The translations under genes were made by a program, and so were the position numbers. Of a stretch of DNA of 64,000 bases, positions 1 to 64,000 are shown one piece after another; the first letter of the stretch is position 1; the number at the start of each line of letters is the position of its first letter. The stretch spans positions 3,864 to 67,863 of the forward strand of contig JAIOJS010000312.1 of NCBI GenBank assembly GCA_019911795.1, written 5' to 3'. Below the pieces are notes generated by a model that made no database searches, was not told where the DNA came from, and worked only from the letters and a program-made list of their open reading frames with translations. Origin of the DNA: Thermoanaerobaculia bacterium (lineage in GTDB: Bacteria > Acidobacteriota > Thermoanaerobaculia > Multivoradales > JAIOJS01).

Positions 1-266
1 GGGAGCTTCTCGAGCCGCTCGGCGGTTTGGCGGTTCTGGTCGAGGACCCAGGCCATCGCTCGTTCGCCGTCTATCTCCTCGAGCCAGAGGTAGGGGTCCT
101 GTATATCCTCGATGCCATCCTTCGGAGTCATGATCTTCTCCTCTCCGGTGGTTGCCACGGTCGGCGAGTCCTGTGCGACGGCGCTTTCCGGCGATCCGAT
201 GAGGGCCGCAAAGGTAGCGAGGGACAGGAGGGTGAGGGAGGGAAGGTACTTGGTCTTGTGTATCAT
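1..266 (-). CDS. Prolyl oligopeptidase (S9A) family, N-terminal fragment; the gene continues beyond the left edge of the window
   Basis: The reverse-strand reading frame starts with ATG at the complement of 264-266. Translation [32 protein letters not shown]... is a signal peptide, followed by the [22 protein letters not shown] motif typical of the N-terminus of prolyl endopeptidase and oligopeptidase B. It is absent from the ORF track because no stop codon lies inside the window. Confidence 0.45.
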
Positions 267-428
267 CAGGGTTCTCCGGTGGACGTTCTCGAGTTAGCGA
301 TCCTAGCGGATCGCTACGCCGGTTCGCGACGAACGACCGATGTCCTCCGAGGCATAGCCAACAAATACGACCCAACGACGACCGAACGATCGGATTCAAT
401 GCAGTCCGAGAATCTCTCAGGAGCCATC

Positions 429-944
429 ATGTCTAACCCAACTGCCGTCTTCGAAACCACTCTCGGTACCTTTGAGGCCGAGGTCCTCTTGGACTCCATG
501 CCGGTCACCGCCGGAAACTTCATCTCCCTTGCCAAGAGTGGTTTCTACGACGGTCTCCACTTCCATCGCGTCATCAAGGGCTTTATGTGCCAGTTCGGTT
601 GTCCCCACTCGAAGGATCCGTCGAGCCCCCAGGCGGGGACGGGGGGACCTCCACACGGAACGATCGCCGACGAGCACCCGGCCGATGCCCAGTTCTCCAA
701 CGAAGTAGGTACCCTGTCGATGGCCAACACCGGTCGCCCCAACTCGGGCGGGTCTCAGTTCTTCATCAATACCGCACACAACCACTATCTGGACTTCTTC
801 TCGCCGGGCCCCTCCAAGCATCCCGTTTTCGCGCGAATCACGAAGGGTATGGACATCATCGAAGCCATCGAGTCGACACCTACCGGTGCGGGCGACCGAC
901 CGAAGACTCCGGTGAAGATGATCTCGGTAACGATCAAGGACTAA
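429..944 (+). CDS. Peptidyl-prolyl cis-trans isomerase, cyclophilin type
   Basis: [57 protein letters not shown]...[20 protein letters not shown] are cyclophilin signatures. I moved the start from the 27-nt ORF to the internal ATG at 429, which gives the usual ~170 aa length. Confidence 0.85.
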
Positions 945-1099
945 GAAAGCGATCGAGAATCAAGTGACGCGAGGCCCCAATACGGCAATCCCGTACAGGC
1001 CGAACTGGCCGTTCCCTGTGTGCCGTTTCACTCAGCGTTGCGTGGTCGCGTGTTAGGCTCGCTCGAGATCTTGGGCTTGCTCACTTCGGAGGTCGGAAC

Positions 1100-3850
1100 A
1101 TGAGTCGGAACCGAATCCACTACCTAGCCTCGCGGTGCACGCTATTGGCTCTCCTCGGGGGGCTCTCGACCACGGCACTATGGGGCTATGAGTTGGTCTT
1201 CACGCCGCCCGACCCGAGCGTCTCCGAGGGCGCTGGCTCGTTACCAGTGCAGGTTACTCTGGTCGGCTGCTCCAGTCCGTCTAGCGACGTGACGATCGGG
1301 GTTAGTACGATCGGAATCGATGCGACTCAGGGGATGGATTTCAATCCACCCTCGCAGACGTTCCTGGTCCTTGGAGAGTCATCGGCTAGCGAAGTATTGA
1401 ACCTACCGATCCTCCAGGACGGATTGATCGAAGGGGACGAGACCTTCGAGATCCTCCTGGATGCTTCCAATGGTTTCGGTCTTGATTGCAACGGGAACGC
1501 GACCGATCCGAGTTCGAACTTCTTTCAAACCCTGGTCACCATCGTCGACGACGATGTGTCGACGTCACCGCCGACGATCTCGATCGGTGACGTGACGGTG
1601 GTGGAAGGGAACAACGGGACGACCGACGCTGTTTTCGACGTCGAACTTTCGGCTCCTTGGAGCGTACCCCTCTTCGCCATCGCGTCCACCCGTGACGGCA
1701 GCGCCCAAGCGGAATCGGATTATCTGCCCAACAGTGAGCTCTTGGCGTTTGCGGCGGGTCAAACCCATGGGACCTTTAGGGTTGCCATCTTCGGCGACCA
1801 AACGGTCGAGCCGGACGAGGACTTCTTCGTCGATCTCTCGGGGCTGGACGGACCTCTCCCCGGCGATCTCGAAGGGCGGGGAGTCATCGTCAACGACGAT
1901 GAAGGCGGGCCACCGCCACCGTCCGGGAGCCCCGAGCTTCGAATCAACAACACCAACCTTCTCGAAGGCAATGCAGGAGATCGTGACGCAACCTTCGTCG
2001 TCTCCCTCGATCGGGCGGCTCCCAACGGGGTCACGGTGGGCTACCGAACCGAGAACGGCTCGGCTCGAGCTGGCTTCGACTATGTAGCGACGAGCGGTTT
2101 CCTCTCCTTTGGACCCAACGATCTGAGCCGTACCCTCAGTGTGGCGGTGATTGGCGAGACCGTAGTAGAAAACGACGAAACCTTCTTCGTCGTGCTCGAG
2201 GGGCCGAACGGAGCGGTGATCGTCGATGGGCGAGGTCGCGGCACGATCCGCAACGACGACGAGGAGGTATCCGACGCCGAGATCTCGATTCGCGGCAACG
2301 GCGAGCTCACCGCCCGACCGGGCAGTGATGTGAGCTTCGAGGTTCTCGTTACCCAGAACGGTGCGCCCGCGCCGGAGGTCGTTGTGACCTGGACTCTTTC
2401 CGGTGACGCGACCCTGGTGGGCGGAGCCGGTTCCACTTCGGGCAGCGATGGTGTGGCCACCAAGACGGTGCGTCTCGGCGCGGAGAGTGGCGCGGTATCG
2501 GTCGTCGCCACCTTGCCGGGGGGAGCGTCCGCTACGTTCTCTATTCAGGTCCTTCGGCGCCTCGGCGATCTCTTCGAGGATCGACCCGCGGAACGCTCGG
2601 TCGCCGAGACGCTGGACGAGGCCTGCTCCTCCAGTCAGGGTTTGAACAGTCTCTGTCGCTACCTCGGTGGACTCGACGACGAGAACGCGCGGGCGGCCAT
2701 CTCGGAGTTGACGCTAAGAGAGGCGGCCTCGATGGGGACGGTTTCCCTGCTCGGAGCCCATGGCCAGCTGTCCAACGTTGCCAGCCATCTCTCGTCGGTA
2801 CGTCGTTCGGGACAGATCGGTGGCAGTCAGGTCGCTCTGGGTTTGGGGGATCACTCGTGGGAGCCGACGGCTCTGTGGCGCGCGGCCACCGGGCGTGATC
2901 GAAGTGGCCAGCTTCCTGGATTGGAGAGCGCGCTGAGTTTGGTTCCTATGGAGCCCCTGTCCCCACTCTCCGATGACGAGAGTGAACTGGACGAGCCGAC
3001 GCGCGGAGACGTTTTCATCAGCGGACGACTCTCGACGGGAGATCGTGCCGAGACCTCTCTCGAGAGCGGCTTCGACTTCGACACCCTGGGAATGACCTTG
3101 GGATACGACTACCGAGTTTCCCCGGGGATGGTCGTGGGCTTCGCCCTCGGCTACCTCGACACCTCGACCGATTTCAGCCGCGACGGTGGATCGCTCGATG
3201 TCGACGGCTACAGCCTGACTGGCTTCCTCACTCGCTACGGCAGGCACGCCTATCTCGACCTGGTCGGCAGTTGGGGCTCGAACGACTACTCGTTGACCCG
3301 GAACATCGACCTTCCCGTACCCTTCGAGGGGGCGACTCGGTATACCGCACAGGGCGATCCCAGTGGTGATCAGCTGGCCGTCGATCTGGCGGTAGGGGCA
3401 GAATGGGGAGGCGCCGCGACCTTTGGCCTTTTCGGTGGAGTCAGCTGGGTCGACGGGAGCATCGACGCATACTCCGAGTCCGGTGGAGGGGCAACCGCCC
3501 TCACTCTCGAAGAGCAATCGGTTGAGTCACTCCTCGCGGAGGCGGGGGTCGAACTCTCCTATGCGGCAAGTTTCTCCTGGGGTGTCCTACTGCCGCAGCT
3601 CCGGGTGTCCTACCTGCATGAAGCTCAGGACGACGCTCGTCTGATCCGTGGTCGGTTTTCGCTCGATCAGCAAGCGCATGAGTTCGTCATCCCTACCGAG
3701 GTGCCGGACCGTGACTACCTGAGTGTCGGCGCCGGGTTTACCGCGACTTTCGCCCGCGGGCGGTCCTTCTACCTCTTCTGGGAGAGTGATCTCGAGCGCG
3801 ACGACTTGGAGGCCGATCACATCTCGGGAGGCTTCCGCATCGAGCTGTGA
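1100..3850 (+). CDS. Autotransporter-type outer-membrane protein with a Calx-beta repeat passenger domain
   Basis: GGAGG-like ribosome-binding site before the ATG. N-terminal signal peptide. At least three Calx-beta-like repeats (DETFEILLD, DEDFFVDLSG, DETFFVVLEG, each followed by a D-rich ...VNDDE/VDDD segment). An Ig-like segment follows. The C-terminal ~270 aa look like a classical autotransporter beta-domain (GYDYRVSPGMVVGFALGY...YSLTGFL...ends GGFRIEL). Confidence 0.6.
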   Translation: MSRNRIHYLASRCTLLALLGGLSTTALWGYELVFTPPDPSVSEGAGSLPVQVTLVGCSSPSSDVTIGVSTIGIDATQGMDFNPPSQTFLVLGESSASEVLNLPILQDGLIEGDETFEILLDASNGFGLDCNGNATDPSSNFFQTLVTIVDDDVSTSPPTISIGDVTVVEGNNGTTDAVFDVELSAPWSVPLFAIASTRDGSAQAESDYLPNSELLAFAAGQTHGTFRVAIFGDQTVEPDEDFFVDLSGLDGPLPGDLEGRGVIVNDDEGGPPPPSGSPELRINNTNLLEGNAGDRDATFVVSLDRAAPNGVTVGYRTENGSARAGFDYVATSGFLSFGPNDLSRTLSVAVIGETVVENDETFFVVLEGPNGAVIVDGRGRGTIRNDDEEVSDAEISIRGNGELTARPGSDVSFEVLVTQNGAPAPEVVVTWTLSGDATLVGGAGSTSGSDGVATKTVRLGAESGAVSVVATLPGGASATFSIQVLRRLGDLFEDRPAERSVAETLDEACSSSQGLNSLCRYLGGLDDENARAAISELTLREAASMGTVSLLGAHGQLSNVASHLSSVRRSGQIGGSQVALGLGDHSWEPTALWRAATGRDRSGQLPGLESALSLVPMEPLSPLSDDESELDEPTRGDVFISGRLSTGDRAETSLESGFDFDTLGMTLGYDYRVSPGMVVGFALGYLDTSTDFSRDGGSLDVDGYSLTGFLTRYGRHAYLDLVGSWGSNDYSLTRNIDLPVPFEGATRYTAQGDPSGDQLAVDLAVGAEWGGAATFGLFGGVSWVDGSIDAYSESGGGATALTLEEQSVESLLAEAGVELSYAASFSWGVLLPQLRVSYLHEAQDDARLIRGRFSLDQQAHEFVIPTEVPDRDYLSVGAGFTATFARGRSFYLFWESDLERDDLEADHISGGFRIEL

Positions 3851-5808
3851 GTACCCGGGCGTTTCGCGACACCTACGAGGTCCTCGCCAAGATTGGCGAG
3901 GGCGGGATGGGGGCGATCTACAAGGTTCGCCACCGCCACCTCGACCAGCACCGCGTGATCAAGATCATGCGGCCGCATGTCTCGGGAGACGATGACTTCG
4001 AAGCCCGCTTCTTGCGCGAGGCCCGCCTCGAAGCCGAACTGCGCCACCCCAACATCGCGCAACTCTACGAGTTCGAGGTCGCCCCCGAGGGGTCCGCTTA
4101 CATCGTCATGGAGTTCATCGACGGGGTCACTCTCCGTCAGATCCTCGACGTAGCGGGGCCACCATCGCTGCCGTTTACCCTCTTTCTCGCCGACCAGGGG
4201 CTCGAAGCCCTCGCCTACCTTCATCGGAGGGGTTTCGTTCATCGCGACATCTCCCCCGACAACATCATGTTGGGAAGGGATACCGAAGGTCACCCGGTGG
4301 TGAAGGTGATCGATCTCGGCATCGCCAAGAAGACCGAAGAGTCGGACGACCGTCAGATTACTCGCACCGGTACCTTCATCGGTAAGGTCCAGTACGCGTC
4401 GCCGGAACAGTTCGGCAACACGCCGATCGACAGTCGCAGCGATCTCTACTCCTTCGGCATCGTTCTCTATGAAATGCTCACCGGGCTTTATCCGATCGAG
4501 GGTCACGACACCAATTCCTTGATCGGCGGTCACCTCTTCAAGCCGCCGGTGCCGTTCTCCCAGAGCGACCCTCGGGACGAGGTTCCGGAAGAGCTACGGA
4601 GTGCGGTCTTACGGAGCCTCTCGAAGACTCGAGAGGAGCGTTTCGATGGGGCCACGGAATTTCGCGAGGCACTCGCTGCCGTAGACCATAGGGAAGGCGA
4701 CAATGTCGAAGAGACGACTCGGCTCATCGGACTCTGTCAGACCGATCCCGAGACGGCGGCGCCCGGCGAGGATCTCGATATCTTCGGCACCGAAGAGACT
4801 CGGCTGCGCTCGGCGCGGATGCAACTCGAGACGTCGAGCACCACCGTGCTGCCTGGACCGATGGATCCCACCGTTTCGCTGGGGCCGCCGCCGTCGACGG
4901 GGATCCCCCGCTGGGCGCGCCTCGCCGCACCGCTTGCAGTGCTGCTTCTGCTTGCGACGATCTTCGTCGTGCTGCGCCAACAGAGAGTTGTCCCCGAGCC
5001 CGGTGGCCCCGAGGTCGTCGAGGACATCTTGCCGCGGCCCCTGCCCGCCGACCTCCACTTCGGTCGGTACTACGCCCTCGTCATTGGCAACAATGACTAT
5101 CGATCTCTGCCGCGGCTACGAACCGCGGTTGCCGATGCGGGGGCCGTTGGTGAGGTCCTGGCGGAGCGGTACGGCTTCGAGGTGACCACTCTCTACGACG
5201 GTACCCGCCGGCAGATCTACGAGTATCTCGAGGAGGTCGCGGCCAAGGTGGGCCCTGAGGACAGCCTACTGCTTTACTACGCAGGGCACGGGGCCCTCTA
5301 CACCGATAGGAGTCTGTACTGGCAGCCGGTCGATGCCGACCCCGATTCCACCGTCAACTGGCTATCCACCGAGGACGTGAGCGATTTGCTCCGTGAAGTC
5401 ACCGCCCGCAACGTCCTCGTCATCGCCGATTCGTGCTACGCCGGCGCCCTGGCCGGTGAACAGAGACCTCGTCCGCCTCCGACCGTCGACCGCTTGACCT
5501 TCGTCCGCAAGCAGTTGGAGAAGACGTCGCGGCTCGCCTTGACGTCCGGCGGGTTCTCACCCGTTGTCGATGCCGGCGCGGGAGGCACCCACTCAGTCTT
5601 TGCCAAGGCGCTCCTCGAACAGTTGGCGAACAATGAGATCGTTCTCGATGGGGGGCAACTCTACGACCATCTGGTCGATCCGGTAGAGCAGGGCGCGGCC
5701 AGTTTGGACGTCGTACAGCGTCCGGTGTACGCTCCTTTGAGTAGCGCCGGAGACCAAGGCGGGGAATTCTTCTTCGTACCGACCACGCTTAGGGAGGCGA
5801 ACTCATGA
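3847..5808 (+). CDS. Ser/Thr protein kinase fused through one transmembrane helix to a caspase-like (peptidase C14, orthocaspase) domain
   Basis: GTG start overlaps the upstream stop (GTGA). Hanks kinase motifs are present: IGEGGMGAIYKV (glycine loop), VIKI (lysine), HRDISPDNIML (catalytic loop), DLGIAK (DFG variant), SPEQ. The TM helix is WARLAAPLAVLLLLATIFVVL. The C14 domain is YALVIGNNDY...LLLYYAGHG (His)...NVLVIADSCYAG (Cys). Confidence 0.75.
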   Translation: MSTRAFRDTYEVLAKIGEGGMGAIYKVRHRHLDQHRVIKIMRPHVSGDDDFEARFLREARLEAELRHPNIAQLYEFEVAPEGSAYIVMEFIDGVTLRQILDVAGPPSLPFTLFLADQGLEALAYLHRRGFVHRDISPDNIMLGRDTEGHPVVKVIDLGIAKKTEESDDRQITRTGTFIGKVQYASPEQFGNTPIDSRSDLYSFGIVLYEMLTGLYPIEGHDTNSLIGGHLFKPPVPFSQSDPRDEVPEELRSAVLRSLSKTREERFDGATEFREALAAVDHREGDNVEETTRLIGLCQTDPETAAPGEDLDIFGTEETRLRSARMQLETSSTTVLPGPMDPTVSLGPPPSTGIPRWARLAAPLAVLLLLATIFVVLRQQRVVPEPGGPEVVEDILPRPLPADLHFGRYYALVIGNNDYRSLPRLRTAVADAGAVGEVLAERYGFEVTTLYDGTRRQIYEYLEEVAAKVGPEDSLLLYYAGHGALYTDRSLYWQPVDADPDSTVNWLSTEDVSDLLREVTARNVLVIADSCYAGALAGEQRPRPPPTVDRLTFVRKQLEKTSRLALTSGGFSPVVDAGAGGTHSVFAKALLEQLANNEIVLDGGQLYDHLVDPVEQGAASLDVVQRPVYAPLSSAGDQGGEFFFVPTTLREANS

Positions 5809-7499
5809 GCCAGCCGAAGTCGAAAACACAGGGCGGAGTCGTAGACTCTGCTTACTATTCACTTGTGCGTTCTCTCGGAGTCGTTACCGTAGTGGCGACC
5901 CTTGGCCTCGCCTCCACCTCAGCGGCAGAGGCCTTTTCGCCTCCGATCCCGGCCAAGGGTGACAGCGAAGTCGGACAGGCGGAGGACTTCCTCGTCGTCG
6001 ACTGCCTACTGCCGGGGAAGGTGCGACGCTTGGGGCGTCGCCAGACCTACCTGTCGGCTCGTCGCCCCCTGCGTACGACCGCGATCGACTGTCGGATCCG
6101 TGGTGGTGAGTACACCGCTTTCGATCGTGCGACCTACGAGTCTTCGATGCAGGTCTGGCTGGGCGGAGCGCGCGAAGGTGAGGCGGAGGCGCAGTTCTAC
6201 GTGGCCCAGATCTTCGAAAAGGGACTCGGTCGGGATCCTGACTACGCGGCCGCTGCCGATTGGTACCGCAAGGCGGCAGAGCAGGGTCATTCGGGAGCGC
6301 AGACCAGCCTTGGCTTCCTCTACGAGGTTGGCCTTGGAGTCGAGCGCGACCCGGTGGCGGCATTGAGTTGGTACCGCAAGGCGTCCGGACTCGATGAGGA
6401 ACTCGTCGTTCTCGAAGGAGCCGAGTACCGGGAACTACTGGAACGTCGGCAAGAGCTCGAGGAGCGCAATCGGGAACTCGAGGACCTGGAGCGTCGCCTA
6501 CGTGAGACCGAGAAGACGTTGCAGCAGAGTCGCGTCGAGCAGCAGCAGGATGATGTCGCCGAGGCTCGCCTTCAGGAGACCTTGAAGAAACTCCAGACGG
6601 AGCTCGAGGGACGTCGCCAAGATGTTTCGAGGTTGGAGTCCGAAGTCACTCGCCTGGCCGCCACCGAGGGGGCGTCCGTGGCCCCGGGGCCGGAGCATAA
6701 CGAGCCGGCCGGAGCCGTAGACTTCGGGCCTTACCATGCGCTGGTTATCGGAAACGGCGATTACCGCTCGCTTCCGGCGGTTGGCTCGGCTCCCGGCGAT
6801 GCTCGACGTCTCGCCGACCTGCTTCGGGACCGTTACGGATTCGAGGTTCGATTGCTCCTCGATGCGACGCGCTATCAGATCCTCGAGGCGCTCAACCGTC
6901 TGCGCGAGGATCTCACCGAGAAGGACAACCTGGTGCTCTTCTACGCCGGCCACAGTGAGGAGGACGAGGCGGGCTCGCGAGGCTGGTGGAAGCCGGTTGA
7001 CGCCGATCCCACCAGTCGGGCCAATTGGATCTCCCATCGAGTACTCGCAGATCACTTGGAAGTCGTGCCGGCGAAGCACGTGTTGGTGCTCGCCGAGGCT
7101 GCCTATGCCGCCACCCTGACTCGTTCGTCGATACCTCAGCTGCCGGTGGGTATGAGCCCGGCAAAGCGGCAGGAGTATCTGCGTGAGATGTCCGCGCGAC
7201 GGACCCGCCTGGTGTTGGCGTCCGGCGAGCGCAACACTTCGACGGGCGGCAGCGAGGGGGCGACGGCGCGCTTCTCCGACGCCCTCTTTGCCGTCCTGGA
7301 GAAGAACGAAGGAGTGCTTGGCGCCTCCTCGATGTACCGCGAACTCAACAAGTCACTCGCGGACTCGGGCGAGCCGGTCGAGTTTGCACCGATTCGCTGG
7401 TCGCGGCACGAAGGTGGTTCGGACTTCTTTTTCGTGGCCAAGACTCGTGTCAGTCAGGAGTCGCTGGCTTCGGAGCCAGTGGCCCAGCCTGGGAAGTAG
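5805..7499 (+). CDS. Secreted protein with Sel1 repeats, a coiled coil and a caspase-like domain that lacks the catalytic Cys (pseudo-orthocaspase)
   Basis: ATG overlaps the upstream stop (ATGA). Signal peptide VVTVVATLGLASTSAAEA. Sel1-like repeats (AQFYVAQIFEKGLGRDPDYAAAADWYRKAAEQGHSGAQTSLGFLYEVGLGVERD...WYRKAS). A long E/R/L-rich heptad region follows. The C14-like domain is YHALVIGNGDY...LVLFYAGHSEE (His retained)...HVLVLAEAAYAA (Ala at the Cys position). Confidence 0.65.
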   Translation: MSQPKSKTQGGVVDSAYYSLVRSLGVVTVVATLGLASTSAAEAFSPPIPAKGDSEVGQAEDFLVVDCLLPGKVRRLGRRQTYLSARRPLRTTAIDCRIRGGEYTAFDRATYESSMQVWLGGAREGEAEAQFYVAQIFEKGLGRDPDYAAAADWYRKAAEQGHSGAQTSLGFLYEVGLGVERDPVAALSWYRKASGLDEELVVLEGAEYRELLERRQELEERNRELEDLERRLRETEKTLQQSRVEQQQDDVAEARLQETLKKLQTELEGRRQDVSRLESEVTRLAATEGASVAPGPEHNEPAGAVDFGPYHALVIGNGDYRSLPAVGSAPGDARRLADLLRDRYGFEVRLLLDATRYQILEALNRLREDLTEKDNLVLFYAGHSEEDEAGSRGWWKPVDADPTSRANWISHRVLADHLEVVPAKHVLVLAEAAYAATLTRSSIPQLPVGMSPAKRQEYLREMSARRTRLVLASGERNTSTGGSEGATARFSDALFAVLEKNEGVLGASSMYRELNKSLADSGEPVEFAPIRWSRHEGGSDFFFVAKTRVSQESLASEPVAQPGK

Positions 7500-7576
7500 A
7501 TCGCAAGAGGTCTCCACGCTTCTTCGGGCGGTTTGCCTTAGATCATTCTAGAGTCAAACCACCAGGGGCCAGGCGG

Positions 7577-9526
7577 TCATGTTTTGGCTCGACGGCCACG
7601 CAACATGTGACGGTCGGCGTACGAGGCGATCTCGACCAACTGCTCGAGGGGTCCCTCGAGGCGAGGGTCGAGGGCGCTGCGTAGAACCACCTCCTTGGCA
7701 AACAGGAGGCTGAGGTAGCGCAACTTGACGGCAGGACGATCGTCAATATCCCGAAACTCCGTATGGCCGCTGTTGACCTCCCACCGCCCATCGACCAGGC
7801 GGGACCTCCAGGTCGCGCCTGGATCATCGATCAGGGTGGGTTCGGGGATACCGTCGCGGGAGGGGTGGTGCATCGGTTCGTCGAAGACCTCGATCGTCGC
7901 TACCGCCGACGCCTCTTCCGACTCGGTCCAGCCGAAGACGTTGAGCGTCGCTTCGCCCGCGACCTCGCCTGCGATGATCTGAACCTGCGGTCCCGCGGGA
8001 TCGACTTCGCTCAACTGGGCCGTCGCACCGACTAGGCGCCAGCGGAACGACACGTCGCCGTCGACCTCCCTCCCACTGCGGTCGACGGCTCGAGCGCGAA
8101 CGAGACGGCGCCCCCCCAGACGTAATCGCAGAGGAGACGGAGGTAGGGTGAGAGCGTGCAGCGGCCCCGGCGGGAAGGGGATGGTGGGTGAGATCGAGGG
8201 GCCAGAACTGGACAGAGATTCGGAATCCCGCTCCTGGTCCTGGACGTCGGTGCTCATCGGCACCGCTACCCCGGGTGCACTGCCGCTGCCGACCACGCCA
8301 TCTTCGTCGGTCCGGCCCGAGCCGAGGGTGGGATCATCGACCGGCAGGAGCCGATAACGCGGTCGTTCGCGAAAGAAGCCTTGGAAGGCACGCTGAAGAT
8401 CCTTGACGATTCTTTGATCGAGTTCGCGGCTTCGTCGTTCCTGGTCCTCTTCGAGAATCTCCATCAGTCTCGGCTCGAGCTCGCGGAGTCGATGAGCGAA
8501 GGTCTCCGCCGCCGCGTCGGGAACGACCCCTCGACGGCTGCCGGGGGGAATGCGCAGGCCGGGAAAGTCGATCATTCCGGTGAGGCGTGGGTGGGTCCAG
8601 GGTGAGTGAGCAAGATCAAGGGCTGACAGCTCGGCGAAGCTATCGCTGGCCAGAGTCCCGCCCGCGTAGAGCGCCACGTGGCTGGGACCCTCTTCGGTGC
8701 TCGGAGAGCGCAGGTAGAGTTCCAACTGCACGTCAGGGAAGCCCGCGATCGGCAAGCGGTGAAACTGCACGATCGGCTCCCCGAGGAAACGCCGTGGTTG
8801 TACCGGCAGGATCTTCTCCGCCCGTCCCCTCGACATGCGATCCTCGACGACCAGCTCCACGTCGCGATCGAGCAGCTGCCCCCGCAACTCGTCGGCGAGG
8901 AAGTCCGCCGCACGCCGCCCCACCAGTGCGGACTTCGCTTGGGGATGGAGGTCGACGACGACCACCTCGGTCCAACGGTCGTCGAACAGGTTGCGGCGTC
9001 GAATCTTCTCTATCGTGAACTCAGGACGGTCGCGGTGCAGTACGAGGCGGTGAGGGTGCTGTCCGGCAACGGCGCTGCGCATCTCGAGGATCTGGCCCAG
9101 GCTCCAGAAGCCGAGCAGGCCGATGCCGTACTGACCCTGCGTCATCAGGGTCAAGCGCTCCTCGGGGGAGAGGCGCCGCTTGCGGCTATGGCCGATATTG
9201 GTGGCGATGTACCGTAGTGCTTCCAGCCGATCCAACTCGGGCAGGACACCCTCGCCATCATCCAGGATCTTCAGGCAGGGGATGCCGCGCTCGCGGATCC
9301 GCGTCACCCGGATCCGCTGGGCCCCGGCGTCGAGGCTGTTCTGCACCAGCTCGGCGAGCGCCTTGCGAGGATCAGGCTGCGAGAGTGCGAGCCAGCGGAT
9401 CAGCTCGAAGGGATCGTGAACCTTGACTCGTCCCTTCACCACGGGAGAGGTACCCTTGGAGCGACGGCGGCTCCCCTTGGATCTCGACTTGGCCTCGGGG
9501 AAGAGTTCGTGATTGTCAGACATCAT
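7577..9526 (-). CDS. GHKL (Bergerat-fold) ATPase-domain protein with an Ig-like (Big_2-type) domain and a basic N-terminal tail
   Basis: N-box ELVQNSLDAGAQRIRV, G1 box LKILDDGEGV and G2 box GQYGIGLLGFWSLG resemble the Hsp90/MORC/MutL type. The N-terminus is basic (SRSKGSRRRSKG). The C-terminal half has an Ig-like beta segment (DVSFRWRLVGATAQLSEVDPAGPQVQIIAGEVAGEATLNVFG). There is no histidine-kinase H-box. Confidence 0.55.
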   Translation of the reverse strand: MMSDNHELFPEAKSRSKGSRRRSKGTSPVVKGRVKVHDPFELIRWLALSQPDPRKALAELVQNSLDAGAQRIRVTRIRERGIPCLKILDDGEGVLPELDRLEALRYIATNIGHSRKRRLSPEERLTLMTQGQYGIGLLGFWSLGQILEMRSAVAGQHPHRLVLHRDRPEFTIEKIRRRNLFDDRWTEVVVVDLHPQAKSALVGRRAADFLADELRGQLLDRDVELVVEDRMSRGRAEKILPVQPRRFLGEPIVQFHRLPIAGFPDVQLELYLRSPSTEEGPSHVALYAGGTLASDSFAELSALDLAHSPWTHPRLTGMIDFPGLRIPPGSRRGVVPDAAAETFAHRLRELEPRLMEILEEDQERRSRELDQRIVKDLQRAFQGFFRERPRYRLLPVDDPTLGSGRTDEDGVVGSGSAPGVAVPMSTDVQDQERDSESLSSSGPSISPTIPFPPGPLHALTLPPSPLRLRLGGRRLVRARAVDRSGREVDGDVSFRWRLVGATAQLSEVDPAGPQVQIIAGEVAGEATLNVFGWTESEEASAVATIEVFDEPMHHPSRDGIPEPTLIDDPGATWRSRLVDGRWEVNSGHTEFRDIDDRPAVKLRYLSLLFAKEVVLRSALDPRLEGPLEQLVEIASYADRHMLRGRRAKT

Positions 9527-9572
9527 TCTCAGACATCTCAGCGCCCCGCTAGCCGAAGGCGACAGAAGGCCA

Positions 9573-11120
9573 CTAGCGTCGCTTCTTGCGTCGAATCGTC
9601 AACTCCTTGAGCGCCTCGATCGGTCGGCGGTCAGGCGCCAGCAGGCGACTGGCCAGTCTCAGGTGGTCCTCGGCGTCCTCCCACTGTCCGTCGTCGCGGT
9701 CGAGGACCCCGAGGTAGTAGAACGCGAGTCCACACTTGCCGTCGATCCGGACCGCCTCTCGAATCTCATTGCGCGAGGCTTCCGCATACTGGGTCGGTGA
9801 GAGGCGGTAGCGACAGAACGCGGCCTCCGCTCGGTAGAGAGCATTCTGGGGGTCGACATCCGCGGCGAACTGCAAAAACTCGAGGGCTCGACGAAAGTTC
9901 TCGTTCTGCAGAAACTCGAGTCCCTTGCGATACTGGACGGCAGGATCGAGGAGATCGGTCGCGATCATGGGCTGGGTAGGACGGTTGGCGCGATCCCGAC
10001 GCGAGTTGCGTCTTCGCTCGAGAAGGATGCCGCGGCTCTCGGTATGGACGAGCTCGGCGTAAGCCTCCGCGCCCGCGAGAAAGAGGGCTCGCGCTTTCTC
10101 CGAAAGGTCACCCGGCGCTTGTGCCTCGAGGACCCATGGCGAGAACCGTCGCGCGTGTCGAAGGTAGGCGTGTTCGATCGTCTTCAGATCGGCCTCTTCG
10201 GACACTTCCAGAAGGTCGAAGGAATCCTTGCGTCGAAACGAAAGATAGGCTTCGAGGACTCGTCGCTTGAGACCCTCCAGCTCGCTCGCGTTCATCGCAT
10301 CCATCGCCGGTGGATGGATCAACACCTCGGTGGCCTGAACCGCCGAACGGACCCTACCCACCGCCGCCCCCGCCATGCCGCTTTGCGGCGCGAGAGAGCC
10401 GAGGAGGGCCAGCGCGTAGACCACCCGTCCCAGCGTATCCGAAGGAACGCCGCTGGTCAGGGCCAACTGATCGAGGGGTTGCGGTGCCGTGCGGGCGGCG
10501 GCGAGGACCCGCTTGGCGACGCCACCGATGATCAGGTCTGGCTCGTCGAACGGCGGCGCTGGATTGACCACCAGGGGCTCCCCGAGGAGAGGCTGAATTC
10601 CTTCCATGACGCTTTTCGACGGCGTGAGTTTGAGAATGCCGGTGAGGACGAGCTGTGGAGTACGGACTTCGAGGGTCGTTTCCGGCTTCTCGGTCACGTC
10701 GCGAAGTTCGAAATCCCCTTCCGACCAGGTGAAGGGGTCCAGAAGCTTGCGTGCGAGGTTCTGACGCAGCTGCCGATAGAGTTCGACCGCGTCGAGGATC
10801 TCCCTTTCCATCAGGATCTCACCGAGTGGAATCTCACGCTTGAGCGATTCTGGCAGGGCACTCTGTAGGGTCTGGTCATCGATCAGTCCGGCCGAGACCA
10901 GAAACCGTCCCAACGTCTCGTGGACCAGGTTGGAACGGCAGTCGACCGCGACTCCGTCCAGAAAGACGATCTGCTTCTCGACCGGCTTGCGGCTCAGGTG
11001 TAGCATGCCGGTCGTTCGGCTTCGTGCGAGTGCCGTGAGCAACACGGGATAGGGGATTTCCGCGATGTGGCCACGGCGCAGAGCCGAGATCTCAGCGAAG
11101 CGATCTACCGAAGGGATCAT
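9573..11120 (-). CDS. DUF4388-domain protein with a J-domain-like segment (no HPD motif) and a TPR-like C-terminus
   Basis: The N-terminus (FAEISALRRGHIAEIPYPVLLTALARSRTTGMLHLSRKPVEKQIVFLDGVAV) matches the DUF4388 pattern. The internal helix pair DLKTIEHAYLRHARRFSP resembles DnaJ helix II but has FSP where HPD would be. TPR-like helices occupy the C-terminus (ALEFLQFAADVDPQNALYRAEAAF...). Confidence 0.4.
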   Translation of the reverse strand: MIPSVDRFAEISALRRGHIAEIPYPVLLTALARSRTTGMLHLSRKPVEKQIVFLDGVAVDCRSNLVHETLGRFLVSAGLIDDQTLQSALPESLKREIPLGEILMEREILDAVELYRQLRQNLARKLLDPFTWSEGDFELRDVTEKPETTLEVRTPQLVLTGILKLTPSKSVMEGIQPLLGEPLVVNPAPPFDEPDLIIGGVAKRVLAAARTAPQPLDQLALTSGVPSDTLGRVVYALALLGSLAPQSGMAGAAVGRVRSAVQATEVLIHPPAMDAMNASELEGLKRRVLEAYLSFRRKDSFDLLEVSEEADLKTIEHAYLRHARRFSPWVLEAQAPGDLSEKARALFLAGAEAYAELVHTESRGILLERRRNSRRDRANRPTQPMIATDLLDPAVQYRKGLEFLQNENFRRALEFLQFAADVDPQNALYRAEAAFCRYRLSPTQYAEASRNEIREAVRIDGKCGLAFYYLGVLDRDDGQWEDAEDHLRLASRLLAPDRRPIEALKELTIRRKKRR

Positions 11121-11157
11121 TGAGGAGCGATCATATCGCGAGTTCGTGTAGTCCCGC

Positions 11158-12159
11158 CTACTCGTCAGGGGTTTCGGTCAACAGTTCCGTCTCGGGAAAG
11201 AGTTCTTCGAGCAGGACCGTGGCGTAACTCCCGGGTGGGAGGAGTACGCTAACCAGGACGACCCCGGGCTCGATGGTCGCTACTTCCAGGTCTCGAACCA
11301 CGATACGAAGAGGGCGACGTCCTCCCGACATATGGTGTCGGCGGAGCCTGGGCAGTTGGTAGATCCACGGCAGGTCGAGGTCGTGAGCGGCAGCCTTCTC
11401 CAGTTCCAGCGCCTTGCCCTTGGGGGCCCGCATCTTGTGACCGAGGATCGGACCGGTGGGACTCAGTTCGAGTTGATCGGCTAGTCCTTGATGGTCGGCG
11501 GCCCGGAGAACCGGGCGAAGGCCCTGCGTCTCGTGGTGCCAAGCGATGTCGCCATTCAGGAGAACGCCTAGGTCCGGTCCACGTCGCCGGAGGACCTCGT
11601 CGAAGAGAAGTGATTGCAGGGCGGAGAGGAACAGCCCCTCGCGGCGTCGGGGTCCCGACATGCGCTCACCGGCGAGGACGCGACGGCCGAGATCCGCGTT
11701 GTCGCCGTGTCGTCCGTAGCGCTGCCGTCCGAAGCGATTCGGCATCCCGTGGCGATGCATCGTCTCGACGCGGGTTGCGATCTGTTCGGGCCTGTCCTCG
11801 ACTTCGCGCACGGTGATCCGGAAGCGGTTTCCTTCGAGATCGCCGGGACGCAATGGATGGCGGTGTCTAAAGGCCTCCAGGACGGTCACCCCCTCGATAT
11901 CGAGTGCGGTTGCCTGATCGGGATCGAGGTCTGGGACCGACATCCACTGGCGGGTCACCGCTCGGCGATCCTTCCGCCCCGCGTAGCCCACCGCCCGCTC
12001 TTCGAGGCCGAGCCGCTCCGCGATCTCGGTAGCGACATCCTCCGAGTTGCGAAGACGCTTCTCGATGTGGAGAAGGGTGAACGGACCCTCCCCATGCGGT
12101 GGGTAGAGCGGAACTTCGTCAACGAGGAAGTCCTCGGGGGTCTGTCGGATCGTTGCCAT
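11158..12159 (-). CDS. truD: tRNA pseudouridine(13) synthase TruD
   Basis: The N-terminus RQTPEDFLVDEVPLY matches the TruD 'PEDFxVxE' signature. PNRFGRQRYG matches the 'PNYFGxQRFG' motif. Catalytic-region conservation is present and the length is ~333 aa. Confidence 0.75.
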   Translation of the reverse strand: MATIRQTPEDFLVDEVPLYPPHGEGPFTLLHIEKRLRNSEDVATEIAERLGLEERAVGYAGRKDRRAVTRQWMSVPDLDPDQATALDIEGVTVLEAFRHRHPLRPGDLEGNRFRITVREVEDRPEQIATRVETMHRHGMPNRFGRQRYGRHGDNADLGRRVLAGERMSGPRRREGLFLSALQSLLFDEVLRRRGPDLGVLLNGDIAWHHETQGLRPVLRAADHQGLADQLELSPTGPILGHKMRAPKGKALELEKAAAHDLDLPWIYQLPRLRRHHMSGGRRPLRIVVRDLEVATIEPGVVLVSVLLPPGSYATVLLEELFPETELLTETPDE

Positions 12160-12369
12160 CGGACCAGTGTAGTCGTTTCCAGGGACAATGCACTCGCGGA
12201 CGCCATCGTTTCGAGTTCGCTGTTCTGAGGATCGCAGCGATGAAGCGAACCGCCACTCTTTCTACCCAGCCGACATCCTCATCCCGCATCTGCTAGGGTC
12301 GCTGGCTACTCTCGACCCCGTGGTCGAGTTTCCCGATGAACACACTTTTCCGCCGAGAGGACTCTGTTC

Positions 12370-14079
12370 ATGCCCCAACTGATCACACCTCACGGTGGCG
12401 AGCTCGTCGACTTGCTCGCCTCCCCCGAACGTGCGGCCGAGCTTCGCAAGCAGGCGCGTGACCTCCCCTCCTGGACGCTCTCCTCGCGTCAGTTGTGTGA
12501 TCTCGAGATGCTGGCCTGCGGCTCCTTTTCCCCTCTCTGCGGTTTCATGGACCGTGCCACCACGCAGTCGGTGATGGACACGCTGCACCTTCCCGAGGGC
12601 ACTCTGTGGCCGATCCCGGTGACTCTCGACGTCACCGCAGAGGTGGCGGCGACCCTCGAAGTGGACGGACTCCTCGTCCTGCGGAATGAAGAGGGGCTGC
12701 CGCTCGCAGTGCTTCACGTAGCGGAGGTCTGGGAGCACGAGCGTGAGGCTGAGGCTCTGGCTGTCTATGGCACGAGCGATCGCTCCCACCCCGGCGTGGC
12801 TCACCTCCTAGAGCGGACCCACGAGATGTGCGTCGGGGGGAGGGTGGAAGCCCTTCGACTGCCTCCACACTATGATTTTTCGCAACTACGACAGACTCCG
12901 ACCGAGGTGCGTGAGCAGTTTGCCGCCGCGGGCTGGGATCGCGTCGTTGCCTTCCAGACTCGCAACCCGATGCATCGCGCTCACTACGAGCTGACCCGTC
13001 GGGCCGCGGAAGAGAACGGGGCGAAGCTGCTGATCCAGCCCGTCGTCGGCATGACCAAGCCTGGGGACCTCGATCACTACACCCGAGTTCGTTGCTATCG
13101 AGCCCTGCTGGGTCGCTACCCCGAGGGTTTGGCCAGTCTGTCGCTGTTGCCGCTCGCCATGCGCATGGCGGGCCCACGCGAGGCTCTACTCCACGCCATC
13201 GTGCGCAAGAACTACGGGTGCACCCACTTCATTGTGGGACGGGATCACGCCGGTCCCGGCAACGATTCCTCAGGGAAGCCCTTCTACGGACCGTACGAGG
13301 CGCAAGAAGCCATGCGCGCTCACCGTGACGAACTCGGCATCGAGTTGGTCCCCTTCAAGATGGTGAGCTACGTTGCTGCCGAGGGCCGCTACCGACCTGC
13401 CGACGAGATCGCACCCGGCACCGAGACGCTGCAGATCTCCGGGACGCAACTCCGTGAGCGCTTTACGATGGGACAGGAGATCCCGGAATGGTTTACCTTT
13501 CCCGAGGTGGCGCGGGAGCTTCGTCGGACCCATCCATCGCGCGACAAGGCGGGCTTCACTGTCTTCTTCACCGGACTCTCGGGATCCGGTAAATCGACCG
13601 TCGCCAACGTGCTCCTGGTGAAGTTCCTGGAGCTGGGAGGGCGTCCGGTGACCCTTCTCGACGGTGACATCGTCCGCACCGAGCTGTCGTCCGAGTTGGG
13701 TTTTTCCAAAGAACACCGGGACCTCAACGTCCGCCGTATCGGCTTCGTCGCGTCCGAGATCACCAAGAACGGTGGAGTGGCTATCTGCGCTCCCATCGCG
13801 CCGTATCTGGCGACCCGCCAACGGGTCCGCGAGACCATCGCTCCCCTCGGAGGCTTCGTTCTCGTCCACGTGGCGACGCCGCTCGAAGTCTGTGAGCGGC
13901 GCGACGTCAAGGGGCTCTACGCCAAGGCCCGCGCCGGAATCATCAAAGAGTTCACGGGCATCTCCGACCCATACGAGGTGCCAACCGACGCCGAAGTGGT
14001 TCTCGATACCAGCAAGCTCTCGCCGGAACAGGCGGCAGAGGTGGTGCTGAGCCGATTGCGGGAGGATGGGTACCTCTAG
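12370..14079 (+). CDS. sat: Bifunctional sulfate adenylyltransferase (ATP sulfurylase) / adenylylsulfate kinase
   Basis: The sulfurylase domain carries QTRNPMHRAHYEL and GRDHAGPG. The C-terminal APS kinase domain has the P-loop FFTGLSGSGKSTVANVL, plus FSKEHRDLNVRRIGFVASE and the LYAKARAG motif. Confidence 0.85.
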   Translation: MPQLITPHGGELVDLLASPERAAELRKQARDLPSWTLSSRQLCDLEMLACGSFSPLCGFMDRATTQSVMDTLHLPEGTLWPIPVTLDVTAEVAATLEVDGLLVLRNEEGLPLAVLHVAEVWEHEREAEALAVYGTSDRSHPGVAHLLERTHEMCVGGRVEALRLPPHYDFSQLRQTPTEVREQFAAAGWDRVVAFQTRNPMHRAHYELTRRAAEENGAKLLIQPVVGMTKPGDLDHYTRVRCYRALLGRYPEGLASLSLLPLAMRMAGPREALLHAIVRKNYGCTHFIVGRDHAGPGNDSSGKPFYGPYEAQEAMRAHRDELGIELVPFKMVSYVAAEGRYRPADEIAPGTETLQISGTQLRERFTMGQEIPEWFTFPEVARELRRTHPSRDKAGFTVFFTGLSGSGKSTVANVLLVKFLELGGRPVTLLDGDIVRTELSSELGFSKEHRDLNVRRIGFVASEITKNGGVAICAPIAPYLATRQRVRETIAPLGGFVLVHVATPLEVCERRDVKGLYAKARAGIIKEFTGISDPYEVPTDAEVVLDTSKLSPEQAAEVVLSRLREDGYL

Positions 14080-14145
14080 GGTCCTTTTTGGACCGATTCG
14101 CCGAGCCGGTAGTTGTGAGATCATCGCTGCGATGCGAGCAATGTC

Positions 14146-15375
14146 GTGGCGGTGGCAAGCGAAGAGATACTGGGGAGCCGTCGGCCGCGGGTCGGGATCT
14201 GTGCGGGCGGCGAAGGCAGAGTCTTGCGAGTAGGCTTCGTTTGGACAGGAGCGACCGCCGCGACTCATCTGTCGTTCCGATTCGAGTTGTACGTCGCGGG
14301 GATGGAGCGGCTCGGGCATGAGGGGTTGGTGGTGTGCGCGCCCCACGACGGATTGGCGCCGGTCCACTATCGATTGGAGGTCGCGGACTCCGAGGCGTCG
14401 TTGCGCTCTGCGGACTTCTGGCGGGGGTTGGGGCTGGACGTGGCGGTGGTCATCAGTTGGCACCGTCGAGTGGGGGTGCTGGCGGCCTTGCGGGAAGCCG
14501 GGGTGCGGACGGTAGCGATTGCCGACACCGATGGTCAGATGGGGCTGCGAACCTATCCGCTGCGGACGCTGGAGGAGATGCTGGTCTACCGCCAGGGGTG
14601 GTGGTCGCGACTGGGGTGCTTGAAGTATTGGCTGGGCCGCTACCTAGGTGACGGCCTAAGAGGTTCGCGGGAGGATGAGGAGTTCGTGGAGAGCACGCGG
14701 CTCTCGGATGCGGTGGTCTTTACCACCGAGGCTTCGGTCGCGGCTTTTACCCACTTCCTGCAGAGTCGAGGGCGGGAGGAGCTGATCGAGAGGTTGCATG
14801 CAGTGCCCTACGCGGTGCCCGATGCGTGTTGCGAGGGAGCGGTCGCGGTGGAGAGAACGGATCGAATGCTGGCGGCGGCGCGATGGGAGGACGAGCAGAA
14901 GAATCCCGGTTTGATGCTCGGTGCTCTCGACCACTTCCTACGCCGTCGACCAAGCACTGAGGTTTTCGTCTACGGAGCGGGGGGGGAACTGTTCTCCGCA
15001 TTGGCCGGTCGGTACGCTAGCCTGGTTGTCAAGGGGGTTCGCCCCTTGGCGGAACTCACGGCGGTCCTGGAAACCAGTCGGGCGATGGTCTTTTCGTCGC
15101 GCTGGGAATCTGGTCCTCACGCCGCGATGGAGGCGCTGGCCAGCGGGGCCTCGGTGGTGGGACCCCGCATCCCGAGCCTTGCCGGCTTCACTCAGGAAGG
15201 TCGGTTCGGGACCCTTTCGCGACCCCGTCCTAGGGCCCTGGCGCAAGCGATGATCGACGAGATGGAGTCTTGGGACAGCGGTCGTCGTGACGCGTTGCAG
15301 ATCGCGGCCTACTGGCGACCTCGACTCTCGGCCGAGGGAGTCTGTCGTGGACTCCTGGCGACGTTGGACTCCTAG
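14146..15375 (+). CDS. Glycosyltransferase family 4 (GT-B fold); start codon uncertain
   Basis: The C-terminal region VFSSRWESGPHAAMEALASGASVVGPRIPSLAGF matches the GT4 'S..EGFG..LEAMA.G.PVV' motif. The track ORF starts at GTG 14146. The real start may be downstream, for example at Met around 14299. Confidence 0.55.
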   Translation: MAVASEEILGSRRPRVGICAGGEGRVLRVGFVWTGATAATHLSFRFELYVAGMERLGHEGLVVCAPHDGLAPVHYRLEVADSEASLRSADFWRGLGLDVAVVISWHRRVGVLAALREAGVRTVAIADTDGQMGLRTYPLRTLEEMLVYRQGWWSRLGCLKYWLGRYLGDGLRGSREDEEFVESTRLSDAVVFTTEASVAAFTHFLQSRGREELIERLHAVPYAVPDACCEGAVAVERTDRMLAAARWEDEQKNPGLMLGALDHFLRRRPSTEVFVYGAGGELFSALAGRYASLVVKGVRPLAELTAVLETSRAMVFSSRWESGPHAAMEALASGASVVGPRIPSLAGFTQEGRFGTLSRPRPRALAQAMIDEMESWDSGRRDALQIAAYWRPRLSAEGVCRGLLATLDS

Positions 15376-15416
15376 GGGCCGATTCTGAAACCCAAGCCGG
15401 CGCCTTTGGGAGCGGG

Positions 15417-16193
15417 ATGGCTCGGAGTGGGACTGATAGAGTCCCGGCTGCCATGGGCAAGCCTCTTCGCCATCGACTTCGGGACGGCGTTCGCTACCGA
15501 TTGCTCGTTCCGCTGAACGTGCGGCGTAGCCGAGTCCTGGGCTGGTTCAAGCACCACGTTTGGCGACAGGTGCGAACCTTCCGTCCGACCGATCCGATTC
15601 GACTTCACATCGGGTCCGGACGGGTGGCGCTCGAGGGGTGGGTCAACTGCGACATCCAGACGTATTCCGAGGTCGATGTCGCCTTGGACGTTACGGGGGG
15701 ACTCCCCTACGGTGACGTCGAGTTCATCTTCGCGGAGCATTTTCTGGAGCACCTCGAGATCGAGTCAGCGCTCCGCTTCTTGGTGGACGCCAACACCGCC
15801 TTGAGGTCGGGAGGATGGCTGCGACTGACGACTCCCAACCTGGATTGGGTCTGGTCCCACGTCTACTCACCCAGTCCGGGAGGGCCGCGCATGGAGAACG
15901 CCCTGCATGCCAACCGGTCGTTCTACGGCTGGCGGCACCGCTTCTTGTGGAACCGCGAGATCCTGGAGGAGGCGCTCTTGGCGGCCGGCTTCGAAGAGGT
16001 TCGCTGGTGCGAATACGGGAAGAGCGAGATTCCGGAGCTAGCGGGTGTCGAATGCCACGAACGCTACCCCGACGGCGTTGACTGTCCTCATATTCTGATC
16101 GCCGAAGCGCGAACTGGCGTTGGATCGAAGGCAAGGCTGGAGCGCTTCCGGACGCTCGTCAAACGGGAGTTCCTATCCCATCTGGAGGATTGA
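15417..16193 (+). CDS. Class I SAM-dependent methyltransferase (Methyltransf_11-like)
   Basis: LHIGSGRVALEGWVNCDI...DVEFIFAEHFLEHL...LRSGGWLRLTTPN match motifs I, post-I and II/III of type 11 methyltransferases. Confidence 0.6.
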   Translation: MARSGTDRVPAAMGKPLRHRLRDGVRYRLLVPLNVRRSRVLGWFKHHVWRQVRTFRPTDPIRLHIGSGRVALEGWVNCDIQTYSEVDVALDVTGGLPYGDVEFIFAEHFLEHLEIESALRFLVDANTALRSGGWLRLTTPNLDWVWSHVYSPSPGGPRMENALHANRSFYGWRHRFLWNREILEEALLAAGFEEVRWCEYGKSEIPELAGVECHERYPDGVDCPHILIAEARTGVGSKARLERFRTLVKREFLSHLED

Positions 16194-16243
16194 TCGACCC
16201 GTTGCTCATGGGGTCTTGCCACGGCAGACGTGGCCGGACTGAC

Positions 16244-16717
16244 TTAGCCTCGAACCGGAGCTTCTCGTTTGCTGGACCTCCGGACGGTGCTGTCTAGGAC
16301 AACGTAGAGCAGCGTTCCGAGGACGACCCCGAGCGCGTCCGCAAGAGCGTCATCGACGCTGGCCCAGCGGGTAGGTACGGCCTTCTGCGATATCTCGTTG
16401 AGGACCCCGAATGCGATGCACAGGCTTGCAGTCGCGGCGTATCGGACTCGACGGCGGGGCGTCCACGGGGTAGCGGCCCACGCCCAGACCAGGGCGAGGA
16501 CTCCGAAGACGGGAAGGTGGAGTCCATTGAACAGGTTACGGACAAAGGGGCGGAGTTCGCTCTCGCCCCCCACCCAGTCGACGAGCGACTCCCGGAGCGG
16601 GCCCGAGATCGCTTTCGACACCACGTCAGCCGGCGCAGGAAGTCCCGACACGATCTGAATCAGGACCATCAATCCCAACGGAAGGAGGATCCACCGGCGC
16701 GAGGTTGGGGTCAGCAT
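16244..16717 (-). CDS. VanZ-like family membrane protein
   Basis: Small protein with 3-4 TM helices. The pattern (SGPLRESLVDWVGG...FNGLHLPVFGVLALVWAW...NEISQ...DALADALGVVLGTLLYVV) is consistent with VanZ-like proteins. Confidence 0.4.
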   Translation of the reverse strand: MLTPTSRRWILLPLGLMVLIQIVSGLPAPADVVSKAISGPLRESLVDWVGGESELRPFVRNLFNGLHLPVFGVLALVWAWAATPWTPRRRVRYAATASLCIAFGVLNEISQKAVPTRWASVDDALADALGVVLGTLLYVVLDSTVRRSSKREAPVRG

Positions 16718-16855
16718 CGAAGGGCGTCTCTGGTAAGGGATGGTCGTCGTTCTCGGAGTGGACCGAAGCCTATCTGAGGTCGTCGTTCATGTCCTGATTG
16801 GGGGTTGAAACATCCTACCTTTCTATGGTGGAATGGCTGGATGGTTTTACACTGC

Positions 16856-17548
16856 ATGTCGAGATCTACCCTGGCGGCCGACGTGACCCACGAACTAGAG
16901 CGCGTGATCGTTTCCGAAGAGTGGCCGGTGGGTACGAAGATTCCTTCGGAGCCGGAGCTGATGTCGAGTCTCGAGGTGAGTCGCAATACGGTTCGTGAGG
17001 CGGTGCGCGCGCTGACCCATCTTGGTCTTCTCGAAGCACGACCGGGCGACGGCACGTATGTCCGTTCGGTCAGTCCGCTGGCTTGCTCGCTCGGCCGCCG
17101 TCTCGAGGGATGCTCCCTCGAGGAGACCCTCGAGGCGCGTGAGTGCCTGGAGAGACAGGCGGCGCGATTGGCCGCTCAGCGACGAACGGAGGAGGATGTG
17201 GTGGCTCTTCGCGAGGGATTCCAGGCCCTATCGCGGGCATTCGATGGCAATGAGCCTACGGAGAGACTGATCGACCTCATTCGGCAACAGGAGCGGTGCC
17301 TAGCTCACGCGGGCGGCAATCAGCTCCTCGTCGAACTGTTCGAGGCGATCGCGGATCCGGTACGAGGGGCTCTTCGGACCCTCATCGACACGGTGCGGGA
17401 AACGGAGATCGATGGGGTAGGACCGCGGAGGTTACACGGGGAGTTGGTGGAGGCGATCGCGGCTCGCGATGTCGAGTCCGCCGATCGCCTCGTCTTGGAG
17501 AAATCGAGATTGGTGCGGAGCTGGGTAGTGAAAGAGGAGATGGCATGA
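16856..17548 (+). CDS. GntR-family transcriptional regulator (FadR/FCD subfamily)
   Basis: The winged-helix segment is KIPSEPELMSSLEVSRNTVREAVRALTHLGLLEARPGDGTYVRS. The C-terminus is an all-helical FCD-like domain. I moved the start to the ATG at 16856. Its stop overlaps the start of the downstream efflux gene. Confidence 0.75.
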   Translation: MSRSTLAADVTHELERVIVSEEWPVGTKIPSEPELMSSLEVSRNTVREAVRALTHLGLLEARPGDGTYVRSVSPLACSLGRRLEGCSLEETLEARECLERQAARLAAQRRTEEDVVALREGFQALSRAFDGNEPTERLIDLIRQQERCLAHAGGNQLLVELFEAIADPVRGALRTLIDTVRETEIDGVGPRRLHGELVEAIAARDVESADRLVLEKSRLVRSWVVKEEMA

Positions 17549-18768
17549 ACATTTGGCAATGGACTCAGGGTGACCTCGATAGCACTGTCGCAAAACGGCG
17601 GATCGAAGTGAGGCCCCTTCTGACGATGGTAGGCCTTGGAATGGCCAGTCTCTTGATCGCCTGTGGCGGTCCCGGTCAGGACGGAGGAGCTGCCCCGCCG
17701 CCGGTCCCTGCGGTCGGAGTCTTGAAGCCGGTACAGCAGCGAGTGACCGACTGGGAGGAGTTCAGCGGCCGGTTGTCGGCGGTCCAGTCGGTCGATGTGC
17801 GAGCGCGCGTCTCGGGATTCGTCGAGCGAGTTCACTTTACCGAGGGTTCGCTGGTCGAGGCGGGTGACCTCCTTTTTACTCTCGATCCGCGGACCTTCCG
17901 CGCCGAGCTGTCTCGCCTGGAAGCGCAGAAGCGAGAGGCGGATGTTCGGCTCGACCTTGCCCGCTCCGAGGCGGCCCGCGTCGAGCCGCTGATCGGTAGC
18001 CGGGCGGTGTCGGTAGAGGAGGTCGAGAAGCGGCGCCAGGACGTCGCCAGTGCCGAAGCTGCGGTAGGCGCGAGTCAGGCTGCCCTCGAGGGCGCACGCC
18101 TCAGCGTCGAGTTCTCGCGCATCGTCGCGCCGATCGCTGGTCGAGTGGGCCGGGCCCAGGTAACTCGGGGCAACCTGGTGAGCGGCGGCGCGGGGGACTC
18201 GACGGTCCTCACCACCCTGCGCTCGATCGATCCGATCTACTTCTACTTCACCCCGGACGAGCGCACCGCTCGTCGCATCCTCGATCCCAGCAAGCCCGGT
18301 ACCGAAGGGGTCGCCGTCGACCTCTTCGTCGGCGAGGGGGGCGAGAGCGCCCAACGCGGCGTCATCGATTTCTTCGACAATAGCGTCGATCCGTCCACCG
18401 GGACCCTGCGCCTACGGGCTGTTTTCCAGAACCCCGACGGTGCACTTCTGCCCGGTATGTTTGGTCGCCTGCGCGTCCGGATCGGCGAGCCTCACTCTGC
18501 TCTTCTGGTGCCGGATCGGGCGATAGGGCGCGACCAAACCCAGCAGTTGCTCTTCATCGTCGGCGATGACGGGATGGTCGAGCGTCGAGTGGTCACGACC
18601 GGAACTCTCGTCGATGGCTGGAGGGTGATCAACACGGGACTCGAAGCACACGAAGACGTTGTTGTCGATGGCATCCAGCGCGCGCGACCGGGCTCCAAGG
18701 TAGACCCGCAGCCGGCTGAACAAGCGACTCCAACCGGCTCGGACGCTCCCGGAGCTTCAGACTCGTGA
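17545..18768 (+). CDS. RND efflux membrane fusion protein (periplasmic adaptor subunit), probable lipoprotein
   Basis: ATG overlaps the GntR stop (ATGA). Lipobox LLIACGG. MFP barrel and lipoyl motifs are present (VDVRARVSGFVERVHFTEGSLVEAGDLLFTLDPRTFRAEL...VAPIAGRVG...GTLRLRAVFQNPDGALLPGMFGRLRV). The long upstream extension of the track ORF (from 17296) is rejected. Confidence 0.75.
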   Translation: MNIWQWTQGDLDSTVAKRRIEVRPLLTMVGLGMASLLIACGGPGQDGGAAPPPVPAVGVLKPVQQRVTDWEEFSGRLSAVQSVDVRARVSGFVERVHFTEGSLVEAGDLLFTLDPRTFRAELSRLEAQKREADVRLDLARSEAARVEPLIGSRAVSVEEVEKRRQDVASAEAAVGASQAALEGARLSVEFSRIVAPIAGRVGRAQVTRGNLVSGGAGDSTVLTTLRSIDPIYFYFTPDERTARRILDPSKPGTEGVAVDLFVGEGGESAQRGVIDFFDNSVDPSTGTLRLRAVFQNPDGALLPGMFGRLRVRIGEPHSALLVPDRAIGRDQTQQLLFIVGDDGMVERRVVTTGTLVDGWRVINTGLEAHEDVVVDGIQRARPGSKVDPQPAEQATPTGSDAPGASDS

Positions 18769-21700
18769 GGTTTGGTCACTTCTTCATCGATCGCCCGCGC
18801 TTCGCCGCGGTGATCTCGATCCTCATCGTCATGGTCGGAGGTTTGGCCTACTTTCAGCTTCCGATCACGCAGTACCCGGAGATCTCACCGCCGACGGTAC
18901 AGGTGAATCTAGTCTATCCAGGCGCCACCGCCGAGACGGTGTCCGAGACCGTCGCGGGTCCGATCGAGCAGGCTATCAACGGGGTCGAGGGGATGCTCTA
19001 TCTGAACTCCTCGGCGACGGCAGATGGTGCGCTGAGCATCTCCGTCGTGTTCGAGCTCGGGACCGATCTCGACACCGCCCAGATCCTGGTCCAGAACCGC
19101 ATCGCCGGGGTCGAGCCACGTCTCCCGGAAGAGGTCCGCCGCCTCGGTATCGCGGTGAGCAAGAGTTCCGCCGACTTCCTGATGGTGGTCCATCTGTTGT
19201 CGCCAGACGAAGTCTTCGACGAGCTCTACATCAGCAACTATGCGCTGCTGCGGGTGGCTGATTCCCTGCGTCGGATTCGCGGTGTAGGACAGCTGATCGT
19301 GTTCGGCGCCCGAGAGTACGGCATGCGGATCTGGCTCGATCCGGAACGTCTCGCGGCGCACGGGTTGACTGCGGGAGAGGTCGTTTCGGCCCTCCGCGCC
19401 CAGAACGTCCAGGTTTCTGCGGGTACCCTGGGCCAGCCACCGATGCCTCTCGGCAATGCCTTCCAGTTTACGGTGGGAGCACAGGGGCGGTTCGAAACGG
19501 TCGAGGAGTTCGAACAGGTGATCGTCAAGTCGGGTGAAGAAGGCCGGTTGACCCGAGTGGTGGACGTGGCCCGGGTAGAACTCGGGGCGCAGGACTACGT
19601 GCGCAACAGCTACCTCAATGGCCAGCAGGCCGCGGGAGTGGGTATCTTCCAGCGCCCCGGGAGCAATGCGCTCGCTACCGCCAAGGAGCTGCGCGAGACG
19701 ATCGCCGAACTCTCCAAGGATTTTCCCAAGGGGCTCGAGTACCGCATCGCCTACGACCCCACCGTTTTCGTGGAAGAGTCGGTGACTGCCCTCAATCACA
19801 CCATCTTTGAGGCCATTGCTCTCGTGGTGCTGGTCATAGTCCTCTTCCTGCAATCATGGAGGGCTGCAGTGATTCCCATCGTGGCCATTCCGGTCTCGCT
19901 GATCGGCACCTTTGCCGTCATGCAGGTCTTCGGCTTTTCACTCAACAGCCTGTCGCTCTTCGGTTTGGTCCTGGCCATTGGGATCGTCGTCGACGACGCC
20001 ATCGTGGTGGTGGAAGACATGGAGCGCAATCTGGAACGCGGGATGGAGTCGTGGCAGGCGGCCCGCCAGACCATGACCGAGGTCGGCTCGGCGCTGGTGT
20101 CGATGGCGTTGGTGTTGGTGGCCGTCTTCGTGCCGACGATCTTCCTCGGCGGTATCTCGGGACAGTTCTTCCGCCAGTTCGGCGTGACGGTGGCGGTGGC
20201 GACGGTGATCTCGGCCTTCAACTCTTTGACGCTCTCGCCCGCGCTCGGGGCGCTCTTGCTCCGCAGCCGCGAGAAGGCGGAGGACGGTTGGTTCGGACGG
20301 CTGTGGAACCGGGTTCTGGGTGGCCTATTCGGTGTTTTCAATCGTGGCTTCGAGCGCTTTAATCATGGTTACGGACGCACCATCCGTCGGATGCTGGGAC
20401 GCCCGGTGCTCGCGGTGTTCATCTTCCTCGTCCTCATCGCGGTGGGCGCCCTCCTCTTTACTGTCGCGCCGGCTGGGTTCATTCCCCACCAGGACCAAGG
20501 CTTTCTCATCGTAGCGGCCAGTCTGCCGCCCGCCTCCTCCTTGCAGCGCACAGACGCAGTCGTCCTCGAGGCGGATGCGCTCCTGCGTGCGCAGGAGGGG
20601 ATCAGCGACGTGGTGGGGATCGTCGGCTTCTCGGGAGCTACGTTCGCGACGGCATCCAACGCTGCGGCGATGTTCGTACTCCTGGATCCCATCGAGGAGC
20701 GGGGCAAGGAACTCTCCTCGACGAACCTCGCTCAGAGTCTGCAAGGCGTGCTCTCGCAGATTCGCGAAGCCCAGTTCTTCGTCATCGACCCGCCGCCGGT
20801 TCGCGGTCTCGGTGTCGGTGGTGGTTTCAAGATGATGGTGCAGGACCGGGCCGGCGGAGAGCTTCCCGCCCTCGAAGCCGCGACCTGGCAGCTGGCGGGA
20901 GCAGCCAACCAGGATCCGCGCATCAGTCAGGCCTTTACCACCTTCAACAATGCTCAGCCGCGGTATTGGGTCGACATCGACCGGGTTCGAGCTCAAGAGA
21001 TGGGGATACCCCTCAGCTCGATCTTCGACACGCTACAGATTCAACTGGGCGCTGCCTACGTCAACGATTTCAACCGATTCGGACGGACCTACCGGGTCAC
21101 CGCCCAGGCCGAGGCCCCTTTTCGACTCGACCCCGAAGACCTCAAGCGTCTCTACGTGCGGAATCGAGACGGTGAGATGGTGCCCTTGGGTTCCCTCGTG
21201 ACGATCCGTCAGGCGACTGGAACCGACCGCGTGGTGCGCTACAACCTTTACACTGCAGCCGAGCTGCAAGGGGCGGCGGCGCCCGGGTTTAGTTCCTCCG
21301 AGGCGATCGCGGCAATGGAGGAGTTGGCCGCGAAGCACCTACCTTCGGGCTACGGTTTCGAGTGGACCGAGATCGCGTTGCAGGAGAAGCTGGCCGGCAA
21401 CAGTGGCTTGTGGATCTTCCCCCTCTCCGTGCTCTTCGTCCTGCTCCTCCTGACCGCACAGTACGAGAGTTGGTCGCTGCCCATCGCGGTCATTCTCATC
21501 GTCCCACTCTGTGTCGTGTTTGCCCTCTTCGGCGTCTGGATCGCGGGCTATGAGAACAACATCCTGACCCAGATCGGTTTCGTGGTCCTCATTGGACTGG
21601 CTTGCAAGAACGCGATTCTGGTCGTGGAGTTCGCGCGTCAGAAGGAGGACCAGGGGATGGGGATCGTCGAGGCGGCGGCCGAAGCGGCTCGACTCCGACT

Positions 21701-21992
21701 ACGGCCGATCCTGATGACGGCGCTGGCCTTCATCCTAGGTGTGGTGCCGCTGGTCCTGGCCACGGGGTCGGGCTTCGAGATGCGACGCAACCTGGGCACA
21801 GCGGTATTCTCCGGGATGATTGGAGTGACTCTGAGTGGTCTCTTCCTCACCCCTGTCTTCTACGTCATCGTGCGCCGATTCGTCGGTGGCGACGGCGGCC
21901 GGGACCCCGGTAGCCGTGACCTCTCCGACCGTGAGACCGATCCAGCCATCGATCCCGAGCTGCTTCCTTCCTCCCCAGGGGTGCGGTCATGA
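18765..21992 (+). CDS. RND efflux permease, HAE1/AcrB family
   Basis: GTG overlaps the upstream stop (GTGA). The N-terminus MRFGHFFIDRPRFAAVISILIVMVGGLAYFQLPITQYPEISPPTVQV matches the canonical AcrB start. The protein is ~1075 aa with 12 TM helices and two large periplasmic loops. Confidence 0.9.
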   Translation: MRFGHFFIDRPRFAAVISILIVMVGGLAYFQLPITQYPEISPPTVQVNLVYPGATAETVSETVAGPIEQAINGVEGMLYLNSSATADGALSISVVFELGTDLDTAQILVQNRIAGVEPRLPEEVRRLGIAVSKSSADFLMVVHLLSPDEVFDELYISNYALLRVADSLRRIRGVGQLIVFGAREYGMRIWLDPERLAAHGLTAGEVVSALRAQNVQVSAGTLGQPPMPLGNAFQFTVGAQGRFETVEEFEQVIVKSGEEGRLTRVVDVARVELGAQDYVRNSYLNGQQAAGVGIFQRPGSNALATAKELRETIAELSKDFPKGLEYRIAYDPTVFVEESVTALNHTIFEAIALVVLVIVLFLQSWRAAVIPIVAIPVSLIGTFAVMQVFGFSLNSLSLFGLVLAIGIVVDDAIVVVEDMERNLERGMESWQAARQTMTEVGSALVSMALVLVAVFVPTIFLGGISGQFFRQFGVTVAVATVISAFNSLTLSPALGALLLRSREKAEDGWFGRLWNRVLGGLFGVFNRGFERFNHGYGRTIRRMLGRPVLAVFIFLVLIAVGALLFTVAPAGFIPHQDQGFLIVAASLPPASSLQRTDAVVLEADALLRAQEGISDVVGIVGFSGATFATASNAAAMFVLLDPIEERGKELSSTNLAQSLQGVLSQIREAQFFVIDPPPVRGLGVGGGFKMMVQDRAGGELPALEAATWQLAGAANQDPRISQAFTTFNNAQPRYWVDIDRVRAQEMGIPLSSIFDTLQIQLGAAYVNDFNRFGRTYRVTAQAEAPFRLDPEDLKRLYVRNRDGEMVPLGSLVTIRQATGTDRVVRYNLYTAAELQGAAAPGFSSSEAIAAMEELAAKHLPSGYGFEWTEIALQEKLAGNSGLWIFPLSVLFVLLLLTAQYESWSLPIAVILIVPLCVVFALFGVWIAGYENNILTQIGFVVLIGLACKNAILVVEFARQKEDQGMGIVEAAAEAARLRLRPILMTALAFILGVVPLVLATGSGFEMRRNLGTAVFSGMIGVTLSGLFLTPVFYVIVRRFVGGDGGRDPGSRDLSDRETDPAIDPELLPSSPGVRS

Positions 21993-23437
21993 GTCGCTTC
22001 GATCTTCGATCCTACGCACAGTTCGCCGCCTGGCCGGCGCCACGAACTCTCCTGGTACCGGTCTTGATGCTGGTCGGCGGCACGGGCTGTGTGGTGGGCC
22101 CCGACTACGAGACCCCAGCGACGACGCAGCCGGTCGTTTATTCGGAGGCCCAGAATCGGGCTGGCTTCGATGCGGCTACGGAGCCCGAAATCGAGTGGTG
22201 GAAGGGTCTCGAGGACCCGGTTCTTGTCGACCTCGTCGAACGAGCCCGACAGAACAACTTCGATCTCGCCGCCAGTGAGGCGCGCCTGCAAGCCGCCCGA
22301 GCCCTCCTCGGACTTCAGAAGTGGCAGCGCTGGCCGGGAGGCTCGGTGTCGGGATCAGTCGAGGAGCGGGACCTTGGCGAGTTCGCCGCCGTCGGCGGTT
22401 CGGATGGCTCGGATACGTACTACTCGGCCGGACTCGATGCCAGCTGGGAGGTCGACCTCTTCGGTCGGATTCGCCGATCGATCGAGGCTCAGGGGGCTAC
22501 CTATGAGGCGGCCGTCAATGACCGTCGCGCCGTCTTCGTTGCGGTGTCGAGCGAGGTGGGAAGGACCTATCTCGAGTTCCGCGGCCTGCAGAGTGCTCTC
22601 GAGGTTGCCCGCCTCACGATCTCCAACGAGGAGGAGAGTCTGGAGATCGTCGAGGCCCTGCAACGAGCCGGACGGGTCACTGACCTGGATGTCGAGCAGT
22701 CGCGCGAGCGGCTCGAGACCACCCGGGCCTTCGTTCCCGACCTGGAGTCGGCGGCGGGACGCGCTCGGCGACGACTTGCGGTGTTGGTGGGAGAGGAGCC
22801 GAGTGCTCTCGATTCTATCCTTACGCCTACCCGAGCCTTGCCTCCGATCCCTGACCGTATCGCTATCGGTGATCCGGCGAGCTTGTTGCGGCGTCGTCCT
22901 GACGTCGTGGCGGCGGAGCGCAGACTCGCCGCCGCGACCGCTCGTATCGGGGTGGCGACGGCGGATCTCTTCCCACGGCTCTCCCTGAACGCCTCCTTCA
23001 GTGCGTTGGCAACCTCACTCGACGACCTCACCAACAGTGGAGCCCAGACAACGCGATTCGGTCCCTTTCTCAGTTGGCCCCTTTTCGATCTCGGACGCGT
23101 TCGCCGCGCCATCGCGGTGACCGAGGCTGATGCCGACGCTCTCGTCGCGGACTATCAGTCCACCGTGCTGCGTAGCCTGGAGGAGACCGAGAACGCCCTG
23201 GAGCGACTCGACAACCATCGACGCCGTCAGGCGCATCGACGGCGAGCCCTAGAGGCCGCGAAGCGCGCTCTCGATCTGGCCAAGCAACGCTACGAGGCGG
23301 GCCTCACCGACTACTTGACCGTGCTCGTGACGGAGGATCGACACCTGGTCGCCGAGGACGCAGTAGTCCGGGGCGCGACCGAGATCGGTACTGCCTACGT
23401 CGCGCTGTACGAAGCCCTGGGAGGGGCCTGGCAGTAG
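21989..23437 (+). CDS. RND efflux outer-membrane factor lipoprotein, NodT family
   Basis: ATG overlaps the upstream stop. Lipobox LVGGTGC is followed by the NodT signature VVGPDY. Two TolC-like repeat halves and the WPLFDLGR motif are present. Confidence 0.8.
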   Translation: MSRFDLRSYAQFAAWPAPRTLLVPVLMLVGGTGCVVGPDYETPATTQPVVYSEAQNRAGFDAATEPEIEWWKGLEDPVLVDLVERARQNNFDLAASEARLQAARALLGLQKWQRWPGGSVSGSVEERDLGEFAAVGGSDGSDTYYSAGLDASWEVDLFGRIRRSIEAQGATYEAAVNDRRAVFVAVSSEVGRTYLEFRGLQSALEVARLTISNEEESLEIVEALQRAGRVTDLDVEQSRERLETTRAFVPDLESAAGRARRRLAVLVGEEPSALDSILTPTRALPPIPDRIAIGDPASLLRRRPDVVAAERRLAAATARIGVATADLFPRLSLNASFSALATSLDDLTNSGAQTTRFGPFLSWPLFDLGRVRRAIAVTEADADALVADYQSTVLRSLEETENALERLDNHRRRQAHRRRALEAAKRALDLAKQRYEAGLTDYLTVLVTEDRHLVAEDAVVRGATEIGTAYVALYEALGGAWQ

Positions 23438-23582
23438 GCGCCGAGAAGTTGGCAGGTCACCGGGCTCCCTCAGGATCTGAGGCGAGGTAGTTTCGGGTGT
23501 AGGGGACGTTCCCGCCACCGTTCCCCGGCGGACACCGTGGCTTTGAGGCCGGTTTCGTCTCCTGTAGACTGCCGTTCGTACA

Positions 23583-24404
23583 ATGGAAGCGAGTAGTCCC
23601 CTCAAGAAAACGACCCCGGCAATCGATGCTGCCCAGAGTCCGCCATCTGGTGTGGTTTTCCTCGCTGCCGGCCGAGGGACTCGCTTGTCGGAGCTCACTG
23701 AAACGACCCATAAGGCTCTCCTTCCAATAGGCGGACAGCCGGTTCTTCAGTATGCCGTCGATCGTGTCCTTGATGCTGGCGTGGAAGATGTCGTCGTTGT
23801 CACTGGGAGCAAAGCGGCGACGCTGGAGGAGTTTCTGCGAGCTAGGTACTCGGACCGAGTCACGCTCGTCTACAACGATCGATTTGCGACCGACACCAAT
23901 ATTCTTTCCACGGAGATCGGTGTCGGTGCCCTGAGACGGCCTGAAGAAGGCTATATGATCATCGAAGCGGACCTGGTGATCGAGCGCGAGGGCTGGTCGC
24001 GAGTTTTGGAGGTTGGTTCTGGGAGTGACTCCTTCTGGGTGACACAGAGCGTCTACGGAGTGAACCGAACCGGGGGAGCCGTGCGAACTGACGTTGCTGG
24101 GAATGTCCGCGACATCGTCTACTCGAACTCCTACAACCCTGCCTACGACGGATGGCGGAAGCTGATGGGTGTTCTCTTCGTGGGACCTAATCAAGTTGCG
24201 AACGATCGACGGCTTAGGCGGGAAGCGATCAGGCGCTCCATTGGACAGTACTACATGATGCCTTGGGTCGAGAACCTTGGCAGTCTTCCCTGCATGGCAA
24301 GGGACCTAGGTGACCTTTTCGCACGTACCTTCAACGATGCCGTCACCTACCAGCAGACAGCGGACGAGGTCAGCGAGTTTGAGAGGCTTGGAATCGCATG
24401 GTAG
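23583..24404 (+). CDS. Sugar/alcohol-phosphate nucleotidyltransferase (LicC-like cytidylyltransferase family)
   Basis: VVFLAAGRGTRLSELTETTHKALLPIGGQPVLQYAVDRVLDAGVEDVVVVTG is the N-terminal NTP_transferase motif (G-x-G-T-R). Confidence 0.6.
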   Translation: MEASSPLKKTTPAIDAAQSPPSGVVFLAAGRGTRLSELTETTHKALLPIGGQPVLQYAVDRVLDAGVEDVVVVTGSKAATLEEFLRARYSDRVTLVYNDRFATDTNILSTEIGVGALRRPEEGYMIIEADLVIEREGWSRVLEVGSGSDSFWVTQSVYGVNRTGGAVRTDVAGNVRDIVYSNSYNPAYDGWRKLMGVLFVGPNQVANDRRLRREAIRRSIGQYYMMPWVENLGSLPCMARDLGDLFARTFNDAVTYQQTADEVSEFERLGIAW

Positions 24405-24790
24405 TCGAGTTGGTCGATCCAGCGTCGCTGAGACACATCGAAGGCTATAGCGTCCGACGCGTGGAGTGGCTTCGGGCCAAGATCCTCGAGGAAGAACTCT
24501 GGACGAAGCCGGTCGCCTTGGACACCGACCACAATTTGGTCTTGGATGGTCAGCATCGGATGGAGGTAGCACTCTCGCTCGGCTTGAGTCGCCTCCCCGC
24601 CGTCAGATTCAACTACGCGAGCGTTGAAGTCTGGAGTCTCAGGCCGAAAAAGTACTCCTTTGGCTGGGACGACGTCGTCAGGCGGGTGTTAGGGGGAGAG
24701 ATCTATCCCTACAAGACGGTCAAGCATCGTTTCCCAGTGGAACTGCCTGCTTGTAGCTTCAGTCTCGAGGAGCTCCGTCGTGAAAGTTGA
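24398..24790 (+). CDS. ParB/sulfiredoxin-fold (ParB-like nuclease domain) small protein; candidate small-molecule kinase or CTP-binding protein
   Basis: The core is ALDTDHNLVLDGQHRMEVALSLGLSRLPAVRF (ParB N-domain 'DGxHR' box). It is 130 aa and has no HTH or dimerisation domain. It overlaps the upstream gene by 7 nt. Confidence 0.45.
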   Translation: MVVELVDPASLRHIEGYSVRRVEWLRAKILEEELWTKPVALDTDHNLVLDGQHRMEVALSLGLSRLPAVRFNYASVEVWSLRPKKYSFGWDDVVRRVLGGEIYPYKTVKHRFPVELPACSFSLEELRRES

Positions 24791-25445
24791 TCAGGCGATC
24801 ATCTTGGCCGCAGGTCGGGGGCACCAGGTGGACGGAATGGCCAAGGTCCTGATTCGACACCCCCGGACTGGACAGACCATTCTTGACCATGCTCGGGCAG
24901 CCTTCGGAGCCAAGAAGATCATCGTGGTGGTCGGGTATCGGGCTATCGAGGTCATGGAATCGGCGCCGGATCTCGAGTTTGTCGTCAACCGTGATTGGGC
25001 GCTGACGAACAATGCCATGAGCTTGGGGCTCGCACTGACGGATGAGCCGACCTATGTGGTGTCCGGTGACATCTTCTTTGGGAAGGACTTGATCGAGCAC
25101 CTCGACCACGGGCAGGATGATTTGGTCCTTACAGACGCCCGCGAGAACAGAACCTTGACCGCGGTCCATTGCGTTTTGCGAGGAGACGGAACCATTTCCG
25201 AGTCGTATCAGGGGCCAGTGCGGGATCCGAAGCATCCCGAGGCAGTGGGGCTCTTCAAGATCTCGGACCCGGACCTTCTTCGGCGTTGGAAACGCCTATG
25301 CATCGCCCATGGGAATCTCTTCGTAGGTCAGACCCTCCCGTGTGACGGTGCCCCGGTTCACTCGGCGTCGAAAGGTGGATACGAGTTCAATGAGATCAAC
25401 ACCCCGACGGACTACTTGCGACTGATGGAGCAGAGTAGAGAGTGA
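24780..25445 (+). CDS. Nucleotidyltransferase (MobA/LicC-like), second copy
   Basis: AIILAAGRGHQV...KVLIRHPRTGQTILDHA...KIIVVVGY matches the NTP_transferase N-terminal motif. It is paralogous to 23583..24404 and overlaps upstream by 11 nt. Confidence 0.55.
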   Translation: MKVDQAIILAAGRGHQVDGMAKVLIRHPRTGQTILDHARAAFGAKKIIVVVGYRAIEVMESAPDLEFVVNRDWALTNNAMSLGLALTDEPTYVVSGDIFFGKDLIEHLDHGQDDLVLTDARENRTLTAVHCVLRGDGTISESYQGPVRDPKHPEAVGLFKISDPDLLRRWKRLCIAHGNLFVGQTLPCDGAPVHSASKGGYEFNEINTPTDYLRLMEQSRE

Positions 25446-26674
25446 TTCGCTCGTTGACGATCGGCCTGCCTCTCGACGTCCTGTCGACGACCGAGATCGA
25501 AAGAACAGTCAAGGAGCTGCTGGGGGTAGCACGTAGGGAGTTCGACCAAAACTCCGTTTCGCCCCGTACGGTTCGCTTTACGCTTCCACCGAGCGGCAAG
25601 GACGGAGAGACCGACGGCGCTTTACTGTCTCGGCTCCGCTGGGTCGATGAGCTGGCCGCGAGCGAAGGGATTCGCTGGTTCTGCTGCCCAGTCGACCTTG
25701 TATCGGCCGGTTCTCCGAAGGTCCGATTGCCGGCTATTCTCGACGGGATTCTCCGCTTCGACCGAATGTTCGCGAATCTCATCCTTGCCCAGGATGGCCG
25801 GATTGCGGTCAATGCACTCTACGAGGCTGCGAAACTCGTTTTGAATCTCTCGCGGAAGAGCAACAATGGCTTCGATAATTTCCGACTGGGAGCCTCTTTC
25901 AACTGTCCCGCGAATGCACCGTTTTTTCCCTTCTCCAGGCATGAAGGGGGCAGGGTTTCGTTCAGTTTTGCACTCGAGACCACCCAGCTGGCTCACCAGA
26001 TCCTGGATGCGATGGGCGAACCTCCCGAACCGGCCTTAGCTAGAGATCGACTGGTGGAGGGGTTGGTACCCTCTTTGGCGCTTGTCGACGAACTTGGCCA
26101 AAGGACTGCGGAGGCTTCGTGCACAGAGTACAAAGGCCTCGATGCTTCACTGGCTCCGATGCCGGTCGATGATGTCTCGGTGGCGGGCCTCGTGGAGCGC
26201 TTGACCGGAGTTCCCGTAGGCAGCCATTCGACCCTGTTCGCGACCGCACTCCTTACTGATTCTCTGCGCACCGCGCTCGCCCAGAGTGGTGTTGCATCCG
26301 TCGGATTCAACGGTGTCATGTATTCCCTGCTCGAGGACCCTGTTCTGGCCGCCGCCAACAACAAGCGCCTCATTACGGTCGACACTCTCCACGCACTATC
26401 GTCCGTCTGTGCTTGCGGCTTAGACATGATCCCCGTGCCTGGGCTTTCCTTCCCGGAAGAGATCAGCGCTCTGATGCTGGACACCGCCGCCCTGTCGAGT
26501 GCCTTGCGAAAGCCACTCGGGGTTAGGTTGTTGCCTATTCCCCAGGGCCACGTGAACGAGTACACGAAATTCAATCTCGACTTCCTCTGCGATAGTCGGA
26601 TCGTGGGTTTGACGTCCAATGACCGACGCATCGCGACTGCGGAGGATCTTTTGGAGTTCCATACACCTCGCTGA
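25442..26674 (+). CDS. Conserved hypothetical protein, possibly UPF0210/DUF711-like
   Basis: The N-terminus MIRSLTIGLPLDVL resembles the 'IRTITMGI' start of UPF0210 proteins, and the ~410 aa length fits. There are no other recognisable catalytic motifs. The gene is translationally coupled (ATGA/GTGA overlaps) on both sides. Confidence 0.3.
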   Translation: MIRSLTIGLPLDVLSTTEIERTVKELLGVARREFDQNSVSPRTVRFTLPPSGKDGETDGALLSRLRWVDELAASEGIRWFCCPVDLVSAGSPKVRLPAILDGILRFDRMFANLILAQDGRIAVNALYEAAKLVLNLSRKSNNGFDNFRLGASFNCPANAPFFPFSRHEGGRVSFSFALETTQLAHQILDAMGEPPEPALARDRLVEGLVPSLALVDELGQRTAEASCTEYKGLDASLAPMPVDDVSVAGLVERLTGVPVGSHSTLFATALLTDSLRTALAQSGVASVGFNGVMYSLLEDPVLAAANNKRLITVDTLHALSSVCACGLDMIPVPGLSFPEEISALMLDTAALSSALRKPLGVRLLPIPQGHVNEYTKFNLDFLCDSRIVGLTSNDRRIATAEDLLEFHTPR

Positions 26675-26698
26675 AGCGGTTATCCGACTGGAGGGTCC

Positions 26699-27406
26699 AT
26701 GATCGACAAAGAGAAGGTCAAGGCGTTTTGGGACGCTAGGGCTAGAAAATACGGGGCCGTCCCCTACGACAGCATCGCAAATCTGGAGCAGGATGCCGAT
26801 AGCCTTGCTCTCAAGGTGGAACTGGAGACAGAGAAGGTCTTCGAGTTTCTGGGCTCGGTGGAGTCGAAGACAGTACTAGACCTAGGAGCGGGTGTCGGAC
26901 AGTGGTCCTTTCGATTCGTCGACCGTGGTGCCAAGGAAGTCTTGGCGGTGGAGTACTCCGCGGAACTTGCTGCGATCGGCCAATCAGAGGTCGAGGCAAG
27001 AGGAGTCTCGAACGTTCGCTTCGTAGTCAGCCCGGCCGAGCGCTTCTCGACGGACAGGACCTTCGACGTTGTCTTCATCTCGGGGCTCTTCGTCTATCTA
27101 ACGGACGACCAAGCCGACGAAGTCCTGAGCCGCTTGCCCGGGGTCTGTCATCCGGACACCATCGTGCTCCTTCGCGATGGCACCGGACTGGAGACTCGAC
27201 ACGAGATTGACGACCGTCTTTCGGGTCACCTGCAGACTCGTTACTCAGCAACCTATCGAACCGCTGCGGTGTACGAGAGACTGTTCGCGGACCATGGCTT
27301 TCGCCTCCTTCGGAGCGAGAACATGTTTGCCGAAGGATGCGTACTCAACAAGTATCCTGAAACTCGTCTCCGGATCTATGAGTTTTCTCTGGGTGGCAGC
27401 GATTGA
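26699..27406 (+). CDS. Class I SAM-dependent methyltransferase
   Basis: Motif I is VLDLGAGVGQWSFRFVDRGAKEVLAVEYS. It is followed by DVVFISGLFVYL and the ~235 aa length is typical of small-molecule methyltransferases. Confidence 0.6.
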   Translation: MIDKEKVKAFWDARARKYGAVPYDSIANLEQDADSLALKVELETEKVFEFLGSVESKTVLDLGAGVGQWSFRFVDRGAKEVLAVEYSAELAAIGQSEVEARGVSNVRFVVSPAERFSTDRTFDVVFISGLFVYLTDDQADEVLSRLPGVCHPDTIVLLRDGTGLETRHEIDDRLSGHLQTRYSATYRTAAVYERLFADHGFRLLRSENMFAEGCVLNKYPETRLRIYEFSLGGSD

Positions 27407-28173
27407 GTCCTAAGATTCTACCGGTCCACTCAGGGGTTGAGTGGCCGCTCAGCGAAGGTACTCTCGGGGTGGTGGGGGTGGCCCCTTGGGCAACCATCGA
27501 GTTCTGTCGCGTGCTGTATGGCGGCGTTCGAGCCTCGAAGGACTGGTGCTACCCCAGGGTCTTGATCGATATCAACACCAAAATCCCAAGCCGTGGGCGT
27601 CACCTGCAGCTCGGTGAGACGGATCCGTCGGCTGCGATCGCTGCCACCATCGAGGAGCTCGCCAGTCAGGGCGCCACGCTCGCTGTGGTCGTCTGCAATA
27701 CCGCCCATATTCTGTTTGATGGCTGGGGTAGGTCAGCGTCGATTCCGGTCCTCAATATCATCGACGAAACAGTTTCTGCCGCCCGAAGCCACGGAGCGCG
27801 GAAGGTCACCCCACTGGTATCGACGTCCCTGGCCAAGGCTGACCTGTACGGAAGTGCGGTGGAGTCTGTTGGACTGGAATGTACCCGCCTCGGTTCGGAG
27901 GACCAGGAGTTGGTTGGCGAGGTTATCGAGCAGATCAAGATTGAGGGCCAGATGGACAGCATCGTGACGGACCGGGTACGGGCCTTGTTGGAAGCGCTAC
28001 GTCTCCGGGGCGTTGACACGGTCCTTGGGGGATGTACTGAACTCTCCTCGCTCGGAGTCCATTGCCAGGATCTCGGGTTGGAGTTTGTCGACTCGAATGC
28101 CGCCTTGGCGAGATCGGCGCTGGCAGGGATCGGAGTCTCCACCGAGGGGACTTGTCTCGATCCTTCCTCCTAG
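27403..28173 (+). CDS. Asp/Glu/hydantoin racemase-family amino-acid racemase
   Basis: LGVVGVAPWATIEF (GGMGP-type N-motif), VVCNTAHILF (first catalytic Cys motif 'CNTAH') and VLGGCTELSSLG (second catalytic Cys motif 'GCTE'). Confidence 0.7.
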   Translation: MSPKILPVHSGVEWPLSEGTLGVVGVAPWATIEFCRVLYGGVRASKDWCYPRVLIDINTKIPSRGRHLQLGETDPSAAIAATIEELASQGATLAVVVCNTAHILFDGWGRSASIPVLNIIDETVSAARSHGARKVTPLVSTSLAKADLYGSAVESVGLECTRLGSEDQELVGEVIEQIKIEGQMDSIVTDRVRALLEALRLRGVDTVLGGCTELSSLGVHCQDLGLEFVDSNAALARSALAGIGVSTEGTCLDPSS

Positions 28174-30080
28174 GTGCCGTCTCGAATGCTGGATTGGCCC
28201 GGCGACTCCCAAGGCTCGTTCTCCACTTCTCTCCAGTTCTTCCGATCGTAGGGATCGCGATCAGTAAGGACCAGTTGTTTCCCGATCACGAAGGCGTTTC
28301 GCTTCTGCTGACTAAACTGCCAGGGGACGATAGAAACAACGAAGGGCTGGTCTCTTCCAAGGGTCTGCACTGGTTTGTCGTCCAAGTAGGGATTGACGCA
28401 ACCGCCAATCTCCTCGCAGACGATCCTTGGCACTTCAGCGTTGGTGAGGAATGCCTCAGAGGTTCTCAAGGGGCCTGAAGTACGAAGCTCTTTGACGAGG
28501 AGAACAGATCTCGAGCGCACAAAGACACTCGCCGTTGAACCTCCTCGAAGCGCGCGACTAGAGTGGTCTTCAACCGGACCGATGATGCCATGGTCGGAGA
28601 CGATCACGATCTTCGTGTTGTCGTAAACGCCAGCCTGCTTCATCCAGCGAAAGTAGTCGGAGACCAGGAGAAGACTACATCGCGCAGCGTTGGCGTGCTG
28701 CATCGCAAACATGCTCGCGTACCCCTCCTTCCGGAAAACCTCGGCGGGAACCTCGAACTGTACCGGCATTGGGTTGCAGTCCTTACTCAAGTAGTAGGGT
28801 TCGTGCGGCAAGATGTTCCACAGGAGGTTGAAGCTACTAGTCGTCGCTTCGCTGGATGTCAGAGTTGGAAGGGACTTGAGTTCGGCCCACTGACGGAAAG
28901 TCGTACCGGCGGAGTGATCGAGAAACGGTCTCCAAGGGCCGCGCTCGCTGAGCACCTCCTTGATTGCATAGGGCGAACTGCGCATCAGGCCGAGAAGAAC
29001 CAGAAGGTCCGCATAATTGGATCGCGAGAGCGCTTCGGTGGGAACCCCGAACTCCTCGGCTCGATCCATCGCCGTCGCCACCGGTATGTGAGAGCAAGTC
29101 ACGTCGTCCATCTCGAGGAAGGAACAGTCTCCCTTCATGGTGAACCCTAGGCCCCGAGGGTTCACCACATTGACGGTATAGCCGCTTCGAGAGAAGTTGT
29201 AGGGCAACAGGCGGTAAGCCTCTACCGAGATGTCTCGGAGGACTCCATTGCGGGAGTTCATTTCGGGCGGAGTGTAGTCGTAGCCGCCAAGAATTGGGTG
29301 CACACCCGAGATTGAGTTGTCGCCGGCGGCAACCGTCAGTGGATACCATTGGAAGCCATCCAATTCAGTCGCGAGTTGGGGTTCCTTCTCCAGGATCTCC
29401 TCTACAAAGCCCCCCATGAAGCGATCGAGGATCAAGATCAGGACATTGTTCTCGTGGCGTGAGAACTGTAGGGGCGCCTCGGTCCCAGCTTCGACACTTG
29501 TAGGCTCGGTTCCGGAGAGCGTGTCCCTTCTCACCTCCAGGATGCCGACGCTAGTGAGGATCACATTGACAAGAAGTATTGCCGTGACCAATCCCCGACC
29601 GCCGAGGTAGTTGATTGAGAGCGTGGTGGCGACAATGATCAAGACGAGAAGGATGGCATCCAGGGTGGTGCGAGCCGCCAGCTCCAGCGCCGTGATCGGA
29701 ATCTGCTCAAACATCAGCCCGTTCATTGCAGGGTAGCCGAGGGGGAGGATGAAGGAATAGAAAAGCGCGGTGAAGAGACCGGTGACTGCTGCCAGGGTCA
29801 GCAGGGTTCGCATGCGAGGAGAGATTGCGAGCGAATAGAGCACCCCGGCAAGATAGACCGCGACCATTGATTCGCCAACGTTGTTGTGAAGGAGGTAGTC
29901 GAGGTGCAAGTCGATCTCGCCGGGAGACGTAAGGAAGGTCATGATCGGTAGGTACACGTAGACAAGCAGGGCGACCGTACCCACTGATAGCAGGTAGGTG
30001 CTCAGCCGCCAGCGACCCAGGTCCTGAGCTACCGACACCATCGCGCCGTCCGAAAAACCAAGGGAGGCTATGCCGGTCAC
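28170..30080 (-). CDS. Membrane-anchored sulfatase-fold phosphotransferase (LTA-synthase / phosphoglycerol- or phosphoethanolamine-transferase-like)
   Basis: The N-terminus has ~5 TM helices. The C-terminal alkaline-phosphatase/sulfatase-fold domain has LILILDRFMGG (metal-binding Asp region) and KIVIVSDHG (conserved SDHG). It converges with the racemase gene with a 4-nt overlap. Confidence 0.6.
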   Translation of the reverse strand: MTGIASLGFSDGAMVSVAQDLGRWRLSTYLLSVGTVALLVYVYLPIMTFLTSPGEIDLHLDYLLHNNVGESMVAVYLAGVLYSLAISPRMRTLLTLAAVTGLFTALFYSFILPLGYPAMNGLMFEQIPITALELAARTTLDAILLVLIIVATTLSINYLGGRGLVTAILLVNVILTSVGILEVRRDTLSGTEPTSVEAGTEAPLQFSRHENNVLILILDRFMGGFVEEILEKEPQLATELDGFQWYPLTVAAGDNSISGVHPILGGYDYTPPEMNSRNGVLRDISVEAYRLLPYNFSRSGYTVNVVNPRGLGFTMKGDCSFLEMDDVTCSHIPVATAMDRAEEFGVPTEALSRSNYADLLVLLGLMRSSPYAIKEVLSERGPWRPFLDHSAGTTFRQWAELKSLPTLTSSEATTSSFNLLWNILPHEPYYLSKDCNPMPVQFEVPAEVFRKEGYASMFAMQHANAARCSLLLVSDYFRWMKQAGVYDNTKIVIVSDHGIIGPVEDHSSRALRGGSTASVFVRSRSVLLVKELRTSGPLRTSEAFLTNAEVPRIVCEEIGGCVNPYLDDKPVQTLGRDQPFVVSIVPWQFSQQKRNAFVIGKQLVLTDRDPYDRKNWREVENEPWESPGQSSIRDGT

Positions 30081-30296
30081 GACGACAAGGTAGAGAAGAC
30101 TTCCGACACTGCAGTTGATCCACAGGACGAAGCAGGCATCGGCAAAGACGATGAGTCCAAAGAGCGCACGTCGGCGGTAGGGCTGCCCGGCGACCAGGGA
30201 AGAGCGAGCACCGCGCCGGAGCGCCGCAATCAGTAGGACGGCATTGAAGACAAGGATGATGAGAGTGGGGATGTTTGACGGCTCCGCGTGGTTTAC

Positions 30297-31022
30297 TTAG
30301 CGTTGGTTGGCGACTTCTTGAATCCGAGCTCTCCATCGCGGTGGAATTCGAGGAGTGAGCTTTGACTCTGTGAGGTTTCGGACAAGAGAGAAGAGGTTGT
30401 TGCTTGTCCAGTAGAGAAGCAGGCCCGAAGGGCTGTTGTAGAGGAGGACGAGAAAAACAGCCGCGAGAATAAACGCTTGACGGCGCTTGGATCGGTCGGC
30501 ATCGTAGGCGAGGGCGGATGCCATATTGAAGACCGTCATCAGGAAAGGCAGGAAATTTGCGCCGAAAAGCAATTCGTCTGGTCTCGAGAGATCGGGGATC
30601 CCCAGATACGAGCTTCCCACAAGGGCTGGCATCTTCGATATGTAGTGGTAGACGGTTGCGAAGACGAGGATCTGCAGGTAGAGGTCTCCGGAGGAGAGGA
30701 CAGCAGAGATGGGCTTATAGCCGAAGGTGCGATGAACCGCACGAGTGTAGAAGTAGCGCTCACGTCCGCTGTAGGTTGCTTTGATGCGAGCAACTTCATC
30801 GTCGACGATCCTGCGCAGGGCGAGGCTCTTTCTACCGTTGATCTCCATCTGAAAATAGAGGGGGAGAAGTAGGAGATTCAACACGCAGCTGAATGCGATC
30901 AGCGCTGAGCCCGGCTCAGGAATGAGGACCAGGATGTGACGGAAGATCCAGTCGTAGATCACCGAAAGGGGCAGTAGGAAGATCGTTTCGAGGAGACTAG
31001 TCATGGTCAGCGAGGATCTCAC
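30297..31022 (-). CDS. Short YidC/Oxa1-family membrane protein insertase paralog
   Basis: It aligns by eye to the E. coli YidC C-terminal core: [22 protein letters not shown] vs [20 protein letters not shown], and the terminal signature [21 protein letters not shown] vs [20 protein letters not shown]. It has 5 TM helices and ~240 aa, like Gram-positive YidC1/2. Confidence 0.65.
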   Translation of the reverse strand: [241 protein letters not shown]

Positions 31023-32256
31023 TTAGCTGCCGTGCGGCGGCCTCGCCCGCTTGGCCGAAGTTGTAGACCAGCCCATCGCGAACTTTCGCCAACTCACTGC
31101 GGTCTTGCTCGAGGAGCTCGGCGAGCCGGTCGGCGAGAGATCCGATTTCTTCCGCCGCGATCGGTACTAGAAATTTGGAGGACTTGCTCTGCAGAGTACT
31201 GAGGCCACCAAATAGTTGACCATCCATGCCGCTGGCAGGCGATTGTCGTAGGAACACGACTGGCTTCTCGAGGATGAAAGCGAACTCGTGCATGATGCCC
31301 GAGATATCACTCAACAGAACATCGGCCTTGGCCATGGCGGGCATGGGGGTCTTCGAGATGTCGACTTCGACCTTGTCGAGTCCCAGAATTTCCTGATAGA
31401 GGACTGGCTGTGAGTGTCGCATCTGAGGATGTGGGCGGACGACGACCCGAAAGCTATCGGTCAGGGTCTCGAGGAACGAGGTGCCGAGGGTCTCGAAAAT
31501 GCTGAGCGGACCCCAACTCGGGGCCACGAGCACGACCGGCCTCTCGGTCGGTAGGTGAGTTGGCAACTCCGGGGACGGGGAAAGCGCCAGGAGTTCATCG
31601 TAGTGGGGCACACCGATCTCATAGAGATTTTTGTAGGGGAGTTTCCGCACAAACTCGATCTTCCTGATGTTGGTCCTTAGGGTTTCTCCACAGCAGAAAA
31701 TGGAGTCGAAGAAATCGTAGGAGTAGGGGCGGACGTAGAGGGCCTCACCCAGAGCGTGCTGAAGGTGAACGTAGTGCGCGACCGCCTTGGAGCGCCGGAA
31801 AGTCATCACGTCCAGTTGCGGTGTCGTTGTCGCCAGAACTCTGGCCCGAAGGTGACTCAGGTAGGAGTACCCGACCATGCCAGGTTCGATGGCGATGTGA
31901 GCGATGCCGCTGGGAAGCGGCTCAAAGTCCTGCGTCCTCTCATACATGGTGAAGTAGGTGGTCTCCACCCCCAACACTGCAAGTCCACGGAGAATGGGGA
32001 GGAAGGTAATCTCGTAGCGAGGGTCTTCCGAATGGATGGCGAGGTGGCAGGTGTGCTTCTTCGTACCGAGCCCAACAATCAGTTCTATGGAGCGGTGGTA
32101 GAGAGCCCGTGCGGCGAAGAAGAAGGACACGACCACTCCCGTAACCACGTAGACGAGAGCGCTGCCTGTTCCTGGGTCGATGTAGGCATGGCACGGAGAG
32201 GAACAGAGGGATAGCGCAATGAATACGAAAGCGACTCGGCGCGGTGCGTTCACCAT
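30997..32256 (-). CDS. CDP-glycerol glycerophosphotransferase family (TagB/TagF-like) with N-terminal membrane anchor
   Basis: The TagF-family catalytic domain has PVVLVAPSWG ('LxAPTWR' box), VVVRPHP (catalytic His region) and LLSDISGIMHEFAFILEKPVVF. I trimmed the start to Met at 32256 (MVNAPRRVAFVFIALSL...). The track ORF extends to 32445. Confidence 0.6.
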   Translation of the reverse strand: MVNAPRRVAFVFIALSLCSSPCHAYIDPGTGSALVYVVTGVVVSFFFAARALYHRSIELIVGLGTKKHTCHLAIHSEDPRYEITFLPILRGLAVLGVETTYFTMYERTQDFEPLPSGIAHIAIEPGMVGYSYLSHLRARVLATTTPQLDVMTFRRSKAVAHYVHLQHALGEALYVRPYSYDFFDSIFCCGETLRTNIRKIEFVRKLPYKNLYEIGVPHYDELLALSPSPELPTHLPTERPVVLVAPSWGPLSIFETLGTSFLETLTDSFRVVVRPHPQMRHSQPVLYQEILGLDKVEVDISKTPMPAMAKADVLLSDISGIMHEFAFILEKPVVFLRQSPASGMDGQLFGGLSTLQSKSSKFLVPIAAEEIGSLADRLAELLEQDRSELAKVRDGLVYNFGQAGEAAARQLSEILADHD

Positions 32257-32586
32257 TGTCCACTCAACGATCTCGCGCTGGCCTGCAGGTACATGCCTCC
32301 AATCCCTTCGCCATGTCGAAGGGCGGGCCGTAAGGCGTCCGAACTGAAGCGACTCGGTTGTGGGGTGGTTCCGGCTGTTGTCTCGGTCCGAAGACCTTTC
32401 CAGCGTTGCTCTCATTGGCTCCCGGGAATGCGGCGGTGAATGCATGTCTTTGAAGAGTCTGTCCCCGCGACGGCCACCGCAGGTGGGATTTTCTTGAGTG
32501 GATAGTCGATGATTCGAGGCTTCGGTATTCTAGCTGGTGGCAATGACCGACCCAGCCACCGAGAGGGCACGCCTCGAGTCTCGTTG

Positions 32587-34176
32587 TCAGGCGGCGTCGT
32601 GACGAACGATTCCAAGGTCGGTGAGGACCTCCATCGCCGCTCGCTCCCCGCTCTCGCAACCGCCCTCCATGTAGCCCTGAAAGTCGACCGAAGTGTGTTC
32701 ACCGGCGAAGTGGAGGTTGCCGACCCGTTCGCCCTCTGCGCCGCCGAAGGCGGTCCACTGACCAGGGCGGTAGCAGGAGTAGCTCCCACGGGTCCACGGG
32801 AAGGATGGCCAGTGAAAGCGCACCTGGTCGGTCACCAGGGATTCGGCACCGGGAAAGACTTGAGCGAAGGCGCGCGCAAACAGTTGTGCTTGTTCGGCCT
32901 CAGAGCCCAGCCCGACCTCCAGTCCGCGACGCCCCCCGGTATAGCCGACAACGATCCCCGGCCGACCGGCCTGGAGGCGGGTGGATTCCCAGGCCAACTG
33001 GAAAGGTAGATCGCCGAGAACACTGCCGTTCGATCCACCTTCGGTTCGCCAGATGCGCTCGGAGAAGCCAACCATCAGTTTGGCATTGGTGCCGTAGCCC
33101 AACTCGGAGATCGCTCGCTGCTTGACGGCGGGTAGCGGCACGGAAACGTCGACCTCGCGGAGGACGCTAAAGGGGAGAGTAAGGACCACGCGATCGGCTC
33201 GTACCTCGCGGGAGCTCGCGCCCTGGCGCAGGGTGACGAGGTAGCTACCGTCAGACGCCTGGGCGAGGGCTTCGAGCCTGGAATCGAGTTCGATCTGTCC
33301 CTGTAGGCCTTCGGCGAGGCGGGTCGGAACTTGATCGTTTCCTCCGCGGATGTGGAAGCGCTCGTCACTGTCGCCGAAGATGCGGAAGGGATCGGGTTCG
33401 CTGTCGATGAGCATCAGAAGGTTCCAGGCCGACTGTTGATCGATCTCCAGTCCGTACTCGGTGACGTAGCCGACCTCGAGGAGCCGACGGAACCAGCCAT
33501 CGCAATCGACGGAATCGAGCCATTCGGCGATCGACAGACGATCGATCTTCTCGCCACCGTTCGGCTCGCGGTAGGAGACCATGTCGCCGGACAGCGAAGC
33601 CCAGGCTTCGTCGATTTGACGGGCGATGGGGCGGAAGGCGGCCACGATCTCGTCGTCGCGGATTCTGCGGCCATCGAAGGCCCAGACATCGCGGGCGAGG
33701 CTGGGATCATCGGCGTCGAAGTCGTCGAGCTCGAGTCCGAGTTCCGTACACAACCCTCGCAACGCAAGGTGGTTGCTGTCGACGAGTTCTCCGCCGAGCT
33801 CACAAACCTGTCCGGCCGGGAAACGATCGCGGAGCGACCACATGCGCCCACCGACTCGCTTCTGGGCTTCGAAGATGCGGACAGGAACTCCCGCCTGATT
33901 GAGGCGATGTGCGCAGGTGAGGCCGGCCACGCCGGCGCCGATGACGACAACTTCCGACGCCCGGTCGACCGGCGAGGAGGGGCGCGGGGTCAGGGTTCGG
34001 CAGCCAAGGGCGACCCCGGCCGCGGTGACGGCGCTGCTCTTGATCAGGGCCCGGCGAGTCCACTCGGGGTCGAGTCTCGTGATGAGGTCCTCGCCGTGGT
34101 GGCCGGAAGTTTCCTCGAGCCTACGGGCCGCTTGCAGCGCCCGTCGCAGGGTACGGAAGAGCGGGGTTCGGGACAT
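32587..34176 (-). CDS. Tat-secreted FAD-dependent amine oxidase (flavin monoamine/polyamine oxidase family)
   Basis: The twin-arginine signal is TRRALIKSSAVTAAGVALG. The dinucleotide-binding motif is VVVIGAGVAGLTCAHRL...RIFEAQKRVGGR. The remainder is a typical amine-oxidase fold. Confidence 0.7.
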   Translation of the reverse strand: MSRTPLFRTLRRALQAARRLEETSGHHGEDLITRLDPEWTRRALIKSSAVTAAGVALGCRTLTPRPSSPVDRASEVVVIGAGVAGLTCAHRLNQAGVPVRIFEAQKRVGGRMWSLRDRFPAGQVCELGGELVDSNHLALRGLCTELGLELDDFDADDPSLARDVWAFDGRRIRDDEIVAAFRPIARQIDEAWASLSGDMVSYREPNGGEKIDRLSIAEWLDSVDCDGWFRRLLEVGYVTEYGLEIDQQSAWNLLMLIDSEPDPFRIFGDSDERFHIRGGNDQVPTRLAEGLQGQIELDSRLEALAQASDGSYLVTLRQGASSREVRADRVVLTLPFSVLREVDVSVPLPAVKQRAISELGYGTNAKLMVGFSERIWRTEGGSNGSVLGDLPFQLAWESTRLQAGRPGIVVGYTGGRRGLEVGLGSEAEQAQLFARAFAQVFPGAESLVTDQVRFHWPSFPWTRGSYSCYRPGQWTAFGGAEGERVGNLHFAGEHTSVDFQGYMEGGCESGERAAMEVLTDLGIVRHDAA

Positions 34177-34325
34177 GCTGGACTCCTTGTAGGGGTGACG
34201 CTAGCACACGAAGACCGATTGTTCTGAGGCGTTCGGCGAGGAGGCAATGGGGTTTCGCTATCGGTTCTGCGTGGTCGCGGGCCCAGGTCCGCTCATCCCT
34301 AGACGCCCCAGGTTAATATGCTCCG

Positions 34326-35558
34326 ATGTCGACTAGATCTATCTCTTCGTGCCGCTCGGACTTCCCTGCACTTCAGCGCTCCCACCAGGGTCGCCCTCTC
34401 GCTTACCTCGATGGTCCTGCCGGGAGTCAGGTTCCGCAGGTCGTCATCGATGCGGTGAGTGAGGTCTACCTCGGGAAGAACTCCAACACGCACGGGAGCT
34501 TTCCGGTGGGACACGATACCGACCGTCTCATGGAGTCGGCGAGAGAGAAGGTCGCTGCCTTCCTCGGGGCTGCGTCCGGCGACACTATTTCTTTCGGTCC
34601 CAGCATGACCGGCCTCGCCTTCTCCTTGAGTCGCGCCCTTGCCAGGGGTTGGTCGGCTGGCGACGAGGTGGTGATCACCGCCCTCGATCACGAAGCCAAC
34701 CGCGCTCCTTGGTTGAGGCTCGCCGATGAGGGTATCGTCGTTCGCGAGGTCGCGATTCGGCCGGACGGGTCCCTCGACACCGAGGACCTAGCGACCAAGG
34801 TTGGCCCCCGCACGCGTCTCCTCGCTATTGGCGCGGCCTCCAACGCCATGGGCTGGGTCAATGATCTGGTCCTGGCTCGCCGGCTTACCGATGCGGTGGG
34901 CGCGCGCCTCCTGGTCGATGCGGTGCACTCGGCACCCCACTTTTCCCTCGATGTAGAGGGTCTGGACCTCGACTTTCTGCTCTGTTCGGCCTACAAGTTC
35001 TACGGACCGCATGTAGGGATTCTCTATTGTCGACCGGGACTCCTCGACCAGCTCGATACCGACCGCCTGCGCACTCAGAGCCAAGAGGCTCCGCACCGCT
35101 GCGAGTTGGGGACCCAGAACCACGCCGCCATCAACGGAGTCGCCGCCGCGATCGACTACCTGGCCTCCTGGGGCGAGGGGGAGACTCTGAGAATGAGACT
35201 GATGTCTGCGCTCTCGTCTATCGGGCGGCAGGAGAGGGAGGTCGCCTCCCAGTACTATCGGGCGGTTCAGGAAATCCCTGGTGTCAGGATCTGGGGACCA
35301 GACTTCTCGAGCTCACACCGTGCGCCGACGGTTTCTTTGACCCTCGACGGCATGCCGGCCGCAGATCTAGCGGCTCGACTCGGCGACATGGGGATTCAGG
35401 TGTGGAGCGGGCACTTCTACGCCATCCGGGCTATCGAGGCTCTGGGGCTGGAGGGGCAGGGTGGTCTGTTGCGGGCGGGCTTTCTCATGTACAACACGGA
35501 GGAGGAGGCGGAGCGTCTGTCTCAGGCGATCTCCGACCTTGCCACTACCGCCCGATGA
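34326..35558 (+). CDS. Class V PLP-dependent aminotransferase/cysteine-desulfurase-like enzyme
   Basis: YLDGPAGSQVP, ITALDHEANRAPW and LLCSAYKFYGPHVGIL (Lys-containing 'SxxKxxG' PLP region) place it in the class V fold (SufS/CsdA-like subfamily). Confidence 0.7.
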   Translation: MSTRSISSCRSDFPALQRSHQGRPLAYLDGPAGSQVPQVVIDAVSEVYLGKNSNTHGSFPVGHDTDRLMESAREKVAAFLGAASGDTISFGPSMTGLAFSLSRALARGWSAGDEVVITALDHEANRAPWLRLADEGIVVREVAIRPDGSLDTEDLATKVGPRTRLLAIGAASNAMGWVNDLVLARRLTDAVGARLLVDAVHSAPHFSLDVEGLDLDFLLCSAYKFYGPHVGILYCRPGLLDQLDTDRLRTQSQEAPHRCELGTQNHAAINGVAAAIDYLASWGEGETLRMRLMSALSSIGRQEREVASQYYRAVQEIPGVRIWGPDFSSSHRAPTVSLTLDGMPAADLAARLGDMGIQVWSGHFYAIRAIEALGLEGQGGLLRAGFLMYNTEEEAERLSQAISDLATTAR

Positions 35559-36253
35559 AGCCTTTCGAGACCCTCGATTCGTTCGTCACTCCGGACGGTA
35601 AGGAACTGACCCTTCATCGGCGAGACCGCGAGGTAGCGATCTACCTGGACGGCGACGAGCTGATGGCCAATCGTTCCCCGGATTCGGAGAAGGCTTTGGC
35701 GACGTTGGCGCTGGCGGAGTTGACGAATCCGACGCCCCGCATCCTGATCGGAGGCCTGGGTCTCGGCTACACCTTGAGGGCGGCCCTCGAGACCTCACCA
35801 CGGGGCAGCGAGGTAGTGGTCGCTGAGTTCTTTGCCTGCGTCGAAGCGTGGGGCAAGACTCACCTCGCTGATCTCCACGGCGGAGCCTTCGCCGACCCGA
35901 GGGTGCGGATCGTGATCGACGACGTGAACCGGGTGATCGGCGAGACGAAAGGACGTTGGGATGCCATCTTGCTCGACGTCGACAACGGTCCCGACGCGTG
36001 GTGCCTGGGGAGCAACGGCCGCCTCTACGCTCGGCACGGACTCGATCGAATCCGAGAAGCGCTGGCGCCCGGTGGCATTCTCGCCGTTTGGTCCGCTCAT
36101 CAAGATACGAGCTTCGTCAGGCTGCTACGCAAGGCCGAATTCGAGGTCCGGACAGAGACGGTCAGGGCCTTTGCCGGCAAAGGGGCGCGGCATACGATCT
36201 TCTTGGCCAAGGTTCCGATGTCGAATCGTCGCCGCCGGCCCTCTCGCCGCTAG
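35555..36253 (+). CDS. Spermidine-synthase-like polyamine aminopropyltransferase family protein
   Basis: ATG overlaps the upstream stop (ATGA). IYLDGDELMANRS, RILIGGLGLGYTLRAAL (GGGDGG-type), VVVAEF, ADPRVRIVIDDVNRVI, DAILLDVDNGPDA and ALAPGGILAV match SpeE-fold motifs. The track ORF (35027..) is an out-of-frame overlap artefact upstream. Confidence 0.6.
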   Translation: MKPFETLDSFVTPDGKELTLHRRDREVAIYLDGDELMANRSPDSEKALATLALAELTNPTPRILIGGLGLGYTLRAALETSPRGSEVVVAEFFACVEAWGKTHLADLHGGAFADPRVRIVIDDVNRVIGETKGRWDAILLDVDNGPDAWCLGSNGRLYARHGLDRIREALAPGGILAVWSAHQDTSFVRLLRKAEFEVRTETVRAFAGKGARHTIFLAKVPMSNRRRRPSRR

Positions 36254-36361
36254 CAAGCGGGACAATCGCCGAGTTGGTGAGCCGAGTTGGCGCAGCGAGT
36301 CTCGTGGCGGCGCCCGGTTGTGCCGGGCGCCTCGGGATCGCGAGGGAAGGGCTAGCAGCCC

Positions 36362-37054
36362 CTACGAGACCCCAGCCGAGTCCTCGTCCACCATGGTGTC
36401 GTCAGCGGGGTCCATCGTCTCGTCGTCGGTCATGCTCGACGAGAGGTCGAGCTTGATCAGCACGTCATCGCGGATCAGATCATCCTTCTTCCCGGTAAAA
36501 GCGATGTCGAAGTCGAAACGCAGGATCGAGAACTCGGCCTTGGCCGTGTAGCCCTCGGCAGAGAGTGCAATGTCGGCGGGGAAGCTGATCTGCTTGGTGA
36601 TTCCGTGGAGAGAGAGGTTTCCGGTCACGGTGTAGGCCCCCTCGTCGCCGGCGGTGATCGAGGTCGATTCGAAGGTGGCAGTCGGGAAGGTCTCGACCGC
36701 GAAGAAGTCTTCACTCTTCAGGTGCTTGGTGAGCTTCTCGTTGTCGGCCCAGAGGGAGGTGGTGTCGATCGTGACCTTGACGCTCGAACCCTCGACCGTG
36801 TCACCGACGACGGAGACGGTGCCGGAGAAGTTCTCGAAGCCACCATCATGGGAGCCAGTGACCTTGGAGCCGACGAAGCCGATGCTTCCGGCTAGGGGGT
36901 ACTCGACGGCAGCGGTGGCGGGAGTCGGCGCAGTTTCGGGGGCTACATCGTTGACGACGGCTTTGGGAGCGTCGGCCGTGGGATCGGCGCAGCCGATCAT
37001 CGAGGCCGCGAGGGTGAGCGGGAGTGCACAGTAGATCAAGGAGAAGCGTCGCAT
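36362..37054 (-). CDS. YceI-like family lipoprotein
   Basis: Lipobox LAASMIGC. The YceI-like pattern is GSIGFVGSKVTGSHDGGFENFSGTV...DTTSLWADNEKLTKHLKSEDFF...TFPTATFESTSI...YTVTGNLSLHGITKQISF. Confidence 0.6.
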   Translation of the reverse strand: MRRFSLIYCALPLTLAASMIGCADPTADAPKAVVNDVAPETAPTPATAAVEYPLAGSIGFVGSKVTGSHDGGFENFSGTVSVVGDTVEGSSVKVTIDTTSLWADNEKLTKHLKSEDFFAVETFPTATFESTSITAGDEGAYTVTGNLSLHGITKQISFPADIALSAEGYTAKAEFSILRFDFDIAFTGKKDDLIRDDVLIKLDLSSSMTDDETMDPADDTMVDEDSAGVS

Positions 37055-37199
37055 GGGTGTTACCTCAGGTTGCTGTTGTGGAGTCGCCGAAGGCGCCGAA
37101 GCGACCGGTCATGGCCGCAGCGCACTCTCGACTGCAATGGACAATGATAGCTGAGGCATTGGAACAACGTAACCTACCGGCGTCTCCGTCGTCGAAAGT

Positions 37200-37787
37200 G
37201 TGATGAGCGAGAATCCCATCGATCTAGATCTGGAACGGGCCCGCCTTGGCGATCTCGAGGCCTTCCGCGTCTTGGTCGAGCGCCACAGTCGGGATGTCTT
37301 TGCCCTCGCATTTCGGATGACTCGGTGCGCTGACGATGCGGACGATGTGGTTCAAGAGACCTTCATGAAGGCCTGGCGCAAGCTTCCGGACTTCGAAGCG
37401 CGGGCAGCGTTCGGAAGTTGGCTCTATCGAATTGCAACCAACTGTTCTTACGACTTGCTCCGCCGTCGAAGCCGCCGGCTGCATCGAGAGACGCCCCTGG
37501 AGGTCTCGGCCGCGGGGGAGGTAGATCAGATTTCGGCTCCGGCGGGCTTGTCGCCCGAGGGGCGACTGGACATTCGACGCGACTTCGATCGCGAGCTGGG
37601 TCGCGCCCTCGAGGACCTAACGGGAGCCGAACGCACCGCTTTCGTGTTGCGCCATATCGAAGAGCGGTCGGTGGCTGAGATCGGAGAACTCCTGGGTATG
37701 AAGACCAACGCAGCGAAGCAGACCGTGTTTCGCGCCGTGCGGAAGGTGAGAAACCACCTCTCTCCGCTGATGGAGGCAACGCGATGA
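37200..37787 (+). CDS. ECF (sigma-24/sigma-70 group IV) RNA polymerase sigma factor
   Basis: Region 2 is FRVLVERHSRDVFALAFRMT...DADDVVQETFMKAWRKL...WLYRIATNCSYDLLRRR. Region 4 is RTAFVLRHIEERSVAEIGELLGMKTNAAKQTVFRA. Confidence 0.8.
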   Translation: MMSENPIDLDLERARLGDLEAFRVLVERHSRDVFALAFRMTRCADDADDVVQETFMKAWRKLPDFEARAAFGSWLYRIATNCSYDLLRRRSRRLHRETPLEVSAAGEVDQISAPAGLSPEGRLDIRRDFDRELGRALEDLTGAERTAFVLRHIEERSVAEIGELLGMKTNAAKQTVFRAVRKVRNHLSPLMEATR

Positions 37788-38563
37788 GCGAGCAAAGTGA
37801 GCACTGTAGTGAGGAAGAGTTCATGATGGCCTACTACGATGAGGCCACGGAGGCGACGCATCGACACTTGGCCGACTGCGAAGTGTGTCGTAGCGAAATG
37901 AACTCCTGGCGCCGAACCCTCGACGCGGCTCGAAAAGTCAAAGTACCCGACCCTGGTCCCGACTACGGGGCGGCCGTTTGGAATCGCATCAAGCCTCGAT
38001 TGGATTCCAGCTCTTGGGAGCGCCAAACCAGCCATCGTAGATCCTGGGGTTGGCTGGCCGCCGGACTGGCCCTGGCCGTGGCCGGTTACCTCGCCGGGAG
38101 CTGGGATCGGACCGGCACAGCGCCTCCCTCTATCGCCGAGTCGACGGTCGCTGCGGCGACTCCCGACGCGATCCTGCGATTTGCTTTGGCGCAACACCTG
38201 GAGCGCAGCGAACGACTGCTTCGCGATGTCGCCAACGTTCAGGGCGTTCGGTCGACAGACGAAGACTCCACGATCCCGGCGCGCGCCGATCGCTTGCTGG
38301 CCAACAATCGCTTGATGCGGATGGCTCTGATACAGGGGGCCGATCCGGCCCTCGGTCGCACTCTCGAGGAGCTCGAACGATGGCTGCTCGATGTGGCCCA
38401 TCTCGGTCCTAGGACCGCGTCGCTCGAGGAGGCACAGCTGCGGCTGCGGCAGCGCGGCCTTCTACTGAAACTCGACATTCTCAAAACCAAACTGGATCTG
38501 CGGAACTCACCCGGGGGACCGACCAAGCCAGCGACAGGAGACGACAATGGAATCTCGGTCTAG
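37784..38563 (+). CDS. Anti-sigma factor (zinc-finger N-domain, single TM helix)
   Basis: ATG overlaps the sigma factor stop. The HRHLADCEVCRS (HxxxCxxC) zinc-binding anti-sigma domain is followed by the TM helix WGWLAAGLALAVAGYLAGSW and a periplasmic C-terminal domain. Confidence 0.6.
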   Translation: MSEQSEHCSEEEFMMAYYDEATEATHRHLADCEVCRSEMNSWRRTLDAARKVKVPDPGPDYGAAVWNRIKPRLDSSSWERQTSHRRSWGWLAAGLALAVAGYLAGSWDRTGTAPPSIAESTVAAATPDAILRFALAQHLERSERLLRDVANVQGVRSTDEDSTIPARADRLLANNRLMRMALIQGADPALGRTLEELERWLLDVAHLGPRTASLEEAQLRLRQRGLLLKLDILKTKLDLRNSPGGPTKPATGDDNGISV

Positions 38564-40142
38564 AACTCACTTGAACTTGAATCGCATGGATCTCGCTCCG
38601 CTCTTCAGGAGGACTCTTCGAGCTCTCATGCTGGCGGCACTCTTGGCCCCAACCCTGTCCGCCGCCGCCATGGCTCCGCTAGAACCCGAGTCGCCCGCCT
38701 ACCGAGAGGGGCGTGAGGCGCTCGACAAGCGGGACTGGCGGACTGCCGAGGCGGCATTTCAGCGGGCGACCGAGATTGACGCTGAGCCGGATGGCGCTTT
38801 CTACTGGCTGGCCTACAGCCAGGCCAAACGTGGGCGAACCACGGCGGCGTTGGCAACTATCGACCAGTTGATGTTGCAGTGGCCCAAGAGCCCCTGGCGT
38901 GACGACGCTGAGGCGCTGCGCATCGAGCTTCGCGGCGGGAAGACTGTCGCCACTGGAATTGAGGGCGGCGTGGATGATGAACTCAAGCTGATGGCCCTGG
39001 CGGGCTTGGCACAGTCAGATCCTCAGCGCGCCCTTCCCATGATCGAGAAGATCCTCGCCGGACCGGGCTCCACCGAGTTGAAGGAGCAAGCTCTCTTCGT
39101 CGCCGGCCAGATGGGCGGCGAGGCGGGAGCCGAGATGCTGGTACGGGCCGCCCGAGACAGCCGCGATCCAGAGATTCAGGAGTCCGCCATCCAGTACCTC
39201 GGTGTGCTCGGCGGGGACCGGCATCTGGCGACTCTCGACGAGCTCTTTCGCAGTGATATCTCCCGTGACGCCAAGGAGTCGATCCTCGAGGCCTACATGA
39301 TCGCGGGCTCACGAGACCGGCTGTTGGCGGCTGCACGTGGCGGAAGTGATGTCGATCTGAGAGCGGAAGCCGCCCAACTTCTCGGAACCCAAGGAGCGGT
39401 CGACGAGCTGTGGCAGCTTTACCAGACGGAGTCTTCGACCGAGGTTCGAGAGTCCATTCTCCAGGGCTTCATGATCAGTGGCGACGGCCGGCATCTGCGG
39501 GAAGTGGCTCGAGACTCGAGCGACGAGGAACTCCAGCAGGAGGCGATTCAGCTGCCCGGGGTGATGGGAGAGCACGAGTTCCTGCTCGAGATTCTGGCCG
39601 AGGCTCGGAGCACCGAGGCCAAGACGGAGATCGTTGAAGCTCTGGGCATTTCGGGGCGTCTCGAGGACCTGGAGGCCTTGGCGGGCGACCGATCACAGCC
39701 GCTCGAGGTTCGGGAGGCAGCGATCGAAGGATTGGGTATTCACGGTGGAGGCGAAGTGTTGTGGAGGCTCTTCCAAACCGCCGATTCCGCCCTGAATGAG
39801 GCCCTGGTCGAGGGTCTGGCGTTGGCGGGCCAAGGCGATCGGCTTCTCTCCGTAGTCAAGGACCGCTCCCGTCCGGTGGCGGTTCGAGAAGAGGCGCTCG
39901 GGGCGCTCATCATTGTCGGTCCCGATCCCGAGGTCGTGATGGGGCTGTATAGGGACCTCGAAGAGCACTCGCTGCGCGAGGGGGCTTTGGAACTGCTGTT
40001 TACCCGTGGAGCTGCGGAAGAGCTCATCACCATCGTGCGCACTGAGACCGACCCGGGGCTTCGAGCAGCGGCCGTGCAGTTCTTGGGTCTGACCGGATCG
40101 CCGCTCGCTGCGGATGTCCTGGAATCCATTCTCACCGAGTGA
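38547..40142 (+). CDS. Secreted HEAT/PBS-lyase-repeat protein with TPR-like N-terminus
   Basis: Signal peptide LRALMLAALLAPTLSAAAMA. There are multiple ~30-aa repeats of the form ...D.EV/IRE.A...LG..G (DPEIQESAIQYLGVLGG, SSTEVRESILQGFMISGD, PLEVREAAIEGLGIHGGG, VAVREEALGALIIVG). Confidence 0.6.
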   Translation: MESRSRTHLNLNRMDLAPLFRRTLRALMLAALLAPTLSAAAMAPLEPESPAYREGREALDKRDWRTAEAAFQRATEIDAEPDGAFYWLAYSQAKRGRTTAALATIDQLMLQWPKSPWRDDAEALRIELRGGKTVATGIEGGVDDELKLMALAGLAQSDPQRALPMIEKILAGPGSTELKEQALFVAGQMGGEAGAEMLVRAARDSRDPEIQESAIQYLGVLGGDRHLATLDELFRSDISRDAKESILEAYMIAGSRDRLLAAARGGSDVDLRAEAAQLLGTQGAVDELWQLYQTESSTEVRESILQGFMISGDGRHLREVARDSSDEELQQEAIQLPGVMGEHEFLLEILAEARSTEAKTEIVEALGISGRLEDLEALAGDRSQPLEVREAAIEGLGIHGGGEVLWRLFQTADSALNEALVEGLALAGQGDRLLSVVKDRSRPVAVREEALGALIIVGPDPEVVMGLYRDLEEHSLREGALELLFTRGAAEELITIVRTETDPGLRAAAVQFLGLTGSPLAADVLESILTE

Positions 40143-40187
40143 TGGAACCGTACGAGTAGATCTGACCGTGATCGAGAAGGAGAACTG

Positions 40188-41204
40188 ATGAAGAAGAAAC
40201 GATGGATCGCAGTGGCCTTGGCTTTGATCTCGACGGCATCGTGGGCGAGCAACGGATTCGAGATCGAGGGCTCGCCCCGCGAACGCGATGTGGAGTCTTT
40301 GGAGACGGCCTGGGTCGAAGTCTCCGCAAGCCGAGGTCCGTTGTGGATCGCTTGGGTAGTCGATGCGACGCCGCGGAATGGAACCGACAGCCGCTGCCGG
40401 CTGGAGCTTGGCGAGGGTCAGATGCATTGGAGAGGTGGTTCGGGAGTCGTCACCGACAATTCGCGCGCCATGATCTTCTTGGAGCTTCGGGACGGCCGTC
40501 TGCGCGACATCACCGTGGTGCGTGGTGATTGCCAGATCGACGCTCGGGGTGTCGACCTGGAACTCTGGCGCGGAGCTTCTACGGCGGCTACCTTCGAGCT
40601 TCTCGAACGCATAGCCCTCGGGTCTTCCGACGCCGAACTGCGGGAGGAAGGACTGGCGGCAGTGGCGATTCTCCGTCTCTCACAAGTCGATGCTCTCCTC
40701 GAGCGCTTGGCCACGGACGACCGCAGCGAGGACGTGCGACACGCGGCTCTCTTCTGGCTGGGGGAGGCGCGCGAGACGGCGGGGTTCTTGGCTCTACGTA
40801 GGTTGGAGGAGAGAGTGCCGGAGGAAGACTTGGAGGAGGCCTTGGTTTTTGCGTACTCCGTGAATGAGGATCCAAGGTCGGTTCAGCGGCTTCTAGAGCT
40901 AGCGCGCGGGCACCAATCGGCGGCGATTCGTGGGTCCGCTCTCTTCTGGGTGGCACAGGAAGCGGGTGAAGTCGCCACCGCGACTTTGGAGCGGGCGGTG
41001 GTGGAAGATCCGGACCGCGAGGTCCGTGAACAGGCAGTCTTCGGACTCAGTCAGTTGCCGGCCGAACGCGGTGTTCCGGCCCTCATCAAGGTAGCGAGAA
41101 CCCATCGGGACCCGGAGGTTCGCGAGGCAGCCTTCTTTTGGTTGGGCCAGAGCAATGATCCGCGGGCTCTCGATCTCTTCGCCGAAGTCCTAGGCGTCCG
41201 CTAG
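40188..41204 (+). CDS. Secreted HEAT-repeat protein (second copy)
   Basis: Signal peptide MKKKRWIAVALALISTASWA. HEAT/PBS-type repeats include DVRHAALFWLGEAR, AAIRGSALFWVAQEAG, REVREQAVFGLSQL and PEVREAAFFWLGQSNDPRALDL. Confidence 0.6.
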   Translation: MKKKRWIAVALALISTASWASNGFEIEGSPRERDVESLETAWVEVSASRGPLWIAWVVDATPRNGTDSRCRLELGEGQMHWRGGSGVVTDNSRAMIFLELRDGRLRDITVVRGDCQIDARGVDLELWRGASTAATFELLERIALGSSDAELREEGLAAVAILRLSQVDALLERLATDDRSEDVRHAALFWLGEARETAGFLALRRLEERVPEEDLEEALVFAYSVNEDPRSVQRLLELARGHQSAAIRGSALFWVAQEAGEVATATLERAVVEDPDREVREQAVFGLSQLPAERGVPALIKVARTHRDPEVREAAFFWLGQSNDPRALDLFAEVLGVR

Positions 41205-41252
41205 AAGCTGGACCTCGAACCGCCTCGGCTCGCTTCGAAGCGGTGGGTGCGA

Positions 41253-43997
41253 TCAACCCCCTGGGTTCTCTTCTGAAGGAAGGACGAAGCCGGCTTTGCG
41301 GGAGAGCTCGAGAAACCCGCGGTGGGCCCACTGGCGGGTGAGTAGGGCCTCGGCGAGCGGCCGAGCCTCCTCGAGACGATCTAGGGCAACCAACGCACGA
41401 ACGCGAGTGTCGAGGAGGTACAGGTGGTCTGAATCGATCGTCGCCACCTCGGTGACCTCGACGCAACGCTGCCAGGCAGCGATGGCATCTCCGCCGACTT
41501 TCGACCTCGCATTGGCAAGTTGGAGGTAGGCCAGGGCCAGAATGTAGCGACGCTCGAAATTCTCGGGGTCGGCGGCGCTACGTTCCTCCATCTCCGGAAG
41601 GACAGCTTCGACTTGCCGGATCGCCTGCTCTGGGTGCCCGGCAGCCACCAGGGTTTCGGCGATCAGGCCCTGCTGAAAGGCGGTGCTGTCGATCAGGAAG
41701 GACTTCTCTGGATGGTTCATCACGTCGACTGCGAACATCGCTTCAGCGCGCCGATGGAGAGCGAGGGCTTCGTCGTAGCGCTCGAGGTCAGTCAGGGTGA
41801 CCGCTTCCCGGAAGACTATCCCGGCGAGAGTGCCTGGCCCGAGGACCGTCCCTTCGGCCACCAGGCGTTCGCCCTGCAAGCGGGCTTCCCGAAAGAGACC
41901 GGCGGCGCCTTCGAGGTCCCCTTGGTCGTAGCGAACGATGGCGGTGTTGTCGAGAGCGTTCAGGAGAACTTCCAGCGCGCCATCCTCGTCAGGATGTTCC
42001 CGCAGACGAAGGCGGGCCTGGTCAGCGACATCCCTGTTGGTGGCAAGCGCGTCTTCCTGGCGGCCACTGTCGGCTAGGGCAATGCCGAGACCCAAGAGGG
42101 CTTGGCTTCTTTCGGTCCACGTCAAGGCATCGAAGGGGGCGGTGTCGTCGAGACGGTCGAAGTCGGCCAGAGCCTGCCGGTAGGCCTCGATCGCGGACTC
42201 CTTGTTGCCTTGGAGATGAAGCACCTGGCCGACGGCGGCTGAAGTACGGGCGCGACTGAGTCGCTCGCCGGGGGCCAGTTCCTCGTTGCGTCGAGTTTGG
42301 TAGTGCTCGTGCACGCGCTGGGCCAGAGGGGAAAGAAGGTCGGTGCGTTCCGATGAAACGAGATTCTCCCACAGGTTCGTGATCATGAAGTCAGCGAGCT
42401 CCTCAGCTCTCTTTCGCTCCTTGAGAGCGCTATCTCTCTCGTTCCGCAGACGTTCGGATGCGAGACTCTGCTCGTTGAGATAAAACAGTGCGCCCACGGC
42501 GAGCAGCGCGGTCAGGATCGAGGATGCCACTAGGGCTAGCCGCCGCTGTCGATGGCGGCGCCGAGTCTCATCCTCAGCTGTGTTCAGTCGCTCGCGGAGG
42601 ATTTCGCGGTCGGCGCTTGGCTCCATCGTTTCGAAGTGCAGTCGGGCCAGTCGGAGGTCGCCCTGCACGAGTGCGGCGGCAACATAAGAAGCCAGAACTC
42701 GCACCCTGAGGCCGGCCTCCTCGGGGTTGTCCGGCCACAACCCCTGAGCCCGCTCGAGGTCGGCGAGGGCTTCCGCGTGGGCAGCGTAGCCGTCGCCGAG
42801 CTGCCGAAGGCGAGTCGAGACCTTTGCCGTCAGGCGAAGTGAGTCCGCCTGGCGCGACGCTCGGTCGAGGTACGCTTCGATCTCCCCGACGAAGTAGGCG
42901 AGATCGTGCAGTCGGTCCTCGATGCTAGGAACGAGAGCGGACTGGGCGAGAAGAGACAGTTCAGCCGGGATCGGTGCGCCTGGAGATCTCAGCTCGGGAG
43001 CCTCGACGTGGCCGTCGGACGCTAACTCAAAGGCTGCGGCGGAGGACTCGGCGGCGTGGGGAGGAGATCCGGTAAGAAGGTAGTAGAGGGTGCCACCCAG
43101 GAGGTAGATGTCGGTCCAGGGTCCGACCCTCGTCGCGGTAGGTAGGGTCTGCTCGGGAGCCATGAAGACTGGAGTTCCGGCGGGCGAAGAGGCGGTCGCT
43201 GGGCTGGGGAGCTCGGTCTCCCGGGCACCTTCCGGGATCTCGACTTCCGTCCGGTCGAAGGAAAGGGCGAGTCCCCAGTCCATCAGAAGGACCTCGCCGA
43301 ACGACCCGACCATGACCTGAGAGGGCTTGAGGTCTCGGTGAAGGACGCCTCGAGAGTGGGCGAAGGCGATCGCCTTGACCACTTGCACAAGGACCGGGAG
43401 GTGCTGCGCGAGGAGGTCGCTGAGGGGGTGCGAGCGCGACTCCCTGATCAGCTGACTCCAGGGTCGACCCCGGACCAGCTTCATGGCGAGGAGGGGGCGA
43501 CCCTCGTCGTCGTAGTCCAGGTTGTAGACGGGGAGGATATTGGGGTGTTCGAGTCGGGCAGCCGTCAGGGCTTCGAGTCGAAACTGCTGAAGCCGCGGGG
43601 GACCGGATCGGGAGTGAGCTTCTGGAACCTCTTCGGTGGTGGGCAGTTTGACGGCGACCTCGCGTTGCAGCGAGATCTGCCAGGCATTCCAGACCTCTCC
43701 GAAACCGCCGGTGGCGATCCGCTCGATGAGCCTCAGGTCCTTGGAGCCGCGGGATGTCGTTGGCGATGCCACATCCCCCTCGGGAAGGGTGGGACTTTCG
43801 CTCTCAGAGAGCTCCGTCTGGGATCGCTCGGCCCTGGGTGAGAGGTAGCCGAGGATGGTCTCGGGTTCGACGGTGCCTCCGGCTGGCCCGGACTCGTTCC
43901 TTCTCTCTGAGGGTGCCTGGCTGCGACGCGGGTCGTAGGACAGAGCTGGGTCCTCAGGTAGGGAGGCCGGGGGCTCTCGTTCTGGCCGATGATTCAT
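41253..43997 (-). CDS. Ser/Thr protein kinase with a single TM helix and a long C-terminal TPR-repeat region
   Basis: The kinase core is RIATGGFGEVWNAW...VAVKL...HPNILPVYNL...HSRGVLHRDLKPSQVMV...DWGLA...APEQ. The TM helix is RRLALVASSILTALLAVGALFYL. There are >10 TPR-like helical repeats. I placed the start at Met MNHRPEREPP (43997). The track ORF runs to 44432 through a low-complexity region containing a C9 tract. Confidence 0.65.
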   Translation of the reverse strand: MNHRPEREPPASLPEDPALSYDPRRSQAPSERRNESGPAGGTVEPETILGYLSPRAERSQTELSESESPTLPEGDVASPTTSRGSKDLRLIERIATGGFGEVWNAWQISLQREVAVKLPTTEEVPEAHSRSGPPRLQQFRLEALTAARLEHPNILPVYNLDYDDEGRPLLAMKLVRGRPWSQLIRESRSHPLSDLLAQHLPVLVQVVKAIAFAHSRGVLHRDLKPSQVMVGSFGEVLLMDWGLALSFDRTEVEIPEGARETELPSPATASSPAGTPVFMAPEQTLPTATRVGPWTDIYLLGGTLYYLLTGSPPHAAESSAAAFELASDGHVEAPELRSPGAPIPAELSLLAQSALVPSIEDRLHDLAYFVGEIEAYLDRASRQADSLRLTAKVSTRLRQLGDGYAAHAEALADLERAQGLWPDNPEEAGLRVRVLASYVAAALVQGDLRLARLHFETMEPSADREILRERLNTAEDETRRRHRQRRLALVASSILTALLAVGALFYLNEQSLASERLRNERDSALKERKRAEELADFMITNLWENLVSSERTDLLSPLAQRVHEHYQTRRNEELAPGERLSRARTSAAVGQVLHLQGNKESAIEAYRQALADFDRLDDTAPFDALTWTERSQALLGLGIALADSGRQEDALATNRDVADQARLRLREHPDEDGALEVLLNALDNTAIVRYDQGDLEGAAGLFREARLQGERLVAEGTVLGPGTLAGIVFREAVTLTDLERYDEALALHRRAEAMFAVDVMNHPEKSFLIDSTAFQQGLIAETLVAAGHPEQAIRQVEAVLPEMEERSAADPENFERRYILALAYLQLANARSKVGGDAIAAWQRCVEVTEVATIDSDHLYLLDTRVRALVALDRLEEARPLAEALLTRQWAHRGFLELSRKAGFVLPSEENPGG

Positions 43998-44117
43998 GGG
44001 GGCTCGCGGATTCCCATCGAGTTCCGAGGCAATTTGCGGCGGTGTCGGAACTGAGACACCGAATGTGCTTTTGCGACGTAGTATCGATGATAGCAGCCCC
44101 TCTAGGCGTTGCCCTTT

Positions 44118-44126
44118 GGGGGGGGG
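44118..44126. repeat. G9 (C9 on the coding strand) homopolymer tract upstream of or within the 5' region of the kinase-TPR gene
   Basis: Seen directly: ccctttGGGGGGGGGccagcc. Confidence 0.5.
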
Positions 44127-44397
44127 CCAGCCGCTGCCTTGGAAGCACAGATGTGGCTTCGCAGCCCTCACGACAAATAGCGGGGAGGCGGGGGACAGGC
44201 GGTTTTCGCGCCAATCGCTGCCCGATGGGCTGGTTCGGTTACAATGATAGGGCCTTGGCGGTTCATCCACTGGGGCTGAGCGGGGCGCGGGGATCGAGGA
44301 ACGGTACTGGAGCCCAGGTTCTTGCTGGACGTCTCCAGGGGAGTTTCGGTGATTGTCCACCCCGAGTCCATCCTTCCAACTCCGGTGAGCAAGGGCA

Positions 44398-45147
44398 ATG
44401 AAATTGGCGGAACCCGGCGACCAGGGCGACAAGGTCGTTGAAGCACTCGGTCAACTGAAGTCGCTTCTCGATGACGCTGGGCAACTCGCCCAGGTTCTCG
44501 AATCGAGCGCGAAGTTGGTCGTGCCTCGCCCCGCCAATGCGAGCCAGGTCGAGGCACTGGAGACGCGGTTGAGGGCGGCCGAGAACGATCAGGAGGAGCT
44601 CATCGCTCAGCTCATCGAGGCCGAACGGCAGGCGGGGAAACTGACTAGTCTCTATGTCGCTACCTATCAGCTGCACGTCAGTCTCGACCCGCGCGAGGTT
44701 CAGAGTGCGATCGCCGAGATCACCCGAGATCTACTCGGAGCGGCCAGCTTCGTTCTTCTCATCAAGGAGGAGAACGAGGGTGAGTGTGAAGTTGCGTTGT
44801 CCTTCGGCGTCGACGACGCTACCTCGCGATTCGCCGATGGGACATACCGTGGAGGCGATTCTCTCGTCGATGCGACCCTGACTGATGGCCTGCTTCGTCT
44901 CGAACCGGAGCCCAATTCCGAGGCGACGGCGGTGGTCCCGCTGAGAGTCGAGGATTCGATCGTGGGTGCGCTCGTTATTCTCCGCATGCTCGGCCACAAA
45001 TCAACCCCCCTTTCCGAGGACCGAGACATCCTGGAGCTGTTGGCAGCCCATGCAGCATCGGCCCTTTTCGCCGCAAGGGTCTATTCGCGAACCGACCGCA
45101 AGTTGAAGACGCTACAGGGCCTCGTCAACCTCATTCGCGGTACCTAG
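44398..45147 (+). CDS. Coiled-coil + GAF-domain protein
   Basis: The N-terminus has ~90 aa of heptad-like repeats. A GAF-like fold follows (SLDPREVQSAIAEITRDLLGAASFVLLI...AVVPLRVEDSIVGALVIL). Confidence 0.45.
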   Translation: MKLAEPGDQGDKVVEALGQLKSLLDDAGQLAQVLESSAKLVVPRPANASQVEALETRLRAAENDQEELIAQLIEAERQAGKLTSLYVATYQLHVSLDPREVQSAIAEITRDLLGAASFVLLIKEENEGECEVALSFGVDDATSRFADGTYRGGDSLVDATLTDGLLRLEPEPNSEATAVVPLRVEDSIVGALVILRMLGHKSTPLSEDRDILELLAAHAASALFAARVYSRTDRKLKTLQGLVNLIRGT

Positions 45148-45246
45148 CGTGAGTAGGATGGCCCAGCTGGTGCGTTGGGAGTTTGGCTGCCATCGCTCCC
45201 GATCGTTGCAGCGGAGTCACTCTCGTAGGCGCGAAAGGCGGCCAGC

Positions 45247-46902
45247 TTGAGCCTGGCGGGACGCCTAGAGGATGTGCCCCTCTCCGACGTTATGCAGTTT
45301 GTCCACCTCGGAAGGCGATCCGGCACGCTGTCGGTAGAGCAAGGTGAGCGCGGCGCCCAGATCCTCTTCCATCTGGGAGCGATTGTCGGAGCCCATCTGG
45401 TTCCGGGCGCGCGGATCGGCGAGTACCTGATCGAGATGGGGGTGCTGCCGGTCCCCACCCGTGACCGAGCCTTGGCGCACCAGGCCGAGGAGGCTCACGA
45501 CCGCACCCTCGGGCAGGTGCTTTTGGACTGGGAGGCGATCGATCTCGACCAGGTGCGAGCAGCCATTCGCCTTCAGATCGAACGCACGATCTATGAGGTC
45601 GTGACCTGGAGTTTCGGCACTTTCGAGTTCTCCCTCGACCGACTCGATCCGGTGGATGACATTGCCTTTCTTCCCGAAGACCTTCTACCGACGCTCGACC
45701 TCAATACCCAAATGGTGCTCCTGGAGGCCGCGAGGATCTTCGATGAGCGCAGTCTGGACGAGGGCGGTCTCGAGGGAGCTAGCTTCGAGAACCGTCTGAC
45801 AGGCACTTCGGCGGTGGAACCGTTTTCGACGTTCTCGCAGCATCGGTCCGATCAGGCGGCCGACCTTTTCGACGATACGCATCCGGGTTTTCACTTCGAA
45901 GAGGACGAAGCAGCCTTGGGATCGGACGGGGACGAGGATGGAGAGGCCGAGCTTCTCGACACGGCTGACCACAGCGTCACCGGCCGCCCTGCTCTCCTCT
46001 TCGTGTCGGCGGGGGGAGATCTGTTGGAACGAGCCCGGGAGGTCTTCGAGACTTCCGGAGAGGAACTCGAACCCTTACCCCACGACATCGCGGCCGGCGA
46101 AATGTCGAGCCGGGCTATCGTGGCCTTCGAGTACGTCGAAGGGGTGACGTCCTTGGCGGGTCTGGCAGAGATCTGCAGTGGGAATCCCGGCCTCACCGTT
46201 ATTTGCGTCCTCGAGGATGTCGCTCGTACTGCTGATGCCTACATGGCGGGAGCCGCGGCAGTCGTCCCTCCCGAGCCCCATGCGATCCTCGGCTGCTTCC
46301 GCAGTCTCACCAAGTTCCGGCGTCTCGCCTCTCCAACCGCTAACCCGACTACCCCCTACGGATTCGAGAAGCTGCGGCGGGTTGTCTCCGAACTGCGATC
46401 TGGCGTGTTCTCGGCGAGCGTGGCTCTGAGTCTGATGAAGGTGATCAGCGAGTCGGTGGAACGCGCTGTTCTCTTTCTGGTGCAGAAAGATGTGCTGGTC
46501 GCGGTCGGAGCGTTTGGTTTCGACGGCGAACGGCGTCCTCTCGCCCAGCGGACTCGGGGATTGAGGCTTCAGTTGCCGGGGGGCGATGGTCTGTCGAGGG
46601 CGATCGAAGCGGGGCGGGCGACGACCCTGGGCTTCGAGGAGGCTGCGCTACCTGCTGCCCTGGCTCGTGTGATCGGCCGGCCGGTACACGAGGAGATCGT
46701 TATCTTCCCGGTGCTCGGCACCGACCGAGTGATCCTGGTGGTCTACACCGACAACGGGACGGTGGATCGACCGATCGAGGAGGTCGATATTCTCGACCTG
46801 GCCGCGGCAGAGGTCGGTATTGCCTTCGAGAACGAGGTGCTGCGTCGGCAGCTCTCGGAAGGCTCAGGCAGTCGTGACCTGTCGGCTCTGACAGAGCCCT
46901 AG
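45247..46902 (+). CDS. DUF4388-domain protein (second paralog) with C-terminal GAF-like region
   Basis: TTG start in the track. GRLEDVPLSDVMQFVHLGRRSGTLSVEQGERGAQILFHLGAIVGA matches the DUF4388 'G.L....L.D.LQ....G..G.L.V' pattern. The C-terminal part has GAF-like motifs (LFLVQKDVLVAVGAFG...). Confidence 0.5.
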   Translation: MSLAGRLEDVPLSDVMQFVHLGRRSGTLSVEQGERGAQILFHLGAIVGAHLVPGARIGEYLIEMGVLPVPTRDRALAHQAEEAHDRTLGQVLLDWEAIDLDQVRAAIRLQIERTIYEVVTWSFGTFEFSLDRLDPVDDIAFLPEDLLPTLDLNTQMVLLEAARIFDERSLDEGGLEGASFENRLTGTSAVEPFSTFSQHRSDQAADLFDDTHPGFHFEEDEAALGSDGDEDGEAELLDTADHSVTGRPALLFVSAGGDLLERAREVFETSGEELEPLPHDIAAGEMSSRAIVAFEYVEGVTSLAGLAEICSGNPGLTVICVLEDVARTADAYMAGAAAVVPPEPHAILGCFRSLTKFRRLASPTANPTTPYGFEKLRRVVSELRSGVFSASVALSLMKVISESVERAVLFLVQKDVLVAVGAFGFDGERRPLAQRTRGLRLQLPGGDGLSRAIEAGRATTLGFEEAALPAALARVIGRPVHEEIVIFPVLGTDRVILVVYTDNGTVDRPIEEVDILDLAAAEVGIAFENEVLRRQLSEGSGSRDLSALTEP

Positions 46903-46994
46903 GCCCCTTCCCCAGCGATCGCTCGGAGGGTGCACGAGGTGGGCTAGGATGGGAGAGCGATAAGTCGAGTGCACCAGCATCAAGGAGCCCGCGA

Positions 46995-48473
46995 GTGATC
47001 CGACCGACGATGATGAAATGTGGAGCGGTTGTGTGGATGTTCCTCGCGGTGCCGATGTTGGCCGAGGTGATTGCAGTGCCCGGCGACAGTGGCACGATTC
47101 AGGGAGCGCTCGACGCCGCCCAGCCCGGCGACGTCGTGGAGGTTGCCACGGGTACCTACTTCGAGAAGGTCGTGTTTCCGAGGAGCGGAACCCTTGGACA
47201 ACCCATCGTGTTGCGGGCCGGTGATGGTGCCCAAGTCGTTCTCGACGGGACTGGTGTCGGGGGAGAGAACATGGTCCTCATCGAATCACGAAGTCACGTG
47301 CAGCTGATCGGTTTCGAGATCCGCAACAATTTGGCGGTCACCGATGGTTCGGGAGTCCGTATTGTGGGCGCGGCGAGTGGGGTAGAGATTCGCAACAACT
47401 CCATCCATGAGATCCGCGGAGAGAATGCGATGGGGATCACGGTGTACGGGACCGAAACGGCTCCCATCGAAGACCTGGTGATTCAGGGCAATGAGATCTT
47501 TGACTGTGAGCCGGCGCCGAGCGAGGCCCTGACCCTCAACGGCAACGTGACGGATTTCGAGGTCAGCGGAAACTTCGTTCACGACGTAGACAACATCGGC
47601 ATCGATTTCATCGGTGGCGAGACCGACATTCAGCCCAATCCCGCCCTGGTGGCTCGCAATGGTGTGGTCCGTGGCAACACCGTGCTCAGGGCTAATTCGA
47701 TCTACGAGGGTGGCTACGCGGGTGGTATTTACGTCGACGGGGGACGCGACATCCTGATCGAGAACAATCGAGTGGGAGAATCCGACCTGGGGATAGAGAT
47801 CGGTGCCGAGAACGCGGGGCTCGTCACCACCGGAATCGTCGTTCGCAACAATGTGCTGCATCACAACGAGCGCGCCGGCATCGTTTTCGGCGGCTACGAG
47901 GCGGCGGTGGGACGGGCCAACGGCAACTCGTTCACCGGCAATACGCTGTTCGCCAACAATACGGTCGGAGAGAACGGTACGGGAACTCACTTCGTGGGCG
48001 GTGGTATCGGCGAGATCTGGGTCCAGTTCGCGGCCGACAATGTCGTCTCTGGCAACATCGTCTTCGCCGGTCCAGAAAACGTCTTCGTCGGATCTTTCGA
48101 TGCCGGCAGCAGTCTGAACAACGCTTTTGACTACAACCTCTATTTCGGCTCCGAGAATGTTTCCGAGGGCGAGTTTAGTCACAACGGGACTGGCTTCGTC
48201 GGTCTCCCGGACTGGCAGTCGGGGACGGGACTCGACTCGAATTCGTTGGCTGCGGATCCACTCCTCGTCGACCCGACCTCGTCGGACTGGCAGCTGGGGT
48301 CTGGTTCGCCGGCCATCGACCGGGGAGACCCCAGTTATGTGGTGAGTCCCGGTGAGTCTGACTTCGGAGGAGGATCCCGGGTGGCCGGGGGACGCATCGA
48401 TATTGGAGCGGAAGAGGTTGATGTTGTCCTGTTCGCCGACGGTTTCGAGACGGGCGACCTATCGGCCTGGTAG
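46995..48473 (+). CDS. Secreted right-handed parallel beta-helix (pectate-lyase-fold) protein ending in a conserved DGFETGDLSAW tail
   Basis: Signal peptide MMKCGAVVWMFLAVPMLAEVIA. Repeated beta-helix rungs of the pattern ...NN.I/V...G..GI.V (IRNNLAVTDGSGVRIVGAASGVEIRNNSIHEI...VRGNTVL...IENNRVGES...VRNNVLHHNERAGIVF). The C-terminal residues are LFADGFETGDLSAW. Confidence 0.6.
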   Translation: MIRPTMMKCGAVVWMFLAVPMLAEVIAVPGDSGTIQGALDAAQPGDVVEVATGTYFEKVVFPRSGTLGQPIVLRAGDGAQVVLDGTGVGGENMVLIESRSHVQLIGFEIRNNLAVTDGSGVRIVGAASGVEIRNNSIHEIRGENAMGITVYGTETAPIEDLVIQGNEIFDCEPAPSEALTLNGNVTDFEVSGNFVHDVDNIGIDFIGGETDIQPNPALVARNGVVRGNTVLRANSIYEGGYAGGIYVDGGRDILIENNRVGESDLGIEIGAENAGLVTTGIVVRNNVLHHNERAGIVFGGYEAAVGRANGNSFTGNTLFANNTVGENGTGTHFVGGGIGEIWVQFAADNVVSGNIVFAGPENVFVGSFDAGSSLNNAFDYNLYFGSENVSEGEFSHNGTGFVGLPDWQSGTGLDSNSLAADPLLVDPTSSDWQLGSGSPAIDRGDPSYVVSPGESDFGGGSRVAGGRIDIGAEEVDVVLFADGFETGDLSAW

Positions 48474-48559
48474 AACCCTCGAGTTGGTAGGAGCGTCTGC
48501 AGGTCGAACGGAGGTCCGAGGGTCCCTGTGGTACATTTCGCCTCTAGCGAAAAACTGCC

Positions 48560-50041
48560 ATGTCGGATCCCTCTGCTCGCCTACGTTTCATCCTTGGCCT
48601 CAAGCTGAAGCAGCTGCGCAGCGAGCACGGCTGGACTCTCAAGGAGGCGGCTTCTCGAGCCGGACTTTCCTTCTCCTACCTCAGTGAGATCGAGAAGGGG
48701 AAGAAATACCCGACCCCGTCCAAACTGTTGGAACTCGCCGAAACCTACGGAGTTCCGTTCGACGATCTCGTCTCGCTGCGCTTGAGCGACGATCTCGCTC
48801 CGATCCAGGAGATTCTCGGATCGGATCTGTTGCGCGAGTTCCCACTCGAGATGTTTGGCCTGCGTCGAGAGGATCTCCTGTCGCTCGCCACCGATGCGCC
48901 CGACAAGGCGGGCGCCCTTGTTGGGGCTCTGCTCGACGTGGGGCGAACGTATGACCTTCAGGTAGAACACTTCCTCCTCGCTGCACTTCGTTCCTACCAA
49001 CAGACTCACCGGAACTACTTTGCCGATCTCGAGGCGGCGGCGCTCGATCTCCGCAAGACCCTGGGTTGGGGACTCGAAGAACCCTTGGATCTTCCGATGC
49101 TTCGTCGCCATCTCGAAGAGCAGTTCGGATTGGCGATAGATACTGACGCACTGTCCGAGGATCCCGACCTCTCAGGTTTTCGGTCAGTGTTTCTGGCGGG
49201 TCCTCCGGCCCGATTGTTGGTCAATGGACGACTCCTGGCGTCGCAGCAGAGGTTTGTCCTCGCTCGTGAGCTCGGCTATCGAGTCCTGAACCTACCCGAG
49301 TACGCTCCGACCTCGTCCTGGCTCCGTATCGAGTCCTTTGAACAGCTCCTCAGCAACTTCAGAGCGTCCTACTTTGCGGGTGCCCTGCTCATGCCGGAGG
49401 AACCGGCGAGGCTGGGGATTCAGCGTCTCTTCGACGCGGCGACCTGGGAACCCGCTCGGGTTCGGGATCTGCGAAGGGAGTTCGACGTCACGCCCGAGAT
49501 GTTGGCCTATCGTCTCACCCAGCTCGCGCCGCGACACCTTGGTCTCGAAGAGCTCTTTTTCCTACGGTTCGCTCGACGCCGCACGACCGGCAGCTACCGA
49601 CTGACCAAGGTGTTCAATCTTTCGCGGGTGCCGGTTCCCCACGGCCTGGGACGGCATGAGCACTATTGCCGCCGCTGGCCAGCGATGCGGCTGCTCGGTC
49701 AGGAGGCCACGGCGGCGTCAGCCGACGTCACCTTGCAGCGAAGTCACTTCGTTACCGAGGACGCAGAGTTCCTTATCCTGACCCAGTCCCGTCCCTTGGC
49801 CCTCAGTGACGACGCGGAGTCCGCAGTGTCGGTGGGCTTTCTGGTCGACCGGTCGTTGCGCTCTCGAGTGAAGTACCTCGAAGACGCCAGCATCCCTAGA
49901 TTCGAGGTGGGTCTAACCTGTGAACGGTGTCCGCTTTCAGAAAGCGACTGCTCGGAGCGGGTTGCTGAGCCGACGCTGCTGCGCGCGAGGCTCCTTCGAG
50001 AAAGGCAGGAACAAGCGTTGATCCGCCTCGGTGTAGTTTAG
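48560..50041 (+). CDS. XRE-family HTH regulator with ImmA/IrrE-like and DUF2083-like C-terminal region (RamB/ScfR-like regulator of acetate metabolism)
   Basis: The N-terminal Cro/C1 HTH is LKQLRSEHGWTLKEAASRAGLSFSYLSEIEKGKKYPTPSKLLELAETYGV. A large ~400-aa C-terminal domain follows. It lies immediately upstream of malate synthase and isocitrate lyase, as for RamB. Confidence 0.65.
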   Translation: MSDPSARLRFILGLKLKQLRSEHGWTLKEAASRAGLSFSYLSEIEKGKKYPTPSKLLELAETYGVPFDDLVSLRLSDDLAPIQEILGSDLLREFPLEMFGLRREDLLSLATDAPDKAGALVGALLDVGRTYDLQVEHFLLAALRSYQQTHRNYFADLEAAALDLRKTLGWGLEEPLDLPMLRRHLEEQFGLAIDTDALSEDPDLSGFRSVFLAGPPARLLVNGRLLASQQRFVLARELGYRVLNLPEYAPTSSWLRIESFEQLLSNFRASYFAGALLMPEEPARLGIQRLFDAATWEPARVRDLRREFDVTPEMLAYRLTQLAPRHLGLEELFFLRFARRRTTGSYRLTKVFNLSRVPVPHGLGRHEHYCRRWPAMRLLGQEATAASADVTLQRSHFVTEDAEFLILTQSRPLALSDDAESAVSVGFLVDRSLRSRVKYLEDASIPRFEVGLTCERCPLSESDCSERVAEPTLLRARLLRERQEQALIRLGVV

Positions 50042-50120
50042 GGTTGCTGGTCGGTTTTGGCTTTCTGGCGTCAGCGAAATTTCGCTTGACACGAAGTTTC
50101 TCTCATGAGAGAGTGTCGCC

Positions 50121-51845
50121 ATGCCGCAATCAGCCAAGCCATCTCTCGCCCTCGGCGAGGCCATCGCTCCGCCTTCCGGGGTAGAGCTCCCGGCGCTCTT
50201 TCGAACCGAAGCTGCATCTCGGGTTCTCGATGTCGAGACCCTCGGACGGTTGGAGCGCCTACACCGAAAGCTGGAACCCATTCGACGGGAGCTTCTCTTC
50301 TGTCGGACGGAGCGACAGCGGCATTGGGATCAAGGTGGGTTGCCCGCTGCTCCCTCTGATGCCGAGGCACGGGCGGGTCGAGATTCTGAGTGGCAGATCG
50401 CGCCTCTGCCGCCAGACCTCCTGAGACGTCGGGTGGAGATCACCGGGCCCGTCGACGACGCCAAGATGGTTCTCAACATGCTCTCGGAGGGCGCCGATGG
50501 TCTGATGGCCGACGCGGCGATGCTCGATTTCGAGGACTCCATGCGACCGACCTGGGCCAACGTTCTGCGCGGACACGAGAACCTTCTGGCCGCGGTGGAG
50601 GGCACTCTCGAGTATCGACGACCGGCCACCACCTCTCGGCCGGCCAAGACCTACCGACTCGACTCCTCTCGAACTCCTACCTTGATGGTGCGATGTCGCG
50701 GACTTCATCTGGATGAGCCGCACGTTCTCGTCGATGGTCAGCCCCTCTCGGCGGGGCTCTTCGACATGGCCCTGGCCTTCCTGCGGTGTGGGCGAACGCT
50801 CGTCGCCCAGGGACGCACCCCAGCCTTCTACGTTCCCAAAATAGAGAGCCACCAGGAAGCCGGCTGGTGGTCTAGCCTCTTTCGTGAGCTGGAGGTAATG
50901 GAGGGATTGCCGACCGGTACCTTGCGGGCCACCTTCTTGATCGAGACCCTACCCGCAGCAATGCAGATGGAAGAGATCCTCTATCGGGTTCGGCTCCATG
51001 CCGCAGGACTGAATGTCGGCCGCTGGGACAAGATCTTCTCGGACATCAGGGTACTCATGGAGCACCCTGATCGGGTCCTGGGAGACCGTGCCACGTTGAC
51101 GATGGACCGTCGTTGGATGCATGGCTATGCCCAGCGACTGATCAACGTTTGTCATCGGCGCGGTGCCTTCGCCATGGGGGGGATGTCGGCGTTGACTCCC
51201 GGACAATCGGGGCAGAAGCGCGAGGCGCAGAGAGCGGGAGTGCTGGCCGACAAGCAGTCCGAAGCGGCGCTGGGCCATGATGGTTGCTGGGTCAGTCATC
51301 CCTACTTCATCGGGACTGCCTTGGCCGCCTTCTCCGACGACCATCAGTTGGACCGGATACCTGAGGCGCCTCCGTTGGATGTCCTGCTGCCAGAGGGAGG
51401 AGGACCGTACACCCTCGAGGGCCTGCGGGAGAATGTTCGCGTCGGCATCGCCTACCTCGAAGGTTGGGAACGCGGCCGGGGCTGCGTTGCCTGGGATGAT
51501 CGGATGGAAGACCTCGCGACGCTCGAGATATCCAGAGTTCAAACCCTGCAGTGGCTACGGCATGCCGTCACCCTGCAAGATGGCCGGACCGTCGATCGCT
51601 CGCTGGTCGAGGAGGTCTTTGCGAAGGAGACGGAGTCGATCCTCGACCCACTCGTGGCAACGGGTGCTTCGAGCCATGCCATCAAGCGTTTTCGTCGGGC
51701 CGCCGCCACCGCCGTCGCCCTCTACACCGAGACACCCCCGAGACCCTTTCTGTCGCTCCTCGAGGACGGAAGGGTAGAGATCGAACCTGTTTCCTGGGGG
51801 GCAGTCTCCCGCAACATTCACTTGGACCACGAGGAGAGGACATGA
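50121..51845 (+). CDS. aceB: Malate synthase A
   Basis: [39 protein letters not shown] contains the catalytic 'DFEDS' region. The protein is ~570 aa. Its stop overlaps the ICL start (ATGA). Confidence 0.8.
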
Positions 51846-53137
51846 CGAACAGGACAAACATCGAATCACCCAACTGCGACGGAGCCATCGAGAGCGGGAC
51901 TGGCGACCGTTGGGCTGGAGTCCAACGTCCATACAGCGCACAGGATGTCTCCCGTCTGTCGAACTCATTCGAGATCGAACACAGCCTGGCGCGGCGTGGT
52001 GCCGAGCGTCTCTGGGCGCTTCTCCATGAGCGCAACTATGTGCCCGCTCTCGGCGCTCTGACCGGCAATCAAGCGATGCAACAAGTCAAAGCCGGACTCG
52101 AGGCGATCTACCTTTCGGGTTGGCAGGTGGCGGCAGACGCCAACCTTGCCGGACAGATGTACCCCGACCAGAGTCTCTACCCGGCCAACTCGGTTCCGGA
52201 GGTGGTTCGAAGGATTAACCGTACACTGATGCGTGCGGACCAGATCGACCGCGCCGAGGGGAGCCATGACGATACCTACTGGATGGCGCCGATCGTCGCT
52301 GATGCGGAAGCGGGATTCGGTGGCGCTCTGCACGCTTTTGAGCTCACCAAGGCGTTGATCGAGGCGGGAGCGGCTGGAATCCACTTCGAGGATCAGCTCG
52401 CCGCCGAGAAGAAGTGTGGACACCTTGGGGGCAAAGTGCTGGTACCAACACAGCAGTTCATCGCGACCCTGACGGCTGCTCGCCTGGCGGCGGATGTCTC
52501 CGGGGTTCCGACCGTTCTGATCGCCCGCACCGATGCGGACAGTGCACGACTGATGACCTCCGACATCGATCCCCGCGATCGTCCCTTCCTGACCGGAGAG
52601 CGCACTCCGGAGGGTTTCTTCAGAACCACGGGAGGAATGGAGGTCGCGATTGCTCGCGGCCTGGCCTACGCTCCTTATGCTGACCTCTTGTGGTGCGAAA
52701 CCTCCAGACCAGACCTCGAGCAGGCGCGGCGCTTTGCCGAGGCGATCCACGATCGGTTTCCTGGCAAGCTCCTCGCTTACAATTGCTCCCCGTCGTTCAA
52801 CTGGAGAAGCAATCTGGACGAAGTCACCATCCGTCGCTTCCAACGGGAGCTGGGTGCGATGGGATACAAGTTCCAGTTTGTGACCTTGGCCGGCTTCCAC
52901 GCCCTCAATTTCGGCATGTTCAGCCTCGCCCACGAGTATCGACGCCGTGGAATGGAAGCCTACTCTGATCTCCAGGAATCGGAGTTTGCGGCCGAGAGCC
53001 TCGGGTATACCGCAACGCGGCATCAACGTGAGGTCGGTACGGGTTACTTCGACCAGGTGCGACAGGTGATCAACGGAGGCGAAGCCACCACTACGGCGAT
53101 GGCGGAGTCGACCGAGACGGCTCAGTTCTCGGTCTAG
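51842..53137 (+). CDS. aceA: Isocitrate lyase
   Basis: The ICL hallmark [13 protein letters not shown] (K-K-C-G-H) is present, with [21 protein letters not shown] and [15 protein letters not shown] moved the start to the ATG at 51842 ([10 protein letters not shown]...), which gives 431 aa. The upstream part of the track ORF overlaps aceB and is rejected. Confidence 0.9.
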
Positions 53138-53228
53138 GCCGTCGAAGTCCTCACGAGAGGCGCGAACACACCACGGCTCGAGTGAGGGTCCCGTTTCTTT
53201 GTCGGTAGCCTCCGTGTACGATTGCCGG

Positions 53229-54437
53229 ATGAGCGAGAACCAAGACTTCGCATCAATGCTGGCTGCTTTCGATCAGGAGCAGGCCGAGGTGCGTCGACCG
53301 GCGCCCAAGGTCGGCGCCAAGATTTCGGGTACCGTTCTGTCTATCGGAGCTGAGGTGGCCTTTGTCGACATCGGCGATAAGGCGGAGGGTGTCCTACCCG
53401 TCGACGAGATGTGCGACGCCGAAGGAGACCTCGCCTACGCGGTGGGGGATTCGATCGAAGCGTTGGTCAGCGGACAGGACCCGGCGGGTGCCTGGCTTCT
53501 CCGCTTGCGGCCGGGACGGGGAGAAACTCTGCCTGAGGAGATTCGGGCGGCTCAGGAGCACGGTCTCCCGGTCGAAGGGATGGTAACGGGCGTCAACAAG
53601 GGCGGTGCCGAGGTGCAAGTTGCCGGCATGCGTGCCTTCTGTCCGATCTCTCAGCTGGATTCCCGCTACGTCGAAGACCCGGCGGTCTTCGTCGGGCAGC
53701 GCCTGCGGTTTCGGGTCACCAAGTTCGAGGCGGGCGGACAGGGTCGTTCGGCCAATCTCGTCCTTTCGCGTCGAGCGCTCCTCGAGGAGGAGGCAGCCAA
53801 GCTGGCGGAGGAGACTCGCAAGACCCTGAAGGCAGGGGTCGTAGTCCGCGGAACCATCACCTCGATCGCTTCGTTCGGCGCTTTTGTCGACCTCGGTGGC
53901 ATCGATGGACTGCTCCACGTCAGCGAAATGAGCTACCAGCGGGTGGAGGATCCGAAGGAGCTCTTCACCGTGGGGCAGGAGGTTGAGGTTCAGGTCGTCA
54001 AGATCGAACGCCGTGAGGCGGGGGACGAGGAGCGCATCTCCCTATCTCTGAAGGCCCTCAAACCCGACCCCTGGTCCACTGCGGCCGAACTATTTCGCGT
54101 GGGATCAGCCGTGAGTGGGACCGTGGTGAAGCTCGAGCCCTTCGGCGCCTTTATCGAGGTCGCGCCGGGAATTCAGGGCCTCGCTCATGTCAGCGAACTG
54201 GGACAGTCGCAGAGGGTTCACCACGCACGGGACGTACTGTCGGTAGGTCAACGGGTCGAAGCCAAAGTGCTCGATATCGACCTCGAGCGCAAGCGTCTTT
54301 CGCTCTCCCTCGGTGCCCTACGGGCCGACGCGGCGGCCGCAGCGGAGGCTGCCGACAAGCAAGCCTTCGAACAGCGGCAAGAGGGAAGTGGCGGATTCGG
54401 CTCCTTGGCTGACTTCTTCCCCGACAACAAGTCCTAG
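53229..54437 (+). CDS. S1 RNA-binding-domain protein (ribosomal protein S1-like, four S1 domains)
   Basis: Four tandem S1 domains of ~70 aa each have the pattern G..V.G.V..I..FGAFV.L.GGIDGLLHVSE (for example GVVVRGTITSIASFGAFVDLGGIDGLLHVSEMS). It is shorter than canonical 6-domain RpsA. I placed the start at the ATG at 53229. Confidence 0.65.
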   Translation: MSENQDFASMLAAFDQEQAEVRRPAPKVGAKISGTVLSIGAEVAFVDIGDKAEGVLPVDEMCDAEGDLAYAVGDSIEALVSGQDPAGAWLLRLRPGRGETLPEEIRAAQEHGLPVEGMVTGVNKGGAEVQVAGMRAFCPISQLDSRYVEDPAVFVGQRLRFRVTKFEAGGQGRSANLVLSRRALLEEEAAKLAEETRKTLKAGVVVRGTITSIASFGAFVDLGGIDGLLHVSEMSYQRVEDPKELFTVGQEVEVQVVKIERREAGDEERISLSLKALKPDPWSTAAELFRVGSAVSGTVVKLEPFGAFIEVAPGIQGLAHVSELGQSQRVHHARDVLSVGQRVEAKVLDIDLERKRLSLSLGALRADAAAAAEAADKQAFEQRQEGSGGFGSLADFFPDNKS

Positions 54438-54462
54438 GGAGCGAAGCTCCGCTAGCGACTCG

Positions 54463-54496
54463 AACTAGGTGTCCTCGGGAACTAGGTGTCCTCGGG
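54463..54496. repeat. Perfect 17-bp tandem direct duplication (aactaggtgtcctcggg x2) in the convergent S1/PilZ intergenic region
   Basis: Seen directly: gAACTAGGTGTCCTCGGGAACTAGGTGTCCTCGGG. A GGAGC-GAA-GCTCC hairpin at 54438..54450 lies just after the S1 stop codon. Confidence 0.6.
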
Positions 54497-54889
54497 CTTC
54501 TTCTCGGTGATGAATCGAACCTCGGTCGTCTCCCGGGAGACTTCGAACAGTCCGCTCAAGATCTCGTGATCCTCGGGGGCGATGTCGAGAAACTCGATGC
54601 CGACGTCGAACTCCCCGTTGGGAAGTGGAGTTTGGTACACCACCCGACCCTTGGCGCTGAAGGCCCGGGGACGCACCGAGATCATCAACTCGACCACTCC
54701 GCCGATGCCGAGGGGGTGGCTCGAGGAAATGCCGCAGCCGCCCAGCCCGACCGTATGGGTCTTGACGAAGCGATCCAATCGCTCTCCCTCGACGGCAGTC
54801 ACCAAGACGGTGTGTCTGGACGCGATCCTCGGGTAGCGGCGGGGTCGACTGTTCATCGAAATCCTCGTGGAGTTTGCTTGATCGTTCAT
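54482..54889 (-). CDS. PilZ-domain (c-di-GMP-binding) protein
   Basis: RPRRYPRIA (RxxxR) followed by VGLGGCGISSSHPLGIGGVVELMISV (D/NxSxGG) form the bipartite PilZ c-di-GMP-binding motif. Confidence 0.55.
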   Translation of the reverse strand: MNDQANSTRISMNSRPRRYPRIASRHTVLVTAVEGERLDRFVKTHTVGLGGCGISSSHPLGIGGVVELMISVRPRAFSAKGRVVYQTPLPNGEFDVGIEFLDIAPEDHEILSGLFEVSRETTEVRFITEKKPEDT

Positions 54890-54948
54890 CGTACCATCGG
54901 CTGGCCTGGTCCGTCAGACCCACTGCAGCCCACTTCTGCCACAGACTC

Positions 54949-55563
54949 CTACGGAGTACGTACTTCGTCCCCCTCGAAGGTCAGCCGAGGATCACTTAGC
55001 TCCAAGAGATCGCCGAGTTCGTAGACGTTCTGATAGCCATAGGTCCACAAGGTGATGAAGGTCGGGATGTTCAGAGCGGCCGCGGGCGCTTTCGTCGCGA
55101 AGGGTGCTCGTCCATCGGAGAAGTTGTTGTTGCAGTAGATCAGGACCGTCTTCGAGGGGTCGCCGATGACCCGGCGCAGACTCTGTTCGGTGAGGTCTGA
55201 GAGGTTCAGGTGCACGGCACCCGCAAGGTGCATCGAGGCGTAGGCGGGGCCGCTGCGGGTGTCGATGAGGATCGTGTCGGGCTCTTGGGCGAGTTCTAGG
55301 AAAGCCTCCACCGGCAGTAAGCGGGCCTCTCTCACCGATTGAACCTCGGCCGAGACTTCGAGAAACGACTGGAAATCGATGGTCTTGGCGGTGGTCTCCG
55401 CCGAGGCGAATGAAGTGACCAAGAACGAAGTAAGGAAGAGGATCGAGAGCAGAGATTGGCGATGCGGGTTTGACATGGTTAGGCCTCCTTGCCTAGAGAG
55501 ATGCAAGGCGCGAGCCACTTTTCTTGTCGGAGACCGAATCGAATGCACCGATCCACCGTCCAC
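54949..55563 (-). CDS. Secreted rhodanese-domain (sulfurtransferase-like) protein
   Basis: Signal peptide LLSILFLTSFLVTSFASA. The rhodanese fold has DTILIDTRSGPAYASMHLAGAVHL and the active-site loop TVLIYCNNNF (Cys). Confidence 0.6.
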   Translation of the reverse strand: MDGGSVHSIRSPTRKVARALHLSRQGGLTMSNPHRQSLLSILFLTSFLVTSFASAETTAKTIDFQSFLEVSAEVQSVREARLLPVEAFLELAQEPDTILIDTRSGPAYASMHLAGAVHLNLSDLTEQSLRRVIGDPSKTVLIYCNNNFSDGRAPFATKAPAAALNIPTFITLWTYGYQNVYELGDLLELSDPRLTFEGDEVRTP

Positions 55564-55600
55564 CGTGGACCGGTGGAGGACAAGCTCCCCCGACCCAGGC

Positions 55601-58600
55601 CTAGCGAATCGCGCCGGGGGCGCCGGTTTCGATCGGCGGGTCGGGTATCACAAGGGGCAGGGGAGGAGCCGCCTCGAGGGCTTCGAGGAGGAGTCGCACT
55701 CCGGCCTCTAGCGAAGGATCTTCGCCGGCCGCCACCTGATCGGGACGGTCCAGGACCTCGACGTCCGGAGCGACGCCCTCATTCTCGACCGCCCATTCGC
55801 CCGCAGGATTGAGGAACCGGAACCGAGGTACGAGGACGGCACCGCCATCCATCAGGTCGGGGTTGCCCGAGATTCCGATCAAGCCGCCCCATGTTCTGGT
55901 GCCGACTAGCTTGCCGAGGCCTTGCTGGCGGAAGTAGTACGGGAAAGCGTCTCCACCGGAGGAGCTATAGCCGTTGATGAGGACCGCTTTCGGCCCCTGG
56001 TGGGAGAAACCGGGAGTGGGAAAGGGAGCCGAGTTGCGCTGGGCCCAATAAGAAAGCAGGGGGCGCTGCAGGAGTTCGATCATCTGGAACGGGATGAAGC
56101 CTCCGCCGTTATAGCGCGCGTCGAGAAGGAGGGCATCCTTGTTGGACTGACCGTAGAAGCCCTTGAACATCTCCCGGTTGCCCTCGATGGCGGTGTTGGG
56201 AAGGTGGATGTAGCCGATGCGACCGCCGGAGAGATCGTTGACCCGCTGGCGTCGCGAAGCGACCCAGTCGAGGTATCGGAGGTTCGTTTCGCTGGCCACC
56301 GGTCGCACCTGCTCTAGCCGTTTCGCGCTAGACCCCGCAGACTGGACCTGAAGGGTGACGACCTGTCCGGCCCGGTTCTCGAGGAGGCGATAGAAGTTAT
56401 CAACCCCGAGGGTGGAGACACCGTCGACCGCCAGGATCAGATCTCCCACGGCGACTCTCACTCCGGGCTCGGTGAGGGGCGACCGAAGGTCGGCATGCCA
56501 GTTCTCGCCGGGGAAGATGTGGTCGATGCGGAAGGCGCCCGAGGTTGAGTCCCTCGTGATCTCCGCGCCGAGAAGACCATTGTCGCGACGCTCGATGCTT
56601 GCATCCGGGGAGCTCTGAACATAGGAGTGTCCCGCATTGAGTTCACCGATCAACTCGCCGAAGATGTAGTCGAGGTCACCCCGATGCCGCACGTGGGCGA
56701 CGAGGGGTTCGTACTTCTCGCGTATCGACAGCCAGTCGAGGCCGTGCATAGCGGGGTCGTAGAACCAGTCACGAGCAATGCGCCAAACGTCGACAAACTC
56801 CTGCGCCCACTCCGCCCGAGGCTCGATCCGTGTCTCGAGACCGTCGAGATTGATGGCGTCCGTAGCGAGGCTCTGTCCGGCGACGAGGTCGATCACCGAC
56901 ACCGTGTCGCCCTTCACCACCACTGCCTTGGTGCCGTTCGCAGAGATCTCATAGCCCCCGGCATCGGGCAGGACCGTGACCTCCTGTCGGCTCTCGAAGT
57001 CGTAGGTGCGCAAGGACGTCATGCCCTCGGCGGTCTTGAGGAAAGCGACGCCATTGGCGAGTCCCTCGAGCGAACGGTAGCTCCCCGACCCACCCGGAAG
57101 AGCCAGGATTCGCCGTTCGAAGCCTTCAACGTCGATCCGTACCGTAGGGATTGCGTCCGAGTTCCCCTCCACGGATGAGGGAACCGAGGTTGGAGCTGCA
57201 GAGGAGGTGGCGGTCACCTCGGGCGGACTGGACTCGGCCGGCTCCTCGTCACTCTCCGGTCGCAGGGGTGCTTCGCCGTCGGCCGAGAGTATCGCGACGT
57301 AGACGCGGGTGGGGTCGGTGTAGAGGAAGTCGAACTCGAAGTCGCTCTGAGTGAGGTTGAAGTCTCGGTTGGAGGTGAAGTACAGGTAGCGCCCCTGACG
57401 ACCCCAGGCGGGATCGCCTTCCTGGGTTTCATCGGAGGTGAGCCGAGCGGTGTTCCCTTGGGTGACATTCCAGACCCACAGGCTCTGCAGTCGAGTGGAC
57501 CCGGTCTTGAGGTAGACCAACCACTCGCTGTCAGGAGACCAGCGGTAGGTGGTGGGATCGGTAAATGGATCACGATCGATCTCGGTGATCTCGCCGCTTG
57601 CTATCTCGAGGACGCGGAGGCGGGCGGTGCGGTCGGCGAAGGCGAGTCTCTTACCATCGGGAGACCACTCGACGGCGTAGCTCCAGGTGGGGTTCTCGGC
57701 ACCATCCCGAGTGATTTGTCGCGGACTCCCGTTGCCGTCGGCGCTACGCAGCCACAGCTCGTATTCTCCCGTCTGATCACTCCAGTAGGCGATCCATCGG
57801 CCGTCGGGAGACCATGCCGGATCTCTCTCGCGAACTCCAGGGGTGCGGGTCAGGTTGCGGATCTCACCTTTCTTGGCCGGGGCGGAGAAGATCTCGCCGC
57901 GGGCTTCGATGGCGACCCGACTGCCGGTCGGAGAGATCGACGCCGAAGCGAGGTTGCCGACGACGTTGCGCCACTGCGGAAGAGCGGAGCCAAAATCGGC
58001 TGCGGCCCTGATGGGGATGCGGCGAGTCTCTCCCGACGACGGTTCGAAGCGCCAGATCCAGCCCCCCGCTTCGTAGACGATGGCATCGCGCCCCGCCGAG
58101 GGCCAGAGCACATCCCACGTTTGGTGAAACGTGACCTGGGTGGGCTCGGTGGCGCCGGGTCCGAGCGACCAGAGGTTGAGAGTTCCGCTGCGGTCGGAGG
58201 TGAAGTAGAGGGTGTCGGCAACCCACAGCGGCTGGTTGTCCGTTCCGATGAAGGAGGTCTTTCGTTCGGCCTTCTTCGACCCGATATCCCAGACCCAAAC
58301 ATCCTGGGCTCGCCCCCCTCGGTATCGCTTCCAGGTCCGATACTCACGGCTGATCGGGGTGTAGACGAACTGGGTGCCGTCGGGAGAGAGCATGCCACCG
58401 CCGCTCTCGGGGGGGCCGAGGGGTGTTTCCATACCGCCACTCGCATCGATCGTGAACGGACGGGTCATCCGCGGTCCCCAGGGGAGGCGATTGCCGAGGA
58501 ACACGATCCGCTGACCGTCGGGAGTCCAGTCGAGCACGCGGTAGTCCCAGCCACCACGTGGTGGCATCGGCCCCACGTCGTTGTACCAGGTCAGCTGGCG

Positions 58601-58945
58601 CAGGTCGCCACCCGCGATGGGCAGAGTGTAGAGCTGGCGATTGCCACCGTACTCGGCCGAGAAGGCCACGGTCTTTCCGTCAGGGGACAGCTTGGGGAAG
58701 ATCTCGAGGCCGGCGTCGGAGGTCAGGCGACGGGCTTCGCCTCCGTTCCGGTCGACCACCCAGATGTCGCCACCGTAGACGAAGGACACGGTGTCGCCCT
58801 CGATATCGGGCATACGGAGGAGTCGAGTCAATCCCTCGGGAGCCGAGGTGGCGTCGGGATCGGTTTGAGCCCAGGATGCGGCGGGCAGAGCGCCGACGAG
58901 AAAAATGGAGGCCAGAAGGAGCCTCGAGACGGTGATTGCAAGCAT
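55601..58945 (-). CDS. Tricorn-protease-like secreted peptidase: N-terminal beta-propellers (TolB/PD40 repeats) plus a C-terminal S41 (C-terminal processing peptidase) domain
   Basis: Signal peptide MLAITVSRLLLASIFLVGALPAASWA. There are multiple PD40 repeats (LSPDGKTVAF, SPDGRWIAYWSD, WSPDGKRLAF). The C-terminal S41-like region has GYIHLPN...LLLDARYNGGG...VLINGYSSSGGDAF. The 1114 aa length matches tricorn core protease. Confidence 0.6.
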   Translation of the reverse strand: MLAITVSRLLLASIFLVGALPAASWAQTDPDATSAPEGLTRLLRMPDIEGDTVSFVYGGDIWVVDRNGGEARRLTSDAGLEIFPKLSPDGKTVAFSAEYGGNRQLYTLPIAGGDLRQLTWYNDVGPMPPRGGWDYRVLDWTPDGQRIVFLGNRLPWGPRMTRPFTIDASGGMETPLGPPESGGGMLSPDGTQFVYTPISREYRTWKRYRGGRAQDVWVWDIGSKKAERKTSFIGTDNQPLWVADTLYFTSDRSGTLNLWSLGPGATEPTQVTFHQTWDVLWPSAGRDAIVYEAGGWIWRFEPSSGETRRIPIRAAADFGSALPQWRNVVGNLASASISPTGSRVAIEARGEIFSAPAKKGEIRNLTRTPGVRERDPAWSPDGRWIAYWSDQTGEYELWLRSADGNGSPRQITRDGAENPTWSYAVEWSPDGKRLAFADRTARLRVLEIASGEITEIDRDPFTDPTTYRWSPDSEWLVYLKTGSTRLQSLWVWNVTQGNTARLTSDETQEGDPAWGRQGRYLYFTSNRDFNLTQSDFEFDFLYTDPTRVYVAILSADGEAPLRPESDEEPAESSPPEVTATSSAAPTSVPSSVEGNSDAIPTVRIDVEGFERRILALPGGSGSYRSLEGLANGVAFLKTAEGMTSLRTYDFESRQEVTVLPDAGGYEISANGTKAVVVKGDTVSVIDLVAGQSLATDAINLDGLETRIEPRAEWAQEFVDVWRIARDWFYDPAMHGLDWLSIREKYEPLVAHVRHRGDLDYIFGELIGELNAGHSYVQSSPDASIERRDNGLLGAEITRDSTSGAFRIDHIFPGENWHADLRSPLTEPGVRVAVGDLILAVDGVSTLGVDNFYRLLENRAGQVVTLQVQSAGSSAKRLEQVRPVASETNLRYLDWVASRRQRVNDLSGGRIGYIHLPNTAIEGNREMFKGFYGQSNKDALLLDARYNGGGFIPFQMIELLQRPLLSYWAQRNSAPFPTPGFSHQGPKAVLINGYSSSGGDAFPYYFRQQGLGKLVGTRTWGGLIGISGNPDLMDGGAVLVPRFRFLNPAGEWAVENEGVAPDVEVLDRPDQVAAGEDPSLEAGVRLLLEALEAAPPLPLVIPDPPIETGAPGAIR

Positions 58946-59109
58946 GGGACTTCTCCGTAGGGTTCCGGGAGATCTGGGAGGAGACCCTGCCAGGTCCTAG
59001 AGCCACTGGGATCGCGCATCGTCGCGTTGATGGTGTGGAACAGCACGTCGGAATGACCCGCCGGGCCGAGGTCTGACTCTACCGTATCCTCGTTGATCAA
59101 CCTCGCTGT

Positions 59110-59544
59110 CTACGGAGGGCAGCCCACGGTAGTCTGGCCTTCGAGTCGCTGCCGGAGGGCAGGGAGGACGGGCCGATCGGCGGGCGCCCACGCGAGGGAG
59201 TCGATGTCGCTAGCCTCGATCCAACGCGAAGCCGAGTGCTCGGCCAACTCCAAGGAACCTCCCGTCACCGAGGCGACATAGATGTCCAGGGTCACGATTC
59301 CTACGACGCCACGACCGAGGTAGTCGCCAACCTCGATTCGTAGCGAGAGTTCTTCGGCGATCTCGCGCGCGAGGGCGAAGCGTGGATCTTCGCCGGCCTC
59401 GACCTTGCCGCCGGGAAACTCCCACGCCAGCGGCAAAGACATGGCGGGTCCCCGTTGCGCGACGAGGCATCGTCCGTCGGCGAGGATGGCGGCGCCGACC
59501 ACGTGCAGTCGAGTTTGAGGAGGAGGTGGCTTCAAAGTTGGCAT
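59110..59544 (-). CDS. NUDIX hydrolase (MutT-like)
   Basis: The Nudix box is GGKVEAGEDPRFALAREIAEELSL (GX5EX7REUXEEXGU). Confidence 0.7.
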   Translation of the reverse strand: MPTLKPPPPQTRLHVVGAAILADGRCLVAQRGPAMSLPLAWEFPGGKVEAGEDPRFALAREIAEELSLRIEVGDYLGRGVVGIVTLDIYVASVTGGSLELAEHSASRWIEASDIDSLAWAPADRPVLPALRQRLEGQTTVGCPP

Positions 59545-59664
59545 CGGAGACCCCAGACTCTACCTTGGGCGGCCGGTTGCAGGCTCCCATGGAAGAGGAG
59601 TCTGGGGAGCTTCCGCGTGAGAACCGCTTCACAGATGGGATGCGGTCGTCTGGAGTAGGGTTCG

Positions 59665-61008
59665 ATGATGAATGCAGGGATAGAGGGACGAAGGCATTCC
59701 CAGGTATGCGGCTCTCTGGTCGGAACTTTGATGTTGTTCGGGCTGGCTCCTGGAGCTGAAGCGCAGCGCTCCTGTCCACCACTCCCGGCTCCTTCGGGCC
59801 CGACGATCGAGGTGATGCCGAACCAGGCGGACCAACTGCGGAGTGTGGTGGCAGGGGCGGCGACCGGTACGACCATTCTGCTCCACGACGGCTACTACGC
59901 GATGGATCAGGGGGACGCTACCTCCCGACTGATCTTCACAGTCGATGGGGTGACCCTGAGGTCGCTCTCCGGGAACCGGGGAGCGGTGGTCCTCGACGGC
60001 GCCTACGCCACCGACGAGCTGGTCTCGATCCAGGCCTCTGATGTTGTCATCGCTTCGATCACGCTAACCCGTGCTTACAACCATCCCATCCACATCTCAG
60101 GCGGGTCCGGTCCGATCGATGGCGTCGTACTCCACGACTTGCATGTCGTCGATGCGGGCGAGCAGGCGATCAAAATCAACCCGGTAGGCGAGGGCTGGGT
60201 CGACGACGGGGTCGTAGAGTGCAGTTTCATCGAATTGACGGATGCCGGACGGCCGCACATTCGCAACAACTGTTACACCGGAGGGGTTGATGCCCATGCG
60301 GCTCAGGGTTGGTGGATCCGGCGCAATAGCTTCCGCGGTTTCTGGTGTCCAGCTGGCCTGTCGGAGCACGCGGTGCATTTCTGGAAGGGGAGTCGAGATA
60401 CGGTGGTCGAGGAGAACCTGATTCTCGACTGTGGACGGGGTATTGGGCTGGGATTGGGTCAGAGCGGTGACGGCCGGAGCTATCCCGACAATCCTTATCC
60501 CGGCGTCGGGTACCTGGGCCACATCGATGGTGTTGTTCGCAACAATTTCATCGCGGCGGCCGATGCCGGTCTCTTCGGATCCGCCGCTGGCTTCGACGCT
60601 GGGATCACTCTCGACCAGGCTCGGATGCCCCTTGTGGTCCACAACACCGTGGCCTCCACCACGGCCCCCTTCTCTTCGATCGAGTGGCGCTTCGGGAACA
60701 CTCTCATCGATCTTGCCAACAACCTCGTAACCCACAACCTGAGGCCCCGCGACGGTGCTCAGGCGATCCTAACCGGGAACCTGGAGGGTGCTCCGCTCCA
60801 ATACTTCGCCGATGTAGCGAGCGCAGACCTCCACCTAGTGACTGGGGATGAGATGCCGGTGGGAATGGGAAGTGCCCTCCCCGCGGGTCAGGCCGACTTC
60901 GACTTCGATGGTCATACTCGCGGAGTGCCGCGTGATGTTGGCGCCGACGAGTGGAGCGAGGCGCTGTTCGCCGACGGTTTCGAGAGTGGCGACACCACCG
61001 CTTGGTAG
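59665..61008 (+). CDS. Secreted parallel beta-helix protein ending in a conserved DGFESGDTTAW tail
   Basis: Signal peptide GSLVGTLMLFGLAPGAEA (the exact start is uncertain). Beta-helix rungs include VVIASITLTRAYNHPIHISGGSGPIDGVVLHDLHVVDAGEQAIKIN and VVRNNFIAAADAGLF. The C-terminal residues are LFADGFESGDTTAW. Confidence 0.55.
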   Translation: MMNAGIEGRRHSQVCGSLVGTLMLFGLAPGAEAQRSCPPLPAPSGPTIEVMPNQADQLRSVVAGAATGTTILLHDGYYAMDQGDATSRLIFTVDGVTLRSLSGNRGAVVLDGAYATDELVSIQASDVVIASITLTRAYNHPIHISGGSGPIDGVVLHDLHVVDAGEQAIKINPVGEGWVDDGVVECSFIELTDAGRPHIRNNCYTGGVDAHAAQGWWIRRNSFRGFWCPAGLSEHAVHFWKGSRDTVVEENLILDCGRGIGLGLGQSGDGRSYPDNPYPGVGYLGHIDGVVRNNFIAAADAGLFGSAAGFDAGITLDQARMPLVVHNTVASTTAPFSSIEWRFGNTLIDLANNLVTHNLRPRDGAQAILTGNLEGAPLQYFADVASADLHLVTGDEMPVGMGSALPAGQADFDFDGHTRGVPRDVGADEWSEALFADGFESGDTTAW

Positions 61009-61122
61009 GCGGCAGCCGAGTCCAAGCTGCCGGTCGACCGGTCATTCCTTTCGCCCCCCAGCTGGCCCTGACGCCTTAGGCGCCGAAGCGCCTGGGGTAG
61101 AAGGGTCAGGTCGGCTCGGGGC

Positions 61123-62595
61123 TCAGTTCCAGGCACCGATATCACCCGACTCGAAGCCGTCGACAAAGAGGGCCGTCCCATTCCAGAAGCAGCCGTCGCC
61201 GTTGTGGATGCAGTCGATCCGGCTCGAAGGGCCGCGGATGATGTAGAGCTCGCCGATGGAATCCTCAGCCAGGCCGTAAGTGCCGTGGTAGCCGCTCGCC
61301 CAGCACTCCGAGGCGATGGCGGACGGGTTGGCGGGATCGAGGGTCGTGGTCTTCCACAGCTGACCACAGGCAGGGTCGCCGTAGATGTAGTCACCGGCTA
61401 GCGAGGGAACGAAGCTGCCTCGGTATCGGTAGCCGCCCATGATCGAGTCCCAGCCGCCGTTGTAGTGGCAGAGGACCGGGTCCCAGTGGTTGATCGAGTT
61501 GATTCCGGTCTTGCGCGGGAAGAGGCAGCTGGTGCCGGTGTCCATGGGGCAGCCCCCGGTCGCACAGGACGATTCATCATTTGCGGCGGTTTCACAGCCC
61601 TCGCGACAGACCCAGCCGAAATTGACGGGGGCCGGAGTCGACACCGCCTTGAGGTTGATCTCCTCCCACTTGTTCTGTCCGACGTCTCCGATGTACAGGT
61701 CACCGGTCGAACGGTCGAAGCTGAAGCGGAAGGGATTGCGGAGTCCAAGCGACCAGACCTCGTCGCAGCTCGCCGCTCCCTGGCCGGTGAAGGGGTTGGT
61801 AGAGGGCACGGTGTACGGACCCCCAGCGCCGACGCCACAGTTGTCGGGAGCGGTGGCCGAACCGTCGATCCCACGGACGTCGATCCGCAGCATTTTGCCC
61901 GCGAGGGTGTCGATCCGTTGGCCGTCGCCGTTGGCGCCGGCGCCATTGTCGCAACTGCTGCCGCCGTCGCCGGTCGAGATGTAGAGGAACCCGTCCGGTC
62001 CGAAGGCGAGCCAGCCACCGTTGTGGTTCGAGGCCGGATGATCGATGACGAGGAGAAGGGTCGCTGATCCGAGATTGCCGACATCGGGGTCGCCGGCCGA
62101 GCGTTCGTAGCGGGCGATGACCACATCGCCTTGTTCGCTTCCGGCTCCGGCCCGGGTGTAGAAGACGTAGATCCTGCCGTTCATTGAATAGTCGGGGTCC
62201 ATGGCGAGGGCGAGAAGACCCCTCTCACCGCCGGCGAGGACTGGACCGCCGATGTCGTCACGGAGGTCGAGAAAGGGAGTCGGGAGCATGGCGCCCGCGG
62301 CGCCGTCCCAGACTAGGATGGCGCCCTCCTGGGTGGCGATCAGGTAGCGTCCCCTACCGTCGGCGGGGTCGACAAAGGCGATGGGAGTGTCCATTCCGGC
62401 CGGGAAGTCTCCGGACTCGACGAGGGGGGAGATGGTGACGGGAGCCGATGGCGTGCAGGTGGCACTGCAGTTGTCGGTGTAGCAACTCGTCTCCGCGAGA
62501 CCGGGGGAGGCGATTCCCGAAGTCCCGGCGAGGAAGGCGACGAGGGCGAGAACGTGGGGACGAAGGATGTGAGAGTAGAGCTGCTTGCTGACCAT
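61123..62595 (-). CDS. Secreted PQQ-dependent sugar-dehydrogenase-like beta-propeller (soluble glucose/sorbosone dehydrogenase family) ending in a conserved DGFESGDIGAWN tail
   Basis: Signal peptide LALVAFLAGTSGIASPGLA. The SGDH signature is HNGGWLAFGPDGFLYISTGDGG, with RGLLALAMDPDY and GDLYIGDVGQNKWEEIN. The C-terminal residues are LFVDGFESGDIGAWN. Confidence 0.6.
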   Translation of the reverse strand: MVSKQLYSHILRPHVLALVAFLAGTSGIASPGLAETSCYTDNCSATCTPSAPVTISPLVESGDFPAGMDTPIAFVDPADGRGRYLIATQEGAILVWDGAAGAMLPTPFLDLRDDIGGPVLAGGERGLLALAMDPDYSMNGRIYVFYTRAGAGSEQGDVVIARYERSAGDPDVGNLGSATLLLVIDHPASNHNGGWLAFGPDGFLYISTGDGGSSCDNGAGANGDGQRIDTLAGKMLRIDVRGIDGSATAPDNCGVGAGGPYTVPSTNPFTGQGAASCDEVWSLGLRNPFRFSFDRSTGDLYIGDVGQNKWEEINLKAVSTPAPVNFGWVCREGCETAANDESSCATGGCPMDTGTSCLFPRKTGINSINHWDPVLCHYNGGWDSIMGGYRYRGSFVPSLAGDYIYGDPACGQLWKTTTLDPANPSAIASECWASGYHGTYGLAEDSIGELYIIRGPSSRIDCIHNGDGCFWNGTALFVDGFESGDIGAWN

Positions 62596-62695
62596 GTCGA
62601 TGAGACTCCTCGAAGTTGTCTTTGGAGGAGCGAGCCTAGCATCCAGCCAGGTCGATGGGACCAGACATGCAGACCCTTCGGAAGTCAGGTTAGTC

Positions 62696-63997
62696 TCACG
62701 AGGCTTGCCGGGCGACCTCTCTCACGGTCGGAAGTGCTTCCTCGGTCGCCGCTTCCGGACGATGTCCCACGACGACGAGCGAGACGTCGTCGAGGGGATC
62801 TTCGTCGCCGAGAAAGCGCGAATGATCGTCGACGATCCGGCGATGAATTTCGCTGGGACTGCCCCCGGGGGCCATGAGGGTCCGTAATCGTTCGAAACCA
62901 AAGGACTCACCGGAACTGCGCACCGACTCCGGGAAACCGTCGCTGTAGAGCAGCAGCATGTCGCCACGGTTTAGGCGGGCGGACTCCGTCGCCCAGGATT
63001 CCTGCGGGCGGAGGCCGAGAGGGAGCGAGCCGGTTCCGAGTTCCTCGATGCGACCGCCTGTCCTTCTGAGCAGAGGAAAGGGGTGCCCGGCACAGATGTA
63101 GTCGAGGTGACCAGTCGTCGGTTCGAGAAGCCCGTAGAACAGAGTCATGAAGGCGCGGGAACCACCGGTGCCACAGAGGGCCCGGTTGAGGAGCCCAACG
63201 ACCTTGGAGGGTTCAGGGTCGCCATCGATGGCCAGCTTGAGGGTAGAGCTGGCGATGACCATCAACAGGCCGGCGGCGATGCCGTGACCACTGGCGTCGC
63301 CGGCGATCAGGACCAGGCGTCCGTCCGAGGTGGGGATGAAGTCGTAGTAGTCGCCTCCGATCGCCTGCGCGGTGGTGTAGGAGTGGGCGAAGGCGTATCC
63401 CGGGGTCGGTGGCGCTTCGTGCGGCAGGATCTCACGCTGCAACTGACGGGCGATCTCCAGTTCGTCTCGGATCTTGACCCGATCCACCAGTTCGAGAGCG
63501 AGCAGGAAGGCCAGCCCCAGGATGGCGAGTAGGTGGAACGTGGGTTGAGAGTCGATACTCGGAAACCCGGGTAGCAAGTTGATCGTCCACTCGAAAAGGC
63601 CCAAGAAGGTGAAGATCATCGTGGTGCAAAAAAGCACCCTTCGCGCCGGTCCCAGGTGGAAGGACATGCCTAAGAAGAGGCGCTTGATGCGCGCTAGAGC
63701 GCCGTGTTTCAGGGTGGGATCCTGATCCCGAGTCAGGACGCTATAGGCTTGCGCCGCGTCGCGAGAGAATAGACGCGTGAGATCCTGCGACTGCAGGTCG
63801 CCGGCGTAGTCACGGAGGATCTGACGGGTTTTATGCGCACGTTTTCCCACGTGCCTTGTACGGACGGCGGAGAAGATTGTTCCGGCGTGGGATTCTGACC
63901 CTGGCAGATCAGTTCTGAGAGTGCAGCTTTCTCGATCCACCACGGAGTTGGTCGACGATACCCACCAGCACCATGCCAAAGAGGGTTCCTGCGGCAA
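62696..63997 (-). CDS. PP2C-family (SpoIIE/RsbU-like) serine phosphatase with N-terminal membrane region; the 5' end may extend past the window edge
   Basis: PP2C motifs are IGGDYYDFIP...LVLIAGDASGHGIAAGLLM...RAFMTLFYGLLEP...LYSDGFPE. Two TM helices lie upstream (LFCTTMIFTFLGLF, FHLLAILGLAFLLALEL). The first Met of the ORF is 4 nt from the window end. Confidence 0.65.
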   Translation of the reverse strand: MPQEPSLAWCWWVSSTNSVVDRESCTLRTDLPGSESHAGTIFSAVRTRHVGKRAHKTRQILRDYAGDLQSQDLTRLFSRDAAQAYSVLTRDQDPTLKHGALARIKRLFLGMSFHLGPARRVLFCTTMIFTFLGLFEWTINLLPGFPSIDSQPTFHLLAILGLAFLLALELVDRVKIRDELEIARQLQREILPHEAPPTPGYAFAHSYTTAQAIGGDYYDFIPTSDGRLVLIAGDASGHGIAAGLLMVIASSTLKLAIDGDPEPSKVVGLLNRALCGTGGSRAFMTLFYGLLEPTTGHLDYICAGHPFPLLRRTGGRIEELGTGSLPLGLRPQESWATESARLNRGDMLLLYSDGFPESVRSSGESFGFERLRTLMAPGGSPSEIHRRIVDDHSRFLGDEDPLDDVSLVVVGHRPEAATEEALPTVREVARQAS

Positions 63998-64000
63998 AGA

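Follow-up and report, generated by a model that had tools for sequence, protein, structure and literature searches.

The locus analyzed here raises the question of what a 130-aa protein with a ParB/sulfiredoxin (Srx) fold does between two nucleotidyltransferases. Its gene lies in a 64,000-nucleotide stretch of DNA from a Thermoanaerobaculia bacterium (contig JAIOJS010000312.1 of assembly GCA_019911795.1), referred to in full as the window. The initial annotation had hypothesized that this protein is a small-molecule kinase that phosphorylates an alcohol for activation by the adjacent cytidylyltransferase. Our computational analysis supports this hypothesis through a match to SerK and SbnI, which are kinases of free serine, through conserved residues, and through fusions to nucleotidyltransferases, with the kinase activity itself being predicted. 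We call the protein mini-SerK.

The mini-SerK gene overlaps two nucleotidyltransferase genes

Mini-SerK is encoded by an ATG-started ORF at 24398..24790 on the plus strand, which has both profile and structure matches to a SerK/SbnI-type kinase core, and LVLDGQHRMEVALSLGLSRLPAV represents residues 47-69 of its 130 aa. As described previously, the ORF overlaps both neighbors: by 7 nt (ATGGTAG) at its 5' end with the upstream gene NT1 (23583..24404) and by 11 nt at its 3' end with the downstream gene NT2 (24780..25445), which has a GTG start. A word-indexed search retrieved 341 homologues at E<=1e-3, one of which was an exact match in a Thermoanaerobaculia MAG, and an exhaustive profile search retrieved 1168. 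When 34 diverse members were aligned, 35 columns were invariant. The ORF is a genuine gene rather than a chance reading frame. Public annotations of the relatives mostly read "hypothetical," "ParB N-terminal domain protein," or "transcriptional regulator." Searching the 130-aa protein against Pfam gave no family at E<=0.01, ParB_N included. Both an HTH and a dimerization domain are absent from mini-SerK, and the SerK-like core accounts for all 130 aa.

Mini-SerK resembles SerK and SbnI over its whole length

Searched against the PDB, the mini-SerK family profile matched SerK at 6e-8 and SbnI at 2e-5, while all ParB entries scored at >=0.03. We then compared an AlphaFold2 model of mini-SerK (pLDDT 95.9) with solved structures using Foldseek. 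Over its full length, the model matched SerK (5x0b, the ADP-dependent enzyme TK0378 of Thermococcus kodakarensis, and 1vk1 from P. furiosus) and SbnI (5uje, 6nr6, and 5ujd) with query-normalized TM-scores (TMq) of 0.83-0.87, those for SbnI being 0.85-0.87, and each of the nine best matches was SerK or SbnI. On the other hand, ParB, Noc, and sulfiredoxin covered ~78 residues at TM 0.41-0.49, with sulfiredoxin reaching ~85 residues at a TMq of ~0.41. The structural comparison with SbnI, SerK, and ParB that the initial annotation had suggested gives a whole-length superposition on SerK and SbnI and a partial one on ParB, an outcome that favors the kinase reading.

The resemblance to SerK spans all 130 residues of mini-SerK at an identity of only ~15%, and the two proteins differ considerably in size. 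SerK has 242 aa and SbnI ~254 aa with an extra domain, and this two-domain architecture of ~240-255 aa is not that of mini-SerK. The part that mini-SerK lacks is the SerK middle domain (residues ~118-205, ~90 residues): the HMMER alignment jumps from SerK residue 117 to 206, mini-SerK residues 91-126 align with SerK 206-241, and the Foldseek alignment of the 130-aa protein spans 216-226 columns. Since the TMq of 0.83-0.87 applies to the whole length, the C-terminal segment must be part of the superposition. The earlier description of a bare ParB N-domain core was thus correct in that HTH and dimerization domains are missing, but the C-terminal 40 residues correspond to the SerK C-terminal segment. 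The NCBIfam SerK model NF053625 matched mini-SerK with an E value of 2.3e-5 and 23.7 bits against a cut-off of 380, which is far below the equivalog threshold. Together, these profile and model comparisons support placing mini-SerK, as a minimal form with a predicted kinase activity, among the ParB/Srx-fold small-molecule kinases of the SerK/SbnI lineage.

The CTP-dependent DNA clamps ParB, Noc, and KorB share with mini-SerK, as does sulfiredoxin, the ~78-residue ParB/Srx nucleotide-binding core. Unlike the clamps, mini-SerK has no HTH, C-terminal dimerization domain, GERRxRA-type box, or parA neighbor, and unlike sulfiredoxin, it has no catalytic Cys.

Predicted catalytic residues are conserved

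Mini-SerK and SerK have in common the catalytic Glu, the DGxHR loop, a W-K-P segment, and a C-terminal Y..K-T-x-K/R-H..P segment. The predicted catalytic base of mini-SerK, E15 (codon at 24440..24442, plus strand), aligns with SerK E30, for which E30A and E30Q mutants are represented by PDB entries 5x0e and 5x0j, and our alignments showed E15 to be invariant both in the clade linked to the cassette described below and in an SbnA-linked sister clade. The D50-G-Q-H-R54 loop (24545..24559, plus strand), a ParB/Srx-fold phosphate-binding motif, aligns with SerK D69-G-H-H-R73. Its residues D50, G51, H53, and R54 are invariant in both clades. The C-terminal segment Y103-P-Y-K-T-V-K-H110 (24704..24727, plus strand), which aligns with SerK Y218-S-P-K-T-T-R-H225, is invariant across the 34 diverse members; when both clades are taken together, P104, K106, and H110 are invariant, and T107 is nearly so. 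The roles assigned to residues beyond E30 are based on PDB entry titles and on the alignment.

A sister clade lies beside SbnA and SbnB

The sister clade consists of 143-147-aa proteins that carry the same invariant residues as mini-SerK and adjoin SbnA/SbnB homologues, often together with IucA/IucC siderophore genes. We found it in Agrobacterium vitis, Aureimonas, Bradyrhizobium, Ralstonia solanacearum, and Janthinobacterium. SbnA and SbnB consume O-phospho-L-serine, which is supplied to SbnA in staphyloferrin B synthesis by SbnI, an ATP-dependent free serine kinase with a reported regulatory, DNA/heme-linked role. The sister-clade proteins hold the same position next to SbnA/SbnB as SbnI does in Staphylococcus. 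This position suggests that, in the staphyloferrin-B-type clusters of Ralstonia and rhizobia, the missing equivalent of SbnI is encoded by the short ParB-like gene. Since the sister clade adjoins SbnA/SbnB, phosphoserine gains independent, though indirect, support as the predicted product of mini-SerK. Mini-SerK itself differs from SbnI in lacking the extension and in belonging to a cluster without SbnA or SbnB.

Many mini-SerK relatives are fused to LicC-like nucleotidyltransferases

NT1 (23583..24404, plus strand, 273 aa) is a LicC-like, probably cytidylyl, transferase with Pfam matches to NTP_transf_3 and NTP_transferase. Its top PDB match is LicC, a CTP:phosphocholine cytidylyltransferase (1jyk, 7.6e-12), and PntC-type entries 6plj and 6pd1 also match. 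We presume that NT1 consumes the product of mini-SerK. NT2 (24780..25445, plus strand, 221 aa) is a divergent LicC paralogue that matches Pfam NTP_transf_3 and, by profile, LicC at 6e-6. In the NT2 family alignment, the signature GxG[ST]R is changed to G-x-[GS]-x-Q with loss of the triphosphate-binding Arg. NT2 may be noncanonical or bind product.

Among the best 150 cluster representatives, 44 were fusions of a nucleotidyltransferase to mini-SerK, and one was a nucleotidyltransferase-mini-SerK-nucleotidyltransferase triple fusion; triple fusions occur in P0138 and L054. Pfam confirmed the fusions in loci L062 and L054. None of the mini-SerK relatives examined was fused to a nuclease or an HTH/DNA-binding domain. 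The initial annotation had regarded such fusions as evidence for a DNA-related role; the fusion partner seen in the orthologues examined is instead a LicC-like cytidylyltransferase.

A conserved cassette surrounds mini-SerK

The cassette comprises a LicC-like nucleotidyltransferase, mini-SerK, a second nucleotidyltransferase, a DUF711 protein, an N-methyltransferase-like protein, and a racemase, and we found it in 64 genomes (65 loci) of bacteria and archaea from many phyla. NT1 is present in 63/65 loci, DUF711 in 59/65, and the racemase in 36/65. A CDP-alcohol transferase lies within 8 kb of the cassette in 47/65 loci, in the form of LicD (9), CDP-OH_P_transf (9), or a TagF-like enzyme (29, a lower bound, so that at least 29/65 loci carry one). 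Literature searches covering the DUF711/UPF0210 family, CDP-serine, and short homologues of SbnI turned up no published description of the cassette, and the Pantoea cassette had no match in E. coli complete genomes.

In the window, NT2 is followed on the plus strand by the DUF711/UPF0210 gene (25442..26674), which is tightly linked to mini-SerK and encodes a barrel like that of ribonucleotide reductase (RNR) and glycyl-radical enzymes (GREs), without the radical domain. We rejected DUF711 as a cryptic GRE because the C-terminal "RIVG" of the window protein is not conserved, the protein has half the size of a GRE, no activase gene was seen in the neighborhoods examined, and its carriers include aerobes. 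The best 120 of its 377 homologues contained no fusions. Next is a class I SAM methyltransferase (26699..27406, plus strand; Pfam Methyltransf_25 and related families), whose top PDB matches are the plant phosphoethanolamine N-methyltransferases 5wp4 and 5wp5 (4e-11), followed by ToxA, NTMT1, and CypM. The two-cysteine amino-acid racemase of the Asp/Glu family (27403..28173, plus strand; Pfam Asp_Glu_race) scores above the NCBIfam asp_race cut-off, contains CNTAH and GCTE motifs, and matches the aspartate racemase 1jfl at 3e-19. Against the model for the cysteate racemase CuyB, it reaches 140 bits, below the cut-off of 190.

Three further genes lie on the minus strand. One encodes a polytopic membrane protein of 636 aa with a sulfatase/LtaS-like C-terminal domain (28170..30080). 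Pfam gave no family above threshold for the window copy, and orthologues in loci L001 and L062 match PF00884 Sulfatase; the protein is kept beside the cassette in L001, L003, L029, and L062 and is a candidate periplasmic phospho-head-group transferase. A small YidC/Oxa1-like protein of 241 aa (30297..31022; Pfam 60KD_IMP, 2.3e-16) is conserved in L001, L003, and L029. The third gene encodes a TagF-like CDP-alcohol phosphotransferase (30997..32445; Pfam Glyphos_transf, 25.6 bits against a cut-off of 22.1), a candidate for the enzyme that transfers the phospho-head group.

Pfam and NCBIfam searches found no other kinase family in these nine genes, in agreement with the earlier statement that the cluster lacks another recognizable kinase. 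Neither a kinase of the choline-kinase/APH fold (LicA) nor a ThrH-like phosphotransferase (CD0241) is present among the nine, and the ParB-fold mini-SerK takes that position. We saw no parA in the cluster, where scans for promoters and terminators also gave nothing above chance, and the window has no tRNA or Rfam matches. We also rejected phosphonate chemistry as the general logic of the cassette, since tblastn found a PEP mutase in only 2/68 loci and none in the window. The two carriers are the Lachnospiraceae locus L062 and an A. vitis plasmid.

Comparison with known head-group pathways

The cassette has in common with the Lic (LicA, LicC, and LicD) and Kennedy pathways the order of a kinase, a LicC-like cytidylyltransferase, and a CDP-alcohol phosphotransferase, and it also carries a PMT-like N-methyltransferase. 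However, the Lic pathway kinase has the choline-kinase/APH fold, whereas the candidate kinase of the cassette has the ParB/Srx fold. The Lic pathway also lacks a racemase, a second degenerate LicC paralogue, and DUF711, all three of which the cassette has.

The clusters cd0240-cd0244 of C. difficile and pa1088-pa1091 of P. aeruginosa resemble the window cluster in having a LicC-like nucleotidyltransferase, a TagF-like enzyme, and a SAM methyltransferase. In C. difficile, a phosphotransferase, a LicC-like nucleotidyltransferase, an N-methyltransferase, and a TagF-like enzyme make the Type A glycan of flagellin, GlcNAc-P-N-methyl-Thr, whose phospho-amino-acid head group (N-methyl-threonine phosphate) is proposed to be CDP-activated by the LicC-like enzyme, transferred by the TagF-like enzyme, and N-methylated by the SAM-dependent enzyme (PMC10714395). 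This glycan is a precedent for a head group of the CDP-amino-acid-phosphate kind. On the other hand, phosphorylation in Type A clusters is assigned to a ThrH/phosphoserine-phosphatase-like phosphotransferase in place of a ParB-fold candidate kinase, these clusters lack DUF711, the racemase, and the second nucleotidyltransferase, and their target is flagellin-linked GlcNAc. The cassette setting likewise separates mini-SerK, found in both bacteria and archaea within a head-group cassette, from SerK, which belongs to cysteine/serine metabolism.

Proposed pathway and alternatives

We consider it fairly probable that mini-SerK phosphorylates free serine or a very close analogue and that NT1 then builds a CDP head group for a surface glycan or lipid. 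In the scheme that we infer from the computed fold, catalytic constellation, fusions, and gene neighborhood, with regard to the kinase activity, its serine acceptor, the order of steps, and the final head group, E15 would act as general base, assisted in phosphoryl transfer by the D50-G-Q-H-R loop together with K106, T107, K109, and H110. The phosphoryl group would move from a nucleotide (ATP, ADP, or CTP) to the hydroxyl on the side chain of free serine or of the analogue. The phosphorylated product would pass to NT1, which is translationally coupled to mini-SerK in the window and fused to it in many lineages, and NT1 would convert it into a CDP-linked, CDP-serine-type head group. The two-Cys racemase may racemize this head group, the methyltransferase may N-methylate it, and DUF711 and NT2 may process it further. 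The final transfer of the phospho-head group, onto a surface glycan or lipid, would fall to a CDP-alcohol phosphotransferase (TagF-like here and LicD or a CDP-alcohol phosphatidyltransferase elsewhere).

Several observations bear on the details of this scheme. SerK is specific for free L-serine and rejects threonine and homoserine (PMC5120207), and if the missing ~118-205 domain is used for substrate or nucleotide binding, the activity or specificity of mini-SerK may differ from that of SerK. Since the cassette has no phosphoserine-consuming PLP enzyme, the choice of serine comes from homology and the sister clade. An archaeal SerK-like protein has been reported to bind CTP and not ATP (PMC12704722), which makes nucleotide use in the ParB/Srx fold unpredictable. 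DUF711 (59/65 loci) and the Arg-less NT2 have no place in a simple kinase/cytidylyltransferase/transferase scheme, and a product of DUF711 could accordingly be the true acceptor. More tentatively, we can envisage a previously undescribed serine route to a CDP-activated head group, in which mini-SerK makes phosphoserine and DUF711 performs new chemistry on phosphoserine or CDP-serine, maybe with NT2 as a CDP-ligand binder. One example would be a decarboxylation with unusual cofactor use that reaches the ethanolamine level, after which N-methylation would lead toward choline; another would be formation of a new phosphodiester cap carrying a D-amino acid.

A kinase of the same fold that acts on another acceptor, such as ethanolamine, N-methylethanolamine, choline, threonine, homoserine, glycerate, or a DUF711 product, is in our judgment unlikely. 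In that case, the cassette would amount to a Lic-type pathway without LicA, with a ParB-fold kinase in place of choline kinase, consistent with the LicC-like character of both NT1 and NT2, the phosphoethanolamine N-methyltransferases that are the nearest solved relatives of the methyltransferase, and the LicD phosphocholine-transferase-family genes that flank the cassette in 9 loci. The almost always present DUF711 could make the acceptor, and loss of the SerK middle domain could have shifted specificity. However, the residues shared with SerK, including K-T-x-K/R-H, are also invariant in the SbnA-linked clade, where the product is necessarily O-phosphoserine, and the racemase implies an alpha-carbon stereocenter that ethanolamine and choline do not have. 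Threonine and homoserine are also the very substrates that SerK itself refuses (PMC5120207).

Mini-SerK sits between two nucleotidyltransferases and is fused between both in the triple fusions, which would also suit a noncatalytic nucleotide-binding (e.g., CTP-sensing) subunit or scaffold that holds or regulates NT1 and NT2. Binding of CTP to this fold is known from ParB and from one SerK-like protein (PMC12704722), ParB-fold proteins can serve as switches or scaffolds, and mini-SerK is small and without the second domain of SerK. We nevertheless find this role improbable: a pure scaffold would need neither the SerK catalytic Glu nor D50, H53, R54, K106, and H110, all strictly conserved; the same short architecture occurs in SbnA/SbnB clusters that have no nucleotidyltransferase and need a phosphoserine source; and the cassette offers no other kinase family by Pfam or NCBIfam. 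Far less probable still is that mini-SerK has a ParB-like function related to DNA, as a nuclease, partition protein, or transcription factor, or a function like that of sulfiredoxin, its position in a glycan cluster being accidental. The ParB and regulator labels of the relatives point that way, as does a nuclease activity once ascribed to the P. furiosus SerK homologue, according to an earlier report as cited in PMC5120207. Against it stand the missing HTH, dimerization domain, and Pfam ParB_N match, the restriction of ParB, Noc, and Srx to 78 residues at TM 0.41-0.49, the lack of a visible parA in the cluster, and the replacement of the catalytic Cys of sulfiredoxin (GCHR) by Gln in mini-SerK (GQHR). 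Synteny with metabolic genes is moreover kept in 64 genomes from many phyla, and the fusions among the relatives examined are to nucleotidyltransferases only.

Implications for envelope head groups

Mini-SerK and its relatives are widespread and about half the size of the free-serine kinases that they resemble, which suggests that a SerK-type kinase core may need no more than ~130 residues. From the fusion link to LicC-type cytidylyltransferases, we predict that envelope glycans and lipids in many phyla carry a phospho-amino-acid or amino-alcohol head group, and the carriers include cultured strains of Pantoea, Pseudomonas, Xanthomonas, Agrobacterium, and Castellaniella. DUF711/UPF0210, which has long been uncharacterized even with a structure solved in 2006, gains a concrete biochemical context. 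If the serine route with DUF711 chemistry is true, it would provide the first function for DUF711/UPF0210 and would reveal a Kennedy-like head-group pathway common to Proteobacteria, Acidobacteriota, Firmicutes, CPR bacteria, and DPANN archaea.

A conserved gene encoding a predicted compact relative of serine kinases

The mini-SerK gene (24398..24790, +; ATG start, 130 codons) lies between genes for two LicC-like nucleotidyltransferases, NT1 (273 aa; 23583..24404, +) and NT2 (221 aa; 24780..25445, +), and overlaps both, as the initial annotation had noted: the NT1 stop overlaps the mini-SerK start by 7 nt and the mini-SerK stop overlaps the GTG start of NT2 by 11 nt, the usual signature of translational coupling. 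The ParB-type motif quoted in that annotation was also found, at residues 47-69. A word-indexed search returned 341 homologues, nearly all of 123-150 aa, among them an identical protein in a Thermoanaerobaculia MAG. When 1.84 billion cluster representatives were searched exhaustively with the profile, 1168 homologues were returned at E<=1e-3, and an alignment of 34 family members contains 35 invariant columns. The ORF is a real gene, and a conserved one.

A Pfam search with the 130-aa protein gave no match, and NCBIfam gave a weak match (E 2.3e-5; 23.7 bits, cut-off 380) to SerK, the ADP-dependent free L-serine kinase of Thermococcus kodakarensis. Compared with PDB sequences, mini-SerK alone matched SerK over two separate segments (residues 43-83 against SerK 62-104, and residues 91-126 against SerK 206-241), and the family profile matched SerK at 6e-8 and SbnI, the serine kinase of the staphyloferrin B pathway, at 2e-5, with ParB-type chains reaching only 0.03-0.3. 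The family-profile alignment pairs the invariant E15 with SerK E30, the residue changed in the deposited mutant structures E30A and E30Q, and likewise K37-P38 with K52-P53, D50-G-Q-H-R54 with D69-G-H-H-R73, and Y103-P-Y-K-T-V-K-H110 with Y218-S-P-K-T-T-R-H225. An AlphaFold2 model built from the family alignment was very confident (pLDDT 95.9, pTM 0.88), and its top nine Foldseek matches in the PDB were all SerK, its Pyrococcus furiosus orthologue 1vk1 or SbnI, superposing over the full query with TM-scores of 0.83-0.87, whereas ParB, Noc, KorB and sulfiredoxin aligned over only ~78-87 residues (TM 0.41-0.49). The ParB N-domain core described initially is present, but mini-SerK is therefore not merely a ParB N-domain, since it matches SerK and SbnI along its full length in both profile and structure. 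Together, profile and model predict that mini-SerK is the SerK/SbnI catalytic core without the middle domain of about 90 residues (~118-205) that SerK possesses.

Genomic context in the window

The best solved relative of NT1 is a CTP:phosphocholine cytidylyltransferase (1jyk, 7.6e-12), and NT1 also matches PntC-type phosphonate cytidylyltransferases. NT2 belongs to NTP_transf_3 and is LicC-like by profile (6e-6); all 18 aligned orthologues carry a G-x-[GS]-x-Q signature instead of G-x-G-[ST]-R, with the Arg gone and the loop 4 residues shorter. The conserved Lys and Asp and the C-terminal E-I-N-T-P-x-D-Y motif are retained. Because the signature Arg is missing, NT2 may be non-canonical, or may bind CDP-ligands and perhaps not use CTP. 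The next gene encodes a DUF711/UPF0210 protein (25442..26674, +), an RNR/glycyl-radical-enzyme-like barrel of about 410 aa without the radical motif, which keeps, among other invariant residues, a C-x-C-G-x-D-M loop and several arginines and lysines. Downstream in the operon (+) come a SAM methyltransferase, for which plant phosphoethanolamine N-methyltransferases are the top solved relatives, ahead of other N-methyltransferases, and a two-cysteine Asp/Glu-family racemase, by NCBIfam closest to cysteate and aspartate racemases.

Convergent with this cassette, on the reverse strand, are genes for a 636-aa sulfatase/LtaS-type membrane protein, a small YidC-like protein (30297..31022, -; 241 aa) and a TagF-like CDP-alcohol phosphotransferase. 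The YidC/Oxa1-like paralogue is kept between the TagF-like and sulfatase/LtaS-like genes in the window and in three homologous loci (L001, L003 and L029), an unusual site for an insertase homologue. The nine-gene cluster (23583..32445) has a G+C content of 57-58%, below the 63% of both flanks, which suggests an island acquired horizontally; the patchy spread of the family across phyla agrees with this. Its flanks appear unrelated to the cassette: one side has an RND efflux operon, and the other holds genes for an amine oxidase and a class V aminotransferase. The RND operon immediately upstream (17296..23437) is complete, with adaptor, 1075-aa pump and outer-membrane factor, and is preceded by a GntR/FCD regulator gene (16805..17548).

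Distribution of the cassette and its transferase partners

In a scan of one genome per species, mini-SerK was present in 64 genomes, spanning Acidobacteriota, Alpha-, Beta- and Gammaproteobacteria, Myxococcota, Desulfobacterota, Chloroflexota, Planctomycetota, Verrucomicrobiota, Bacteroidota, Actinomycetota, Bacillota, Patescibacteria, and DPANN and Methanosarcinales archaea, and including cultured strains of Pantoea, Cedecea, Pseudomonas, Xanthomonas, Agrobacterium, Roseovarius and Castellaniella. NT1 directly neighbours mini-SerK or is fused to it in 63 of 65 loci, and DUF711 accompanies it in 59, the exceptions being mostly contig ends; NT2 (56/65), the methyltransferase (48/65) and the racemase (36/65) follow. 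Firmicutes, Bacteroidales and CPR show the minimal conserved unit, an NT1-mini-SerK fusion with DUF711. A second mini-SerK of Xanthomonas sp. XNM01 (L029), whose genome also has a full cassette (L011), directly follows a TagF-like/YidC-like/sulfatase-like module, with NT1 and DUF711 absent nearby.

At least 47 of the 65 loci have a CDP-alcohol-dependent transferase within 8 kb of the cassette (29 with a TagF-like enzyme, 9 with LicD and 9 with a CDP-alcohol phosphatidyltransferase), examples of which were confirmed by Pfam. That three unrelated CDP-alcohol transferase families converge on a single cassette is a strong argument for a CDP-activated phospho-head group as its product. In Woesearchaeota, Nanoarchaeota and an unclassified archaeon MAG (L054, L056 and L058), an NT1-mini-SerK-NT2 triple fusion is followed by a single ORF combining the methyltransferase match with a CDP-alcohol phosphatidyltransferase (Pfam-confirmed for L054), and the latter enzyme is also paired with the cassette in Myxococcota and Chloroflexota (L041-L045, L048). 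The racemase is absent from all these loci, which suggests a variant of the pathway for lipid head groups. One of them, from Anaerolineales (L045), has a FemAB-family aminoacyl-tRNA-dependent transferase gene (10320..11324) directly after DUF711.

In several Proteobacteria (L002, L073 and L074) the cassette lies directly 3' of Wzm and a Wzt bearing the Wzt_C carbohydrate-binding domain; L073 and L074 additionally have Wza and Wzc. By analogy with E. coli O9a, which carries a methyl-phosphate cap, the head group might here act as a cap that ends the chain and that the exporter recognises. Phosphonate chemistry is an occasional associate of mini-SerK: a Lachnospiraceae locus (L062) has a Fom1-like fusion of a cytidylyltransferase-like domain and PEP mutase beside the cassette (1427..2722, -), and an A. 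vitis plasmid (L067) has PEP mutase together with a LicC-like enzyme, a CDP-alcohol phosphatidyltransferase, SbnA/SbnB homologues and mini-SerK.

Fusion partners, a sister clade and alternative roles

Among the best 150 of the 1168 cluster representatives, mini-SerK stands alone in 86, forms the C-terminal domain of ~355-390-aa proteins with an NT1-type N-terminus in 44, and in one 622-aa protein sits between two nucleotidyltransferases; Pfam confirmed fusion architectures in P0122, P0138, L062 and L054. Apart from these, one distant protein joins mini-SerK to an NAD_binding_1 reductase module, the sole other partner domain recognised. The initial annotation had held that nuclease or DNA-binding partners would point to a DNA-related role; the outcome was the opposite, with no HTH or nuclease fusion among these 150, and a DNA-related or sulfiredoxin-like role is effectively excluded. 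That mini-SerK is a non-catalytic CTP-binding scaffold for such partners is unlikely, as its catalytic Glu is conserved and the same type of protein occurs without nucleotidyltransferases.

A tblastn search of plasmids found 229 records with a full-length relative (35-40% identical, 143-147 aa), mainly from Ralstonia, Sinorhizobium, Rhizobium and Agrobacterium. In every annotated example inspected, the relative adjoins genes of the SbnA type (cysteine synthase family) and the SbnB type (ornithine cyclodeaminase), as in A. vitis pAvCG412 (L067), Aureimonas (L069), Bradyrhizobium (L070), the Ralstonia solanacearum megaplasmid (L071) and Janthinobacterium (L072). The Bradyrhizobium operon also has an IucA/IucC siderophore synthetase gene and lies beside a TonB-dependent receptor gene, the Ralstonia locus has TonB-dependent receptor genes between mini-SerK and sbnA/sbnB, and the Janthinobacterium cluster is of the NRPS/PKS type. 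Residues E15, W35, D50, G51, H53, R54, P104, K106 and H110 are common to SbnA-linked and cassette-linked proteins, and T107 is nearly invariant. SbnA uses O-phospho-L-serine, which SbnI supplies in Staphylococcus (PMC12704722); the short form thus turns up in settings that require a supply of phosphoserine, and the SbnA/SbnB-linked proteins, annotated as 'ParB N-terminal domain-containing protein' or 'transcriptional regulator', are probably unrecognised SbnI equivalents supplying O-phosphoserine. On a Chimaeribacter arupi plasmid (L068), mini-SerK shares its operon with genes for a PLP-dependent enzyme, a NUDIX protein and a hydroxylase and with additional PyrD- and PyrE-like genes; this may be a natural-product cluster using phosphoserine. 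SerK itself acts specifically on free L-serine, with threonine and homoserine not accepted (PMC5120207). That mini-SerK is instead a kinase for another acceptor is a less likely alternative, though a likelier one than the scaffold role.

Proposed pathway

In some JGI records, family members already bear the automatic label 'L-serine kinase (ADP)', and a 2025 survey of ParB folds grouped SerK with divergent orphan ParB-like proteins; our literature searches found no description of the short SerK architecture, the LicC-like fusion or the DUF711 cassette. The closest described system is the cluster for the C. difficile flagellin Type A glycan, GlcNAc-phospho-N-methyl-threonine, which needs a phosphotransferase, a LicC-like enzyme proposed to produce CDP-L-threonine, an N-methyltransferase and a TagF-like enzyme (PMC10714395). 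CDP-L-serine is formed in vitro by a Campylobacter cytidylyltransferase (cited in PMC10714395).

From the computed fold and catalytic constellation, the NT1 fusion and the association with CDP-alcohol transferases, we propose that mini-SerK would phosphorylate serine or a close analogue, with ATP, ADP or CTP as donor, that NT1 would turn the product into a CDP-linked head group, and that the racemase and N-methyltransferase would tailor it. One idea is that DUF711 takes phosphoserine or CDP-serine to the ethanolamine level, toward N-methylated or choline-type head groups. Such a step would match the minimal unit read as kinase, decarboxylase and cytidylyltransferase, and would also suit LicD and the PMT-like methyltransferase; the frequency of the racemase speaks against this loss of the stereocentre, yet the lipid-type loci lack that enzyme. 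Finally, a TagF-like, LicD or CDP-OH_P_transf enzyme would join the head group to a glycan or lipid.

Follow-up and report, generated by a model that had tools for sequence, protein, structure and literature searches.

The C-terminal domain (CTD) of T9SS cargo folds into an Ig-like unit of about 80-100 aa, and two short non-membrane motifs on Sec-exported proteins, the Bacteroidota lipoprotein export signal and the N22 targeting segment of CsgA, direct an outer-membrane step. For tripartite C-terminal sorting signals, the seven criteria of Haft provide a yardstick. Here we describe an acidic peptide tag shared by three genes in the window, which is the whole 64-kb stretch of Thermoanaerobaculia DNA that was analyzed. 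The tag agrees with five of the seven criteria (1, 2, 3, 6, and 7) and deviates in two, the transmembrane (TM) helix (4) and the basic cluster (5). It is unannotated and widespread in Acidobacteriota, where hundreds of mutually unrelated secreted proteins carry it. Comparison of full proteins, 80 bearers, and isolated tails with Pfam and NCBIfam, including the -CTERM and T9SS models, returned no model for the tail at E<=10, and the literature searched contained neither the motif strings nor anything relevant on sorting signals of Thermoanaerobaculia or Acidobacteriota. Absent from these databases and from the searched literature, the tag is an annotation gap, and the statement of a preliminary description of this DNA that the tail matches no known sorting signal stands.

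Three open reading frames of the window end with the peptide LF[AV]DGFE[ST]GDxxAW(N) (Table 1). A six-frame regex scan of the whole window found the motif at these three sites only, each directly 5' of a stop codon, and the back-translated pattern with up to two mismatches gave three matches versus 0.00 expected (100 shuffles). The W lies 0-1 aa from the end in all three tails (criterion 1). These tags are untruncated, with stops directly after them and neither space nor reading frame for a hidden domain. Genes 2 and 3 form a convergent pair. Protein 1, which is identical to an NCBI Thermoanaerobaculia MAG protein (P0005), contains a Beta_helix domain (E 2.4e-12) and, at aa 432-475, a choice-of-anchor Q domain; protein 3 contains a GSDH domain (E 2.5e-28), and protein 2 has a weak Beta_helix match only (E 7.8e-4, below the cutoff). 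These calls agree with the domain identities proposed earlier. The bearers had also been described as proteins of unrelated fold. This holds for the GSDH protein, whose similarity to either beta-helix protein is confined to the 14-15-aa tail, but not for proteins 1 and 2, which are distant paralogs (25% identity over 187 aa, E 1.4e-9). All three N-termini were judged by eye from the translations to be Sec-type signal peptides. The AF2 model of protein 1 has a mean pLDDT of 91, with 51-58 for residues 1-20; in its tail, modeled with the ortholog alignment as input, pLDDT declines from 72 via 56 to 47 over the last ~22 residues, and secondary structure is absent. The tag of this protein begins just 4-6 residues past the final beta-helix turn.

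Table 1. Tagged genes, their putative signal peptides and tags, and the neighboring protease gene (positions in the window)
Feature	Position	Strand	Description
Tagged gene 1	46995..48473	+	Secreted right-handed beta-helix protein, 492 aa; ends LFADGFETGDLSAW, then stop
Signal peptide, gene 1	46995..47066	+	Approximate Sec signal peptide (MIRPTMMKCGAVVWMFLAVPMLAE...), read from translation
Tag copy 1	48429..48470	+	LFADGFETGDLSAW; then stop codon 48471-48473
Tricorn/S41 protease gene	55601..58945		Domains PD40, Tricorn_C1, PDZ_Tricorn, Peptidase_S41
Tagged gene 2	59665..61008	+	Secreted beta-helix-like protein, 447 aa; ends LFADGFESGDTTAW, then stop
Signal peptide, gene 2	59665..59763	+	Approximate Sec signal peptide (…GSLVGTLMLFGLAPGAEA), read from translation
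Tag copy 2	60964..61005	+	LFADGFESGDTTAW; then stop codon 61006-61008
Tagged gene 3	61123..62595	-	Secreted glucose/sorbosone-dehydrogenase-type beta-propeller, 490 aa; ends LFVDGFESGDIGAWN, then stop
Signal peptide, gene 3	62494..62595	-	Approximate Sec signal peptide (…HVLALVAFLAGTSGIASPGLA), read from translation
Tag copy 3	61126..61170	-	LFVDGFESGDIGAWN; then stop codon 61125-61123; codons differ from copies 1 and 2

The first two tails had been called near-identical at the DNA level. They indeed share an identical run of 22 nt, but this run consists of the commonest codons of the 123 listed tails (TTC GCC GAC GG. TTC GAG), and the overall nucleotide identity among the three window tails is 31/39 at best (28/39 and 26/39 for the other pairs). 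The identity of tails 1 and 2 thus reflects codon bias and not a recent DNA duplication. Furthermore, 119 of the 123 listed DNA versions of the tail are distinct, and the Ser position is encoded by both TCN and AGY codons. Because of this synonymous codon diversity, the proposal of selection on the peptide can be confirmed: the tail is conserved as a peptide, and selection acts at the protein level. In 31 orthologs of protein 1, which were collected independently of the motif, conservation is 97-100% at the core residues F, D, G, F, E, G, and W (criterion 3), compared with 23-42% in the neighboring linker and 76% across the protein body. The core of the whole family reads [ILV]-F-x-D-G-F-E-x-G-x4-W, usually followed by S-x-x-V-P, and the complete acidic tail of 14-19 aa ends 0-5 aa past the W. 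Among the matches listed, S-x-x-V-P before the stop is the commonest ending and an exact stop at the W is a minority form; the last residue is Pro in 61 of 102 listed tails, and across the family the terminal residues vary between W, WN, and VP. The earlier description of a tail that ends in AW corresponds to this minority form.

A scan of species genomes yielded at least 123 motif matches in at least 70 assemblies, and 2,074 protein clusters were recovered at E<=1e-3 when a profile was searched exhaustively; a protein search with the concatenated tails added four further examples (6 candidates past the word prefilter). The motif is therefore abundant in relatives and not confined to the three window proteins, and the objection of a local duplication fails decisively. 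Among the matches listed, 55 assemblies (96 matches) belong to Acidobacteriota lineages, chiefly Thermoanaerobaculia and Holophagae, proportions that are approximate as they are based on the 123 matches listed. Besides the three copies in the window, up to six copies per assembly were found among the matches listed (criterion 2). A stop codon follows within 17 codons past the W in 110 of the 123 listed matches, and in 49 of the 56 single-copy clusters among the best 150 of the 2,074, the motif lies <=15 aa from the C-terminus. In a minority of the family the tag is N-terminal, directly after the signal peptide (L105, L114), or internal (L027), and tandem arrangements comprise 2-4 units of ~21-24 aa.

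Signal peptides, noted earlier for the window proteins, are also usual among bearers in the family: an obvious signal peptide is present in 63 of 80 complete bearers according to a crude hydrophobicity test (criterion 6). These 80 bearers span 65 Pfam families (criterion 7), including S8, M14, C25, PAD, FG-GAP, LVIVD, BNR, beta-helix, GSDH, and GH8, and further matches are to choice-of-anchor B, J, O, and Q models as well as myxo- and rhombosortase-dependent M36 models. A choice-of-anchor domain marks a surface protein whose anchor may be one of several types. Among the orthologs of protein 1, alternative endings occur at the junction after D[IV]G[AV]DE, namely the tag in 31 orthologs, PEP...hydrophobic...RRR in P0063 and P0100, a TM-plus-Arg ending in P0059, and Cys-rich repeat extensions. 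The scores of P0063 and P0100 stayed below the threshold of the PEP-CTERM HMM, making both PEP-CTERM-like by architecture alone, and a regex for PEP-CTERM found none across the tagged loci. Judging from these sequences, the tag appears to occupy functionally the slot of PEP-CTERM, LPXTG, MYXO-CTERM, or T9SS signals in related proteins. The same junction bears on a possible role in cis, as an edge-strand cap or intramolecular chaperone of the passenger domain, which would suit the short distance between the tag and the last beta-helix turn in protein 1. However, orthologs carry membrane anchors in place of the tag, AF2 leaves the tail unpacked even with the ortholog alignment, and the folds of the bearers (beta-helix, propellers, peptidases, hydrolases) are unrelated. 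A cis-acting element is thus very unlikely.

The best explanation may be that the tail works outside the cytoplasm as a portable recognition tag, bound by a putative shared partner in the envelope. We assign a probability of about 0.45 to this reading. The tag probably marks its bearers for a shared sorting or docking step. As suggested by the N-termini, the proteins would first be exported by Sec and their signal peptides removed. The passenger would then fold and, as predicted by AF2, leave the acidic-aromatic tail exposed and flexible. Finally, an envelope component encoded away from the cargo genes might bind the tail, either in linear form or as an induced hairpin, and the common fate of the cargo could be retention at the cell surface or in the matrix, or passage through the outer membrane. 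Since the tag also occurs in N-terminal, internal, and tandem positions, a free C-terminus and cleavage are probably not needed.

All-against-all clustering of 3,197 ORFs from 118 tagged loci and the window revealed no recurrent neighbor gene; the clusters obtained were abundant paralog families only (Ser/Thr kinase-TPR proteins, hybrid histidine kinases, and sulfatases). The genes around the window locus have no link to sorting. In the preliminary description, the reading as a sorting or recognition tag was coupled to the tricorn/S41 protease as a candidate partner. The former is backed by the conserved peptide, the unrelated secreted bearers, and the anchor slot, but the latter is not supported. 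The protease is genuine and encoded 0.7 kb from gene 2, and PDZ domains bind C-terminal peptides, which would be in line with recognition or degradation of the tagged proteins by this enzyme. A homolog is absent from all 118 tagged loci, however, and the N-terminal, internal, and tandem tags, which lack a free C-terminus, count against recognition by a C-terminal-processing protease, as do the variable terminal residues and the surroundings of the locus. A processing or degradation tag of this kind is highly improbable, and the neighboring protease is very unlikely to be the partner of the tag.

The same motif is found in Chloroflexota and Actinomycetota ahead of a ConA-like (PL20/PL7-like) jelly-roll domain of ~190 aa, which is not annotated in Pfam and gave no match in a PDB sequence search with the actinobacterial domain. 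The motif stands ahead of the domain in 86 of 86 judgeable copies, with a copy spacing of ~190-300 aa. The core of this leader, FADGFESG(D/N)LSAW, is identical to the tag, and the 13-mer occurs in L016, L024, L028, L082, and L101 and in the multi-copy proteins P0125-P0147. In Thermoanaerobaculia, the fused form of motif and domain was found once (L112). In P0129, a complete unit of motif and domain is followed by a naked motif at the C-terminus, and the last strand of the domain (YFDAFES) resembles the motif. The suspicion that a longer domain begins with the motif is thus justified for Actinomycetota, Chloroflexota, and L112 but not for the window, where a stop follows the W in place of the ~190-aa beta-sandwich. 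As the motif precedes every domain in these monoderm phyla, a repeated sorting role makes little sense there, and a structural or ligand-binding role may apply. An integral first strand of the jelly roll is a less likely reading of the motif, because AF2 predicts it with a pLDDT of ~35 ahead of a confident core (~90).

These findings raise the question whether the N-terminal element of the ConA-like domain was detached in Acidobacteriota, spread to many exoproteins, and now lets them dock in trans on a surface protein whose copy of the domain lacks the motif, similar to dockerin-cohesin pairs or donor-strand complementation. The identical leader of all judgeable domain copies, the fused form in L112, the naked motif of P0129, and the motif-like final strand would agree with such docking, and tandem naked tags would fit avidity binding. 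However, AF2 leaves the motif undocked even in cis, and a search with an HMM built on the domain body gave no match in the window, and neither there nor in ~1 Mb of tagged loci did it reveal a motif-less copy. A "headless" receptor was also sought among database entries and rejected, because the apparent headless entries are mostly on ~1-3 kb contigs and look like truncated gene calls. Docking on a jelly roll is thus unlikely. Alternatively, the peptide itself, through its D, E, D and F, F, W residues, might bind Ca2+, a surface or matrix polysaccharide, or LPS and tether exoproteins without a protein receptor. Its strongly acidic character, the invariant aromatics, the association with a lectin- or lyase-type fold in other phyla, and position-independent repeats resembling cell-wall-binding repeat units would be compatible with such a self-sufficient module, but one unit of 14 aa is very small to bind a glycan specifically, and the peptide matches no known Ca2+- or carbohydrate-binding family, which makes this option decidedly improbable. 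The tails could also be functionless remnants, the first segment of a lost C-terminal ConA-like domain, given that the same motif opens a real domain elsewhere, including one Thermoanaerobaculia protein. This option was already disfavored and is hardly credible: the motif has more than 100 independent bearers of unrelated architectures, its core is more conserved than the protein body, the peptide is fixed while synonymous codons are free, and the tails share a terminus of their own, S-x-x-V-P, that is missing from the domain form.

Beyond a portable recognition tag with an envelope partner, the peptide might be the cargo half of a new two-component system for surface display or outer-membrane export in Acidobacteriota and also some Myxococcota and Gemmatimonadota. 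In each genome, a dedicated receptor or translocon would recognize dozens of exoenzymes and adhesins via a membrane-free peptide of 14-19 aa, and this receptor might be a ConA-like domain that the peptide completes or to which it binds. This extension is rather doubtful; if true, it would represent a principle of sorting not shared by any sortase-type, T9SS, or T1SS signal. Acidobacteriota rank with the most abundant bacteria of soils and sediments but are poorly cultured, and their protein sorting is little understood. A tag common to proteases, carboxypeptidases, glycosidases, and propeller and beta-helix adhesins would define their surface or secreted proteome from sequence. It also implies a recognition partner, findable by phylogenetic profiling, and would lend itself to protein display as a very compact tag. 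With the tag and the ConA-like jelly-roll family that has the same leader, two annotation gaps have come to light.

The tag resembles the LPXTG/sortase, PEP-CTERM/exosortase, GlyGly-CTERM/rhombosortase, and MYXO-CTERM/myxosortase systems in being C-terminal and multi-copy with an invariant signature motif. As with tripartite signals, the bearers have signal peptides and are otherwise unrelated, and the tag sits in the slot after choice-of-anchor domains. Unlike these signals, it is never membrane-embedded, with no hydrophobic stretch past the W of the short acidic tail (criterion 4) and with W, WN, or S-x-x-V-P at the end instead of an Arg or other basic cluster (criterion 5), and it also occurs in N-terminal, internal, and tandem positions. 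No cognate intramembrane protease or transpeptidase was identified. A beta-signal of outer-membrane proteins, which would call for a final aromatic residue and alternating hydrophobic positions where a beta-barrel ends, was rejected as well: the commonest last residue is Pro, positions 3, 5, and 7 from the end are polar or acidic in the window tails, and the bearers are soluble-domain proteins. With the T9SS CTD, the tag shares its nature as a non-membrane C-terminal signal on Sec-exported cargo of a diderm host, and the cargo overlaps (C25 gingipain-like and PAD_porph peptidases, S8 and M14 proteases, and adhesin-like repeats). Identity with this domain was rejected, as neither window proteins nor bearers nor isolated tails had an NCBIfam or Pfam match to it and a linear motif of this length is too short for a folded beta-sandwich. 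The lipoprotein export signal and CsgA N22 differ in sequence, are N-terminal only and lineage-specific, and show no evidence of a link. Dockerin-cohesin, SLH, and choline- or cell-wall-binding modules form larger folded units, and their partners are known; the tag has no Pfam match. Like them, however, it is a portable module on many unrelated exoenzymes and sometimes occurs in tandem, and non-covalent docking is plausible.

Three genes of the window end in a near-identical short acidic peptide, the tag, and translation of the ORFs bore out both their presence and the ends given in the preliminary description (see table). In a six-frame scan of the whole window the motif occurred at these 3 sites only, each directly followed by a stop codon, and the back-translated motif with up to 2 mismatches gave 3 matches in the window versus 0.00 expected from shuffles. 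According to domain models, protein 1 is a right-handed beta-helix whose choice-of-anchor Q domain (aa 432-475) directly precedes the tail, protein 2 has a weak beta-helix match, and protein 3 is a GSDH-type propeller; protein 1 is also an exact match to an NCBI protein of a Thermoanaerobaculia MAG. As had been described, the N-termini of all three translations read as signal peptides. The claim that the bearers are unrelated holds for the GSDH protein, which is joined to either of the others by its tail alone, whereas the two with beta-helices align over 187 aa at 25% identity (E 1.4e-9), as distant paralogs. Pairwise nucleotide identities of the three tails are 31/39, 28/39 and 26/39. Tails 1 and 2 have an identical run of 22 nt, but it consists of the codons that the tag family as a whole uses most, and the identity reflects codon bias rather than recent DNA copying. 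Genes 2 and 3 converge, with their tag-coding ends opposed across a 114-bp gap (window 61006..61125).

Tagged genes and the regulator and glyoxylate-shunt genes of the window
Feature	Coordinates	Strand	Remarks
Tagged gene 1	46995..48473	+	C-terminal end ...LFADGFETGDLSAW, then stop (ORF translation)
Tagged gene 2	59665..61008	+	C-terminal end ...LFADGFESGDTTAW, then stop (ORF translation)
Tagged gene 3	61123..62595	-	C-terminal end ...LFVDGFESGDIGAWN, then stop (ORF translation)
XRE-HTH + M78 (IrrE-like) regulator	48560..50041		
Malate synthase	50121..51845		glyoxylate shunt
Isocitrate lyase	~51845..53137		glyoxylate shunt

The tail proved abundant in related genomes. When a single genome of each species was scanned for DNA that encodes F[AV]DGFE[ST]GDxxAW, at least 123 matches in at least 118 loci were obtained, and the matches listed come from at least 70 assemblies, with up to six per assembly. 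By their labels, 55 of these 70 assemblies belong to Acidobacteriota lineages (for the most part Thermoanaerobaculia and Holophagae), and together they account for 96 of 123 matches. All seven listed matches from other diderms (assemblies labelled Deltaproteobacteria, Polyangiaceae, Gemmatimonadota and Kangiella) are C-terminal tags. Only five of 2.9 million IMG/VR viral contigs carry the motif (L119-L123): one in a domain-start form on a contig of 40% GC, three as C-terminal tags on contigs of 62-65% GC, and one that runs off the locus end. An exhaustive profile search of 1.84 billion cluster representatives retrieved 2,074 clusters at E<=1e-3.

Among the matches listed, a stop codon follows within 17 codons of the tryptophan (W) of the motif in 110 of 123. 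The best 150 of the 2,074 profile clusters include 56 single-copy proteins, 49 of which have the motif within 15 aa of the C-terminus. Position -1, which the scan pattern leaves free, is I, L or V in 96 of the 102 tails listed, and no conservation was found upstream of it in these tails. Exactly five residues follow W in 55 of the 102, with S at +1 in 45, V at +4 in 33 and P at +5 in 47. Nine of the listed tails stop at W like those of the window, where all three tags stop at W or WN. Several tags also end exactly at W in JAUIDB01 (L005, L057) and JAAELT01 (L065, L089, L095), while most genomes add S-x-x-V-P; this extension thus seems dispensable, and its presence may vary with lineage. The tag is not strictly C-terminal: it directly follows the signal peptide in L105 and in the PETase-like hydrolase L114, and is internal in L027. 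Many proteins carry naked tags at the C-terminus as 2-4 tandem units with a period of ~21-24 aa (among them P0141, P0153, P0156, P0164, P0169 and P0188, the last with four consecutive units). In L041 the tag-bearing ORF continues into ECF-sigma-like sequence, a fusion or an assembly error, and in L081 the motif is followed downstream by an RHS/YD-repeat-like region. The tricorn/S41 protease encoded in the window had been proposed as a partner, which would make the tag an S41 substrate signal. This is very unlikely, however, as the enzyme has no homolog in any of the 118 listed tagged loci, and tags without a free C-terminus counter any C-terminal-processing protease in this role.

The tag is a real peptide module under purifying selection. 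Among the matches listed, 119 of 123 39-mers are distinct DNA versions, the Ser position is encoded 79 times by TCN and 31 times by AGY, and tails with identical peptides (n=34) share a mean nucleotide identity of only 84%. The 31 tagged orthologs of protein 1 were collected by whole-protein homology and are therefore unbiased by the motif pattern; in these, conservation is 97-100% at F, D, G, F, E, G and W, compared with 23-42% for the 4-5 linker residues and a mean of 76% for the protein body. These sequences place the selection on the peptide. Set beside this conservation, the view that the tag is the vestige of a lost domain is very improbable.

The carriers are Sec-type exoproteins of unrelated fold. 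Among the matches listed, a crude hydrophobicity test shows an obvious signal peptide in 63 of 80 complete bearers, and the 80 represent 65 Pfam families, ranging from S8, M14 and C25 peptidases, PAD_porph and InhA-like MAM proteins to FG-GAP, LVIVD and BNR propellers, beta-helices, GSDH and GH8. NCBIfam matches include choice-of-anchor B, J, O and Q and models of myxosortase- or rhombosortase-dependent M36 peptidases. Choice-of-anchor domains occur on surface proteins anchored by any of the LPXTG, PEP-CTERM and T9SS signals, and the tag occupies this anchor slot. In orthologs of protein 1, a conserved D[IV]G[AV]DE is followed by one of several alternative endings: the tag in the 31 orthologs, a PEP...hydrophobic...RRR ending in P0063 and P0100, a different TM-plus-Arg ending in P0059, and Cys-rich repeat extensions in others. 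Since the PEP-CTERM HMM stays below threshold on P0063 and P0100, their assignment is by architecture only. The tag itself is neither membrane-embedded nor packed in cis. An AF2 model of protein 1, based on a 46-sequence ortholog alignment, shows a confident beta-helix (mean pLDDT 91), while pLDDT falls from 72 through 56 to 47 over the last ~22 residues, which have no secondary structure. This model suggests a conserved free linear motif that is unpacked on its own domain; a cis-acting cap would be most unlikely. Our tentative reading, with a probability of about 0.45, is that a shared envelope partner recognises the tag and sets a common fate for its bearers, which would be either retention at the surface or in the matrix, or passage through the outer membrane.

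ORF clustering across the 118 listed loci and the window found no dedicated recurrent neighbour gene. The only recurrent families are Ser/Thr kinase-TPR proteins, hybrid histidine kinases and sulfatases. Ser/Thr protein kinase-TPR genes adjoin tagged genes in 15 of 119 regions (14 of the 118 listed loci and window 41253..44432, minus strand), which probably reflects the abundance of such paralogs in tagged genomes. The neighbours in the window encode a DUF4388 protein, an XRE/M78 regulator with the glyoxylate-shunt pair directly downstream (window 48560..53137), an S1-domain protein, and PilZ, rhodanese, NUDIX and SpoIIE phosphatase proteins. The GC content of window 24001..32000 is 0.57-0.58 versus about 0.62-0.64 elsewhere in the window, and this segment may be a foreign island.

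In all five listed matches labelled Actinomycetota or Chloroflexota, and in 93 multi-copy proteins among the best profile matches, the identical 13-mer precedes a domain of ~190 aa (copy spacing ~190-300 aa, with 170-195 aa past the last copy). A motif-less profile of this domain retrieved 552 proteins without Pfam annotation, and the motif precedes 86 of the 86 domain copies that could be judged. AF2 and Foldseek identify a ConA-like jelly roll, with PL20 glucuronan lyase 2ZZJ as best match (TM 0.67) and alginate lyases of PL7 and PL18 next, in agreement with weak Polysacc_lyase and Laminin_G matches. In the consensus of L028, L101, L112 and P0275-P0394 (...YRARFYFDPNSI...LWIDG...DNDTRR.D.VRLGAV.G.D.GT.G.YYFDAFESR), the FADGFESG.LSAW motif always stands before the domain, after a Pro/Thr linker, and the last strand, YFDAFES, resembles it; L112 is one Thermoanaerobaculia protein with this fused form. 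The motif cannot be claimed as an integral strand of the jelly roll, because its AF2 pLDDT is ~35 versus ~90 for the core. Alternatively, free tags might dock in trans onto such a ConA-like receptor; this is unlikely, as a domain-body HMM run against the window and ~1 Mb of tagged loci found no jelly-roll domain that lacks the motif. Direct binding of Ca2+ or of a glycan by the acidic tag is likewise quite improbable.

The tag is not annotated. As the preliminary description had held, it matches no known sorting signal: no Pfam or NCBIfam model covers the tail in the full window proteins, in 80 bearers or, at E<=10, in isolated tails. The motif strings were not found in the searched literature, and topic searches gave nothing relevant. 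Of the seven attributes that Haft lists for prokaryotic C-terminal sorting signals, the tag shares five: it lies at the C-terminus, occurs several times per genome and has an invariant signature, and its bearers have signal peptides and are otherwise unrelated. It has neither a transmembrane helix nor a basic cluster, and therefore does not belong to the tripartite class, though it is found in the same slot. Exoproteins are known to carry portable C-terminal tags for sorting or display; this tag differs from those in architecture, being short, acidic, free of a transmembrane segment and position-independent. Its core is also, unexpectedly, identical in sequence to the leader of a lectin/lyase-type domain that has no annotation.
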